Below, in pieces: positions 1 through 64,000 of a stretch of DNA of 64,000 bases. How positions within the stretch are numbered: the stretch's first letter is position 1; every line of letters begins with the position of its first letter. The stretch is taken from assembly GCA_910586295.1 (NCBI GenBank), contig CAJUGE010000011.1, positions 22,798-86,797 of the forward strand, in the 5' to 3' direction. Below the pieces are notes generated by a model. It was not told the origin of the DNA. It worked only from the letters and a program-made list of their open reading frames with translations, and searched no databases. Both the position numbers and the translations under genes were made by a program. The stretch comes from an uncultured Bacilli bacterium (GTDB lineage: Bacteria > Bacillota_I > Bacilli_A > RF39 > UBA660).

Positions 1-7
1 AACAACT

Positions 8-38
8 AACGACTAATCTTATATATAGTCGTTTTTTT
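8..38 (+). terminator. Rho-independent terminator (8-bp stem aacgacta/tagtcgtt + T7), presumably ending an upstream rpmH
   Basis: Perfect inverted repeat 8-15/26-33 followed by a T-run, directly upstream of rnpA. Confidence 0.6.
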
Positions 39-91
39 CTAATAAAAAGTTATCAAATAGTTAATGAATTAAGTAATAAAAGGTGATAAAA

Positions 92-424
92 GTGAATAAA
101 GAATATATTATAAGAAAAAATGAAGAAATTTCTCACATTGTTAAAACAGGAAAAAAAACAGTAAGCAAGTTTTATATTATATATAATATAGAAAGAGAAG
201 AAAGAGATAATCAGTATTGTATAAGTGTAAGTAAGAAATTAGGGCGTGCTCACATAAGAAATAAGATTAAGAGAAGAATAAAAGATATACTAATGAAAAA
301 TAAAATGGCTTTTAATAGAAAGTATGTTATAATAATAAGGAAAGATGCAGTTACTGCCTCTTACAATGATTTAAGAGAAAATCTAATAAAACAAATAAAG
401 GAGACAATAAATGAAAAAAACTAA
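92..424 (+). CDS. rnpA: Ribonuclease P protein component (alternative GTG start at 83)
   Basis: KLGRAHIRNKIKRRIKDIL motif typical of RnpA; GGTGA RBS 5 nt before GTG at 92; first gene of the rnpA-yidC-jag cluster. Confidence 0.8.
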   Translation: MNKEYIIRKNEEISHIVKTGKKTVSKFYIIYNIEREERDNQYCISVSKKLGRAHIRNKIKRRIKDILMKNKMAFNRKYVIIIRKDAVTASYNDLRENLIKQIKETINEKN

Positions 425-1316
425 AAAAGTAGTTATATTAATATTGCTAACATGCATGCTAACTACAGGTTGTACTAGAACATTCCAAGATGAAGATACA
501 AAAAAGATGTATACAGAAAATATTTTATGTAAGCCTACTGATGAGAAATCTCTAGAAGCTTATGATAAGAACGAGAACGTTAAATTAAATAAACTGCCAA
601 AATGTGAAGAATTTAAATTAACTTCTGGAGGATATGAAGGACTGTTCACTAATATATTTGTAAAACCTCTAGCATGGTTAATAATTCAAGTTGGTCGTCT
701 TGTTAAAAACTATGGTTTATCAATAATAATATTAGGAGTACTATTACGTTTATTAGTAATGCCGTTAAGTAAAAAGACAATTAATATGTCTGAAAACATG
801 AAAAAAGCACAGCCAGAACTAGAAAAACTAGAAAAAAAATATTCTAACAGAACTGATCAAGAATCAATGCTTAAGAAGAATCAAGAAATGCTAATGATAT
901 ATAAAAAATATGATATTAAACCTTTCTCAGGTTGCTTAGTATCTTTAATTCAATTACCATTATTCTTTGCCTTCTTAGAAGCAATACAAAGAATACCAGT
1001 TATACTAGAAGAAAGATTGTTATGGTTTGATTTAGGAACTACCCCTTGGGAAGCAATGAAATCTGGACAATATTATTACATTATAATAGTAATTCTAATA
1101 GCCTTAGTAACTTACCTCTCATTTAAGAATATGAATGCCACTTCAATGAATAGCGACCAAGTCGCACAAACAAAATTTATGACAAAGATGATGGTAGTGT
1201 TTATAACTTTCATGTCATTCACATTAAATGTTGGAATTGGCTTCTACTGGATAGCAACAAGCACATTTGCAGTAATACAAAACTATATATTTAAAAGAGA
1301 TAAGAAGAAAAAATAG
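411..1316 (+). CDS. yidC: YidC/Oxa1-family membrane protein insertase, lipoprotein-type (SpoIIIJ/YidC)
   Basis: N-terminal lipobox LLTCMLTTGC; multi-TM core with a conserved YidC C-terminal region; synteny rnpA-yidC-jag; AAAGGAG RBS. Confidence 0.85.
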   Translation: MKKTKKVVILILLTCMLTTGCTRTFQDEDTKKMYTENILCKPTDEKSLEAYDKNENVKLNKLPKCEEFKLTSGGYEGLFTNIFVKPLAWLIIQVGRLVKNYGLSIIILGVLLRLLVMPLSKKTINMSENMKKAQPELEKLEKKYSNRTDQESMLKKNQEMLMIYKKYDIKPFSGCLVSLIQLPLFFAFLEAIQRIPVILEERLLWFDLGTTPWEAMKSGQYYYIIIVILIALVTYLSFKNMNATSMNSDQVAQTKFMTKMMVVFITFMSFTLNVGIGFYWIATSTFAVIQNYIFKRDKKKK

Positions 1317-1334
1317 AAGTAAGGTGAGAAATTT

Positions 1335-1952
1335 ATGGAAAAATATGTTTACAAGGGAAAGAATAAAGAGGAAATAATAGAAAGTGCATTAAACGAATTA
1401 AATTGTACTTTAGAAGAAATAATTATTAAAGAAACGGAAGAAAAGTCTGGCCTTTTTCAAGGAAAGAAAACCATTTTAGAAATAGTAAAAGTTGAAGACG
1501 TGGCATCACTAGGAAAAAACTTAATTGAAGGACTCCTAGAAGGCTTTGGAATAAATGGAAGTATAGAAAAAAAAATAAGAGGAAATCAAATTTCCTACAA
1601 AATTCATTCTGACAACAATAATATTTTAATCGGTCGTCGTGGACATATATTAGAAAGTATCCAAACTTTCATAAAGAACAGTATAAATAGCCAAATAGGC
1701 TTGTACGTTAATATTATAATAGATATAGAAAACTATAAAGAAAAACAAAATTATTTCCTAGAGAAAAACGTTAAAAGAATAGCTAGAGATGTTACTCTTT
1801 CAAAAGTACCCGTTAAACTAGACCCCATGAATTCTTATGAAAGAAGAATAGTTCATAATGCACTAAGTAAATTTGAATATATAGAAACACTAAGTGAAGG
1901 TGAAGAACCTAATAGATGTGTTGTAATAAAATATAAAGAAAAAGAAAATTAA
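1335..1952 (+). CDS. jag: Jag/KhpB RNA-binding protein (KH + R3H domains)
   Basis: C-terminal R3H-like MNSYERRIVHNALSKF; position immediately after yidC. Confidence 0.8.
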   Translation: MEKYVYKGKNKEEIIESALNELNCTLEEIIIKETEEKSGLFQGKKTILEIVKVEDVASLGKNLIEGLLEGFGINGSIEKKIRGNQISYKIHSDNNNILIGRRGHILESIQTFIKNSINSQIGLYVNIIIDIENYKEKQNYFLEKNVKRIARDVTLSKVPVKLDPMNSYERRIVHNALSKFEYIETLSEGEEPNRCVVIKYKEKEN

Positions 1953-2070
1953 AAGCATTAAGTGATATATTAAAAATATATTGCTTTTTTTATAAAAAAA
2001 TAACTAAAAATAAAATTCATTGACTTTATAAAAATTTTAATTAACATATGAGAAAAAGGAGATGTACTAT

Positions 2071-2552
2071 ATGTCAAATGAACTAATTAATAAATATAGA
2101 AAAGAAGGAATTAAAAGTTTATTCGAAATTCCAAAAGAACATAAAATATTTAAAACATATCAAATTTTAGGAGACCGCGAAATTTCAACATATTTTATAA
2201 TTATCCAAATAACTTTTTAATAGGTACATGTGAAGGATGGTCAAGAATATTTGTAGGTAAAATAGGAGAAAAAGATTGTAGAAATCGGGCTGAATTAACA
2301 TTATTCTACTTGGATTATGCTCACCTATTGTCATACTTAGGAGAAGATTTCAGTAAAGTAGAATTTTTTAAACTAACTAAATATAGGGAAACTATGATTT
2401 TAGAAGATAATTGTACTCCAGTATTTTATGGCTCATTTGGAAAATGTCATGAAGATATGAATTTACCTGAAAGTAATGGAAATTTATATGATGAACTAAA
2501 AGAAAATGTTGATGATTATATAAAAGGTTGTTTAACATCATATATATATTAA
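2071..2552 (+). pseudogene. Hypothetical protein (about 160 aa) split by one frameshift in a T5 run (2214-2218); ORFs 2071-2220 and 2154-2552 join in frame if the run is T6
   Basis: Two overlapping ORFs in frames +1/+0; restoring one T gives continuous ...QITFLIGTCEGW...; AAAGGAG RBS before 2071; no recognisable domain. Confidence 0.45.
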
Positions 2553-2880
2553 TACAGGAAACATTAACACTAGACCCTTCATTTTATTTAATTAAAAACT
2601 ATAGAAAAATGTTGTAATGAATCAAATAGAGAATTTAGACCAGATGAGTTAGAAAAAGTTTACGAAGAATTTAATAAAAAAATGATGAGTAAACCCTATG
2701 TTCTAAGTTTTAGAAGAAATTAGTATAATATTATATGCTATTTAATTTTCAAAAATCATATAATAATTTGAATATTAATTATACTTATGATAAAACAAAA
2801 AAACAGAAACCGAGTAAAGCATTTATGTTGTTTTACTCTTTATTTTATGCTAAAATAACTAACAAAAGAAAGGAGAACAA

Positions 2881-3610
2881 TATGAAAATAATTGGAGTTT
2901 TTAATCCATGTGGTTTAAATCCATTAAATGATGTAGTCCTAGTACCAGCTGATTTTAATGTTGTATATCAAGATGACAATGGGAAGTTATTTATAAAATA
3001 TTTAGATTCAGGAGACTTCTCTATAATTACACTTAAACTAGAACAATTAAAAAGCTCAGCAGAAAAAATCAAAGAAATAGAATTATATCTTACAGAAGGA
3101 ATAAGTCAGATAGGTTATCCTACTAAGTATAAACCTATAAGAAATGAATTTATGGTATATCCATTCACATTAGATGGAACAACAAAACATGCCTATAGTA
3201 GCTTAGAAGAATTTCCTACTGGTAAAATAATGATTGACCCAAATATCCAAACAAGTAATGAAGCTTTTAATCAAGCAGTTATTTTTCCTAATCAAGAATT
3301 ATATATAGGACAATTTAAATATATATATGAACAAGCTAAACCTTATCTAAATATTAATGGAAATATAACAAAATTTATGGGATTAATAAACTGGCTTATA
3401 AATAACATGTATCTAGAGGAAGCATATGAATTAATCATGCAAATGAAATCATCAGGAGCTAATCTTAAAGAATTCAATCATCCAAGGAAGCTATTTGTTT
3501 TGGATGGTTCAACTAACTTTTTAGATTATTCATTGAATAGAATAGCAGACCTTAATTTAATTAAAGAGAATACTAAAAGTCTTAAATTAAAAATATTTGA
3601 TAGAAAATAG
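2881..3610 (+). CDS. Hypothetical protein (243 aa), no recognisable domain
   Basis: AAAGGAGAACAATATG RBS/start; followed by a strong terminator hairpin; the ORF-track start at 2735 lacks an RBS. Confidence 0.6.
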
Positions 3611-3633
3611 ACTCCAAATAATTGGAGTTTTTA
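3611..3633 (+). terminator. Rho-independent terminator (actccaa/ttggagt stem, T-run); a second 8-bp hairpin lies at 3641-3671
   Basis: Perfect 7-bp stem with 4-nt loop then TTTTT; immediately after the stop at 3610. Confidence 0.75.
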
Positions 3634-3676
3634 TTATTTCCCAAGCCCCTTATTTCCTGGGAAATACTACATATAA

Positions 3677-3705
3677 TTTACAATAAGCCAAAAAAGTGAT
3701 ATAAT
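3677..3705 (+). promoter_or_regulatory. Sigma-A-type promoter for mnmE: TTTACA-17-TGaTATAAT
   Basis: Near-consensus -35 (3677-3682) and extended -10 (3700-3705) with 17-bp spacer, 25 bp upstream of the mnmE RBS. Confidence 0.6.
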
Positions 3706-3729
3706 TTTTGACATTCGGAGGGATGTAAA

Positions 3730-5085
3730 ATGAATGATACAATCACTGCAATCGCAACTGCCGTGGGAGTAAGTGCAATTAACATTATAAAAGTAAGTGG
3801 TGACAAGTCAATAGAGATAGTTTCAAAAGTATTTGAAGGTAAAAATCTTACAGAAGTTAAATCACATACTATTAACTATGGCTACATAATAGATGGAAAA
3901 GTTAAGGTAGACGAAGTTTTGGTCTCTGTATTTAAAAGTCCAAAAACATATACAGGAGAAGATATTGTAGAAATAAATTGTCATGGAGGAATTGCCAGCA
4001 CCAACAAAATACTTGAATTAATACTATCTAATGGTGCTCGTCTAGCAGAACCAGGAGAATTTATAAAACGAGCATTCTTAAATGGAAGAAAAAACTTAAT
4101 GGAAGTAGAATCAATAGAAGATATAATAAATGCAAAAACTGAAAGTTTAAGAAAAATGGGAATGAAAGGCCTAACTGGAGAACTTTCTAACATGATAAAG
4201 ACATTAAAATCCAAAGTCACAGAAATAATAGCAAATATTGAAGTAAACATAGACTATCCAGAATACGAAGATGCAATAACTTATACTAACGAAATACTAT
4301 CTAATAGAATAAAAGAAATAAAAGAATCATTAGAAAGCATACTGAAAGAATCCAAAAAAGGAAAACTTATTAAAGATGGAATAACAGTTGGAATAATAGG
4401 AAAACCAAATGCAGGTAAAAGCAGTTTGCTAAACAAACTATTAAACGAAGAAAAAGCCATAGTAACTGACATTGCAGGCACAACTAGAGACATAGTTGAA
4501 GGAAGTATCATTCTAAAAGGAATAACTCTTAACTTAATAGACACAGCAGGTATAAGAGAGACTGACAACTTAGTAGAACAAATTGGTGTTCAAAAAAGTG
4601 AAAAAATAATAGAAGAATCAGACCTAATAATAACGATGATTGATGGAAGCAAACCTCTAAGTGAAGAAGACAAAAAAATATTAGAAAAAATAAAAGACAA
4701 AAAAGTAATTGTACTAATAAACAAAAGCGATTTACATACCAAAATAGAAACAACAACATTAGAATCATTTACTTACATAAAAACATCAATAAAAAATAAC
4801 GAAGGAATAAAAGAATTACTTGAAAAAATTGAAGAATTATTTAATCTAAATGAATTAGAAACAAGCGACTTTACTTACATATCAAATGCTAGACAAATTT
4901 CGTTAATCAAACAAAGTTTAAAACTAATTAACGAAATAGAAGAAGCAAACAGTAACAATATAGAAGTTGACCTCATACAAATTGATTTAGAAAGATTATG
5001 GAATTTATTAGGAGAAATAATAGGAGAAACTTATAAAGAAGAATTATTAGACGAAATATTCAGTAAATTTTGTCTAGGGAAATAG
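3730..5085 (+). CDS. mnmE: tRNA modification GTPase MnmE (TrmE)
   Basis: GKPNAGKSSLLN P-loop, DTAGIRE, C-terminal CxGK; canonical position before mnmG. Confidence 0.95.
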   Translation: MNDTITAIATAVGVSAINIIKVSGDKSIEIVSKVFEGKNLTEVKSHTINYGYIIDGKVKVDEVLVSVFKSPKTYTGEDIVEINCHGGIASTNKILELILSNGARLAEPGEFIKRAFLNGRKNLMEVESIEDIINAKTESLRKMGMKGLTGELSNMIKTLKSKVTEIIANIEVNIDYPEYEDAITYTNEILSNRIKEIKESLESILKESKKGKLIKDGITVGIIGKPNAGKSSLLNKLLNEEKAIVTDIAGTTRDIVEGSIILKGITLNLIDTAGIRETDNLVEQIGVQKSEKIIEESDLIITMIDGSKPLSEEDKKILEKIKDKKVIVLINKSDLHTKIETTTLESFTYIKTSIKNNEGIKELLEKIEELFNLNELETSDFTYISNARQISLIKQSLKLINEIEEANSNNIEVDLIQIDLERLWNLLGEIIGETYKEELLDEIFSKFCLGK

Positions 5086-5097
5086 GAGGAATAAAAA

Positions 5098-6956
5098 TGT
5101 ATGACATTATAGTAATCGGAGGAGGACATGCAGGTTGTGAAGCAAGCCTTTCATCTGCAAGAATGAACATGAAGACCTTACTAATAACAGGAAACATAAA
5201 AAATATTGCAGACATGCCTTGTAATCCTTCAATTGGAGGTTCAGCCAAAGGAATCGTCGTAAGAGAAATAGATGCTCTTGGAGGAGAAATGGGAATAAAT
5301 GCAGATATTTCTCATTTACAAATCAAGATGTTAAACAGCAAAAAAGGTCCAGGAGTAAGAAGTCTTAGATGTCAAGCAGATAAAACTACCTACGGCGAAA
5401 ATATGATTAAAACATTACAAAAAACACCAAACTTAGAAATAAAAGAAGATCTAGTAAAAGAATTAATTGTAGAAAACAATACCATCAAAGGAATAAAAAC
5501 TGAAAGTGGCGAAACAATACTAACAAAAAAAGTAATAATAACTACTGGAACATACTTAAATGCAGACATACTAAGAGGACATTCAAAGGAAAAAGGTGGT
5601 CCACATGGTGAAAAACCATCACTTTACTTAAGTGAAAGCATGAAAGAATTAGGACTCACAATGAGAAGGCTAAAGACAGGAACTCCTCCTAGAGTTCAAA
5701 AAGACACAATAAATTATGATGAATGTTTTATAGAAAAAGGAGACAACTACTACCTAAGTTTCAGTAATTTTTATAAACCTACCTACTCTATTGAAAATCA
5801 ACTTCCATGTTATCTTACCTACACTAATGAAACAACACACAAAATTATATTAGACAACCTTGATAAATGTGCTCTTTATAGTGGGCTTATAGAAGGTATA
5901 GGACCTAGATACTGTCCCTCAATAGAAGATAAAATAGTAAAATTTAGAGATAAAGAAAGGCATCAAATATTCTTAGAACCAGAAAGACTTACTGGCGATG
6001 AAATATATGTAGGAGGTTTTTCTACAACAATGCCAGAAAATTTGCAAGAAGAACTAATTCATTCAATGTCAGGACTTCACAATGCAAAAATAACTAAATA
6101 TGGCTATGCAATAGAATATGATGCAATAGACTCAACTGAACTAAAAATGACTCTAGAAACAAAAAAAATAAAAGGTTTATACACTGCTGGACAAATTAAT
6201 GGAACAAGTGGCTATGAAGAAGCAGCCGCACAAGGTCTAATCGCAGGAATAAATGCAAGCCTAAGTCTAAAAAATAAAGATCCATTAATACTAAAAAGAA
6301 ATGAAGCCTATATTGGAGTTCTAATAGATGATTTAATAAACAAAGGTATAACCGAGCCGTATAGACTTCTAACATCTCGTGCTGAATTCAGACTATTACT
6401 AAGACATGATAATGCAGATATAAGATTAACTGAAATTGGAAGAAAAGTAGGACTTATAAATGATGAAAAATACAATATATTTAAAAATAAACTAGCAAAG
6501 ATAACTGAATTACAAGAATACCTTACTAAAACCAAAATAAATAATACAGAAGAAACAAATAACTACTTATCTACTCTATCATCTAGCCCTATAAATGTAA
6601 GTGTTTCATCTATAGAACTTTTAAGAAGACCTGAAATAAAAATTGATAATATAGAACATTTACTAAATATTGTATTTGATGAATCAGCAAAAGAACAAGT
6701 AGAAATAAATATCAAATACCAAGGATATATAGAAAAAACTCAAAAAGAAGCGGAAAAAATGCTATCTCTAGAAAAAAAACAAATACCAGAAAATATAGAT
6801 TATAGTAAAGTAAGAAATATTGCTACTGAAGCAAGACAAAAGTTAGAAAGTGTTAGACCATTAACAATAGGTCAAGCATCACGTATAAGTGGAGTAAATC
6901 CATCAGATATTACTATGTTACTTGTATACTTAAAAAAGGAGTATCCTTATGAATAA
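5098..6956 (+). CDS. mnmG: tRNA uridine 5-carboxymethylaminomethyl modification enzyme MnmG (GidA)
   Basis: YDIIVIGGGHAGCEA FAD-binding N-terminus; length and synteny mnmE-mnmG-rsmG; GGAGGA RBS before ATG 5098. Confidence 0.95.
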
Positions 6957-7662
6957 AGATGAGTTTATAAACGAATTAAAGAAACTAGGTATATCATTAA
7001 CTCAAAGTGAACTGAATAGTTTTGAAACTTATAAAAATCTATTACAAGAATATAACAAAAAATTTAATCTTACTACAATTATAGAAGACGAATCAATATA
7101 TTTGAAGCACTTTTATGATTCACTTTGTCTTATGAAAGTAGTTGAATTAAAAACTGCCAAAACAATCTTAGATATTGGGACAGGAGCAGGATTCCCAGGA
7201 ATACCTTTAGCAATTATAAACAAAGATAAAAAAATAACATTAGTTGAGTCTAATGGAAAAAAAGTTTCATTCTTAACTTTTTTAAAAGAAAAACTAAACT
7301 TGAATAACGTAGAAATATATAATTCTAGAGCAGAAGATTTTGCAAAAGCCCATAGAGAAGAATATGACATAGCAACATCAAGAGCAGTATCACACTTAAA
7401 AATAATTACTGAATTAGAATTTCCTACTATTAAGGTAAAAGGTTTATTCTTACCTTTAAAATCTAATATTGAGAAAGAATTAGAAGTAACTAAAGAATTT
7501 ATAAAAGAATTAGATGGTTCTTTAGAAGAAACGATAACTTATACCCTACCCTACGAAAACTCAAAAAGAACAATTCTTAAAATAAGAAAACTTCAAGAAA
7601 CAAACCATCTATACCCTAGAGACTATAGCAAAATCTCAAAAGAATTAAAAAACTTAAGATAA
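6949..7662 (+). CDS. rsmG: 16S rRNA (guanine527-N7)-methyltransferase RsmG (GidB)
   Basis: LDIGTGAGFPGIPLAI SAM motif; 8-nt overlap with mnmG. Confidence 0.9.
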   Translation: MNKDEFINELKKLGISLTQSELNSFETYKNLLQEYNKKFNLTTIIEDESIYLKHFYDSLCLMKVVELKTAKTILDIGTGAGFPGIPLAIINKDKKITLVESNGKKVSFLTFLKEKLNLNNVEIYNSRAEDFAKAHREEYDIATSRAVSHLKIITELEFPTIKVKGLFLPLKSNIEKELEVTKEFIKELDGSLEETITYTLPYENSKRTILKIRKLQETNHLYPRDYSKISKELKNLR

Positions 7663-7665
7663 ATA

Positions 7666-7703
7666 AAAAGTACTAAGATATTAATATCAAAAGTACTTTT
7701 TTA
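7666..7703. terminator. Bidirectional Rho-independent terminator (9-bp stem aaaagtact/agtactttt) shared by rsmG (+) and tsaC (-)
   Basis: Perfect inverted repeat flanked by an A-run upstream and a T-run downstream. Confidence 0.65.
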
Positions 7704-8287
7704 TTTAGAAATTATTCTATCAAGTTCTTCATTTTTAACTTTACCTTCTCTTATAATGACTTTCTCATTCTTAACCTCTACTATTGTAGAAGTCGTATCA
7801 TCACTTATGTCCCCACTATCTATTATATAATCCACCTTTCCATATAACTCATCCATAATATTATCAATTTTAATGCCTGTGTTACTACCAGAAAGATTTG
7901 CACTAGGAACAACTATAGGACATTAGCGTGCTTAATAATATTATAAGATAGTCCATCTTTAAGAAGTATAAATCCAACAATTCCAGTTTCAGAAACAATA
8001 TTAGGCAAAGTGCTCTCTTTTATTTTAAATAGTATTGTTAGATAACCAGGCCAAAAAGCTTCAATTAATTTTTGCTCTATTGGACCAATAAAATCTACAA
8101 TTTTCTCTAACGTAGAAATATCAGAAATTAAAACACATAAAGGTTTTGCTCTAGGCCTATCCTTAATTTCATAAATCCTTTGACAAGCAGTTTCGTCTAA
8201 AGCATTGGTATACATACCATATACTGTATTAGTTTTAAAAATAGCTATTTTTCCTCTCTTTATATCATTAGTTATTTCAATCATCAT
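7701..8287 (-). pseudogene. tsaC: L-threonylcarbamoyladenylate synthase TsaC/YrdC-family gene, frameshifted around 7907-7910
   Basis: N-terminal ORF (7913-8287) has YrdC motifs (KDRPRAKPLCVLI, IIKHANV); the C-terminal part (PIVVPSANLSGSNTG...VDYIIDSGD...STIVEV) is in the -1 frame; one extra C in a CC run (GTCC->GTCCC, minus strand) restores the frame. Confidence 0.7.
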
Positions 8288-8494
8288 ATTATCATCAATA
8301 TCTTTTTAATTAATATACTTTCTCATATTAAAACACCTAATAAATTTATAATAATATACTTTTATTATATTAAAAAGATTCATAGCTAAATTTATTCTAA
8401 TTATAAAAAATAATATATTACAAGTACTTGAAAAAAAAATCAAAATACTATAAAATGTATATATAAATAAAGAATAAGAAATGGGGCTGATTAT

Positions 8495-9817
8495 ATGAAC
8501 AGAGAAAGTGAAATAATTAATGTAAGAATAGATGAAATTATACCAAACAGGTTTCAACCAAGACTAACATTCAATGAGTCTGAATTACAGAGTCTTGCAG
8601 AATCAATAAAGATGCATGGAATTATACAACCACTAGTACTAAGACGTATTGGAGAAAAATTTGAAATTATTGCAGGAGAAAGAAGATACAAAGCATCAGT
8701 GATGGCAGGATTAACTACAGTTCCAGCAGTAATTATGAATATTGACGACCAAAAAAGTGCTGAAGTAGCGATAGTTGAGAACTTACAAAGGAAAAATCTT
8801 ACTGCCATAGAAGAAGCTCAATCTTATAAAAAGCTTTTAGATAAAGGCTATCTTACACAAGAAGAACTTGCAAATAAAATGGGTGTAACTCAACCTACTA
8901 TCGCAAATAAATTAAGATTATTAAATCTTACTGAGGCTGCACAACAAGCATTACTTAAAAATCAAATATCTGAACGACATGCTAGAAGTCTATTAGCAAT
9001 TGCAAACCCAAATATGCAAATAAGTATGCTAAATAGAATTATAGGTGAGAGATTAACAGTTAGACAAACTGATGAAGAAATAAGCAAATTGTTAGGAAGA
9101 AGTCCAGAGACTATTAATGACGCTATAGAGAACTATGGCGAAAGTAGTTCAGGCAATTCTCAAGTTCTAACTCCAGAAGAACCACAAAATTCCGTCGCCC
9201 CAGTAGTGGAAACTATAAAAACTCCAACTTTTGATAATCTTGTCCAACCTACACCTACTATTTCTTCATATATAAATCCAGCTGCATTTGATGTCGATAT
9301 AGATAGTATAAAATCTAATTCAGTAGATATAATACCAGAACATAAACCAAGTGACATAGACATGTTGATGAGGACTGAATCTCAAGAAAGTAGCAATACT
9401 GCTGTAGAAGAAACGCCTAAGAAAGTATCGCTAGAAGATGTACCAACAAATATAGATATGGGTAGTATAGTAAATTCATCGAATATGGCAGTAAATCCTT
9501 TTCAAAACTTGGAAACTCCAGAAACGCCATTTGAAATACCTACTCCAACTTTTGAAAAACCTTATAGTGATCCAACACCTGTATCACAACCTACATATGC
9601 CCCAGGAAGCAGTCTCATAGATGAATTTAGGCAACAACAACCAAAACCACTAGAACAAAATATAGAAAAAAATTCAAATACTAAAAGCATATCATCTGCA
9701 ATAACTGTAGCAAGAAATGAAGTAAGAAAAATCGAAGATTTAGGATTTCAAGTAGATACAGAAGAATTTGACTTTGAAGATATGTATCAAATAATAATAA
9801 AAATAAAGAAAGATTAA
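8495..9817 (+). CDS. parB: ParB/Spo0J partition protein with a long low-complexity C-terminal extension
   Basis: IIAGERRYKAS, HTH region MGVTQPTIANKLRLL; about 240 aa of Pro/Thr/Ser/Glu-rich tail; no parA/soj or noc upstream. Confidence 0.85.
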   Translation: MNRESEIINVRIDEIIPNRFQPRLTFNESELQSLAESIKMHGIIQPLVLRRIGEKFEIIAGERRYKASVMAGLTTVPAVIMNIDDQKSAEVAIVENLQRKNLTAIEEAQSYKKLLDKGYLTQEELANKMGVTQPTIANKLRLLNLTEAAQQALLKNQISERHARSLLAIANPNMQISMLNRIIGERLTVRQTDEEISKLLGRSPETINDAIENYGESSSGNSQVLTPEEPQNSVAPVVETIKTPTFDNLVQPTPTISSYINPAAFDVDIDSIKSNSVDIIPEHKPSDIDMLMRTESQESSNTAVEETPKKVSLEDVPTNIDMGSIVNSSNMAVNPFQNLETPETPFEIPTPTFEKPYSDPTPVSQPTYAPGSSLIDEFRQQQPKPLEQNIEKNSNTKSISSAITVARNEVRKIEDLGFQVDTEEFDFEDMYQIIIKIKKD

Positions 9818-9823
9818 AACTAT

Positions 9824-10045
9824 ATGACGACAAAAATATTTTATATAGTAGATACAATTATAATAATAAGTTTTATTGAAATAGTAGCATTAAATAATCT
9901 TTCAGATTTAGGATTATATGCATTAGAAAATATGGGTAAATTTGTGATGTGGCTATGTACTTTGATAATAAGTTCAATTCTATTATTACTTGTATTTTTA
10001 ATAAGATATTTTAAAAATAAAAAAACAACAAAAAAAGACTTTTAG
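9824..10045 (+). CDS. Possible small membrane protein (73 aa, two predicted TM helices)
   Basis: Hydrophobic ORF filling the gap between parB and the PBP gene; weak RBS. Confidence 0.3.
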   Translation: MTTKIFYIVDTIIIISFIEIVALNNLSDLGLYALENMGKFVMWLCTLIISSILLLLVFLIRYFKNKKTTKKDF

Positions 10046-10050
10046 ATAAA

Positions 10051-11994
10051 CTAAGAGTCATTTTTATTTAAACTTGCCAAATCAAAACTAGGCTCAGTAC
10101 CTTTTATATAAAATAAAGTATCCTTAACAGACAAATCACTTGTACTTCCAGAAATAGGATTAACAATTGAAGCAGTAACACCTTTAGGAATATCATACCA
10201 AGACGCTTCCTTTCCTTCTAAATAAGCTTCAATTACTCTAGCCCATATCTTTTTAGTTACCTTAGAAGGCACTTGGTTAATATCTTGATTATCATCAAAA
10301 CCATTCCAAATTATAACTAAAGCATTTGGATTATACCCCACTACCCAGTAATCAGTGTTAGTTGTTCCAGACTTAACGGCATACTTTTTAGTTAACAACC
10401 CGCTTACAGGAAGTAAGGTGGGACTAGTATAATCAATATAATCATAATTGTAAGTATTACTCATCATCTCATTCAAAATAAAGGTGTATCTACTATCTAA
10501 CACTGCTTCTTCTTCATAACTTGCTTCATATAAAACATTACCCTCTAAATCCGTAACTTTTCTAATAAATCTAGGTTCATTCTTAATACCATTATTAGCT
10601 AATGTTGCAAAAGCATTACTAAAATCAATCATATCTATCTCAGTAGTACCTAAAGATAGAGAAACATTATTAGGAAGATTTGTCTTAATACCCATTCGTT
10701 TTCCCGTATCTTTAAGAACAGTAGTACCTAAAAATAAATGAGTTTTAACTGCAAAAATATTATCGGATAAAGCAATGGCTTCGCTCATAGTAATAGGCTT
10801 ATTAGCATAATTATTCGCATAATTAGTAGGACTATAAGTCTCATTATTACCTATAGTAAAAGTAGTAGGCTCACTAACAAAAGTAGAAGAAGCTGTCATT
10901 CCGTTCTCTAAAGCAGCGTAATAAAGAATAGGCTTAAAAGTAGAACCTACTTGTCTCTTGGCATCAACTGCCCTATTAAACTGGCTTTCATTATAATTCT
11001 TACCACCTATTAAAGCAACAACATTTCCAGACCTTGGTTCTCTAATAATTGCGCCAACTTGTAATTCTCCAGTCTCTGCCATCTCCTCTTGAACAATGCT
11101 TTCTAAATTCTTTTGTGCATCCACATCCATATTAGTATAAATCATAAGCCCACTTGTATCTATTAATGACTTTGGTATCTCAGAAATAGAATTAAGTTCA
11201 TCCATAACAGCATCCTTATAATATAAAGAACTTACAACATAATTATTAGCCTTAACTCCATGAAAAGTTAACTCTTCATTAACAGCACTAACCATATCTT
11301 CCTTAGTAATATATCCATTATCATACATACTCTGCAAAACTACTTTCTGTCTATTCTTAGCATTTTCATAATAATAAATAGGATTATAATAAGTTGGATT
11401 TTTAGGAATACCAACAATCATAGAAGCCTCCGCCAAAGTCAAATCTTTAGCATGCTTATTAAAATAGTACAAACTCGCATCCTCTATACCATAATTTCCA
11501 GCACCATAATTGATAGTATTAATATATCCTTCCAAAATCTCATCTTTACTATAATGAACTTCCAACTCAAAAGTAAGATACGCTTCCTCTATCTTTCTAT
11601 TCCAAGTTTTATCAAAAGTTAAAAACAAATTCTTAATATACTGTTGAGAAATCGTAGAAGCGCCTTGACTTAATTCTCCAGTTTTTATATTATTATACAT
11701 AGCTTTAATAATTCTGAGATAATCAAAACCATTATGAGAATAAAAATTCTTGTCTTCTGTCGCAATAATCCCATCTTTAGCATATTGACTAACATCTGAT
11801 AAACTTACCCAAGAAGTATTAGAAGAATTTTCGTAAAACACATTGCCATCTTTATCAAACATGACAATTCTATTAGAACCATGAATATCCATTTTAGGAG
11901 TAATATAGGCATATAAATAAAGTCCTAGTAAAGCAAGCATACCTAGAATAAAAGTAAAAACAAAACATTTCCACAAAAAATACAATTTTCTCAT
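10051..11994 (-). CDS. Class A penicillin-binding protein (GT51 transglycosylase + transpeptidase)
   Basis: N-terminal TM segment; GT51 motifs EDKNFYSHNGFD and QGASTISQQY; transpeptidase STFKP active-site motif. Confidence 0.9.
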   Translation of the reverse strand: MRKLYFLWKCFVFTFILGMLALLGLYLYAYITPKMDIHGSNRIVMFDKDGNVFYENSSNTSWVSLSDVSQYAKDGIIATEDKNFYSHNGFDYLRIIKAMYNNIKTGELSQGASTISQQYIKNLFLTFDKTWNRKIEEAYLTFELEVHYSKDEILEGYINTINYGAGNYGIEDASLYYFNKHAKDLTLAEASMIVGIPKNPTYYNPIYYYENAKNRQKVVLQSMYDNGYITKEDMVSAVNEELTFHGVKANNYVVSSLYYKDAVMDELNSISEIPKSLIDTSGLMIYTNMDVDAQKNLESIVQEEMAETGELQVGAIIREPRSGNVVALIGGKNYNESQFNRAVDAKRQVGSTFKPILYYAALENGMTASSTFVSEPTTFTIGNNETYSPTNYANNYANKPITMSEAIALSDNIFAVKTHLFLGTTVLKDTGKRMGIKTNLPNNVSLSLGTTEIDMIDFSNAFATLANNGIKNEPRFIRKVTDLEGNVLYEASYEEEAVLDSRYTFILNEMMSNTYNYDYIDYTSPTLLPVSGLLTKKYAVKSGTTNTDYWVVGYNPNALVIIWNGFDDNQDINQVPSKVTKKIWARVIEAYLEGKEASWYDIPKGVTASIVNPISGSTSDLSVKDTLFYIKGTEPSFDLASLNKNDS

Positions 11995-12101
11995 AATTTT
12001 CTCCTAAGTATTATTATTAAAAAAAAACTTAAAAATATAAGCAAAAAATACATATAAAATGTACATATTTAGAATATAATAAAAAAGATTAAAAAAACCA
12101 C

Positions 12102-12129
12102 TTGATTTATTACAAAATATAAGTATAAT
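12102..12129 (+). promoter_or_regulatory. Sigma-A-type promoter TTGATT-16-TATAAT upstream of rpoE
   Basis: Good -35/-10 hexamers 30 bp upstream of the RBS AAAGGAG. Confidence 0.45.
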
Positions 12130-12158
12130 TTTGAGTGATAAGTAAAGGAGACAAAAAC

Positions 12159-12596
12159 ATGAAATTTAAGAATAAAACAATCGAAGAATTAGAAACAATG
12201 TCATTCGACGACTTAGCATACGAAATACTTAAAGAAAAAGGAAAAAAGATGAAAACTGCAGATATATTCAAGATTATCTGCGAGATATTAAATCTTAGTG
12301 AAAGTGAATTTGAAGCACAAATAGCAGATTTCTTCACACTACTTGCTACAGAAAAAAGATTTATTCAACTTGAAAAAGGATTTTGGGATTTAAGAGAAAA
12401 TCATACTGCTAAAATCGAATTAGAAGAAGTAGAAGACGAAGAAGATGAAATCCTAGATGATGCAGAAGACGAGCAGTCAGAAGATGAAGAAGATGAATTG
12501 TATTTAGATGAAACAAAAGAAGCAGACGATGACACTCCAGAAGATGACTTAAAAGATTTAGTTGTTTTAGACGAAGAAAATGAAATAGACCTTTAG
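12159..12596 (+). CDS. rpoE: RNA polymerase delta subunit RpoE
   Basis: N-terminal HARE-HTH-like domain (LAYEILKEKGKKM...FTLLATEKRFIQL) followed by a polyacidic D/E tail; AAAGGAG RBS. Confidence 0.7.
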   Translation: MKFKNKTIEELETMSFDDLAYEILKEKGKKMKTADIFKIICEILNLSESEFEAQIADFFTLLATEKRFIQLEKGFWDLRENHTAKIELEEVEDEEDEILDDAEDEQSEDEEDELYLDETKEADDDTPEDDLKDLVVLDEENEIDL

Positions 12597-12648
12597 CTAA
12601 ATTGTCCTTATCTATAATATAATATAAGACAAAAAGAAAGGTGAAATC

Positions 12649-13710
12649 ATGATAGAAAGATTAAAAATAATTGAAGAAAGATATAATTTTTTAACAGAAG
12701 AATTAATGAAGCCAGAAGTATATAATGACTACAAAAAGATGACAACACTTTCAAAAGAAAAAACATCTTTGGAAACTATTGTTAATGCAGGAAAAGAATT
12801 AAATTCATTAATAGAAGACATAGAAATAGCCAAAGAAATGTCACACGATCCAGAAATGAGCGAATTTGCTCACACCGAAATAGAAAATCTAACCGTAAAA
12901 AAAGAAAAATTAGAAGAAAGCATCACAATAATGTTACTACCTAAAGATCCAAATGATGACAAAAATGTTATAATGGAAATTAGAGGAGCAGCAGGAGGAG
13001 ACGAAGGAAACATATTCGCAGGAGACTTATTTAGAATGTATTCGAAATATGCAGAAAGAAATAAATGGAAATTAGAAGTTACCAATGAAATTGAAGGCGA
13101 GTCTGGAGGCTACTCAATTATAGAATTTATATTATCTGGAGACAATGTTTACTCAAAGTTAAAATATGAAAGTGGTTCTCATCGTGTTCAAAGAGTTCCA
13201 GCAACAGAGTCACAAGGTAGAGTTCATACATCAACTGCTACAGTTTTAGTCATGCCAGAAACTGAAGATGTAGAAGTGGAACTCCTAGACAAAGATTTAA
13301 AAATAGATGTTTGCCGTTCTAGTGGTGCAGGAGGACAAAGTGTAAATACCTCAGACTCTGCAGTAAGAGTAACTCATGTACCTACAGGCTTAATGGTATA
13401 TTGCCAGGTAGAAAGAAGTCAAATTAAAAATAAGGAACGAGCATTAACTATACTTAAATCTAGGCTTTATGATTTAAAACAAAAAGAACAAGAAGCAGCG
13501 CTAGGAGCAGATAGAAAATCTAAAATAGGAACAGGAGACCGTTCAGAAAAAATAAGGACATATAACTATCCACAAAATAGACTTACTGACCATAGAATAA
13601 ACTATACTGTAATGCACCTAGACAAAATTATGGAAGGTGACATGGAAGACTTAATAGAAACATTAATTACGGAAGATCAAAAACTTAAAATGGGTGTACC
13701 TAGTGAATAA
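12649..13710 (+). CDS. prfA: Peptide chain release factor 1
   Basis: PAT tripeptide (RVPATESQG) and GGQ motif; followed by prmC. Confidence 0.95.
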   Translation: MIERLKIIEERYNFLTEELMKPEVYNDYKKMTTLSKEKTSLETIVNAGKELNSLIEDIEIAKEMSHDPEMSEFAHTEIENLTVKKEKLEESITIMLLPKDPNDDKNVIMEIRGAAGGDEGNIFAGDLFRMYSKYAERNKWKLEVTNEIEGESGGYSIIEFILSGDNVYSKLKYESGSHRVQRVPATESQGRVHTSTATVLVMPETEDVEVELLDKDLKIDVCRSSGAGGQSVNTSDSAVRVTHVPTGLMVYCQVERSQIKNKERALTILKSRLYDLKQKEQEAALGADRKSKIGTGDRSEKIRTYNYPQNRLTDHRINYTVMHLDKIMEGDMEDLIETLITEDQKLKMGVPSE

Positions 13711-14449
13711 TAATCTAAATATTCCGCAAAGAGAATTAGAAGAACTAAAAAAAGTAAATGGATTAACTAAAGAAAATATAAAAAAGTTAGAAAACAACTA
13801 CCCTATTCAATACTTAATAGGGTACACTAACTTTTATGGGTTAAACATAATAGTTAATGAAAACGTTTTAATTCCAAGATATGAAACAGAATACTTAGTA
13901 GAAAAACTGATAAAATACATTAAGAAAAATAATTTTAATAATCTAAAAATTCTAGACCTATGCACAGGTTCAGGATGTATAGGTTTAACCTTAAAAAAAG
14001 AACTAAAAAATGTAGAAGTATCAATGTCCGATATTTCAAAAGAAGCTTTAGAAGTAGCAAGGAAGAATAAAGAAAACTTAAAATTAGACGTTACATTAAT
14101 GGAAAGTGATTTATTTGATAATATAAAAGATAAAGATTTTGACATTATAGTAAGTAATCCCCCATATGTAATGACTGCAGAGAATTTACCTAAAAATGTG
14201 TTATTCGAGCCACATCAAGCTCTATTTAGTGGAGAAAAAGGAATAAACCATATAGAAGTAATAATAAAAAACTATGAAAAATACACAAAAAACAAATCTA
14301 TATTAGCATTAGAAATAAATGAACAAAGTAAAAACGAAATAACAAATCTTATAAATAAATATATTACTTCAAATATTAAATATTCCTTTGAAAAAGATTT
14401 AACAGGAAGAATCAGATACTTATTCATCTTTAGAAACATGGAGACTTAA
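13694..14449 (+). CDS. prmC: Release factor glutamine N5-methyltransferase PrmC (HemK)
   Basis: NPPYV motif, LDLCTGSGCIG SAM site; 17-nt overlap with prfA. Confidence 0.9.
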   Translation: MYLVNNNLNIPQRELEELKKVNGLTKENIKKLENNYPIQYLIGYTNFYGLNIIVNENVLIPRYETEYLVEKLIKYIKKNNFNNLKILDLCTGSGCIGLTLKKELKNVEVSMSDISKEALEVARKNKENLKLDVTLMESDLFDNIKDKDFDIIVSNPPYVMTAENLPKNVLFEPHQALFSGEKGINHIEVIIKNYEKYTKNKSILALEINEQSKNEITNLINKYITSNIKYSFEKDLTGRIRYLFIFRNMET

Positions 14450-15100
14450 ATGAAAATAAAAGATTTAGATAAGAAATATGACGAATTGCAAAAAGAATAT
14501 GGAGATAAAAGCCTTCATTCAATTTATAATGGTGGCTGTGAAGAGAATCCAATAGTTTGTTTCGTATTTATGAACCCAACAGGTAGAAACATAGCTTCTT
14601 ACAGTACTTGGAAAAGTAGACGCTCTCCCTGGATAGGAACAAAGAATATATGGAAATTGTTTTATAAAATAAACTTGCTAGACAAACCAGTCTTTGAAAA
14701 AATTCAAGAAATCAAACCCAATGACTGGACAGAAGACTTTGCCGAAGAAGTATATCGAAACGTTTCAAAACATAAATATTTTATAACGAATTTAGGTAAA
14801 TGTAATCAAATAGATGCAAGACCTTTACCAGATAAAGTCTATAAACAATACTTGGATTTGTTATATAAAGAAATAGAAATAATAAATCCTAAAAAAATAA
14901 TAACATTTGGCAATCAAGTAAGTAGTATATTTTTGGATCAAACTATAAATGTATCTAAATGTAGAAAAACAAAATTTATAAAAGAAATAAATAATAAAAA
15001 ATATGAAGTCTACCCTACTTATTATCCAGTAGGAAATGGAATGAGAAATATAGATATCGCAGCAGAAGACATAAAATACATCTTAGAAAAAGAAAGGTAG
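14450..15100 (+). CDS. Uracil-DNA glycosylase-superfamily-like protein (family 4-like fold)
   Basis: IVCFVFMNPTGRN and FITNLGKCNQ resemble UDG-family motifs; assignment by recall only. Confidence 0.4.
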   Translation: MKIKDLDKKYDELQKEYGDKSLHSIYNGGCEENPIVCFVFMNPTGRNIASYSTWKSRRSPWIGTKNIWKLFYKINLLDKPVFEKIQEIKPNDWTEDFAEEVYRNVSKHKYFITNLGKCNQIDARPLPDKVYKQYLDLLYKEIEIINPKKIITFGNQVSSIFLDQTINVSKCRKTKFIKEINNKKYEVYPTYYPVGNGMRNIDIAAEDIKYILEKER

Positions 15101-15108
15101 AAGAAGTA

Positions 15109-15411
15109 ATGAATATAAGAGAAATGCAAAAACAAGCCTATAATAACAAAGTAAAAAAAGGATTTAATATTGATAATATAGAAAAGGAATTTTGCTTTAT
15201 GTACAAAGAAGTAGCAGAAGCATATGAAGCGTATTATAGAAAAAAAGAAGATTTAGGAGAAGAACTGGCGGACATTGCAATATATTTAATGGGACTATCA
15301 GAAATATTAGGAATAGATTTACAAAGCGAAATAGAAGCTAAAATCGAAAAAAACAAAAAAAGAGTATACAAAGTAGATAATGGTGTAGCTACAAGAATAA
15401 GTGAAAATTAA
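15109..15411 (+). CDS. Small MazG-like nucleotide pyrophosphohydrolase domain protein
   Basis: EELADIAIYLMGLSE matches the MazG/NTP-PPase EExxD helix. Confidence 0.5.
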   Translation: MNIREMQKQAYNNKVKKGFNIDNIEKEFCFMYKEVAEAYEAYYRKKEDLGEELADIAIYLMGLSEILGIDLQSEIEAKIEKNKKRVYKVDNGVATRISEN

Positions 15412-15470
15412 ATTTAATGAATAAAAAAATCAAATCAACCACAATATTAATCAGAAAGGTTGGTTTTTTA

Positions 15471-15995
15471 ATGAAAAAACTATTAATAATAATCGCAGGA
15501 CTTATATTAGTAATAACATTTATAAATAAAGAAGAAGACTATGTAATAGTACCAAATACATCAATAAGATTCAGAATAATTCCAAATAGCAATACTATTG
15601 AAGACATAACTATAAAAGAAAAAATAAAAGACGAAATAAACGATGTAATAAAAAATATAGAAGCATCAAGCACAGACATAACAACTTCCAGAGAAAAAAT
15701 AAACTCTGCAATACCAGAAATAGAAGAAAAGATAAATGATTTATTTGAAAAAGAGAACTATACAAAAGATTATAAAATAAACTATGGAATGAATTACTTT
15801 CCAGAAAAAATATATAAAGGTGTAAAATACCCAAGTGGAGAATACGAATCGATGGTAATCGAAATAGGAGAATCATCTGGAGATAACTACTGGTGTGTAC
15901 TATTCCCACCGCTTTGTATGATAGACGCAGAAGAAAGTGAAGAAGTAGAATATAAATTCTTTATAAGTGAAATAATAAAAAAATATTTTAAATAG
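15471..15995 (+). CDS. spoIIR: Stage II sporulation protein R
   Basis: Signal peptide; IRFRIIPNSNT, YPSGEYES and NYWCVLFPPLCM match conserved SpoIIR blocks (IRLRILANSDS / YPAGEYEA / NWWCVLFPPLCF). Confidence 0.8.
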   Translation: MKKLLIIIAGLILVITFINKEEDYVIVPNTSIRFRIIPNSNTIEDITIKEKIKDEINDVIKNIEASSTDITTSREKINSAIPEIEEKINDLFEKENYTKDYKINYGMNYFPEKIYKGVKYPSGEYESMVIEIGESSGDNYWCVLFPPLCMIDAEESEEVEYKFFISEIIKKYFK

Positions 15996-16040
15996 AATAA
16001 AATTCGCCTAACGTTACTATAATTAACTAGGTGAATTTTT

Positions 16041-16574
16041 TTGGAAATAATATCATTAATTTTAATTGGTTTGTCTTTAAGCATGGATGCTTTTACTCTC
16101 TCTCTCTCATATGGCCTTTTGAGTGTGCCTAAAAGAAGAGTGTTATTAGTATCACTTTCAGTTGGAATATTTCACTTTATCATGCCACTCTTAGGAATGC
16201 AAATTGGAAACGTAATAAATATGATAGTACACACTAACTTTAAAATAATTCTAATACTAGTACTAATAATAATTTTAATTGAAAGTATTAAATCACTAAA
16301 AGAAGAAACAGATAAAGAATATGACTTAAATTTAATAAATATAATTATATTCTCTATTCTTGTCTCATTTGATAGTTTTAGTGTTGGAATTGGATTAAAA
16401 TACATAACAGATAATATTTATCTCGGTTCATTAATATTTACTATCTTAAGTTTTACATTTACCTATGCAGGATTTACATTAGGAAGTATTCTAAAGTCAA
16501 AAGCGATGGAAAATTCAAAACTACTTGGTGTAATTCTATTAAGTATAACAATAGTGTATTTTATATGTAAATAA
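16041..16574 (+). CDS. MntP/YtaF-family membrane protein (putative Mn efflux / sporulation membrane protein), TTG start
   Basis: SLSMDAFTLSLSYG signature of the DUF204/MntP family; six TM segments. Confidence 0.55.
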   Translation: MEIISLILIGLSLSMDAFTLSLSYGLLSVPKRRVLLVSLSVGIFHFIMPLLGMQIGNVINMIVHTNFKIILILVLIIILIESIKSLKEETDKEYDLNLINIIIFSILVSFDSFSVGIGLKYITDNIYLGSLIFTILSFTFTYAGFTLGSILKSKAMENSKLLGVILLSITIVYFICK

Positions 16575-16639
16575 AATTAGAAAATATTGACTTATAAGAT
16601 ATAAAAATATTATAGTATAAGAAAGGAAAGGTCGTTATT

Positions 16640-17890
16640 ATGCCAAAATTAAAAATAGAAGGTGGAAATCTTTTAACAGGAAATATAGAAATAAGTGGTT
16701 CAAAAAACAGTGCAGTTGCACTACTACCAGCAGCAATACTTTGTAGTTCAAAAAGTAAAATTTTAAGTGTTCCAAAAATAAGAGATATAGAATACTTATT
16801 AAAAATATTAGAAGTTTTGAACTGTAAATATGAGATAAAAAATCAAGAGTTAGAAATTGATACTACTAGTTTAAAAAATTTTCCAATTCCAGAAGATTTA
16901 AGTGAACAAATGAGAGCTTCTTATTATTTTATGGGTACTCTTCTAGCAAGATTTCATTATGCAGAAATTTCATTTCCAGGAGGATGCGTAATTGGAGCTA
17001 GACCTATAGATTTACATATCAAAGGATTCGAAGCATTAGGAGCAAAAGTTACGCTAATTAAAAATAAATACATAATTGAAGCAGAAGAATTAACAGGAGC
17101 TCACATACATTTAGACTTTGCGAGCGTAGGAGCAACAATAAATATAATGTTAGCAGCCTCACGTGCCAAAGGGGAAACAATAATTGAAAATGCAGCGCAA
17201 GAACCAGAGATTGTAAATGTTGCAGAATTTCTAATAAGTGCTGGATGTGAAATAACTGGTGCAGGAACAAATAAAATAAGAATAATGGGCAGAGAAAACT
17301 TAGACAATGGAGAAATAAACGTATGTCCAGATAGAATAGAAGCTGCTACGTACATTATAATGGGAGCTTTGATAGGAAAAAATTTATGTATAAAAAATCT
17401 TAATCTTAATCATATCGAATCGGTATTAAAAAAATTATCAGAATGTGGAGTGTCTTATGAAACAAAAGAAAATGAGGTAATAATTTCTAAATGCACGAAA
17501 ATACTCCCAACATCTATAGTTACAGAAACATATCCAGGATTCCCTACTGACATCCAACCACCTTTCGCAACTCTCTTAACACAAGCAAATGGAATATCTT
17601 CTATATTAGAAACAATTTACGAATCAAGATTTAAATACGCAGAATCATTAAAATCAATGGGAGCAATTACTATAACAGAACAAAACTTATTAACAATTAA
17701 AGGTCATACAAAATTAACTGCACAAAATCTTTATGTTCCAGACCTAAGAGGAGGTGCAGCTCTTGTACTGGCAAGTCTAATAGCAGAAGGAACGTCATAT
17801 TTAGATAATATATCTCTAATTTTAAGAGGCTATGAAGACATTGTAGAAAAATTAACTAATGTAGGTGCTAAAATTCAAATAATCGAGTAA
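16640..17890 (+). CDS. murA: UDP-N-acetylglucosamine 1-carboxyvinyltransferase
   Basis: Typical MurA N-terminus KLKIEGGNLLTGNIEISGSKNSAVALLPAAIL; 416 aa. Confidence 0.95.
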   Translation: MPKLKIEGGNLLTGNIEISGSKNSAVALLPAAILCSSKSKILSVPKIRDIEYLLKILEVLNCKYEIKNQELEIDTTSLKNFPIPEDLSEQMRASYYFMGTLLARFHYAEISFPGGCVIGARPIDLHIKGFEALGAKVTLIKNKYIIEAEELTGAHIHLDFASVGATINIMLAASRAKGETIIENAAQEPEIVNVAEFLISAGCEITGAGTNKIRIMGRENLDNGEINVCPDRIEAATYIIMGALIGKNLCIKNLNLNHIESVLKKLSECGVSYETKENEVIISKCTKILPTSIVTETYPGFPTDIQPPFATLLTQANGISSILETIYESRFKYAESLKSMGAITITEQNLLTIKGHTKLTAQNLYVPDLRGGAALVLASLIAEGTSYLDNISLILRGYEDIVEKLTNVGAKIQIIE

Positions 17891-17911
17891 AATATTACGA
17901 GGATGATATTT

Positions 17912-18634
17912 ATGAAAAAGAAAAAACTTGTAATATTTTTTCTTGCATTAATTGGAGTATACATAATTTATAACTTAACATATAAAGAAACAACAAACTA
18001 TCTTGCCATAGGCGATGAATTAGCAAAAGGCCACACCCCATTTGATACTTATAGTGAATCGTACACTGATTATCTTTATAATTACCTTTTGTCTCAAGAT
18101 GAAAAAATGACAATAAACAAAGAATTTATAAGTGAAGATTTAAGAATAAAAGACTTACTAGAAAATATAAAAAATCCCAGTGTTTATCAAGAAAAAAATC
18201 TACCACAAGCTATAAAAAATGCTAATATTATAACAATTTCTATTGGAAGTGAAGAATTATTTGCAAAGCTTAGATCAAATAATTGGAAAACTTCAAATGA
18301 AAGATTATACGAATTTATAGATGAAATGATTAAAGAACTAGAGATTTTAATAGATGAAATACAAAAAATAAAAAAGACAGAAATTTATGTAATTGGCTAT
18401 TATAATCCATTAGTATATAATGAAGAAAATGAAACAAAATTAAAAAGTTTATTTAATTACATAGATATAAAATTAAAGGATTTAGAGAAAACAAAAAATA
18501 TTAATTATGTAGAAATAGCTTCAGAATTTAGCTCAAAAACTTATTATCTTCCAAATAAAGAGCATGCTTTTCCATCCTTAGAAGGTTATAACTATATTGC
18601 AAATGAAATAATAAAAAAAATAGAAAGTAATTAA
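17912..18634 (+). CDS. Secreted SGNH/GDSL-hydrolase-like protein with non-canonical catalytic residues
   Basis: Signal/TM anchor; block I LAIGDEL (Ser->Glu), block V-like EHAFPSLEGY. Confidence 0.4.
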   Translation: MKKKKLVIFFLALIGVYIIYNLTYKETTNYLAIGDELAKGHTPFDTYSESYTDYLYNYLLSQDEKMTINKEFISEDLRIKDLLENIKNPSVYQEKNLPQAIKNANIITISIGSEELFAKLRSNNWKTSNERLYEFIDEMIKELEILIDEIQKIKKTEIYVIGYYNPLVYNEENETKLKSLFNYIDIKLKDLEKTKNINYVEIASEFSSKTYYLPNKEHAFPSLEGYNYIANEIIKKIESN

Positions 18635-19711
18635 CTTCTTAAATAACTTTCTAAAAATTTATCAATATTGCCATCTAAAACTCCATTTACATCACTTGTC
18701 TCTTCCAAAGTTCTCAAATCTTTTACCATACTATAAGGACACATTACATAATTTCTAATTTGACTTCCAAAATTCACATCCATAACAGCGCCCTTTAATT
18801 CATTTAGTTTCTTATCAACAGTCTCTTTCTCAAGTAAATAAAGTTTACCTTTTAAAATATCCATAGCTTTTTCTTTATTCTTTATTTGACTTCTCTCATT
18901 TTGACAAGTAACAACAATATTTGTTGGAATATGAGTAATTCTAACAGCAGAATCCGCAGTATTTACACCTTGTCCCCCTGCTCCACTACTTCTATAAACA
19001 TCTATTCTTAAATCTTCATCTCTAATTATAACATTTACACTAGTATCAATTTCTGGAGTAACTAAAACTGAAGCAAAAGAAGTATGACGTCTTTTATTTG
19101 AATCAAAAGGACTAATTCTAACCAACCTATGAACACCAGTCTCACCTTTTAAATAACCAAACGCATTTAATCCCTTCACATTAATAGTAACACCTTTAAT
19201 TCCAACTTCCTCACCAAGTTGTTCGCTAACTATTTCATATTTATAATTAGTCTTAGTAAAATATCTCAAATACATTCTCTTAATCATATTAGCCCAGTCA
19301 TTACTCTCAGTACCACCAGCACCACTATGAATCTCAATATAACAATTATTCTTATCAAACTCACCACTTAGTAAAATCTCATTAGTAAGTTTATTAATAC
19401 TATCATTAATAAATTCTAAATCTTTATTTAAAAGTTGATAATCTTCATCACTACTAGCCATTTCAGAAATTTCTAAATCATCATTAACCATAGTTAAAAT
19501 ACTATCATACAAAGTCACACTATTTTCTAAAAAAGATAATTTCTTAAGAATTTCATTAGAATTACTACTACTCCAAAAATTTTCATCAGAACTAATGGTC
19601 TTTAATTCTTGAATTTCTCTTTTTTTATTAGTATAGTCAAAGTGACCTCCCTAGAGATTCTAACTCTTGTTTTTTTTCAAAAAATATTTCTTTATAATTT
19701 GTTTCCATCAT
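18631..19711 (-). CDS. prfB: Peptide chain release factor 2, with programmed +1 ribosomal frameshift at CTT TGA C (plus-strand 19636-19642)
   Basis: SPF tripeptide and GGQ; N-terminal 24 codons in the 0 frame end in the in-frame UGA of CUU-UGA-C, preceded by the SD-like GGGAGG; remainder in the +1 frame. Confidence 0.95.
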
Positions 19712-20280
19712 TCTTCATCTCCTAACAAAATAACTTCATCTCCGTTTTTCAAATTGAAAGCATTAGCTTCATCAGTATCTAGATGTAATTCTAAATTATA
19801 ATTATCTTGTGACTTAACTATAATGTTATCTAAAATTCCACCTCTGTCTCCTAAAATTTTAACTCTTACTTTTTTTCCATCAAACATATTAAACTTTTTT
19901 AAATCACTGCTATTAACATGTAAATGTCTATTTGCGATAATACAAGAATTTTTAATAACTTTTTCTTTATCTAAGTATTTTAAAGTAACATCCACCGCAC
20001 CATTAAAATCTCTACTCATTCTTATTGGAGGATTAATCCCTAACTTATAAGAATCCGTTTTACTTATCTCCACTTGAGAATGTTTCCTAAGTGGCCCTAT
20101 TATTCTAACATTTTTTATTTCATTTTTCTCTGTCTTAATAGTAACGAGCAAATTAGAAGCAAATTCTCCATTTTGAGATAAATCCTTAAACTTAGTAAAC
20201 TCTATATTACCAAAAAAGAACTCATAATCTTCTTTACATAAATGAATATGCCTATTACTTACTCCAACTTTTATATTCAT
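19708..20280 (-). CDS. PduL-family phosphate acyltransferase-like protein
   Basis: Two repeats of the PduL motif (VGVSNRHIHL ... IANRHLHV); stop TGA overlaps the prfB ATG (ATGA). Confidence 0.6.
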   Translation of the reverse strand: MNIKVGVSNRHIHLCKEDYEFFFGNIEFTKFKDLSQNGEFASNLLVTIKTEKNEIKNVRIIGPLRKHSQVEISKTDSYKLGINPPIRMSRDFNGAVDVTLKYLDKEKVIKNSCIIANRHLHVNSSDLKKFNMFDGKKVRVKILGDRGGILDNIIVKSQDNYNLELHLDTDEANAFNLKNGDEVILLGDEE

Positions 20281-20360
20281 AATTTCTCTCCTATATAAAT
20301 TATATAATAAAAGTGTCCAAAATTCCATAGTTACATATCTTATAATTAGGAGGAATCAAA

Positions 20361-20687
20361 ATGAACGGAAGTTATTACAAGAATCCAATGTTTCCAATGG
20401 ACACTATGTATGAAAGGGACACTGAAGCTCCAGGAGGCTTAAATGATTTAACTATGGAACAAAGTTACATAGAAAATATTCTTAGATTAAATAAAGGTAA
20501 AAAAGCTACAGTATATTTAAGCTTTACTGATTCAATCAACTGGCGAGATAAAATATTTACTGGAATTATAGAACAAGCAGGAAGAGATCATATAATTTTA
20601 AGTGATCCAGTGACAGGTAAGTGGTATATGCTTCTAATGATATATTTAGATTATGTTGAATTTGATGAAAGAATAAATTATAAATAA
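20361..20687 (+). CDS. Spore coat protein GerQ-family domain protein (short form)
   Basis: EQSYIENILRLNKGKKATVYLSF ... AGRDHIILSDP ... LLMIYLDYVEF match conserved GerQ blocks. Confidence 0.6.
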   Translation: MNGSYYKNPMFPMDTMYERDTEAPGGLNDLTMEQSYIENILRLNKGKKATVYLSFTDSINWRDKIFTGIIEQAGRDHIILSDPVTGKWYMLLMIYLDYVEFDERINYK

Positions 20688-20691
20688 AAGA

Positions 20692-20725
20692 TAGACTCTA
20701 CAAATCCAGTAGAGTCTAAATTATT
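20692..20725 (+). terminator. Hairpin terminator (10-bp stem tagactctac/gtagagtcta), weak U-tract
   Basis: Perfect 10-bp inverted repeat directly after the stop codon. Confidence 0.5.
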
Positions 20726-31341: not shown

Positions 31342-32237
31342 AAGCGATAAGAATATTATTTAACAATATAGGAGATGCATTCAAAAGTGTATTTAGAAAC
31401 TTTTCACTAAGCTTATCTAGTATTTCATGTATAACAATAACATTAATACTTGTAGCAGTTTCTATAATATTATCTGAAAATGTCAATAAATTTACAGATG
31501 ATATAGAAAAAGATGTTACCATAGTTGTCTACATAGAAAAAGGAACAAGTGAAAATGATATTGAAGCAATGCAAGCAGAAATAGAGAAACTTTCAAACAT
31601 TGATAGCATAACATTTATGTCTAAAGAAGAGATAAGAAAAGACATGGCAAATGATTCAGAAGGTATAGGAAACATTCTAGGAGAATATGACGAAGAAACA
31701 AATCCTTTACTAGATGAATATTTAGTAAAAGTTATAGACACAGAAAAAATAGGAACAACTGCATCAGAAATAAAAGAAATGGAAAATGTAAATACAATTA
31801 AATATGGTGAAGGAATGGTAGAAGAATTAGTCAAAATATTTGATGTTGTAAAGAAAATAACAGTAATAATAGTGATTGGCCTAATTGTAGTAACTGCATT
31901 TCTAATAAGTAATACAATAAAAATAACTATAAATAACAGAAAAAGGCAAATAGAAATAATGCGTTTAGTTGGAGCTTCTAACTCTTATATAAAATTACCG
32001 TTCTTCTTTGAAGGAGTAATACTAGGATTTTTAGGAAGTATAATACCTATATTCTTAGCGTGTTATGGCTATATATTCTTATATCAAAAATTAAATGGTA
32101 TACTATTTACAGAAGTTATAACTCTAGTAAATCCAGATAATATCTTATACCATCTATCAGTAATTTTAATACTAATAGGAGTAATAGTAGGTGCATTTGG
32201 TTCGTACTTGTCAGTAAGGAGGCATTTAAAGATATAA
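31338..32237 (+). CDS. ftsX: Cell division permease-like protein FtsX
   Basis: Four TM helices with a large extracellular loop; 4-nt overlap with ftsE. Confidence 0.85.
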   Translation: MKAIRILFNNIGDAFKSVFRNFSLSLSSISCITITLILVAVSIILSENVNKFTDDIEKDVTIVVYIEKGTSENDIEAMQAEIEKLSNIDSITFMSKEEIRKDMANDSEGIGNILGEYDEETNPLLDEYLVKVIDTEKIGTTASEIKEMENVNTIKYGEGMVEELVKIFDVVKKITVIIVIGLIVVTAFLISNTIKITINNRKRQIEIMRLVGASNSYIKLPFFFEGVILGFLGSIIPIFLACYGYIFLYQKLNGILFTEVITLVNPDNILYHLSVILILIGVIVGAFGSYLSVRRHLKI

Positions 32238-33418
32238 TGGTAAGACATAATAAAAAAATTCTTTTAATATGTTTACTAGCCTTTCTAATAATTCCAATAA
32301 ATATTAAGGCAGACCGTGTAACATTTGGTGACGTATTAGACGAACTGGCAGAATTAGAAAGACAAAAAGCAGAAAAAGATAATGAAATTCAAATATCACA
32401 ACAAGAATATGATAGATTATCAAACGAAATATATCAAATTCAAATAGAAATAGAAAATTTAAGTAAAGAAATTCAACAAGCAAATGAAGAAATTGATAAA
32501 TTAGGAAAAGAAATAGAAGCTAAAAAAGTAGAAACTGATAACATTCTAGTTTTTCTACAATTATCTAATGGAGAAAAATCTTATTTAGAATATGTATTTA
32601 AAGCAAAAAGTTTTACAGATTTTATTCATCGTGTATCAGTTGTTGAACAATTAAGTAAATATAACAAAGAGCAAATTAATTTAATGAACGACTTAATAAT
32701 TCAAAATAACAAATTAAAAGAGAAAAATGCAGAGACAATAAAAAAGCAAGAAGTAAAAAGAGAAGAAAGCAGAATAAAAATGGCCGAGTTAGGTTCTAAA
32801 ATAAATGAAATGATAAAAGATGAAGCACCTATTAATGACCAAATCGAAGCATTAGAAGAAGAAATACAAAGAATGAGAGACAGTGGATGTAAAGAAAGAA
32901 CAGATAAATTATCAGTTTGTTACCCACTAATAACTGCGACAGGCTTTTTAAGACCGCTAAAGACTGGAACTGTATCTAGTGAATATTCATGGAGAATATT
33001 AAATGGAAAGGTAGACTCTCATAGTGGTATAGATTTAGCTGTCCCAGAATGGACGCCAGTATACCCTGTCGCCGCAGGAAGAGTTGAAGCAAGATTTAAA
33101 ACTGGATGTGGTGGACAGATGATATATGTCTATCACAATATAAAAGGAGAACAATATACATCGGTATATATGCACTTAGTAGCATTTGGAGATTTTAAAT
33201 CAGGAGACATTGTAACAGCAGAAGATGTAATTGGATACACTGGAGGAAGTTCAACTGCCACTTACAATGGTGGATATGATGACTGTACTTTCGGAGCACA
33301 TTTACACTTAACACTTGCTACTGGACATACTACATCTCACAGACTAACAATGTTTAACCCAAGAGAAAAAATAAACTTTCCACCTATGTGGCAATATTGG
33401 TACTCAAGAACTTGGTAA
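32237..33418 (+). CDS. Coiled-coil M23 peptidase (EnvC/PcsB-like FtsEX-associated murein hydrolase or activator)
   Basis: Signal peptide; long coiled-coil region; C-terminal M23 motifs HSGIDLAV and GAHLHLTL. Confidence 0.75.
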   Translation: MVRHNKKILLICLLAFLIIPINIKADRVTFGDVLDELAELERQKAEKDNEIQISQQEYDRLSNEIYQIQIEIENLSKEIQQANEEIDKLGKEIEAKKVETDNILVFLQLSNGEKSYLEYVFKAKSFTDFIHRVSVVEQLSKYNKEQINLMNDLIIQNNKLKEKNAETIKKQEVKREESRIKMAELGSKINEMIKDEAPINDQIEALEEEIQRMRDSGCKERTDKLSVCYPLITATGFLRPLKTGTVSSEYSWRILNGKVDSHSGIDLAVPEWTPVYPVAAGRVEARFKTGCGGQMIYVYHNIKGEQYTSVYMHLVAFGDFKSGDIVTAEDVIGYTGGSSTATYNGGYDDCTFGAHLHLTLATGHTTSHRLTMFNPREKINFPPMWQYWYSRTW

Positions 33419-33427
33419 GGTGATAAC

Positions 33428-34351
33428 ATGTCTTTTACAACTAACATAAAAAATGAAATAATAAACATAAACTATCATGAATCCGAATTAATAGCAGAAC
33501 TATCTGCAATAGTAAATATAAGTGCAGAAATTAAAAGAGATATATTCCACATATATATTGAAAATATAGGAGTTTCAAGAAGAATATACAAAATTCTAAA
33601 AGACTTATTTCAAGCGAGAATTACATTAGAAAAAGAAAAAGTAAATAGACTAAATAAAAATTACTTAATACATATAACAGTAAAAGATGAAAATAAAAAA
33701 ATACTAAAATCTTTAGGAATAATAAGTGAAGAAGGGAAAAGACTTCATTTTCCAAGAAATTACATATGTGACTCTTTAGAAGAAAAAAAATCATATCTTA
33801 GAGGAGCATTCTTAATATGTGGAAGTGTAAACGATCCTAGTACTAGCAGATATCATCTAGAATTTATAATAGAAAATAAAAAAACAGCAGAGTACATATG
33901 CAATCTACTAAATGAATTAAACTATAACTCAAAAGTATTAAAAAGAGAAAAAAATTATATGGTCTACATAAAAGAATCAGAAAGAATAAGTGACTTTATA
34001 AAGTTATTAAATGCTTATAATGCCCTATTCTACTATGAAGATATAAGAATATATAGAGACCACAAAAATATGACAAATAGGCTAAACAATTGTGAACAAG
34101 CTAATATTGATAAAATAGTTTTCTCATCAAATGAGCAACTTGAGAATATAAAAAAACTTAAAAGCATAAAAGACTTTGATTTATTAGATGATAAAATAAA
34201 AGAAATATGTATTTATAAAGAAAAATACCCAGAAAGTTCTATGCAAGAATTAGCAAATATAATAAGTATAGAAACTAATACAAAAATAACAAAAAGTGGT
34301 ATTAACCATAGGTTTAGAAAAATAAAAGAAATAGTATCAAAGTCAGAATAA
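33428..34351 (+). CDS. whiA: DNA-binding sporulation/cell-division regulator WhiA
   Basis: N-terminus MSFTTNIKNEI; tandem LAGLIDADG-like halves; C-terminal HTH. Confidence 0.75.
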   Translation: MSFTTNIKNEIININYHESELIAELSAIVNISAEIKRDIFHIYIENIGVSRRIYKILKDLFQARITLEKEKVNRLNKNYLIHITVKDENKKILKSLGIISEEGKRLHFPRNYICDSLEEKKSYLRGAFLICGSVNDPSTSRYHLEFIIENKKTAEYICNLLNELNYNSKVLKREKNYMVYIKESERISDFIKLLNAYNALFYYEDIRIYRDHKNMTNRLNNCEQANIDKIVFSSNEQLENIKKLKSIKDFDLLDDKIKEICIYKEKYPESSMQELANIISIETNTKITKSGINHRFRKIKEIVSKSE

Positions 34352-34380
34352 TATAAAATAATGAAAGAGGGAAAAATAAT

Positions 34381-34934
34381 ATGAAAAGTAACTATTTATT
34401 ATTACATGGAAGTTTTGGAAGTCCATTTGTTAACTGGTTTCATATTTGAGGAAAAAAATAGAAGAAAAAGGATTAGAAGTGTACTCTCCTGATTTTCCTA
34501 CAGGTGTTGGATATCAAACCTATGATAACTGGTCTAAACTTTTAAAAAGCTATGTAGAAGCAAATATCATTAATAACAACACAATTATATTTGCTCATTC
34601 CATAGCATCTATCTTTATTTGTAAATTTTTAGTGGAGAATAGAATAAGAGTAAAAAGATTAGTTCTTGTTTGTGGATTTAATAATTATTTTGGTATTGAT
34701 GAAGATTATGATACAGTTAATAAAAGTATGTATTTTGATAATCTTTTAGATATCGAAAACTATTGTGATGACATCATTTGTTTCTATTCTGATAATGATC
34801 CATATGTTAAATATGAAGCAGAAAAAGAATTTGCTAATACTATAACTAAAAATCAAATCATGATTCATAACGGAGGACATTTAAATTCTGAAAGTGGCTA
34901 TACAGAATTTGCGGATTTATTAAATTATTTATAG
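34381..34934 (+). pseudogene. YdeN/RBBP9-like alpha/beta serine hydrolase, frameshifted in a T3 run (34445-34447)
   Basis: MKSNYLLLHGSFGSPFVNWFHI* then the +2 frame continues LRKKIEEKGLEVYSPDFP...; one extra T restores a single 183-aa ORF. Confidence 0.6.
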
Positions 34935-35225
34935 TGCAATATTTATGAAACAGGTATTTAAAATCATAAGAATTTAGAAAATGAATTTATTAATTTTAAA
35001 GAGATATTGAAAGTTAATAAATAGCTTTTAAACTCTCTTTTCTTTTATATATAAACTTTCAAAGATTAGTTTAAATTATATATTTAGATTAAATGTGTAT
35101 ATTTAAGATATTTAATCTTACATAAAATAACCCTCACATAAGTATAAAAATATTAAGAATATGAAATATAATTTTAAGTGAAATAACTCATAAAAAAATA
35201 AAAACCACAAAAATGTACAAAATTA

Positions 35226-35254
35226 TTTACAAATATTTGCAGAAGTGTTATAAT
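35226..35254 (+). promoter_or_regulatory. Sigma-A-type promoter TTTACA-17-TATAAT
   Basis: Consensus-like hexamers with 17-bp spacer, 25 bp upstream of the start codon at 35280. Confidence 0.5.
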
Positions 35255-35279
35255 ATCAACTATTATTTAAGGGGGAATT

Positions 35280-36287
35280 ATGAAAAAAGAAGAATTAAAT
35301 GCACTAATTAGCATAAGCGAATCCATAACGGAAACATATAGAAGTATGGCTGAATTAGAGAAATCAAACAAAAAAGAAAGTGAAGAATATAAGTCACTAA
35401 TAAACTGCTTAAAATCAACAAAAGGCTTAGAAGAAAATATGTTATCAAATATTGATTTAAACAAAGAAACTATGGAATTTATAGAAAAAGAATTAAAATC
35501 TTTAGGTTATGTTGATCAAAATAACACTGCCAATACAATAATTCAAAACACTCAACATAAAGAAAATAATCTTCATCTTACAAGAATATTATTAAGATTA
35601 AAAAATAAAATGGCAAGAAATGCAAAATTGACACTCAGAAGTGAACTTTCTAAATTATTACCTGAAGAAGTTTTAGATAGTGAAAATTTTCTTGATGAAG
35701 AATCTATAAATAGTTATATTGGGCTAGTTGAAATAAGCACATCTTTTAGAAGAGATATTTCATTATTACTTTACAAACTACTAGAAGATGAGATTATAAA
35801 AGAAGGAAATATAGCTCTTAGCAACATTTTAATTGACTATAAATATTCACTAATAATATTAGATAGCAATTTAGAAAGAATTCTTATTAATTCAAAATTT
35901 GAAAGATTAGAACATCCATTTCTTGAATCAGAATTAATAGGTTCACTATTAAAAGTGCCAGAATGTTATTATAAACATCAAAAGTATGCTATTGCAAAAA
36001 TGATAAGTGAAAGAGAAATAGTAGCGCTACTTAAAACATATAGCCATGAATATGAATTTCCACCACAAAAAGGTGCAATTGTATTTAGAAACTTAATTCT
36101 AAGAAGCAGTATTCAATTATTAACACAAGAACAATTAACAAAAATGTTTAGAGAAACTATGGATGTTCTTAATAGTAAAGATTATGTCGAAAATTACTAT
36201 TCAAATAATAACATTGAGATAATAAAAAAATGTTTTGACTCATTTCAAAATCTAGAAGGTGTAAATCGCCTAACATTAAAAGGATAG
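35280..36287 (+). CDS. Hypothetical all-helical protein (335 aa)
   Basis: ORF with own promoter and GGGGGAATTATG RBS; no domain recognised. Confidence 0.55.
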   Translation: MKKEELNALISISESITETYRSMAELEKSNKKESEEYKSLINCLKSTKGLEENMLSNIDLNKETMEFIEKELKSLGYVDQNNTANTIIQNTQHKENNLHLTRILLRLKNKMARNAKLTLRSELSKLLPEEVLDSENFLDEESINSYIGLVEISTSFRRDISLLLYKLLEDEIIKEGNIALSNILIDYKYSLIILDSNLERILINSKFERLEHPFLESELIGSLLKVPECYYKHQKYAIAKMISEREIVALLKTYSHEYEFPPQKGAIVFRNLILRSSIQLLTQEQLTKMFRETMDVLNSKDYVENYYSNNNIEIIKKCFDSFQNLEGVNRLTLKG

Positions 36288-36288
36288 C

Positions 36289-36882
36289 CTAATCAAGGTT
36301 ATCCTTTTCTAATATCTTGTCAACAATTCCATATTCTAAAGCTTCACTAGCATCCATAAAATGGTCTCTCTCTGTATCTCTCTCAATCTTATTTAACTTT
36401 TGACCAGTATTATTTGCAAGTTCCATATTTAATTTTTTCTTTAACTTAATAATTCTTTCAGCTGCAATTTGAATTTCAGTAGCTTGCCCTTGAGCACCAC
36501 CCAAAGGTTGATGTATCATAACTTCTCCATTAGGAAGACACATCCTCTTCCCCTTGGCACCACTTGAGAGAAGAAAAGCAGCCATACTAGCGCACATTCC
36601 AACACATATAGTACAAACATCAGCTTTAATAAAATTCATGGTATCATAAATAGCCATACCTGCAGTAACACTACCACCAGGACTATTAATATAAAGATAA
36701 ATATCATCATCACTCTGACTATTTAAAAATAACAACTCCCCTACTACAACATTAGAAACCTCGTCTGTAATCTCTCCACTTAAAAATATTATCCTATCCT
36801 TTAGTAACCTACTGTATAAATCATATACTTTCTCATAACCCTTTTCTTTTTCAACTATAGTTGGTATAATCACTAAAATCAC
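36289..36882 (-). CDS. clpP: ATP-dependent Clp protease proteolytic subunit
   Basis: [19 protein letters not shown] and catalytic-Ser region [11 protein letters not shown]; 197 aa. Confidence 0.95.
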
Positions 36883-36988
36883 CCTATTATATATTTAGTA
36901 AAAAAATAAGTTTTTATACAACAAAATGAAAATTTATTGAAAAAATTTTAAATAATATGATAAAATTATATAGATAGGAGTGATTTAT

Positions 36989-37504
36989 ATGAGTAAATTT
37001 TGTACTAACTGCGGTAACGAAATATCAGAAGGTGGAGATATTTGCTTAAAATGTGGAAAAATGCTAAATGGTGGAAAAAACAATAACAACAATAACACTA
37101 CAAATGTTATGGGAATTGTATCATTTGTACTTTCAATAATAGGATTCATAACATCATTTATAGTAATAGGTGTAGTATTTGGAATAATAGGATTTATACT
37201 TTCTATAGTAGCATTAGTCTCATCAAAGAAAAATAATACAGGGAAAGGCTTTGCGATTGCTGGGTTAATAATCAGTATAATAGCAATAATAATAAGTGTT
37301 ATCTATATAATTATAATAGGATTAATTATATCAGATAATTCTACTGCAATAAAAGGTGAAATTGATAAAGGCATATGTGGTTCTTACGGCTCTAACTATT
37401 CATTAACAAATGGAAGTAATGTATCTGGTTCATATGAATACGACGAATGGTTTTGTTGTCCAAGTGGAAAAACAAAAAACACAAGAAATTGTATAGAATT
37501 TTAA
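36989..37504 (+). CDS. Zinc-ribbon + DUF4190-like membrane protein
   Basis: CTNCGNEI...CLKCG zinc ribbon; poly-Asn linker; two TM segments; Cys-rich C-terminus. Confidence 0.55.
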   Translation: MSKFCTNCGNEISEGGDICLKCGKMLNGGKNNNNNNTTNVMGIVSFVLSIIGFITSFIVIGVVFGIIGFILSIVALVSSKKNNTGKGFAIAGLIISIIAIIISVIYIIIIGLIISDNSTAIKGEIDKGICGSYGSNYSLTNGSNVSGSYEYDEWFCCPSGKTKNTRNCIEF

Positions 37505-37635
37505 GTTATTAGCATAGTTATGCTAATTTTTCATTTTATTTAACATTTTGAATTGTAACATACAAACACTTTTTTACAAAAAAACATAAAAGTATGATAA
37601 AATATAAAAAGAGAATAATACTAGGAGGAAAAAGA

Positions 37636-39285
37636 ATGAAAGAAAGCATAATCGTAGATATAACTAATCAAGGAAAAGTAATATTTAAAAGTGGAGGAAC
37701 AATAGAAGAATTAATTCAAAAAATAGATGGACCATCTACTATAATCGCTGCACTTATAGACAACGAAGTACAAGAGTTATCATATAGAATAAAGGATGAT
37801 ACAAACTTAACATTCATACACATAAATGAAAGAATGGGAGCAAAGATATATAGAAGTGGTCTTAAATTTTTATACATTGCAGCAATAAAAGAACTTTATG
37901 GAACTAATACTAATGTAGAATTGAAGCATTCACTAGATAAAGGTATTTACACTAAAATAGACAAAGAAATAGCAGAAAAAGATGTCGAAGATATTAAAGC
38001 AAAAATGAAAGAACTATCTAATAGAAACCTAAAAATTGAAAGACTTACGACAAATAGAAAAGAGGCAATTAAATACTTTAATGGAACAAAAGAACAGGAA
38101 AAAGTAGATCTATATAAACAAATGACTAGAGATGTTGTAACACTATATTCTTTATTAGATTATTATGAATATTTTTACAGTAAAATGCCTATAAACACAG
38201 GCATACTAAATAACTTTGATTTAACTCTTACAAAAGATGGAGGAATAATATTACAATACCCTAACCCACATGATGGAATAATTCCACCATACACTCACAT
38301 GGAAGACGTATTAAATGTATTTAAGTCTTATGGAAACTGGTCAACTAGACTAGGAGTAAACTATGTATCAGAAGTAAATAATGTTGTAATAAATGGGAAA
38401 ATTAAAGAATTTATTCAACTTAATGAAATAAGACAAAACGAAGATTTACAGACAATAGCCTATGAAATAAAAACTAAAATAAATGATTTAAAATTAATAC
38501 TAATTGCAGGACCTTCTAGTTCGGGCAAAACTACAACTTCAAAAAAGATATCATTATATTTAAAAAGTCTTGGAATAAACCCATTTGTAATTTCAACTGA
38601 TGATTACTTTAAAAATCGTGCAGAAACTCCAAAAAACGAAAAAGGAGAATACGAGTATGATATATTAGAAGCAATAGATGTTGACATGTTTAATACGCAT
38701 TTAACAAAGTTATTAAATGGAGAAGAAATAGTAATACCTACATATAACTTTCTAACAGGAGAAAAAGAATTTAAAAACCCTCCTATAACATTAAAAAACA
38801 GAGACATAATAATAATCGAGGGAATACATACATTAAATGAAGAATTAACAAAATCAATAGATAGAAAAAACAAATATAAAATATATATAAGTCCATTCAC
38901 ACCATTAGGTTTAGACAGACACAACCACATATCTACAGTTGATTTAAGACTTATAAGAAGACTAGTAAGAGACTATAGAACCAGAGGATATTCTGCAGAA
39001 GCAACACTTGCTGGTTGGCAAAATGTAAGAGTCTCAGAAGAAAAATACATATTCCCTTATCAAAAAGAAGCAGACAAAGTTTTAGATACAGCACTTATTT
39101 ACGAACTTGGAATATTAAAAACTTATGCAATCCCAATTTTATATTCAGTAAATTACAAAAGTAAATATTATTCAGAGGCATTAAGAATAATAAACTTCCT
39201 AGAATATTTCTTAAACATACCAGTAGACACACTACCTAACACAGCATTATTAAGAGAATTTGTAGGAAATGGATATTTTGAATAA
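37636..39285 (+). CDS. Long-form uridine kinase / phosphoribulokinase-family nucleoside kinase with N-terminal TGS-like domain
   Basis: Walker A LILIAGPSSSGKTTTSKK followed by the Asp-rich ISTDDYF block; TAGGAGGA RBS before 37636. Confidence 0.6.
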   Translation: MKESIIVDITNQGKVIFKSGGTIEELIQKIDGPSTIIAALIDNEVQELSYRIKDDTNLTFIHINERMGAKIYRSGLKFLYIAAIKELYGTNTNVELKHSLDKGIYTKIDKEIAEKDVEDIKAKMKELSNRNLKIERLTTNRKEAIKYFNGTKEQEKVDLYKQMTRDVVTLYSLLDYYEYFYSKMPINTGILNNFDLTLTKDGGIILQYPNPHDGIIPPYTHMEDVLNVFKSYGNWSTRLGVNYVSEVNNVVINGKIKEFIQLNEIRQNEDLQTIAYEIKTKINDLKLILIAGPSSSGKTTTSKKISLYLKSLGINPFVISTDDYFKNRAETPKNEKGEYEYDILEAIDVDMFNTHLTKLLNGEEIVIPTYNFLTGEKEFKNPPITLKNRDIIIIEGIHTLNEELTKSIDRKNKYKIYISPFTPLGLDRHNHISTVDLRLIRRLVRDYRTRGYSAEATLAGWQNVRVSEEKYIFPYQKEADKVLDTALIYELGILKTYAIPILYSVNYKSKYYSEALRIINFLEYFLNIPVDTLPNTALLREFVGNGYFE

Positions 39286-39294
39286 AGGAGAGTT

Positions 39295-39762
39295 ATGTAT
39301 AAGGATTATATAAAATTTTTAATAGAAGCAAAACAACAAACATATGCAAATGAAAACATTGAAAAAGTAGAATCTTCAAGAAAAGGTTCAAAAGATTATG
39401 AATATACTAATGGAACATTTACTTATCACGATACATACTTTGGAGGAATAAAATTTATAGGGGAAGAAGTTATATATAGTGATTCTAAAATTCCTATTTG
39501 GGCAATGAATTATTATGGAGTAACCCTAGATGAAAACTTATCAGAAGAAACAATGGATATGGCATTAAGACCTGCTTTAATGAAAGTGGGAGAAGATGAA
39601 AAAGTTCTTCCAGTAAGAGGACCTAGTGAATTTATAAATGGAGAATATATCTATAAGTTTACATCAAATGGGAATATAGAAGATTTTGAAGGTATCGAAG
39701 AAATATATAAAAGCAAGAAATTAATATATAGATTAAAATGTCATGGAGGAATAATAAAATGA
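39295..39762 (+). CDS. Hypothetical protein (155 aa); resembles a domain-of-unknown-function family seen in Firmicutes
   Basis: Conserved-looking blocks FTYHDTYFGG / WAMNYYG; identification by recall only. Confidence 0.35.
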   Translation: MYKDYIKFLIEAKQQTYANENIEKVESSRKGSKDYEYTNGTFTYHDTYFGGIKFIGEEVIYSDSKIPIWAMNYYGVTLDENLSEETMDMALRPALMKVGEDEKVLPVRGPSEFINGEYIYKFTSNGNIEDFEGIEEIYKSKKLIYRLKCHGGIIK

Positions 39763-40769
39763 TTAAAGTAGCAATAAATGGTTTTGGAAGAATAGGAAGA
39801 TGTGCATTAAGACAAATAAGCGAAAGAGAGGACATGGAAGTAGTCGCAATAAATGATTTAACAGACTCTCTTACCCTAGCTTATTTATATAAATATGACT
39901 CAGTTCATAGAACTTTAGATTCAAAAGTTGGATACGAAGATGATAAAATAGTAGTAAATGGAAAAGAAATAAAAATATATTCAGAAAGTGATCCTAATAA
40001 TTTACCATGGCAAGAACTAGGAATAGATGTAGTTCTTGAATGTACAGGAGTATTTACAAGTAAAGAAAAAGCTAAAGCTCATATAAAAGCAGGAGCAAAA
40101 AAAGTTATCATAAGTGCACCAGCAAAAGATGATGCTAAAACTATAGTATTTGGTGTAAATGAAGAATTACTTTCAAATAAAGATAAAGTTATAAGCACTG
40201 CCTCTTGCACAACAAACTGCTTAGCACCAGTACTTGACATACTCCATAAAAACTATAAAGTAATAAGTGGCTTTATGACAACAGTACACGCTATTACTAA
40301 TGACCAAGAAACTTTAGATATTCCACACAAAAAAGGTATAGAATCTAGACGCGGACGAGCAGCAAGTCTAAACATAATTCCTACCTCTACAGGAGCAGCA
40401 TCACAAATTGGAAAAGTTATACCAGAACTAGATGGAAAACTAGACGGAATTGCTTATAGAGTTCCAGTTGGAGACGGAAGTATTGTTGATCTTACAGTTT
40501 TGGTAGAAGAAAGTACAACAGTAGACAAAGTAAATAGACTTATAAAATCTAATCAAAGCGACGTCCTAAAAATAGTAAATGTACCTCTAGTAAGTAGTGA
40601 TGTTATTGGAACAGAAACAGGAGCAATAGTAGATTCACTATTAACTAAAGTAATAAAACAAGATAAAAAAACATTAATTAAAATCGCAGCCTGGTATGAT
40701 AACGAATGGGGATACACTGCTCAAATGATAAGAACACTAGCACATTGGTGTAAAAAAAATAATCAGTAA
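39759..40769 (+). CDS. gap: Glyceraldehyde-3-phosphate dehydrogenase
   Basis: MIKVAINGFGRIGR NAD-binding N-terminus and active site ASCTTNCLAP; GGAGGA RBS. Confidence 0.95.
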   Translation: MIKVAINGFGRIGRCALRQISEREDMEVVAINDLTDSLTLAYLYKYDSVHRTLDSKVGYEDDKIVVNGKEIKIYSESDPNNLPWQELGIDVVLECTGVFTSKEKAKAHIKAGAKKVIISAPAKDDAKTIVFGVNEELLSNKDKVISTASCTTNCLAPVLDILHKNYKVISGFMTTVHAITNDQETLDIPHKKGIESRRGRAASLNIIPTSTGAASQIGKVIPELDGKLDGIAYRVPVGDGSIVDLTVLVEESTTVDKVNRLIKSNQSDVLKIVNVPLVSSDVIGTETGAIVDSLLTKVIKQDKKTLIKIAAWYDNEWGYTAQMIRTLAHWCKKNNQ

Positions 40770-40779
40770 ATACTACTGA

Positions 40780-42081
40780 CTATTTTTTTATTAAGAAAGC
40801 TGCATATAAAGGTATACTATATATATTGTTATCAAATCCGAAGTTTTTCATAGATAACCGTATAGAATATTTAGGGTTATATTTATTAATATATTCATTC
40901 AAACTTTTAGACTTTGTATTAATAGAAGACTTTACTTCAACTGGTATAATACCACCTTCTCTTTGTAATATAAAGTCAATCTCTGCCTCGTATTTACTTC
41001 TCCAAAAATATATACTAAAACCATTAGTAGTAAAAGTATTAGCAATATAATTCTCAGTAATCGCACCCTTAAATAAGAAATTACCATCTAACATAATATC
41101 AGAAAAATTAACATTAGCCAAATAATTAAGAAGACCAACATCACTTAAATATATTTTAAAATTGTCTTCTTCTTCATATATAGATAAAGGCATCTCTGGG
41201 ACCTTAATCTTCTTACATTTAACTATCATATTACTTGCTAACAACCAATCTAAAGGTAATTCATATTGTCTTTTATTAGAGTTTTTAGATACATTAGAAT
41301 ATTTAAACTTTTTATTATCATTTCCAAGTTGTTTAGGTATACTCTCATATATAGATTGTATCTTAATGCTCTCTTCAGCACTAATAACATACTTTCTCAT
41401 ATCTGCAATATAAGCAGTAATAATATTGCTATGTATGTCTCTATTAAAAGACATCAAATTTTGTTCTTTGTTAATGTAATCCTCTACAGCCTGTGGCATA
41501 CCACCTATACACAAATAAGATTTATAAATATCGAGGCACTTATTATGAAGACTATCTAACATTTTACTAGAATTACTAAAACACAAAGAAATTTCTTCTA
41601 ACAATTTTTCATTACCAGTAGCAAGCATAAATTCCTCAAAATCCATAGGATACAAATACTTAATAATGACTTTGCCTACAGGAAAAGAAGAATTAAATCT
41701 TCTTAACTTTACACCAAGTAAAGAACCAGCACATACAATATGATACTTTTCTTCCTCGCAAAAATATTTAAGTGCCATAATCGCACGTTCACTAACTTGT
41801 ATTTCATCAAAAAATATAACAGTATTCTGAACATCTATATTAATATTCTTACTTATTTCTATATGTTTAATTACATCAACAGGATTAACAGTCTCCTCAA
41901 AAATACTAGTTATACCTTCTTCTTTTTCTAAATTAATATAAACATAACTGTTAAACTCTTTTCTACAAAATTCATCTAGTATGTATGTTTTCCCAGTTTG
42001 TCTAGCACCAACAACCATTAAAGGAATAAAGGAACTATTATTATTCCAATCTTCTAAAACTCTACTAAACTTCCTATACAT
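40780..42081 (-). CDS. AAA+ ATPase (AAA_14 + DUF4143 family)
   Basis: Walker A GARQTGKT and Walker B IFFDEIQ; C-terminal DUF4143-like region. Confidence 0.75.
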   Translation of the reverse strand: MYRKFSRVLEDWNNNSSFIPLMVVGARQTGKTYILDEFCRKEFNSYVYINLEKEEGITSIFEETVNPVDVIKHIEISKNINIDVQNTVIFFDEIQVSERAIMALKYFCEEEKYHIVCAGSLLGVKLRRFNSSFPVGKVIIKYLYPMDFEEFMLATGNEKLLEEISLCFSNSSKMLDSLHNKCLDIYKSYLCIGGMPQAVEDYINKEQNLMSFNRDIHSNIITAYIADMRKYVISAEESIKIQSIYESIPKQLGNDNKKFKYSNVSKNSNKRQYELPLDWLLASNMIVKCKKIKVPEMPLSIYEEEDNFKIYLSDVGLLNYLANVNFSDIMLDGNFLFKGAITENYIANTFTTNGFSIYFWRSKYEAEIDFILQREGGIIPVEVKSSINTKSKSLNEYINKYNPKYSIRLSMKNFGFDNNIYSIPLYAAFLIKK

Positions 42082-42454
42082 ACTGTATCACCTATCACAA
42101 TTTTAACAAAAAAATTATTACATGTCAAGAAAATGCATTATATTGCATATTTTTCACACATAAAAATGTTATATATTACATATTTTTAGGAGATAAAATC
42201 GTTTTATAGTATTTAAGATAATATCTTACGCCAAAAAGTAACTCCAATTAGTTGAGAGGCTTTCATAACTATCTTTTCCTAAAGATAGTATTTTAGCAAT
42301 AAAAGTAAGAAATATTAAAATTAAATAATTATCTCTTAGAGGATTTAAGGATAAGAAAAGTAAAGTAAGAATAGAAAATGTAAAAAAATATAAAGAAGAA
42401 TAAAAAATAAATAACAATAAAAATAGAGAATCTCATTAATTCTCTAATTTAACC

Positions 42455-44485
42455 CTATCTAAATTTTCTCATAATTCTCAAAGTATTGATGATTGTAAGA
42501 AGCGTTACTCCAGTATCTGCAAAAACAGCAAGCCACATATTTGCAAGACCAAATACAGAGAAAGCAAGAATGATAATTTTAACTCCAATTGCAAATATTA
42601 AATTTTGTTTAATAATTTTCTTAGTATATTTAGAAATATTAAATGCAAGTGGTATTTTAGAAACATCATCATTCATTAATACAATATCACTAGCCTCAAT
42701 CGCAGCATCACTTCCAACACCTCCCATAGAGATGCCTATATCAGCACGCTTCAAAACAGGTGCATCATTAATACCATCCCCAACAAAAATACTTATTATA
42801 TCCTTACTTGAAATATCTTCATAGTTTTTATATTTATCTGTAGGAAGCATCTCATATTTAATAACGTCTATTCCTAACTTTTTACCAATATTAAGAGCTA
42901 CTTCTCTTTTATCTCCAGTAAACATATAAGTATTAATATTAAATTTATTTAAACTATCTATAGTCTCCTTAGCATTGTCTTTAATACCATCGTCTATAGA
43001 AATAGAAGCAATATGTTTTCCATCAATATTCAAATGTAACACAGTATCTTCATTACAATTACATAATGATTTATTTCCAATAGATATATTTTTACCATAT
43101 AAATTAAATGTAATACCTTTTCCTTCAATCTCTCTATAATTTTTAACATCTCTATTGTTAGGTACATTACTCTTTAATTTCATAATAGATTTAGCAATAG
43201 GATGATTAGAAAGTGACTCGCCTTTCATAAGAATATCTATAACTTCCTCTTTAGAATAATTATTTTCCATTACTTTAATATCAGTAACAGTAAAACTACC
43301 ATTCGTAAGTGTGCCAGTCTTATCAAAAATAATATTTTTAGCATTACTTAAATTATCCAAGAAATTACTTCCTTTAATTAAAATTCCTTTCTTACTAGCA
43401 ACACCAATACCTGTAAAATAAGATAAAGGTACGGATATAGCAATCGCACAAGGACAAGCAATAACTAAGAAAGTTAAAGCACGGTACACTGCATCACTTC
43501 TACCAACTTGAGTTAATATAGGCATAAAAATAATAATCATAATAGCAAGTATCACCACACAGGGAGTATACACTTTACTTATTTTAGAAATAGTAGTCTC
43601 AGTTTTAGTTTTCTTATCTGTAGCTTCTTCTAACATTTCAAGAATTTTATTAACTGTAGAATTCTCAAAAATTTCTAAAGCCTTAATTTGTATAACATCT
43701 CCCATATTTATGCTTCCAGATAATACTTTATCATTTTCTTTAACTAAAGCAAGTTCACTTTCCCCAGTCAAAAGAGAAGTATCAAGACTAGTATTTCCAT
43801 TAATTATAACCGCATCAACAGGAACTTTCTCTCCCTTTTTAACAACTAATATATCCCCTACTTCAATATCTTCAACTAACACACTCTGCTCTATATTATC
43901 GGTTAATTTATTAGCATAAGGTTCTTTAATATCAATTAAATCCTTAATAGACTTTCTAGAATTATTAACTGCCTTTTCTTCTAATATCTTTCCAATAGTA
44001 TATAAAGTTATAACCATCATACCTTCAAGCACTTCGCCAATAACCAAAGCTCCCACACAAGAAATAGTTATAAGTAAATTTTCATTAATTGTCCTACTCT
44101 TAAACAGTAACTTAATAGCATTCCAAGTAGTTCTATATAAAAGTAAACTATATGAAACTATATAAAATCCAATCTTCAAATATACAGGCATATCTACAAA
44201 ATAACCAATAAAACCAATTAGTAATGCTATTATCAAAATAGATAAAGAAAACTCTTTCTTCTTATTTACTTCTTCTTTAGAAATATATGTTTCGGGTTCT
44301 ATTCTTTTAATAATATTATTTATTTCTTTTATACTAACCTCCTTCATACTCTCATAAGAAAGTTTAGAAGTATTAAAATTAACACAAACGTTACTTAAAT
44401 CATTATGTTTATTTAAAGTTTCTTCAATTTTCCTAGCACAATTCGCACAATCTAAATTATTGATATTATATTTATATTTCTTCAT
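42455..44485 (-). CDS. cadA: Heavy-metal (Cd/Zn/Co-type) translocating P1B-type ATPase
   Basis: N-terminal HMA domain with CANCARKIE; CPC transduction motif (VIACPCAIAI); DKTGTLT phosphorylation site; GDGINDAP. Confidence 0.9.
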   Translation of the reverse strand: MKKYKYNINNLDCANCARKIEETLNKHNDLSNVCVNFNTSKLSYESMKEVSIKEINNIIKRIEPETYISKEEVNKKKEFSLSILIIALLIGFIGYFVDMPVYLKIGFYIVSYSLLLYRTTWNAIKLLFKSRTINENLLITISCVGALVIGEVLEGMMVITLYTIGKILEEKAVNNSRKSIKDLIDIKEPYANKLTDNIEQSVLVEDIEVGDILVVKKGEKVPVDAVIINGNTSLDTSLLTGESELALVKENDKVLSGSINMGDVIQIKALEIFENSTVNKILEMLEEATDKKTKTETTISKISKVYTPCVVILAIMIIIFMPILTQVGRSDAVYRALTFLVIACPCAIAISVPLSYFTGIGVASKKGILIKGSNFLDNLSNAKNIIFDKTGTLTNGSFTVTDIKVMENNYSKEEVIDILMKGESLSNHPIAKSIMKLKSNVPNNRDVKNYREIEGKGITFNLYGKNISIGNKSLCNCNEDTVLHLNIDGKHIASISIDDGIKDNAKETIDSLNKFNINTYMFTGDKREVALNIGKKLGIDVIKYEMLPTDKYKNYEDISSKDIISIFVGDGINDAPVLKRADIGISMGGVGSDAAIEASDIVLMNDDVSKIPLAFNISKYTKKIIKQNLIFAIGVKIIILAFSVFGLANMWLAVFADTGVTLLTIINTLRIMRKFR

Positions 44486-44858
44486 TCTCTTCTCCTCTCT
44501 CCATAACATGTCTAGTAGCGACTTCAAAAACCTCTTTAACATGTTCATCATCCAAAGAATAATAAACTTCTTTACCTTCTCTTCTACACTTAACTATTTT
44601 ATTAAGCCTTAAAGTACTAAGTTGATGAGATATAGAAGATTTAGTCATACCCAAAACATTCGCAATGTCACAAACACACATCTCACTATTATCTAATGCA
44701 AATAAAATTCTAATTCTAGTAGTATCTCCTAATATTCTAAAAAAATCACTTACCTCATCACTAATAACATCATCTGGCATATTTTCTTTAGCATTTAATA
44801 CTTTATCTTCGTGAATAATATTACAATCACAAAATTTATATATATCCTTAGTTCCCAT
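44472..44858 (-). CDS. cadC: ArsR/SmtB-family metal-responsive repressor (CadC-like)
   Basis: ELCVCD-type metal-binding helix (EMCVCDIA); N-terminal Cys pair FCDC; AAGGAG RBS; 14-nt overlap with cadA. Confidence 0.85.
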   Translation of the reverse strand: MGTKDIYKFCDCNIIHEDKVLNAKENMPDDVISDEVSDFFRILGDTTRIRILFALDNSEMCVCDIANVLGMTKSSISHQLSTLRLNKIVKCRREGKEVYYSLDDEHVKEVFEVATRHVMERGEENEEI

Positions 44859-44876
44859 AAAAACTCCTTCCATAAG

Positions 44877-44930
44877 TTGAATAATTGCTCAACTATTTAT
44901 ATTATAGTTGAATATATGTTCAATTGTCAA
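44877..44930 (-). promoter_or_regulatory. cadC promoter (TTGACA-18-TATAAT on the minus strand) with two ArsR-type imperfect palindromic operator candidates
   Basis: The RC shows consensus -35/-10 hexamers; palindromes TTGAATAATTGCTCAA (44877-44892) and TTGAATATATGTTCAA (44908-44923); the latter lies between -35 and -10. Confidence 0.55.
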
Positions 44931-45031
44931 TAGTATTCGCCCAAAATTTTTAAGTAAATAAAATGTTAAATTTTTTATATATTAATCTCTTTCTCTATAT
45001 ATAATAGTATAATAGAGATAAGGTGATAAAT

Positions 45032-46177
45032 ATGAAAACAATTAAAGACTTAAACGTAGAAAATAAAAAAGTAATACTTAGGGTTGACTACAATGTTCCT
45101 ATTCAAGACGGAAAAGTCATAGATAATAATAGAATAAAACAAAGTTTAGAAACTATTAATTATTTAAAAGAGCATAATGCTAAGATAATATTGATGTCCC
45201 ACTTAGGAAAAATTAAGTCAGAAGAAGATAAAGAAAAGAACACTCTACTCCCTGTAAAAGAAGAATTAGAAAGTCTTTTAAATGAAAAAATAAAGTTTTC
45301 TCATGAATTAAAAGGCAAAGAATTAGAAGATTTAGTTAATGGTTTAAACCCCAAAGAAATCTTATTATTAGAAAATACTAGATACATGGACTATCCAAAT
45401 AAATTAGAAAGTAATTGTGATAAAGAATTATCATCATACTGGGCTTCTTTAGGAGATGTATTTGTTTTAGATGCCTTTGGAAGTGCCCATCGTGCTCATG
45501 CATCAACATATGGTATAAGTGAGTATCTATTGCATGCTGTTGGATTTCTTATAGAAAAAGAATTAAAAGAATTAGACATCATTAAAAATGAAACAAAAAC
45601 AATAATATTGGGTGGAGCAAAAGTAAGTGATAAAATAGGAGTAATAAAAAATTTATTACCTACTTCAAACAAAATACTAATTGGTGGTGCTATGTGTGGA
45701 ACTTTCCTAAAAAGCCAAAACATTAATGTAGGAAATACCTTTGTTGAAGAAGAAAAAATAGAAGAAGTGAAAAAGTTGATAGACCAAGATAAAATAATTT
45801 TACCAATTGATGTTGTAACTGAAAACGGTATCAAAGAAATAAATAATATATCTAATGATGAGAGTATATTCGATATAGGTCCAAAAACAATAGAATTATT
45901 TACTTCTCACTTAGAAAATGAAAAATTAGTTTTGATTAATGGTACTATGGGATTATATGAAAATCCAAAATATGAAAACGGAACAAAAGAACTATTTAAT
46001 TATTTATTATCAAAGAAAGTAAAAACAGTAGTATGTGGAGGAGACACAGGAAACGCTAGTAAAAAATATAATTTTACTCCCTACTATCTATCTACAGGTG
46101 GAGGTGCATCTCTAGAATATCTTGAAGGAAAAGAACTACCAACATTAAAAATTATGGAGGATAAAAATGAACAATAA
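45032..46177 (+). CDS. pgk: Phosphoglycerate kinase
   Basis: N-terminus KTIKDLNVENKKVILRVDYNVP; 384 aa. Confidence 0.95.
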   Translation: MKTIKDLNVENKKVILRVDYNVPIQDGKVIDNNRIKQSLETINYLKEHNAKIILMSHLGKIKSEEDKEKNTLLPVKEELESLLNEKIKFSHELKGKELEDLVNGLNPKEILLLENTRYMDYPNKLESNCDKELSSYWASLGDVFVLDAFGSAHRAHASTYGISEYLLHAVGFLIEKELKELDIIKNETKTIILGGAKVSDKIGVIKNLLPTSNKILIGGAMCGTFLKSQNINVGNTFVEEEKIEEVKKLIDQDKIILPIDVVTENGIKEINNISNDESIFDIGPKTIELFTSHLENEKLVLINGTMGLYENPKYENGTKELFNYLLSKKVKTVVCGGDTGNASKKYNFTPYYLSTGGGASLEYLEGKELPTLKIMEDKNEQ

Positions 46178-46796
46178 AATAAAAGAAACAATTAATTATT
46201 ATAAATTATGTACAAAATTAAAAGACACTATTAGAAAAGGTCCAATTATATGGAATGCAAAAAGAGAAAGAATAGAAAGCGTAGCAGAACATATTTATGG
46301 AGTGCAAATGCTAGCAATATCTATCTATTACCAGTTTGAATATAAACTAAATCTAATGAAAATTATTTATATGTTAGCAATTCACGAATTAGAAGAAATA
46401 GAAATTGGAGACTTAGCATTCTTCGAAACCACAAGAGAAGAAAAACTAATTAAAGGTAAAAAAGCAACAGATTATATACTAAAAGATTTTCTTGGAAAAG
46501 ATGAAATATCATCATTGCTTGATGAATACAATGAGAGAAGTACTGAAGAAGCAAAGTTTGCTTATCATTGTGATAAATTAGAATGTGATATTCAAATGAA
46601 GTTGTATGACCAAGAGGGATGCTTTGATTTAAATGATCAACCTAATAATCCTATTATAAATAATCCGAGTGTAAAAAAAGTTTTAGACAGTGAAAAAAAT
46701 ATTTCTAATGCATGGATTGAATTTGATAGAGATAAATATAAAGACGATAAAAATTTCTTAAATATAATTAATTATTTAAAAGAAAATAAAATATAA
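46167..46796 (+). CDS. HD-domain phosphohydrolase (YfbR/HD_3-like 5'-nucleotidase family; HE in place of HD)
   Basis: ESVAEHIYGVQMLA ... LAIHELEEIEIGD pattern of the HD_3 family. Confidence 0.55.
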   Translation: MNNKIKETINYYKLCTKLKDTIRKGPIIWNAKRERIESVAEHIYGVQMLAISIYYQFEYKLNLMKIIYMLAIHELEEIEIGDLAFFETTREEKLIKGKKATDYILKDFLGKDEISSLLDEYNERSTEEAKFAYHCDKLECDIQMKLYDQEGCFDLNDQPNNPIINNPSVKKVLDSEKNISNAWIEFDRDKYKDDKNFLNIINYLKENKI

Positions 46797-46809
46797 AAAT
46801 GGAGAATTT

Positions 46810-47505
46810 ATGAAAACAATAATACTTAATCATAAAAGTTATCTTTCATATGAAGAACTACAAAATTATAAAAACGTATTAGAAACTCAAGCTATAGAAA
46901 ATATAAATTTAGTTTTGATGCCTACTCTAGCCTATTTATCAGAATTTAAGAGTTCTAAAATACAGATAGGTGCACAAAATTTTTATAGCTACAATTTTGG
47001 CTCATATACTGGAGAAATATCGCTAGAAACTTTAAAAAGTTTAAACGTAAGTTACACCTTAGTGGGACATCCAGAAAGATTAATGTTAAAACTTGATTCT
47101 TATCAAGAAGTAAAAGACAAATTTTTTAGAAGTATAAATCTAGGTTTTAAAACTATTCTTTGCCTAGGACATGATGAAAATGAAAAAATATTAAAAAAAG
47201 AATTAAAGTTTTTCTTTAATGGTATAGAAGAAAGTGTATTAAAAAACTTAATAATTGCATTCGAGCCAGCATCCAAAATAGAAGGAGAAACAATAAACTT
47301 AAAACAAATAAAATATGTAAATAACTTTATAAAAGAATATATGACAAAGCATTTTGAAATAAACGTCCCTTTTATATATGGAGGTTCAGTCAATAAAAAT
47401 AATATTAAAGAAATATTAGAAATAACAGATGGAGTCATACTAGGAAGAAATAGTACAAACATTAACGAAATGATAGAAATAATTAATTTAATAAAAGGAG
47501 TCTAA
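46810..47505 (+). CDS. tpiA: Triosephosphate isomerase (divergent)
   Basis: GAQN, VGHPER (His), AFEP (Glu), YGGSV blocks present, but the NWKMN and AIGTG motifs are strongly diverged. Confidence 0.7.
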   Translation: MKTIILNHKSYLSYEELQNYKNVLETQAIENINLVLMPTLAYLSEFKSSKIQIGAQNFYSYNFGSYTGEISLETLKSLNVSYTLVGHPERLMLKLDSYQEVKDKFFRSINLGFKTILCLGHDENEKILKKELKFFFNGIEESVLKNLIIAFEPASKIEGETINLKQIKYVNNFIKEYMTKHFEINVPFIYGGSVNKNNIKEILEITDGVILGRNSTNINEMIEIINLIKGV

Positions 47506-48498
47506 ATGGAAGATACAAGTTTTATAGATTTAACAAAAGAAGAAAATTTAAAAAGAATGAATATTAATTCTGAATTAATTATTCCATTTAAAAATGTTAT
47601 GTACAATCTTCAAGAAATTTTCAACCGTGATGGATATACAACAAAAATAAATTATAAAGAGTTTTTTGAACATGCAGCTTTAGGAGAAGAAGAATATGAT
47701 AAAAACAAAATACTTAATTCAAAAAAGTTCAAAGAATATATTGAAAAAGTAAATCGTTTAAGAAGTTATGGCAATCTAGGAAATATTGACATAGAAGAAG
47801 GATACCTAATGTTTTTAAGCAAACAAGGTATATTAACCATATCTATTCTTCCAGTATCAAAATCAAAAGAAATTAATTATAAAGTTTGGCAAAACAAAAT
47901 ATCAATAGATGAGACTTATTTAAATAGTCCGGATTTAGAATCGCTCCTAGCCCATGAATTTATTCATTTTATAACTGAGTTTGTATATGGAGATTTAGTA
48001 CCAGTTTCAACACCTTACATGCAATTTCATATCGAATGTCTTACCGAACTATTAACACACGAAGCATATCCAAATGCTAATGGCTACAATATTTTAGGCA
48101 GATTAATACAATTTAGCAGGGACGTATTGCAGATAAAAGATTTTACATTTTTTTTAAAAAGAGAAATGAATCCAAAATATACAGAAGAATGGAACATATT
48201 TTTTAAAAAATCAAATGACTTCTTTTTAAAAAACAATAATAAATATACTGGATATTCAACTATTTGTGATGTGGACAAAGAAGATATTCCAGGTATTATA
48301 GATATTCAAAGAACACTTATTATCATATTGATAAATGGAATAGACTATAGTCGCATAGAAAACATACAATATATTAAAGAAAAAATCAAAGAAGTTCCAT
48401 ATTTATTTTTAGATAGAGAATATATAACAGAATATATAAGTTTTCTAGATAGTAGAATAGAAGAATTAAACTCAACTTTAGAAACTAGAAAATTATAA
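47506..48498 (+). CDS. Hypothetical protein with HExxH motif (putative zinc metallopeptidase-like)
   Basis: LLAHEFIHFITEF contains HEFIH; AAAGGAG RBS overlapping the tpiA stop. Confidence 0.5.
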   Translation: MEDTSFIDLTKEENLKRMNINSELIIPFKNVMYNLQEIFNRDGYTTKINYKEFFEHAALGEEEYDKNKILNSKKFKEYIEKVNRLRSYGNLGNIDIEEGYLMFLSKQGILTISILPVSKSKEINYKVWQNKISIDETYLNSPDLESLLAHEFIHFITEFVYGDLVPVSTPYMQFHIECLTELLTHEAYPNANGYNILGRLIQFSRDVLQIKDFTFFLKREMNPKYTEEWNIFFKKSNDFFLKNNNKYTGYSTICDVDKEDIPGIIDIQRTLIIILINGIDYSRIENIQYIKEKIKEVPYLFLDREYITEYISFLDSRIEELNSTLETRKL

Positions 48499-48583
48499 TG
48501 TATGGTGTTTATCTTAAAAATAGTTTCACTTATACTTCTTTTTAAGGCAAAATAATATCATTGACTACGCCTTTATTTGGGAA

Positions 48584-49511
48584 ATGAATAGAATTGTGAA
48601 TAATTTAAAAGAAAAATTAAGAGTAGAAAATTTAATATATGATATAAGAGGAAAACAGGTTATGCTAGATAGTGACCTAGTGGTTTTATATGTATGTAAA
48701 AATGGAACCAAAGAAATAAATCAAGCTGTAAAAAATAATATAAAGAAGTCCCCAAAAGATTTAGTTGGAAATTAACAGATGAAGAATGTAAAAGTTTTTT
48801 AGTCAAAAAATTTGACAAAAAAATAGAAACTAGAGGAGGTAAATACAAAAATCCTAGAGTTTTTACAGAACAGGGAATAGCAATGTTAACAACAATTATA
48901 AAAACAAAAATAGCAACCGAAGTTAGCATAAAAATTATGGACGCTTTTGTACAAATGAGACCTTTATAAAAAGTAATATCTTATTAAAACATACTATAAA
49001 TATATCCAATAAAATAGAAAAGATAGATAAAAAGTTATTAGAACATGACAAAAAATTTGAAATATTGTTTTCTAGTTTTAAGAAGAAAGAACAAAAAAAT
49101 TAGTATACTTAAATGAACAAGTTTTTGACGCCTACATCGGAATAATAAATATTTTGAAAGAAGCGGAAAAAGAGATAGTCATAATAGATGGATATGCAGA
49201 CTTTAATGAATCGGAAATAATTTCTAAACTACAAGTAAACGTAACACTAATTATTAAAACTAAATCAAAACTATTTAAAGAAGAAATAAAAAAATATAAT
49301 CACAATATAATCATTTAACTGTATTAAAAAATGACAACTTCCATGATAGATACTTTCTAATAGATAATAAAAATCTTTATCATTGTGGTACCAGTTTAAA
49401 CCATGCAGGAAATAAACCATTAATCTCAACAAACTCGAAGAAAAAGAAATTATAAATATTCTAAGAGAAAAAATAAATAAAACCATAAAAAATTCCACAA
49501 AAATTTATTAA
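48584..49511 (+). pseudogene. ORF6N-domain (phage antirepressor/KilA-N-like) gene broken by five -1 frameshifts, each in a homopolymer
   Basis: IRGKQVMLDSDLVVLY, FTEQGIAMLTT, IMDAFVQMRP, KLLEHDKKFE, QVFDAYIGI and DRYFLIDNKNLYHCGTSL match the ORF6N family but lie in different frames; each junction is restored by adding one base to a T3, T3, A7, T3 or A5 run. Confidence 0.6.
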
Positions 49512-49522
49512 TAAAAGTCACT

Positions 49523-49549
49523 ATCGACATTTAACGACAAAAATCGACA
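49523..49549 (-). promoter_or_regulatory. Two 0A-box-like heptamers (TGTCGAT on the minus strand, 20 bp apart) upstream of spo0A
   Basis: Plus-strand ATCGACA at 49523-49529 and 49543-49549; RC TGTCGAT matches 6/7 of the Spo0A box TGTCGAA. Confidence 0.35.
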
Positions 49550-49560
49550 ATTTGAGACAA

Positions 49561-49590
49561 AACTAGAGCATAAAAACTCTAGTTTATTTT
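49561..49590 (+). terminator. Hairpin terminator (aactagag/ctctagtt) + T-run upstream of spo0A
   Basis: 8-bp perfect inverted repeat followed by TTTATTTT. Confidence 0.5.
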
Positions 49591-49636
49591 ATAATACATG
49601 TAATATAATAAAAAAGTAAAAATAAGGAGAAAAAAG

Positions 49637-50401
49637 ATGAAAAAAAGAATTATGGTAGTAGACGATAACAAAGCAATGGTAGAAATGCTTAAAGAATTTT
49701 TTAGCAGTAATTCAAATATTGAAGTAGTTGACACAGCATATGATGGAGAAGAAGCCTGGGAAAAAATTAAAGAAAATTCCAAAAATATTGATGCAGTATT
49801 GCTTGACTTAATCATGCCCAAAAAAGATGGTCTGTATGTTCTAGATAATATCAAAGAATCAAAAATAGACATAAATGTTATAGTTGTAACTAGTTATAAT
49901 GAGCAAGAAACCATAAGAAACATAAGTGAATATGGAGTAAAATACTTTGTATTAAAACCTTTCGACTTAAAAGAATTAGAAAAAAGAATAATGAGTATAA
50001 CATCAAGTAAAAATAAAACTAACAAAATACTAGATTTATCAAACAGTAACATTCAAATTTCAGTGACAAAAATACTTCATGAATTAGGAATCCCATCACA
50101 CATAAAAGGATACACTTACATAAGAGATGCTATAAGTATGGTATATGATAACCCTTCCTTAATCGGAGGAATAACAAAAGAATTATATCCAAGCATTGGA
50201 GAAAAATATGAAACAAGTGTAACAAGAGTTGAACGTGCGATTAGACATGCTATAGAAGTAAGTTGGAACCGCGGAGACTGGAATCTAATGGAAGAAATAT
50301 TCGGGCATTCTGTAGACATAGATAAAGCAAAACCAACAAACTCAGAATTTATAGTTACAATAGCCGACAAATTAAGACTTGAAATGCTTAAAGTTCGCTA
50401 A
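49637..50401 (+). CDS. spo0A: Stage 0 sporulation protein A (response regulator)
   Basis: Receiver domain (DD...D...K); C-terminal Spo0A-specific domain ITKELYPSIGEKYETSVTRVERAIRHAIEVSWNRG ... KAKPTNSEFIVTIADKLRLE. Confidence 0.9.
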   Translation: MKKRIMVVDDNKAMVEMLKEFFSSNSNIEVVDTAYDGEEAWEKIKENSKNIDAVLLDLIMPKKDGLYVLDNIKESKIDINVIVVTSYNEQETIRNISEYGVKYFVLKPFDLKELEKRIMSITSSKNKTNKILDLSNSNIQISVTKILHELGIPSHIKGYTYIRDAISMVYDNPSLIGGITKELYPSIGEKYETSVTRVERAIRHAIEVSWNRGDWNLMEEIFGHSVDIDKAKPTNSEFIVTIADKLRLEMLKVR

Positions 50402-50452
50402 TACTTTTAATTATAACAATAATGTGCTAAAATAATACTAGGTGAAGCAAAT

Positions 50453-51964
50453 ATGAAAAAAGTGATATTACTAGTTTTAGATGGTTTTGGTTTAAACAGC
50501 AGTGATTATGGAAATGCAGTCAAACTTGCAAAAACTCCAGTTTTAGACAAACTTACAACAGTATTTCCATGCTCAGAACTAGAAGCAAGTGGCACTGAAG
50601 TGGGCTTGCCAAAAGGTCAAATGGGAAACAGTGAAGTTGGTCACATGACTATAGGAAGTGGTCGTATAACTAACCAACCACTAACTCACATAAACGAACA
50701 AATAAAAACCAAAGCATTTTTTAGTAACCAAACTCTACTAGATTTAATGAACTATGTCAACGAAAAAGGTAGCACACTTCATTTAATTGGACTACTTTCA
50801 AACGGAAGCGTTCATTCGAGTGCTAATCACTTTTATGCTGCCCTTGCAATGGCAAAACTATGCAAAGTAAAAAGAGTTGCATTCCATTTTATAACTGATG
50901 GTAGAGATACAAGTCCAACAAGTGGAGTCACATTTGTAAAAGATTTCATGGAACGTGCAAGAAAATTAAACCTAGGAGAACTTGCAACAATAAGTGGAAG
51001 ATACTATGCTATGGACAGAGACAATAGATGGGAAAGAATAAAAAAAGCATATGATGCTATTGTGTATGGAATGGGAAACGAATTTAGAGAATATGAACAA
51101 TGCTTCAAAGAACATTATAAACGAGAAATCACAGATGAATTTATAAATCCTAGTGTAATCACAAAAGGTAAAGAAATAAAAGATGGAGACGCAGTGTTAT
51201 TTATTAACTTTAGACCAGAAAGAATGAAAGAATTAATAGATGCGCTTACTACTGAAAACTTTAAAATGTTCCAAACAAAACATTTTGAAAATCTTCGCCT
51301 TGCTTCAATCTTTAATATACACGAGAACGTTGAATATGCTTTTGACACAGAAAAACCTACTAATACATTTGGAGAATACATAGATGGACTTGATTTCACT
51401 CAAGCAAGAATAGCAGAAACAGAAAAATATGCTCATGTAACATACTTCTTTGATGGAATGAAAGACTTAAACAGTACAAAGATTAATAAAATATTAATAC
51501 CTAGTCCTCAAGTTCCCACATATGATATGAAGCCAGAAATGAGTGTAGGAGAAGTAACAGAAGCAGTATTAAAAACATTAGACAATGACTATGACTTTAT
51601 ATTGGTTAACTTTGCAAATCCAGACATGGTAGGACACACAGGAAACTTGCAAGCAACAATTGACGCTATTGAAATATGTGATTTCTGTTTAGGAAAAATC
51701 TTTGAAAAAGCTAGAGAACACTTCTATGAACTAATAATAACTGCTGACCATGGAAATGCAGAAAAAATGTTAACAAAAGATGGAGAACCAGTAACAAGCC
51801 ACACAACAAGTAAAGTTCCGTTTATACTTTGCAATGAAGAATATAACTTAAAAAGCGAAGGCTCTCTAAGAGATATAATACCAACTATAATAGATATATA
51901 TGAAATTAAAAAACCTGACAAAATGACAGGAGAAAGTTTATTAATTAAACCAGAGCAACTATAA
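50453..51964 (+). CDS. gpmI: 2,3-bisphosphoglycerate-independent phosphoglycerate mutase
   Basis: VLLVLDGFGL N-terminus; 503 aa; alkaline-phosphatase-like C-terminal motifs TADHGN. Confidence 0.95.
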   Translation: MKKVILLVLDGFGLNSSDYGNAVKLAKTPVLDKLTTVFPCSELEASGTEVGLPKGQMGNSEVGHMTIGSGRITNQPLTHINEQIKTKAFFSNQTLLDLMNYVNEKGSTLHLIGLLSNGSVHSSANHFYAALAMAKLCKVKRVAFHFITDGRDTSPTSGVTFVKDFMERARKLNLGELATISGRYYAMDRDNRWERIKKAYDAIVYGMGNEFREYEQCFKEHYKREITDEFINPSVITKGKEIKDGDAVLFINFRPERMKELIDALTTENFKMFQTKHFENLRLASIFNIHENVEYAFDTEKPTNTFGEYIDGLDFTQARIAETEKYAHVTYFFDGMKDLNSTKINKILIPSPQVPTYDMKPEMSVGEVTEAVLKTLDNDYDFILVNFANPDMVGHTGNLQATIDAIEICDFCLGKIFEKAREHFYELIITADHGNAEKMLTKDGEPVTSHTTSKVPFILCNEEYNLKSEGSLRDIIPTIIDIYEIKKPDKMTGESLLIKPEQL

Positions 51965-52266
51965 TAATTTTAGTTGCTTTTTATACATATTTTTCCAAAA
52001 AGTGCTTTGAAAAAATGCAAAGATATTAAAATAAATAATAACAAGATTATATTTTTAATTATTTATATGAGCATATTTTTAGTAGACGAAAGTGAATTCT
52101 ATTAATAATTTAATTTAAAGTTATGAACACTCAAAATTTTCATAGCTTTTTCTATTGTGTATAAATTAGAAGTTATCAACATTTTTTGTAAACTTAATAA
52201 AGAAAATAATCAAACAAATAGATTTCAAATATAATTAGTGATATGATAAATCAAAAGGAGTACATT

Positions 52267-64000: not shown

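Follow-up and report, generated by a model that had tools for sequence, protein, structure and literature searches.

The glycolytic gene cluster of the window (the whole 64,000-nucleotide stretch analyzed here) displays ordinary genome plasticity, together with two mildly unusual details. We consider it probable that the locus combines an ancestral backbone, lineage-specific gene gain, and a divergent triosephosphate isomerase (TpiA) that has been maintained. All the genes named in an earlier note on this DNA were recovered in their places by Pfam and NCBIfam profiles, or by tblastn in the case of an ORF6N remnant (Table 1).

Table 1. Features of the glycolytic locus, with positions counted from the first nucleotide of the window
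Feature	Position	Strand	Evidence
DUF5680 gene, between PRK-domain gene and gap	39295-39762	+	Pfam DUF5680 on identical L001 gene
gap, type I glyceraldehyde-3-phosphate dehydrogenase	39759-40769	+	TIGR01534 415.9 bits vs cut-off 367; Gp_dh_N, Gp_dh_C
AAA_14 + DUF4143 ATPase	40780-42081	-	Pfam; PADLOC PDC-S01
Promoter-like site of AAA/DUF4143 gene	42100-42128	-	TTGACA-17-TAAAAT with TG; 11/12 consensus match only
cadA-like heavy-metal P1B-type ATPase	42455-44485	-	TIGR01512 475.9 vs 313.5; TIGR01525 517.9
cadC-like ArsR/SmtB metalloregulator	44472-44873	-	NF033788 95.5 vs 55; HTH_5
cadC-cadA sigma-70 promoter	44901-44930	-	TTGACA-18-TATAAT, 12/12 consensus match
pgk, phosphoglycerate kinase	45032-46177	+	PF00162 396.7 bits
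HD_3 phosphohydrolase gene, between pgk and tpiA	46167-46796	+	PF13023 89.3 bits
tpiA, divergent triosephosphate isomerase, remodelled loop-6 lid	46810-47505	+	PF00121 149.4 vs 20.1
330-aa orphan protein, HEFIHF motif	47506-48498	+	putative gluzincin-like metallopeptidase
ORF6N-domain pseudogene (PADLOC PDC-S05 type)	48584-49505	+	tblastn, intact L013 orthologue
Four 0A-box-like repeats, 10-bp phased	49523-49559	+	ATCGACA, AACGACA, ATCGACA, TGAGACA
Hairpin, 9-bp stem, between 0A boxes and spo0A -10-like boxes	49560-49585	+	terminator-like match
spo0A, sporulation master response regulator	49637-50401	+	TIGR02875 273.8 vs 200; Response_reg, Spo0A_C
gpmI, cofactor-independent phosphoglycerate mutase	50453-51964	+	TIGR01307 608.8 vs 330.65
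Two tandem ABC exporter genes	52243-55730	+	ABC_membrane, ABC_tran domains on identical L001 genes

A gene order common to the clade

We compared gene order by tblastn across 45 loci, comprising 33 species-level genomes and additional contigs of the same species. The backbone PRK-gap-(slot)-pgk-tpiA-spo0A-gpmI was common to the 33 species-level genomes, all from related uncultured Bacilli. The gene tpiA was followed by spo0A in all 33 loci that covered both genes, and spo0A by gpmI in 31 loci; the most distant locus, L044, retained pgk-tpiA-spo0A. Among the compared relatives, no interruptions were found in ftsE-ftsX-pcsB-whiA or rpsJ-rplC. An eno gene was absent within 10 kb of the cluster in every relative examined, and the enolase signature motif was found neither in the window nor in any of the 45 related loci. 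This common backbone and the lack of a nearby enolase indicate that spo0A has held its position, and eno has been missing, since the ancestor of the clade, so that neither results from insertion, contrary to the earlier note, which had counted spo0A among the inserted genes and read the missing eno as a sign of disruption. The ancestral order would have comprised whiA, clpP (antisense), the PRK-domain gene, gap, pgk, tpiA, spo0A and gpmI, followed after a few kb by the S10 ribosomal operon.

The order and strand of gap, pgk, tpiA and gpmI are shared with the Bacillus subtilis operon (cggR-gapA-pgk-tpiA-pgm-eno), and whiA and clpP lie nearby in both. In B. subtilis, the junction between gap and pgk is a transcription-unit boundary as well. 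Unlike that operon, the window has a PRK-domain gene and a DUF5680 gene upstream of gap instead of cggR, its cluster lacks eno, the clade’s spo0A stands between tpiA and gpmI, and accessory genes on both strands split the row of this species into at least three units. A contiguous Bacillus-type gapA operon, with cggR upstream and eno at its end, is not present in the window. The gap gene, for which gene callers predict a start at MIKVAING, is cut off from pgk by 4.26 kb of antisense genes, close to the 4.2 kb previously claimed, and pgk itself is preceded, at 15-35 nt, by two TATAAT-like boxes. As had been noted from the sequence, no eno follows gpmI; the ABC exporter pair sits where a Bacillus-type operon would have it and opens a 9.2-kb variable stretch ahead of the S10 ribosomal operon.

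The relatives probably represent the order RF39. The window would lie near the origin on the chromosome of an uncultured gut species of Bacilli with low GC and a reduced genome, which most likely belongs to this order too. In GTDB, family UBA660 presumably belongs to RF39. Clostridium sp. CAG:628, which corresponds to L026 in our comparison, has been placed in family UBA660 (bioRxiv 10.1101/2024.11.15.623857). The genomes of RF39 are strongly reduced (PMC6784871); they are reported to encode spo0A, and their hosts are predicted to form spores (PMC10868615).

Accessory genes at the junctions of the backbone

The relatives lacked the full gene order of the window, and empty sites were found among them. 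The distance between gap and pgk ranged from 79-88 bp in L015, where the value varies with the start assigned to gap, up to 4387 bp, with the slot occupied in 27 of 30 genomes. Counting the window, pgk and tpiA lay 2-105 bp apart or slightly overlapped in 33 of 35 non-redundant genomes, and their slot was occupied in two; empty sites of 2-12 bp are among the examples at this junction. Genes were present between tpiA and spo0A in 6/33 (98-201 bp in most relatives) and between spo0A and gpmI in 5/31, the PRK-domain gene and gap were 12-27 bp apart in 24 of 27 genomes, and relatives had between 274 and 9184 bp separating gpmI from rpsJ. The slot cargo differed between species and formed 37 sequence clusters, mostly singletons. 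Five loci carried PDC-S01 cargo, which was spread over three slots and found on either strand; other cargo included ORF6N/PDC-S05, KilA-N/PDC-S22, AbiEi, RelB, SLT, GT4+GDPD and unknown families. Since relatives have empty sites and differing cargo, the AAA/DUF4143, cadC-cadA, HD_3, HExxH and ORF6N genes (the last a pseudogene here) are, judged by synteny, lineage-specific additions, as is DUF5680.

On the same comparison, the slot between gap and pgk is a recurrent hotspot, whose cargo across species often consists of defense-candidate genes such as PDC-S01, PDC-S05, PDC-S22, AbiEi and RelB. It resembles the integration and defense hotspots known between core genes in that few fixed junctions receive cargo that varies by species and is enriched in defense-associated single genes and toxin-antitoxin parts. 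In contrast to those hotspots, those of the clade are embedded in a glycolytic housekeeping cluster, within a genome that is reduced, mostly hold one gene per slot, and are devoid of mobile-element hallmarks. Most of the defense matches are to PADLOC candidates, which are unvalidated (PMC12988326).

The antisense cargo begins with the AAA/DUF4143 protein, which has the same two Pfam domains as PADLOC PDC-S01, a family in which an AAA ATPase is fused to a DUF4143 PD-(D/E)XK-like domain, and matches its profile PDLC04786 over the full length (residues 1-432, E=5.5e-149). Its gene has a dN/dS of 0.16, homologues in L014, L022, L026 and L038 occupy other slots and strands, and a second, N-terminally truncated PDC-S01 copy lies at 57375-58301. 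The defense role of PDC-S01 is a gene-neighborhood prediction for an unvalidated candidate (PMC12988326). The cadA product combines HMA, E1-E2 and HAD domains, with an HMA CxxC (CANC) and a CPC motif visible in the translation, and that of cadC shows a CVC motif; by profiles and motifs, the two are a predicted CadC/CadA-type metal efflux pair, with a P1B-2 ATPase adjacent to an ArsR/SmtB regulator. Outside the window’s species, cadA was found in L013 and L014 only. Short inverted repeats flank the cadC-cadA promoter. The promoter scan as a whole yielded 98 sites, compared with a mean of 112 in shuffled sequence, so only perfect or near-perfect matches carry weight.

On the coding strand of the glycolytic genes, DUF5680 overlaps the start of gap by 4 nt and was found only in the window’s species and L013 (dN/dS 0.16 between them). 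The first 11 nt of the HD_3 gene coincide with the end of pgk, and the gene stands between pgk and tpiA in the window’s species and L014 only (dN/dS 0.06). The HExxH reading frame abuts the tpiA stop codon; its product has no Pfam match, its HEFIHF motif is invariant and followed downstream by E..TE, and among the compared relatives it is confined to one species. The suggestion that a decayed ORF6N/antirepressor-like gene follows was borne out: the 308-aa orthologue from the same slot of L013, itself intact (PF10543, 1.6e-30; PDC-S05, 9.7e-91), aligned to window positions 48593-49505 in six pieces at 47-87% identity, and these pieces fall in three frames, implying at least five frameshifts.

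The inserted genes show dN/dS values of 0.06-0.19, indicating purifying selection, and cadCA is common to three species with a dS of about 1; with the exception of the decayed ORF6N gene, the insertions appear old and maintained. The earlier note’s view of repeated integration of mobile or accessory DNA holds for the lineage-specific accessory genes, but neither for mobile-element hallmarks nor for composition. The expected island-like composition was not seen: GC stays at 0.25-0.28 throughout the window, and the cargo’s codon-usage z-scores (-1.8 to +2.3) lie in the range seen for the remaining genes, with low scores tracking the minus strand. Gene gain would be tolerated at the transcription-unit junctions of the backbone, chiefly between gap and pgk and then at gpmI/rpsJ, whiA/clpP, tpiA/spo0A and spo0A/gpmI, with nearly all tolerant junctions filled in the window’s lineage. 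The antisense genes may have arrived with their own promoters, severing gap from pgk. Stop and start codons overlap or directly adjoin where the same-strand cargo (DUF5680, HD_3 and the HExxH protein) meets the glycolytic genes, which suggests that it is probably co-transcribed with them. Since neither an integrase nor att repeats nor foreign composition remain, the genes were probably gained when the conserved genes on either side recombined, and not with the help of a self-mobile element.

Three other accounts of the arrangement were weighed. It could be ancestral as a whole, with nothing inserted and with genes lost from the shorter-gap relatives as their genomes shrank; the strong reduction of RF39 genomes, the native composition of the cargo, its purifying selection and the sharing of cadCA by three species would fit. 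Such an ancestor, however, would have had to carry all the cargo genes simultaneously, although the cargo is unrelated between species, HD_3 occurs in 2/35 genomes, the HExxH protein is restricted to a single species, and the PDC-S01 homologues are just 32-38% identical besides differing in slot and strand. We regard loss as very unlikely, and parsimony favors gain in the individual slots. It is also quite unlikely that the operon took up a classical mobile element, or several, whether genomic islands, integrative elements or prophage remnants. Of the marks of a mobile island, variable presence among relatives was found, but there was no integrase, transposase or recombinase among the inserted genes, no tRNA in the 64 kb, no flanking direct or inverted repeat beyond AT-rich chance repeats, and no atypical GC or codon usage; moreover, single genes or pairs occupy separate slots rather than forming one block. 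Speaking for such elements, the ORF6N and KilA-N proteins match phage anti-repressor/regulator PHROGs, defense-candidate genes are present, and metal-resistance cadCA genes are often found on mobile DNA. Finally, every related record recovered is a metagenome-assembled genome or metagenomic scaffold and the sequence itself apparently stems from an uncultured organism, which raises the question of mis-assembly or a chimera. The identical order in six contigs (L001-L006) from six samples and two assembly pipelines, with 96-100% protein identity, and the uniform composition leave this explanation a negligible probability.

A divergent triosephosphate isomerase

The motifs NHKSY and AFEPASKIEGE were confirmed exactly as quoted in the earlier note, as was the retention of the catalytic Lys, His and Glu (K9, H87 and E152), to which N7 can be added. 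In an alignment with solved triosephosphate isomerases (TIMs), these four residues fall on the N-x-K, GHSER and YEP motifs; a set of 18 sequences showed no variation at the catalytic residues, and a set of 113 almost none. The Pfam match spans residues 3-226. The structure prediction that had been proposed as a check gave a confident TIM barrel (AF2 pLDDT 89.9, pTM 0.89), which matched solved TIM structures with a Foldseek E-value of 1e-20 and a TM-score of 0.89.

Compared with canonical TIMs (chicken, yeast and Francisella 5ujw), the window’s TpiA shares the (beta/alpha)8 fold (TM 0.83-0.89) and keeps the catalytic Asn, Lys, His and Glu, the loop-3 TGE and the loop-7 YGGS, at an identity of only 24-30%. 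It does not carry the canonical loop-6 lid and loop-8 Gly-Gly phosphate grip, reading PASKI-EGE and G-R instead. In the subclade of the window’s species, an EPxSKI(E/D) motif has taken the place of the canonical lid. The derived lid is one residue shorter than PVWAIGTG, and GHSER is changed to GHPER, IGE to GH(D) and the loop-8 GG to G(R/K). The lid has no Trp in 89 of 113 clade sequences, and Lys or Arg replaces the second loop-8 Gly in all 113; change from Trp to another residue co-occurs with Glu-to-His/Lys and Ser-to-Pro. TpiA would belong to a clade-specific, fast-evolving form in which the phosphate-gripper loops have been remodelled, and the idea that its divergence is a by-product of the insertions is rejected, given that the derived form is clade-wide.

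The gene is a positional orthologue of tpiA, and its product, judging from sequence and modelled structure, is most likely an active isomerase. Alternatively, the gene might be decaying or serve another function, with the real isomerase encoded elsewhere or the step dispensable. Several observations would suit this: TpiA fails to reach any of the NCBIfam equivalog cut-offs (best, NF000728, 123.3 vs 255; TIGR00419, 82.8 vs 130.6), Trp168 is absent from its lid together with Gly171, Gly173 or both, loop 8 has Gly-Arg/Lys rather than Gly-Gly, and it is the least conserved gene of the cluster in 25 of 26 genomes. Yet its dN/dS of 0.05-0.09, similar to that of pgk, indicates strong purifying selection, which implies that the gene has a function, whichever that may be. 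In addition, 113 sequences show little or no variation at N7, K9, H87, E89, E152-P153 and YGGS, the derived lid motif, (F/Y)EPx(S/N)KI(E/D), is itself conserved, the model predicts a confident barrel, and tpiA keeps its place between pgk and the genes that follow. Decay or a different function is, on balance, unlikely.

spo0A and its upstream region

As in the spoIVB-spo0A locus of Bacillus and Clostridium, the window encodes a Spo0A of full length that exceeds its equivalog cut-off, with several TGTCGAA-type boxes just upstream. The neighbors differ, being tpiA and gpmI rather than spoIVB, and the clade’s boxes are phased by 10 or 20 bp, those of some relatives beginning within the 3' end of tpiA. 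In the window, the 0A-box-like repeats represent the reverse complement of TGTCGAA, and the phased array is conserved across the clade. Upstream of spo0A, TTCGACA occurred 19 times in 4,080 nt, spaced by 10 or 20 bp, compared with 0.02 expected, an enrichment whose significance is overstated because loci of related species are not independent. The phased boxes suggest autoregulation by Spo0A.

The hairpin downstream of the boxes has a folding energy of -10.4 kcal/mol (z = -3.2), and its AAACTAGA arm is conserved in relatives. The gpmI gene starts 51 nt after spo0A; between the two, no terminator was predicted and the intergenic fold was not significant. spo0A may be pictured as its own regulatory unit between tpiA and gpmI. 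The window also encodes spoIIR.

Glycolytic backbone and its neighbours

An ORF listing combined with Pfam and NCBIfam scans bore out every gene that an earlier note had named in the strongly AT-rich region between 39.3 and 52 kb of the window (GC about 0.27). The same gene order was found in six contigs from six different samples, and it is thus not an assembly artefact. The ORF6N gene is a true pseudogene: it aligns to an intact 308-aa ORF6N protein, located in the same slot of a sister species (L013), in six pieces and three reading frames.

Features of the glycolytic cluster and its surroundings, in window coordinates
Feature	Position	Remark
spoIIR (Spore_II_R)	about 15417-15995	
Protein	24945-26441	no record found in a context look-up
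whiA-clpP junction	34352-36288	with two unannotated ORFs (162 and 335 aa)
PRK/uridine-kinase-domain gene	37594-39285	
gap	39759-40769	
AAA_14/DUF4143 ATPase gene	40780-42081	antisense
cadC-cadA (ArsR-family regulator, P1B heavy-metal ATPase)	44873-42455	antisense
Inverted repeats at the cadC promoter	44874-44960	
pgk	45032-46177	
HD_3 hydrolase gene	46167-46796	overlaps pgk end
tpiA	46810-47505	
330-aa protein gene	47506-48498	contains HEFIH; no family match; abuts tpiA stop codon
ORF6N pseudogene	48584-49505	
spo0A	49637-50401	
gpmI	50453-51964	
ABC exporter paralogues	52243-55730	matching stretches 53164-53463 and 54897-55196
DUF6624 paralogue	56417-56989	
Second PDC-S01 gene	57375-58301	N-terminally truncated
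DUF6624 paralogue	58330-58899	

To separate old from new, we used tblastn to place proteins of the window in 45 loci, comprising 33 species-level genomes and same-species contigs. The PRK-domain gene, gap, pgk, tpiA, spo0A, and gpmI followed the same order on one strand in every locus covering them, with TpiA identity to the window descending to 32%. In the most distant locus, gap and gpmI are gone from the neighbourhood and pgk-tpiA-spo0A is kept. A six-frame search of the window and the 45 loci (within 10 kb in the latter) recovered no enolase signature; eno is therefore not nearby, its genome-wide presence being a separate matter. Given the shared order and the lack of an enolase motif, the position of spo0A in the cluster and the missing eno are old shared characters. 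The proposal of repeated integration of mobile or accessory DNA consequently stands for six of the intervening genes, and falls for spo0A and the missing eno; synteny rules out spo0A as an accessory insertion. Our literature search on the spo0A-tpiA-gpmI neighbourhood and on RF39 enolase found nothing relevant. Overall, the cluster is a variant of the Bacillus-type glycolytic cluster. The PRK-domain protein (549-563 aa) lies directly before gap in every clade genome, where Bacillus has cggR.

The junctions between backbone genes varied considerably in length. The PRK-gap spacer measures 12-27 bp in 24 of 27 genomes and is larger in three, with a DUF5680 gene there in the window and L013. Between pgk and tpiA, 33 of 35 spacers range from -10 to 105 bp, HD_3 being present only in the window and in L014, another sister species. 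Spacers of 98-201 bp separate tpiA from spo0A in 27 of 33 cases, the remaining six being longer, and 48-104 bp separate spo0A from gpmI in 26 of 31, again with longer spacers in the remaining five. The gap-pgk junction has no typical value, extending from 79-88 bp in one locus (L015, depending on the gap start) to 4.4 kb. The window species carries extra DNA in all variable junctions but spo0A-gpmI, and neither ftsE-ftsX-pcsB-whiA nor rpsJ-rplC is interrupted in any locus. The whiA-clpP junction, 1.9 kb in the window, spans 5-50 bp in 10 of 16 relatives; its 335-aa protein has no PADLOC match.

Probable gene gain at the junctions

Across species, the slots contain 37 unrelated sequence clusters, and the identifiable ones belong mostly to defence or mobile-associated types. 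The cadC-cadA pair is common to the window and both sister species, AAA/DUF4143 and HD_3 occur only in the window and L014, and ORF6N and DUF5680 only in the window and L013. The AAA/DUF4143 protein matches the PADLOC single-gene defence candidate PDC-S01 (E=5.5e-149). Genes of this type occupy three different slots in a total of five loci, and both orientations occur. Similarly, ORF6N matches PDC-S05 and a KilA-N protein matches PDC-S22, and AbiEi and RelB are also found in slots. The PDC families are unvalidated candidates from gene-neighbourhood prediction (PMC12988326). Within the compared loci, the 330-aa HExxH protein is restricted to the window species. It has just 8 homologues in 5.8 billion proteins, one of which, in another Bacilli MAG, is encoded upstream of rpsO, at another variable position; the gene is best seen as an orphan accessory gene, possibly encoding a gluzincin-type peptidase.

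Other slot genes have no family assignment. In seven species (L007, L009, L017, L019, L020, L023, L028), the gap-pgk slot holds a same-strand ORF of 175-198 aa without Pfam, PADLOC, or PHROG match, which could be a subclade-specific operon member. Four more distant species (L039, L040, L041, L045) share a conserved 537-575-aa protein without family match in the spo0A-gpmI slot.

The compositional check suggested for the integration claim gave no island signal: GC content and codon usage of the insertions do not stand out, slightly low scores follow the minus strand, and GC-skew flips follow gene strand only. Composition thus can neither detect nor date these insertions, and the check would have been a false negative. 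Native-like composition does not equal absence of insertion, and comparison with relatives alone told the inserted parts apart. Cargo dN/dS values of 0.06-0.19 between species, at dS of about 1, indicate that the cargo has long been inherited and maintained. No integrase or transposase was found among the inserted genes, and repeats flanking them were only AT-rich chance matches. We infer that genes would have been gained at transcription-unit junctions by recombination via conserved neighbour genes, rather than as a self-mobile island. The slots are a variant of core-gene integration hotspots, illustrating that hotspots of gene gain can arise even in a core glycolytic cluster that lies close to the origin of replication in a reduced genome.

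The insertions may also affect expression. The antisense genes have strong promoter-like sites of their own, a perfect TTGACA-18-TATAAT for cadC and one matching 11 of 12 consensus positions for the ATPase gene. They separate gap from pgk, so that pgk would need a promoter of its own; it is closely preceded by two TATAAT boxes. Same-strand cargo, overlapping or abutting the glycolytic genes, would probably be co-read with them. The short inverted repeats AGTTGA..TCAACT and TTGAA-TATATG-TTCAA overlap the cadC promoter-like site and are plausible ArsR/SmtB operator sites.

A probable triosephosphate isomerase with a non-canonical lid

TpiA gives a good Pfam TIM match, falls below all NCBIfam equivalog cut-offs, and shares 24-30% identity with solved TIMs. 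Among the cluster genes, tpiA ranks lowest in conservation in 25 of 26 genomes. N7, K9, H87, E89, E152-P153, and YGGS are kept and align with catalytic residues of solved enzymes, and the confident model (18 homologues) reached pLDDT 89.9 and TM 0.89 on TIM structures. A pseudogene is ruled out by this motif conservation together with dN/dS values of 0.05-0.09 against the two closest species, similar to pgk.

In all 113 clade sequences, the second glycine of loop 8 is replaced by Lys or Arg. The lid Trp is canonical (YEPSWAIGSG-like) in 24 of them, and the rest share a conserved (F/Y)EPx(S/N)KI(E/D) lid, shorter by one residue. Loss of the Trp co-occurs with two further changes: in the IGE motif Glu gives way to His or Lys, and in GHSER the Ser gives way to Pro. 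In TIM, Trp168, Glu129, and Tyr164 form a hydrogen-bond switch of the lid hinge, and Ser96Pro is known as a suppressor mutation; our fold-search matches included a structure with S96P. This pattern looks like coordinated remodelling of the lid rather than decay. Tentatively, and with somewhat less than even confidence, we propose that the clade's TpiA is a fully active isomerase with a different phosphate-gripper. In this variant of TIM, the lid is shorter by one residue and includes a new conserved lysine (EPxSKI); the Trp168/Glu129 switch is missing, as is at least one lid glycine and, among close relatives of the window, Tyr164, and Lys or Arg stands in for the second glycine of loop 8. If the proposal is true, this would be a natural alternative to a lid commonly seen as near-universal. 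TpiA is a naturally occurring TIM, maintained by selection, whose lid is non-canonical, and it could make a useful test of the role of loop 6 in catalysis.

The spo0A unit and its genomic setting

Directly upstream of spo0A, four repeats (ATCGACA, AACGACA, ATCGACA, TGAGACA) occur at 10-bp spacing, which on the opposite strand read as the Bacillus 0A box TGTCGAA; they are followed by a hairpin with a 9-bp stem (z = -3.2). Phased TTCGACA boxes, spaced by 10 or 20 bp, precede spo0A across the clade. The exact motif turns up 19 times in 4,080 nt where 0.02 copies would be expected, a number that overstates independence as the loci are related. DNA inserted between tpiA and spo0A always lies upstream of the boxes, suggesting that spo0A is a self-contained unit, probably autoregulated; the array would be a variant of Spo0A autoregulation. 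The gpmI gene begins about 55 bp after spo0A with no detectable terminator in between, and co-transcription of the two is possible. Specifically, gpmI may be read with spo0A from the predicted 0A-box promoter, a reading we rank below that of an alternative gripper in TpiA; if true, it would couple the 3-phosphoglycerate step with the sporulation regulator. The comparison documents that throughout this clade of uncultured gut Bacilli spo0A lies between tpiA and gpmI and has phased 0A boxes of its own. Most deserving of experiment are the non-canonical lid and the conserved tpiA-spo0A-gpmI linkage; only experimental confirmation of the enzyme or of the regulatory coupling would change current understanding.

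Apart from Clostridium sp. CAG:628, the relatives recovered with TpiA are without exception uncultured "Bacilli" or "Tenericutes" or mislabelled MAGs. Family UBA660 belongs to GTDB order RF39. A preprint assigns genus CAG-628 to this family (10.1101/2024.11.15.623857). RF39 genomes are strongly reduced (PMC6784871) and are predicted to carry spo0A and to make spores (PMC10868615); sporulation of these gut Bacilli is so far a prediction. The presence of spoIIR in the window supports a sporulation-capable lineage. Context look-ups place the window's start, with rnpA, yidC, jag, mnmE, mnmG, rsmG, and parB, a few kb from dnaA-dnaN, and its far end in the S10 ribosomal operon. In a contig matching window positions 1-20000 (L046), dnaA-dnaN lies just upstream of the start, making the window origin-proximal. 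tRNA and Rfam scans of the window returned no matches.

Downstream of the cluster, the second PDC-S01 copy covers profile positions 102-409 of 412, and the DUF6624 paralogues flanking it have a 66-nt repeat in common. The ATPase halves of the two tandem ABC exporter genes that follow gpmI share at least 300 nt at 89% DNA identity, and the membrane halves differ, a pattern that points to gene conversion or to partial duplication in the recent past.

Follow-up and report, generated by a model that had tools for sequence, protein, structure and literature searches.

The spo0A gene of this uncultured, AT-rich gut bacterium (Bacilli) is preceded by a 37-bp stretch (positions 49523–49559 of the 64-kb window, i.e., the whole stretch of DNA analysed here), a candidate operator through which Spo0A probably autoregulates its own gene. 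It contains four 0A boxes arranged head-to-tail in an exact 10-bp phase, and this arrangement recurs upstream of spo0A in related species. Judging from the boxes, the self-regulation of this spo0A would be ordinary; its position between the glycolytic genes tpiA and gpmI is unusual but typical of the lineage.

The ORF at 49637–50401 (+ strand) encodes Spo0A, a protein of 254 aa. Residues 5–118 match the Pfam family Response_reg (E = 5e-26), and residues 143–246 match Spo0A_C (E = 2e-40) over the full length of the model (positions 1–104), which bears out the identification made in the earlier note from the C-terminal effector domain. The translated receiver domain carries D9, D10, D57, T85 and K107, i.e., the acidic pocket, the phospho-acceptor Asp and the conserved Thr and Lys, and matches the Spo0A receiver structures 1DZ3/1QMP (E = 8e-23). 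The C-terminal domain aligns with PDB entries 1LQ1/1FC3 (E of about 3e-43), and its recognition helix, RVERAIRHAIEV, is identical to that of the Bacillus protein in these structures, of which 1LQ1 is the DNA-bound one.

All four boxes have the same orientation, the 0A motif being their reverse complement on the coding strand (+) of spo0A. Boxes 1 (ATCGACA, 49523–49529) and 3 (ATCGACA, 49543–49549) both read TGTCGAT in reverse complement and match the consensus TGTCGAA at 6 of 7 positions; box 2 (AACGACA, 49533–49539; reverse complement TGTCGTT) and the degenerate box 4 (TGAGACA, 49553–49559) match at 5 of 7. All four boxes are imperfect and their quality drops toward the promoter, but the TGTCG core is kept in the three full boxes (1–3). 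The bases reported to make specific contacts in the 0A box, G2, C4 and G5 (PMC3485338), are intact in these three. The spacers (ttt, aaa and att) are uniformly 3 bp long, and a 20-nt unit repeated twice was detected at this site by a repeat search and by TRF alike. The earlier note described two ATCGACA heptamers 20 bp apart; both are present, but they are boxes 1 and 3 of the four-box array, boxes 2 and 4 having been overlooked.

Counts of the single heptamer are not informative: ATCGACA is found 3 times in the 64 kb against 3.05 expected, a non-significant difference, and WWCGACA and TGTCGAA are likewise at chance frequency in the window, the three perfect copies of TGTCGAA (25277, 36185 and 37983) being all intragenic. 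Because the heptamer is at chance level, its count was dropped as evidence, and phasing and conservation were taken as the test instead. The window contains a single phased triplet CGACA-N5-CGACA-N5-CGACA, compared with none in 100 shuffles; the arrangement of the boxes is thus non-random, whereas the number of heptamers is not. Tandem-box patterns with up to two mismatches are absent elsewhere in the window, save for one intragenic chance match.

For the comparison with relatives, the 200 bp upstream of spo0A were scanned for CGACA in 36 species-level relatives. The possibility, raised in the earlier note, that relatives lack the motif is not borne out: the core is found on the coding strand in 34 of the 36 species (the exceptions being L012 and L019), at a density of 8.5/kb versus a background of 0.21/kb, a 41-fold enrichment. 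Pairs of CGACA exactly 10 bp apart are present in 18 of these species, and wherever adjacent copies are spaced by less than 20 bp (22 cases), the spacing is 10 bp without exception. TTCGACA, the reverse complement of a perfect 0A box, accounts for 39 of the 61 boxes in the relatives, and the mean match to this heptamer peaks at +10, +20 and +30 bp (5.35, 4.39 and 4.09 of 7, respectively, versus about 1.8), with no other peaks. In an alignment of 11 related spo0A upstream regions, the TCGACA of box 3 is either invariant or conserved to 90% or more, and box 4 belongs to an invariant GACAAAA block. The distal boxes invariably keep their CG dinucleotide; the proximal, weaker boxes of the relatives read TTTACA, TTGACA or TAGACA. 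The boxes persist next to differing upstream genes (tpiA, ORF6N, KilA-N, genes of unknown function or an S41 protease), including in relatives without an ORF6N gene, and the motif tracks spo0A across gene contexts, Christensenellaceae included. In many relatives, a strong terminator lies directly 5′ of the boxes. Collectively, the recurrence of the core, its 10-bp pairing and the prevalence of the perfect box strongly support the earlier proposal that Spo0A is autoregulated through 0A-like boxes.

The most likely −10 element of spo0A is the TATAAT at 49604–49609 (+ strand), which is invariant in the alignment of the 11 regions (columns T98–T103). Another TATAAT located upstream (49590–49595, + strand) is a possible alternative but is kept only in the closest relatives (L008–L011). 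The AT-rich, −10-like region of the earlier note thus contains two TATAAT sequences, of which specifically the second is the conserved one. There is no good −35 element 17–18 bp upstream of the 49604 TATAAT, where the sequence reads TAGTTT or AGTTTA, and a ribosome-binding site, AAGGAG (49624–49629, + strand), is located 7 nt before the ATG. The transcription start site is predicted at about 49616, which would place the array at about −57 to −93, wholly upstream of the −35 position. The sole + strand match of a sigma-70 scan in the region, TCGACA-16-GACAAT (49524–49551), was rejected, given that the boxes themselves make it up and its score of 9/12 is no better than chance. A crude, B. subtilis-based pattern for a sigma-H-type promoter (AGGA...GAAT) had no match in the upstream regions of the 36 species, which is a weak negative.

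Between the array and the promoter lies a perfect 9-bp inverted repeat, AAACTAGAG-N8-CTCTAGTTT (49560–49585, + strand; arms 49560–49568 and 49577–49585), confirming the hairpin reported downstream of the boxes. Its RNA form has a dG of −10.4 kcal/mol (z = −4.35), and it passes a terminator scan (9-bp stem with 3 GC pairs, tail ATTTTAT) whose count of matches is not above chance. It is the only + strand terminator-like element between pgk and spo0A, is only partly conserved and is absent in L009, L013, L017, L018 and L020. Interpretation as an RNA structure is unsupported, as the ACTAGA/TCTAG half-sites are kept or lost in relatives without compensatory changes; furthermore, the whole window gave no match when scanned against Rfam at gathering thresholds, indicating that the hairpin does not belong to any known class of RNA element. 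It may serve the upstream unit as a terminator or, alternatively, act as an operator that overlaps the −35 position; most likely, it would end the transcript of pgk, tpiA and the inserted genes. A terminator-like hairpin between an array and a promoter is odd for an activator site, and the array, centred about 60–90 bp upstream of the presumed start site, is far away for direct contact with sigma; both observations speak against the operator model, as do the imperfection of all four boxes and the lack of the core in L012 and L019.

Given the 3-bp spacers, the four boxes should follow one another every 10 bp along a single helical face and would form two tandem 20-bp dimer sites. We propose that phosphorylated Spo0A binds the better distal boxes and spreads cooperatively to the weaker, promoter-proximal ones, thereby autoregulating a single sigma-A-type promoter with the −10 element at 49604–49609 and transcription starting at about 49616. 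The gene would then be an independently promoted unit lodged between tpiA and gpmI. Positive feedback appears the more likely sign of this autoregulation, because the whole array is upstream of the −35 position and the −35 sequence is poor.

The main competing view is that Spo0A does bind but that the array is negative, capping spo0A expression or blocking read-through from the upstream glycolytic genes, much as the B. subtilis 0A1 and 0A2 boxes repress. The B. subtilis boxes 0A1–3 as a group have been modelled as mainly repressive (PMC12090719). Moreover, in the relatives L022–L042, the promoter already combines a good −35 (TTGATA) with an extended −10 and so needs no activator, with some members containing an extra box in the spacer, and the array of the window itself lies inside the upstream transcription unit, 5′ of its only terminator-like hairpin. 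However, the very poor −35 in the group to which the window belongs fits an activator-dependent promoter, all boxes are upstream of the −35 rather than over the core promoter, and the strong terminators directly 5′ of the boxes in many relatives leave nothing to roadblock. On balance, we consider a negative role unlikely, if well worth keeping in view.

A further candidate reader of the phased repeats is another response regulator that binds tandem repeats, of the PhoP/WalR type (OmpR family), with Spo0A not involved at all. Such proteins bind direct repeats such as TT(A/T/C)ACA or TGTWAH, typically placed on the same side of the helix; indeed, the weak proximal boxes of the relatives, TTTACA, TTGACA and TAGACA, resemble these hexamers. 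Nevertheless, exact copies of the 7-mer 0A consensus predominate among the boxes (39/61), every distal box keeps the CG dinucleotide, the motif follows spo0A through different gene contexts, including that of Christensenellaceae, and the period is exactly 10 bp (7 + 3), as at footprinted Spo0A sites, compared to roughly 11 bp for PhoP/WalR sites, all of which renders this alternative very improbable. Still less can be said for the motif cluster having arisen by chance in AT-rich, low-complexity DNA or being a relic of the inserted ORF6N element. Although ATCGACA is at chance frequency and the GC content of the region is only 27%, this explanation is refuted by the absence of the phased triplet from all shuffles, the 41-fold enrichment over 36 species with strict strand and 10-bp spacing, the periodic TTCGACA score peaks and the presence of the array in relatives that have no ORF6N gene. 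Autoregulation by Spo0A is the reading that we retain as likely.

In B. subtilis, transcription of spo0A is under feedback control by Spo0A~P via 0A boxes (PMC12090719), and, similar to the window, several boxes (0A1–0A4) with the same TGTCGAA core precede the gene. However, B. subtilis has two promoters, the sigma-A-dependent Pv and the sigma-H-dependent Ps, and its boxes are dispersed, some between the promoters and some over them, whereas the window contains one sigma-A-like −10, no sigma-H-like motif recognizable by the crude pattern, and an uninterrupted series of four boxes with a strict 10-bp pitch that lies entirely upstream of the promoter; furthermore, spo0A follows tpiA in the window but spoIVB in B. 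subtilis. The spo0A gene of C. difficile is reported to be sigma-H dependent and to adjoin spoIVB. C. difficile Spo0A binds the region upstream of its own gene, where the Spo0A-DBD has high affinity for a consensus 0A box situated about 75 bp 5′ of the start codon; the presence of several shifted species suggests that there is more than a single site (PMC3485338). The consensus box is a likeness to the window, but a phased four-box array is not described there. Same-orientation boxes 3 bp apart also are characteristic of tandem 0A-box dimer sites, namely, the abrB promoter, the phi29/Nf A2c promoter and 1LQ1. The 1LQ1 complex we take to be a Spo0A tandem dimer on same-orientation boxes with a 3-bp separation. 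The footprinted site in phages phi29 and Nf consists of two 0A boxes 3 bp apart, bound by a Spo0A tandem dimer (PMC2731898). Whereas each of these sites has two boxes, the array in the window corresponds to two tandem-dimer units in a row. In addition, sites of the abrB/phi29/Nf type repress because they overlap or lie downstream of core promoters, unlike the four boxes in the window, which are upstream of the promoter of spo0A itself.

Autoregulation of Spo0A through 0A boxes is already known, and the accepted picture of it is unchanged; the gene order is a modest curiosity. What is gained is a concrete candidate Spo0A operator and promoter for uncultured, genome-reduced gut Bacilli, whose ability to sporulate is so far no more than a prediction based on gene content (PMC10868615). 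The strict 10-bp pitch combined with declining box quality provides a clean natural template for studies of cooperative Spo0A oligomerisation. The array also suggests that spo0A might be controlled here by one sigma-A-type promoter only, the sigma-H switch known from model organisms being absent.

With respect to genomic context, gap (39738–40769) precedes a run of glycolytic genes that starts with pgk (45023–46177, + strand), followed by tpiA (46810–47505, + strand; Pfam TIM, E = 1.6e-43), the clade-conserved upstream neighbour of spo0A; on the other side, spo0A is followed by gpmI (50453–51964, + strand; Pfam iPGM_N/Metalloenzyme), the conserved downstream neighbour, as the earlier note had it. 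The order gap...pgk-tpiA...gpmI on one strand is that of the usual Firmicute gap-pgk-tpiA-gpmI-eno cluster, but throughout this clade, spo0A with its own putative promoter sits between tpiA and gpmI, and this species additionally has an HD-domain gene, a 330-aa ORF and a pseudogene scattered among the glycolytic genes. The 330-aa ORF (47506–48498, + strand), the start of which abuts the tpiA stop, contains a HEFIH motif but has no Pfam match; it is present in L001–L006 and restricted to contigs of this species, a tblastn search of L007–L077 giving no match. The pseudogene (48584–49511, + strand) matches Pfam ORF6N with its first fragment, and three-frame translation against the intact 308-aa orthologue from L008 (ORF6N, E = 1.6e-30) revealed at least five frame breaks, in agreement with the degraded phage-type gene described in the earlier note; the stop at its end is 12 nt upstream of box 1. 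Only these two genes are recent insertions at the species level.

The pgk-tpiA-spo0A-gpmI order is kept in about 28 related species-level MAGs and on 19 independent contigs of this species, arguing against an assembly artefact. The tpiA-spo0A-gpmI arrangement is thus inherited throughout this whole clade of uncultured Bacilli and provides a handy synteny marker for it. The neighbourhood had been called non-canonical, and indeed no ORF of the 64-kb window contains a spoIVB (Peptidase_S55) or recN domain; the genes immediately upstream of spo0A are tpiA, the 330-aa ORF and the ORF6N pseudogene instead of the canonical recN-spoIVB-spo0A order. Yet, this layout is clade-typical rather than peculiar to this genome. 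Literature searches on spo0A beside tpiA/gpmI or in RF39-type lineages yielded gene-content surveys, in which neither this synteny nor this operator is described.

The clade-wide placement of spo0A between tpiA and gpmI may conceivably be functional and not accidental, although we find this doubtful. Leaky glycolytic read-through past the weak hairpin would then supply basal, growth-coupled Spo0A, which in Bacillus comes from a separate vegetative promoter, and Spo0A-driven transcription could run on into gpmI, because no terminator follows spo0A in the genus to which the window belongs. Phosphoglycerate mutase governs the 3-phosphoglycerate reserve of spores and, if this were true, would be tied to the sporulation decision. 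The 51-nt spo0A-gpmI spacer has no terminator but contains an extended −10-like sequence, TGcTAAAAT (50425–50433). In distant relatives, a clear terminator and promoter separate the two genes, which rules out co-transcription as a clade-wide feature.

Besides spo0A, core sporulation genes in the 64-kb window include spoIIR (15417–15995, E = 1e-35) and gerQ (20361–20687, E = 5e-39), the two that the earlier note had recognized.

The 254-aa product of the gene at 49637-50401 (+ strand) can be securely assigned to Spo0A by sequence comparison. Pfam recognizes a Response_reg receiver domain over residues 5-118 (E 5e-26) and, at residues 143-246, Spo0A_C in full length (E 2e-40), and the C-terminal half aligns with the effector-domain structures of Bacillus Spo0A, 1FC3 and 1LQ1 (E ~3e-43), from which RVERAIRHAIEV, including the recognition helix, does not differ. 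The receiver residues D9, D10, D57, T85 and K107 are visible in the translation.

The earlier note had described two ATCGACA heptamers upstream of this gene. Both are present, at 49523 and 49543 (reverse complement TGTCGAT), but the note overlooked two further boxes, AACGACA at 49533-49539 (reverse complement TGTCGTT) and TGAGACA at 49553-49559. The four boxes are separated by 3-bp spacers, with the CGACA/AGACA cores starting exactly 10 bp apart; a repeat search and TRF resolve the array as two copies of a 20-nt unit. All three full boxes retain T1-G5 of the 0A box, TGTCGAA, and thus G2, C4 and G5, for which specific contacts have been reported (PMC3485338). The 3-bp separation is shared with the footprinted Spo0A site of phages phi29 and Nf, which consists of two 0A boxes (PMC2731898). 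The concern that the motif might simply be frequent applies to ATCGACA alone, which is at chance level in the window (3 versus 3.05 expected), but not to the phased triplet: the window has a single CGACA-N5-CGACA-N5-CGACA, and 100 shuffles gave none. A looser tandem-box pattern recovers, across the window, only the spo0A array and one intragenic chance match. Perfect TGTCGAA heptamers at 25277, 36185 and 37983 are all intragenic and occur at chance frequency (3 versus 2.7 expected).

Across 36 upstream regions (the window and 35 relatives), the motif is retained in 34, with a coding-strand CGACA no more than 200 bp from the start codon, and its density upstream of spo0A reaches 8.5 per kb versus 0.21 per kb per strand over the remainder of the loci. 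At least one CGACA pair exactly 10 bp apart is found in 18/36 regions, and close spacings equal 10 bp in 22/22 cases. The perfect 0A box (TTCGACA on the coding strand) accounts for 39 of the 61 boxes and ATCGACA for 14. With the most distal box of 23 non-redundant species as reference point, agreement with TTCGACA averages 5.35, 4.39 and 4.09 of 7 at +10, +20 and +30 bp, respectively, and is near the background of 1.8 elsewhere, +40 included. What the clade shares is thus an array of four boxes along one face of the helix, their quality dropping towards the promoter. In Christensenellaceae, 0A cores also occur upstream of spo0A, yet they are single or otherwise spaced. The cores in both the clade and Christensenellaceae fit the general pattern of autoregulation by Spo0A (PMC12090719; PMC3485338), and the autoregulation proposed in the earlier note gains support from box phasing and conservation.

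The eleven closest upstream regions, once aligned, share two invariant blocks, GACAAAA of box 4 and TATAAT at 49604-49609, with TCGACA of box 3 either invariant or conserved to at least 90%. Given its invariance, TATAAT is likely the -10 element of the spo0A promoter, which would place the transcription start at ~49616; the ribosome-binding site AAGGAG follows at 49624-49629. The -35 position of the window (TAGTTT/AGTTTA) is a poor match. The promoter is clearer in a more distant group of relatives (loci L022-L042), where TTGATA, a 17-nt spacer and TGnTAcAAT lie just downstream of a similar array and are followed by the strongly conserved leader GCGTGTAGTAAATAAG. In one sub-clade (L022-L034, L040 and L042), a leader segment, TTGCGTGTAGTAAATAAG, is strongly conserved between the -10 element and the ribosome-binding site, ~15-45 nt before the start codon of spo0A. 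No sigma-H-like pattern was detected in any upstream region, a weak negative given that the pattern is a rough one based on B. subtilis.

We propose that Spo0A~P would occupy the array as two tandem dimers, loading the better distal boxes before the weaker proximal ones, and would thereby control the sigma-A-type promoter of its own gene. The upstream position of the array and the poor -35 in the window's genus favour activation. Repression is possible, as other clade members have a good -35 and 0A boxes of B. subtilis behave repressively. Between the array and the putative -10 lies a perfect 9-bp inverted repeat (49560-49585, + strand), which folds at -10.4 kcal/mol (z -4.35) and passed the terminator scan; from pgk to spo0A, the + strand has no other terminator-like element. 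The repeat is retained in L008 and L010, partial in L011, L015 and L059 and missing from L009, L013, L017, L018 and L020, with no compensatory changes among the compared relatives; many relatives instead carry a strong terminator immediately upstream of the boxes. Most likely, the hairpin terminates the upstream transcription unit in the window's genus; alternatively, it might be an operator overlapping the -35 position. Rfam yielded no match anywhere in the window.

Pfam scans of essentially all window ORFs of at least 90 aa place spo0A after gap (39738-40769), three minus-strand accessory genes, pgk (45023-46177), an HD_3 gene (46167-46796), tpiA (46810-47505), a 330-aa ORF (47506-48498) and a fragmented ORF6N gene (48584-49511), and before gpmI (50453-51964) and two ABC exporters (52243-53997 and 54000-55730). 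Nowhere in the 64 kb does any of these ORFs show the architecture of SpoIVB or RecN; spoIIR (15417-15995) and gerQ (20361-20687) lie elsewhere in the window. The neighbourhood was thus described correctly, and the earlier observation of spo0A, its 0A-like motifs and its setting is confirmed as a whole. Since yidC, jag, mnmE, mnmG, rsmG and parB occupy the window start (411-9817), spo0A lies at most ~50 kb from the probable replication-origin region.

The exact Spo0A protein recurs on many independent metagenome contigs with unchanged gene order. A scan with one genome per species yielded species-level MAGs of 36 relatives, whose labels are Bacilli, Mollicutes, Tenericutes or Firmicutes and whose Spo0A identities range from 93% to 47%; Christensenellaceae and Clostridia provide the next, more distant matches. 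In tblastn searches with the window's proteins, about 28 of the 36 MAGs share the order pgk-tpiA-spo0A, mostly followed by gpmI, at TpiA identities down to ~30%; the non-canonical position is thus an old, inherited trait of this clade of uncultured AT-rich Bacilli. The context differs in a sub-group (L035-L039) and likewise in Christensenellaceae. Sporulation has been predicted from gene content in parts of the uncultured orders RF39, RFN20 and ML615J-28 (PMC10868615); our literature search found no published description of spo0A between tpiA and gpmI. Three points are new: the strict arrangement of the array in four boxes, the apparent absence of any sigma-H promoter, and the order tpiA-spo0A-gpmI shared across the clade. 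They are useful but would not surprise a specialist.

Only the ORF6N gene and the 330-aa ORF are recent arrivals. Over its first 63 codons, the former aligns with the initial half of the ORF6N model, and the rest is traceable through at least five frame changes against the intact 308-aa orthologue (E 1.6e-30 to ORF6N) of a 93%-identical relative (L008:4938-5864); the window copy is a pseudogene. The 330-aa ORF, which begins directly after the tpiA stop codon, has no Pfam match, occurs solely on contigs of the window's own species and probably arrived together with the ORF6N element; its LAHEFIHF is an HExxH-like motif. In relatives, the tpiA-spo0A interval is empty or holds a single variable accessory gene, such as the intact ORF6N gene, a KilA-N gene (L009:3738-4601) or unrelated genes of unknown function (L011:4982-5797, L022:4995-5795 and another in L031). 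The interval is an insertion hot spot, with inserts always upstream of the array.

Downstream, the 51-nt spo0A-gpmI spacer of the window's genus contains a conserved extended -10, TGcTAAAAT (50425-50433), and no terminator. The corresponding interval of distant relatives holds a clear terminator plus a separate promoter; hence, spo0A is syntenic with the glycolytic genes while in general lying outside their operon.

The HD_3 gene varies at strain level within the glycolytic cluster: some of the species' contigs have it and others lack it (L002 and L005 versus the window). In one relative (L010:2078-3925), pgk and tpiA are joined as one 615-aa ORF. AAA_14/DUF4143 ATPase genes are repeated (40780-42081, - strand; 57375-58301, + strand, truncated) and vary in presence or absence among same-species contigs, with an extra copy after gpmI in L002. 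The two adjacent exporter paralogues are identical over a long part of their ATPase halves, from about NFGxTHLPHING to GNITIISQNPYIFNMTIRENLNLVKE, which suggests recent duplication or gene conversion. GC content is 26-32% across the window. An RF-1/PCRF-domain ORF (18631-19518, - strand), matched from model position 47, fits prfB with the programmed frameshift usual for that gene and, together with ORFs that are clean under genetic code 11, indicates use of this code despite the 'Mollicutes' labels on relatives.
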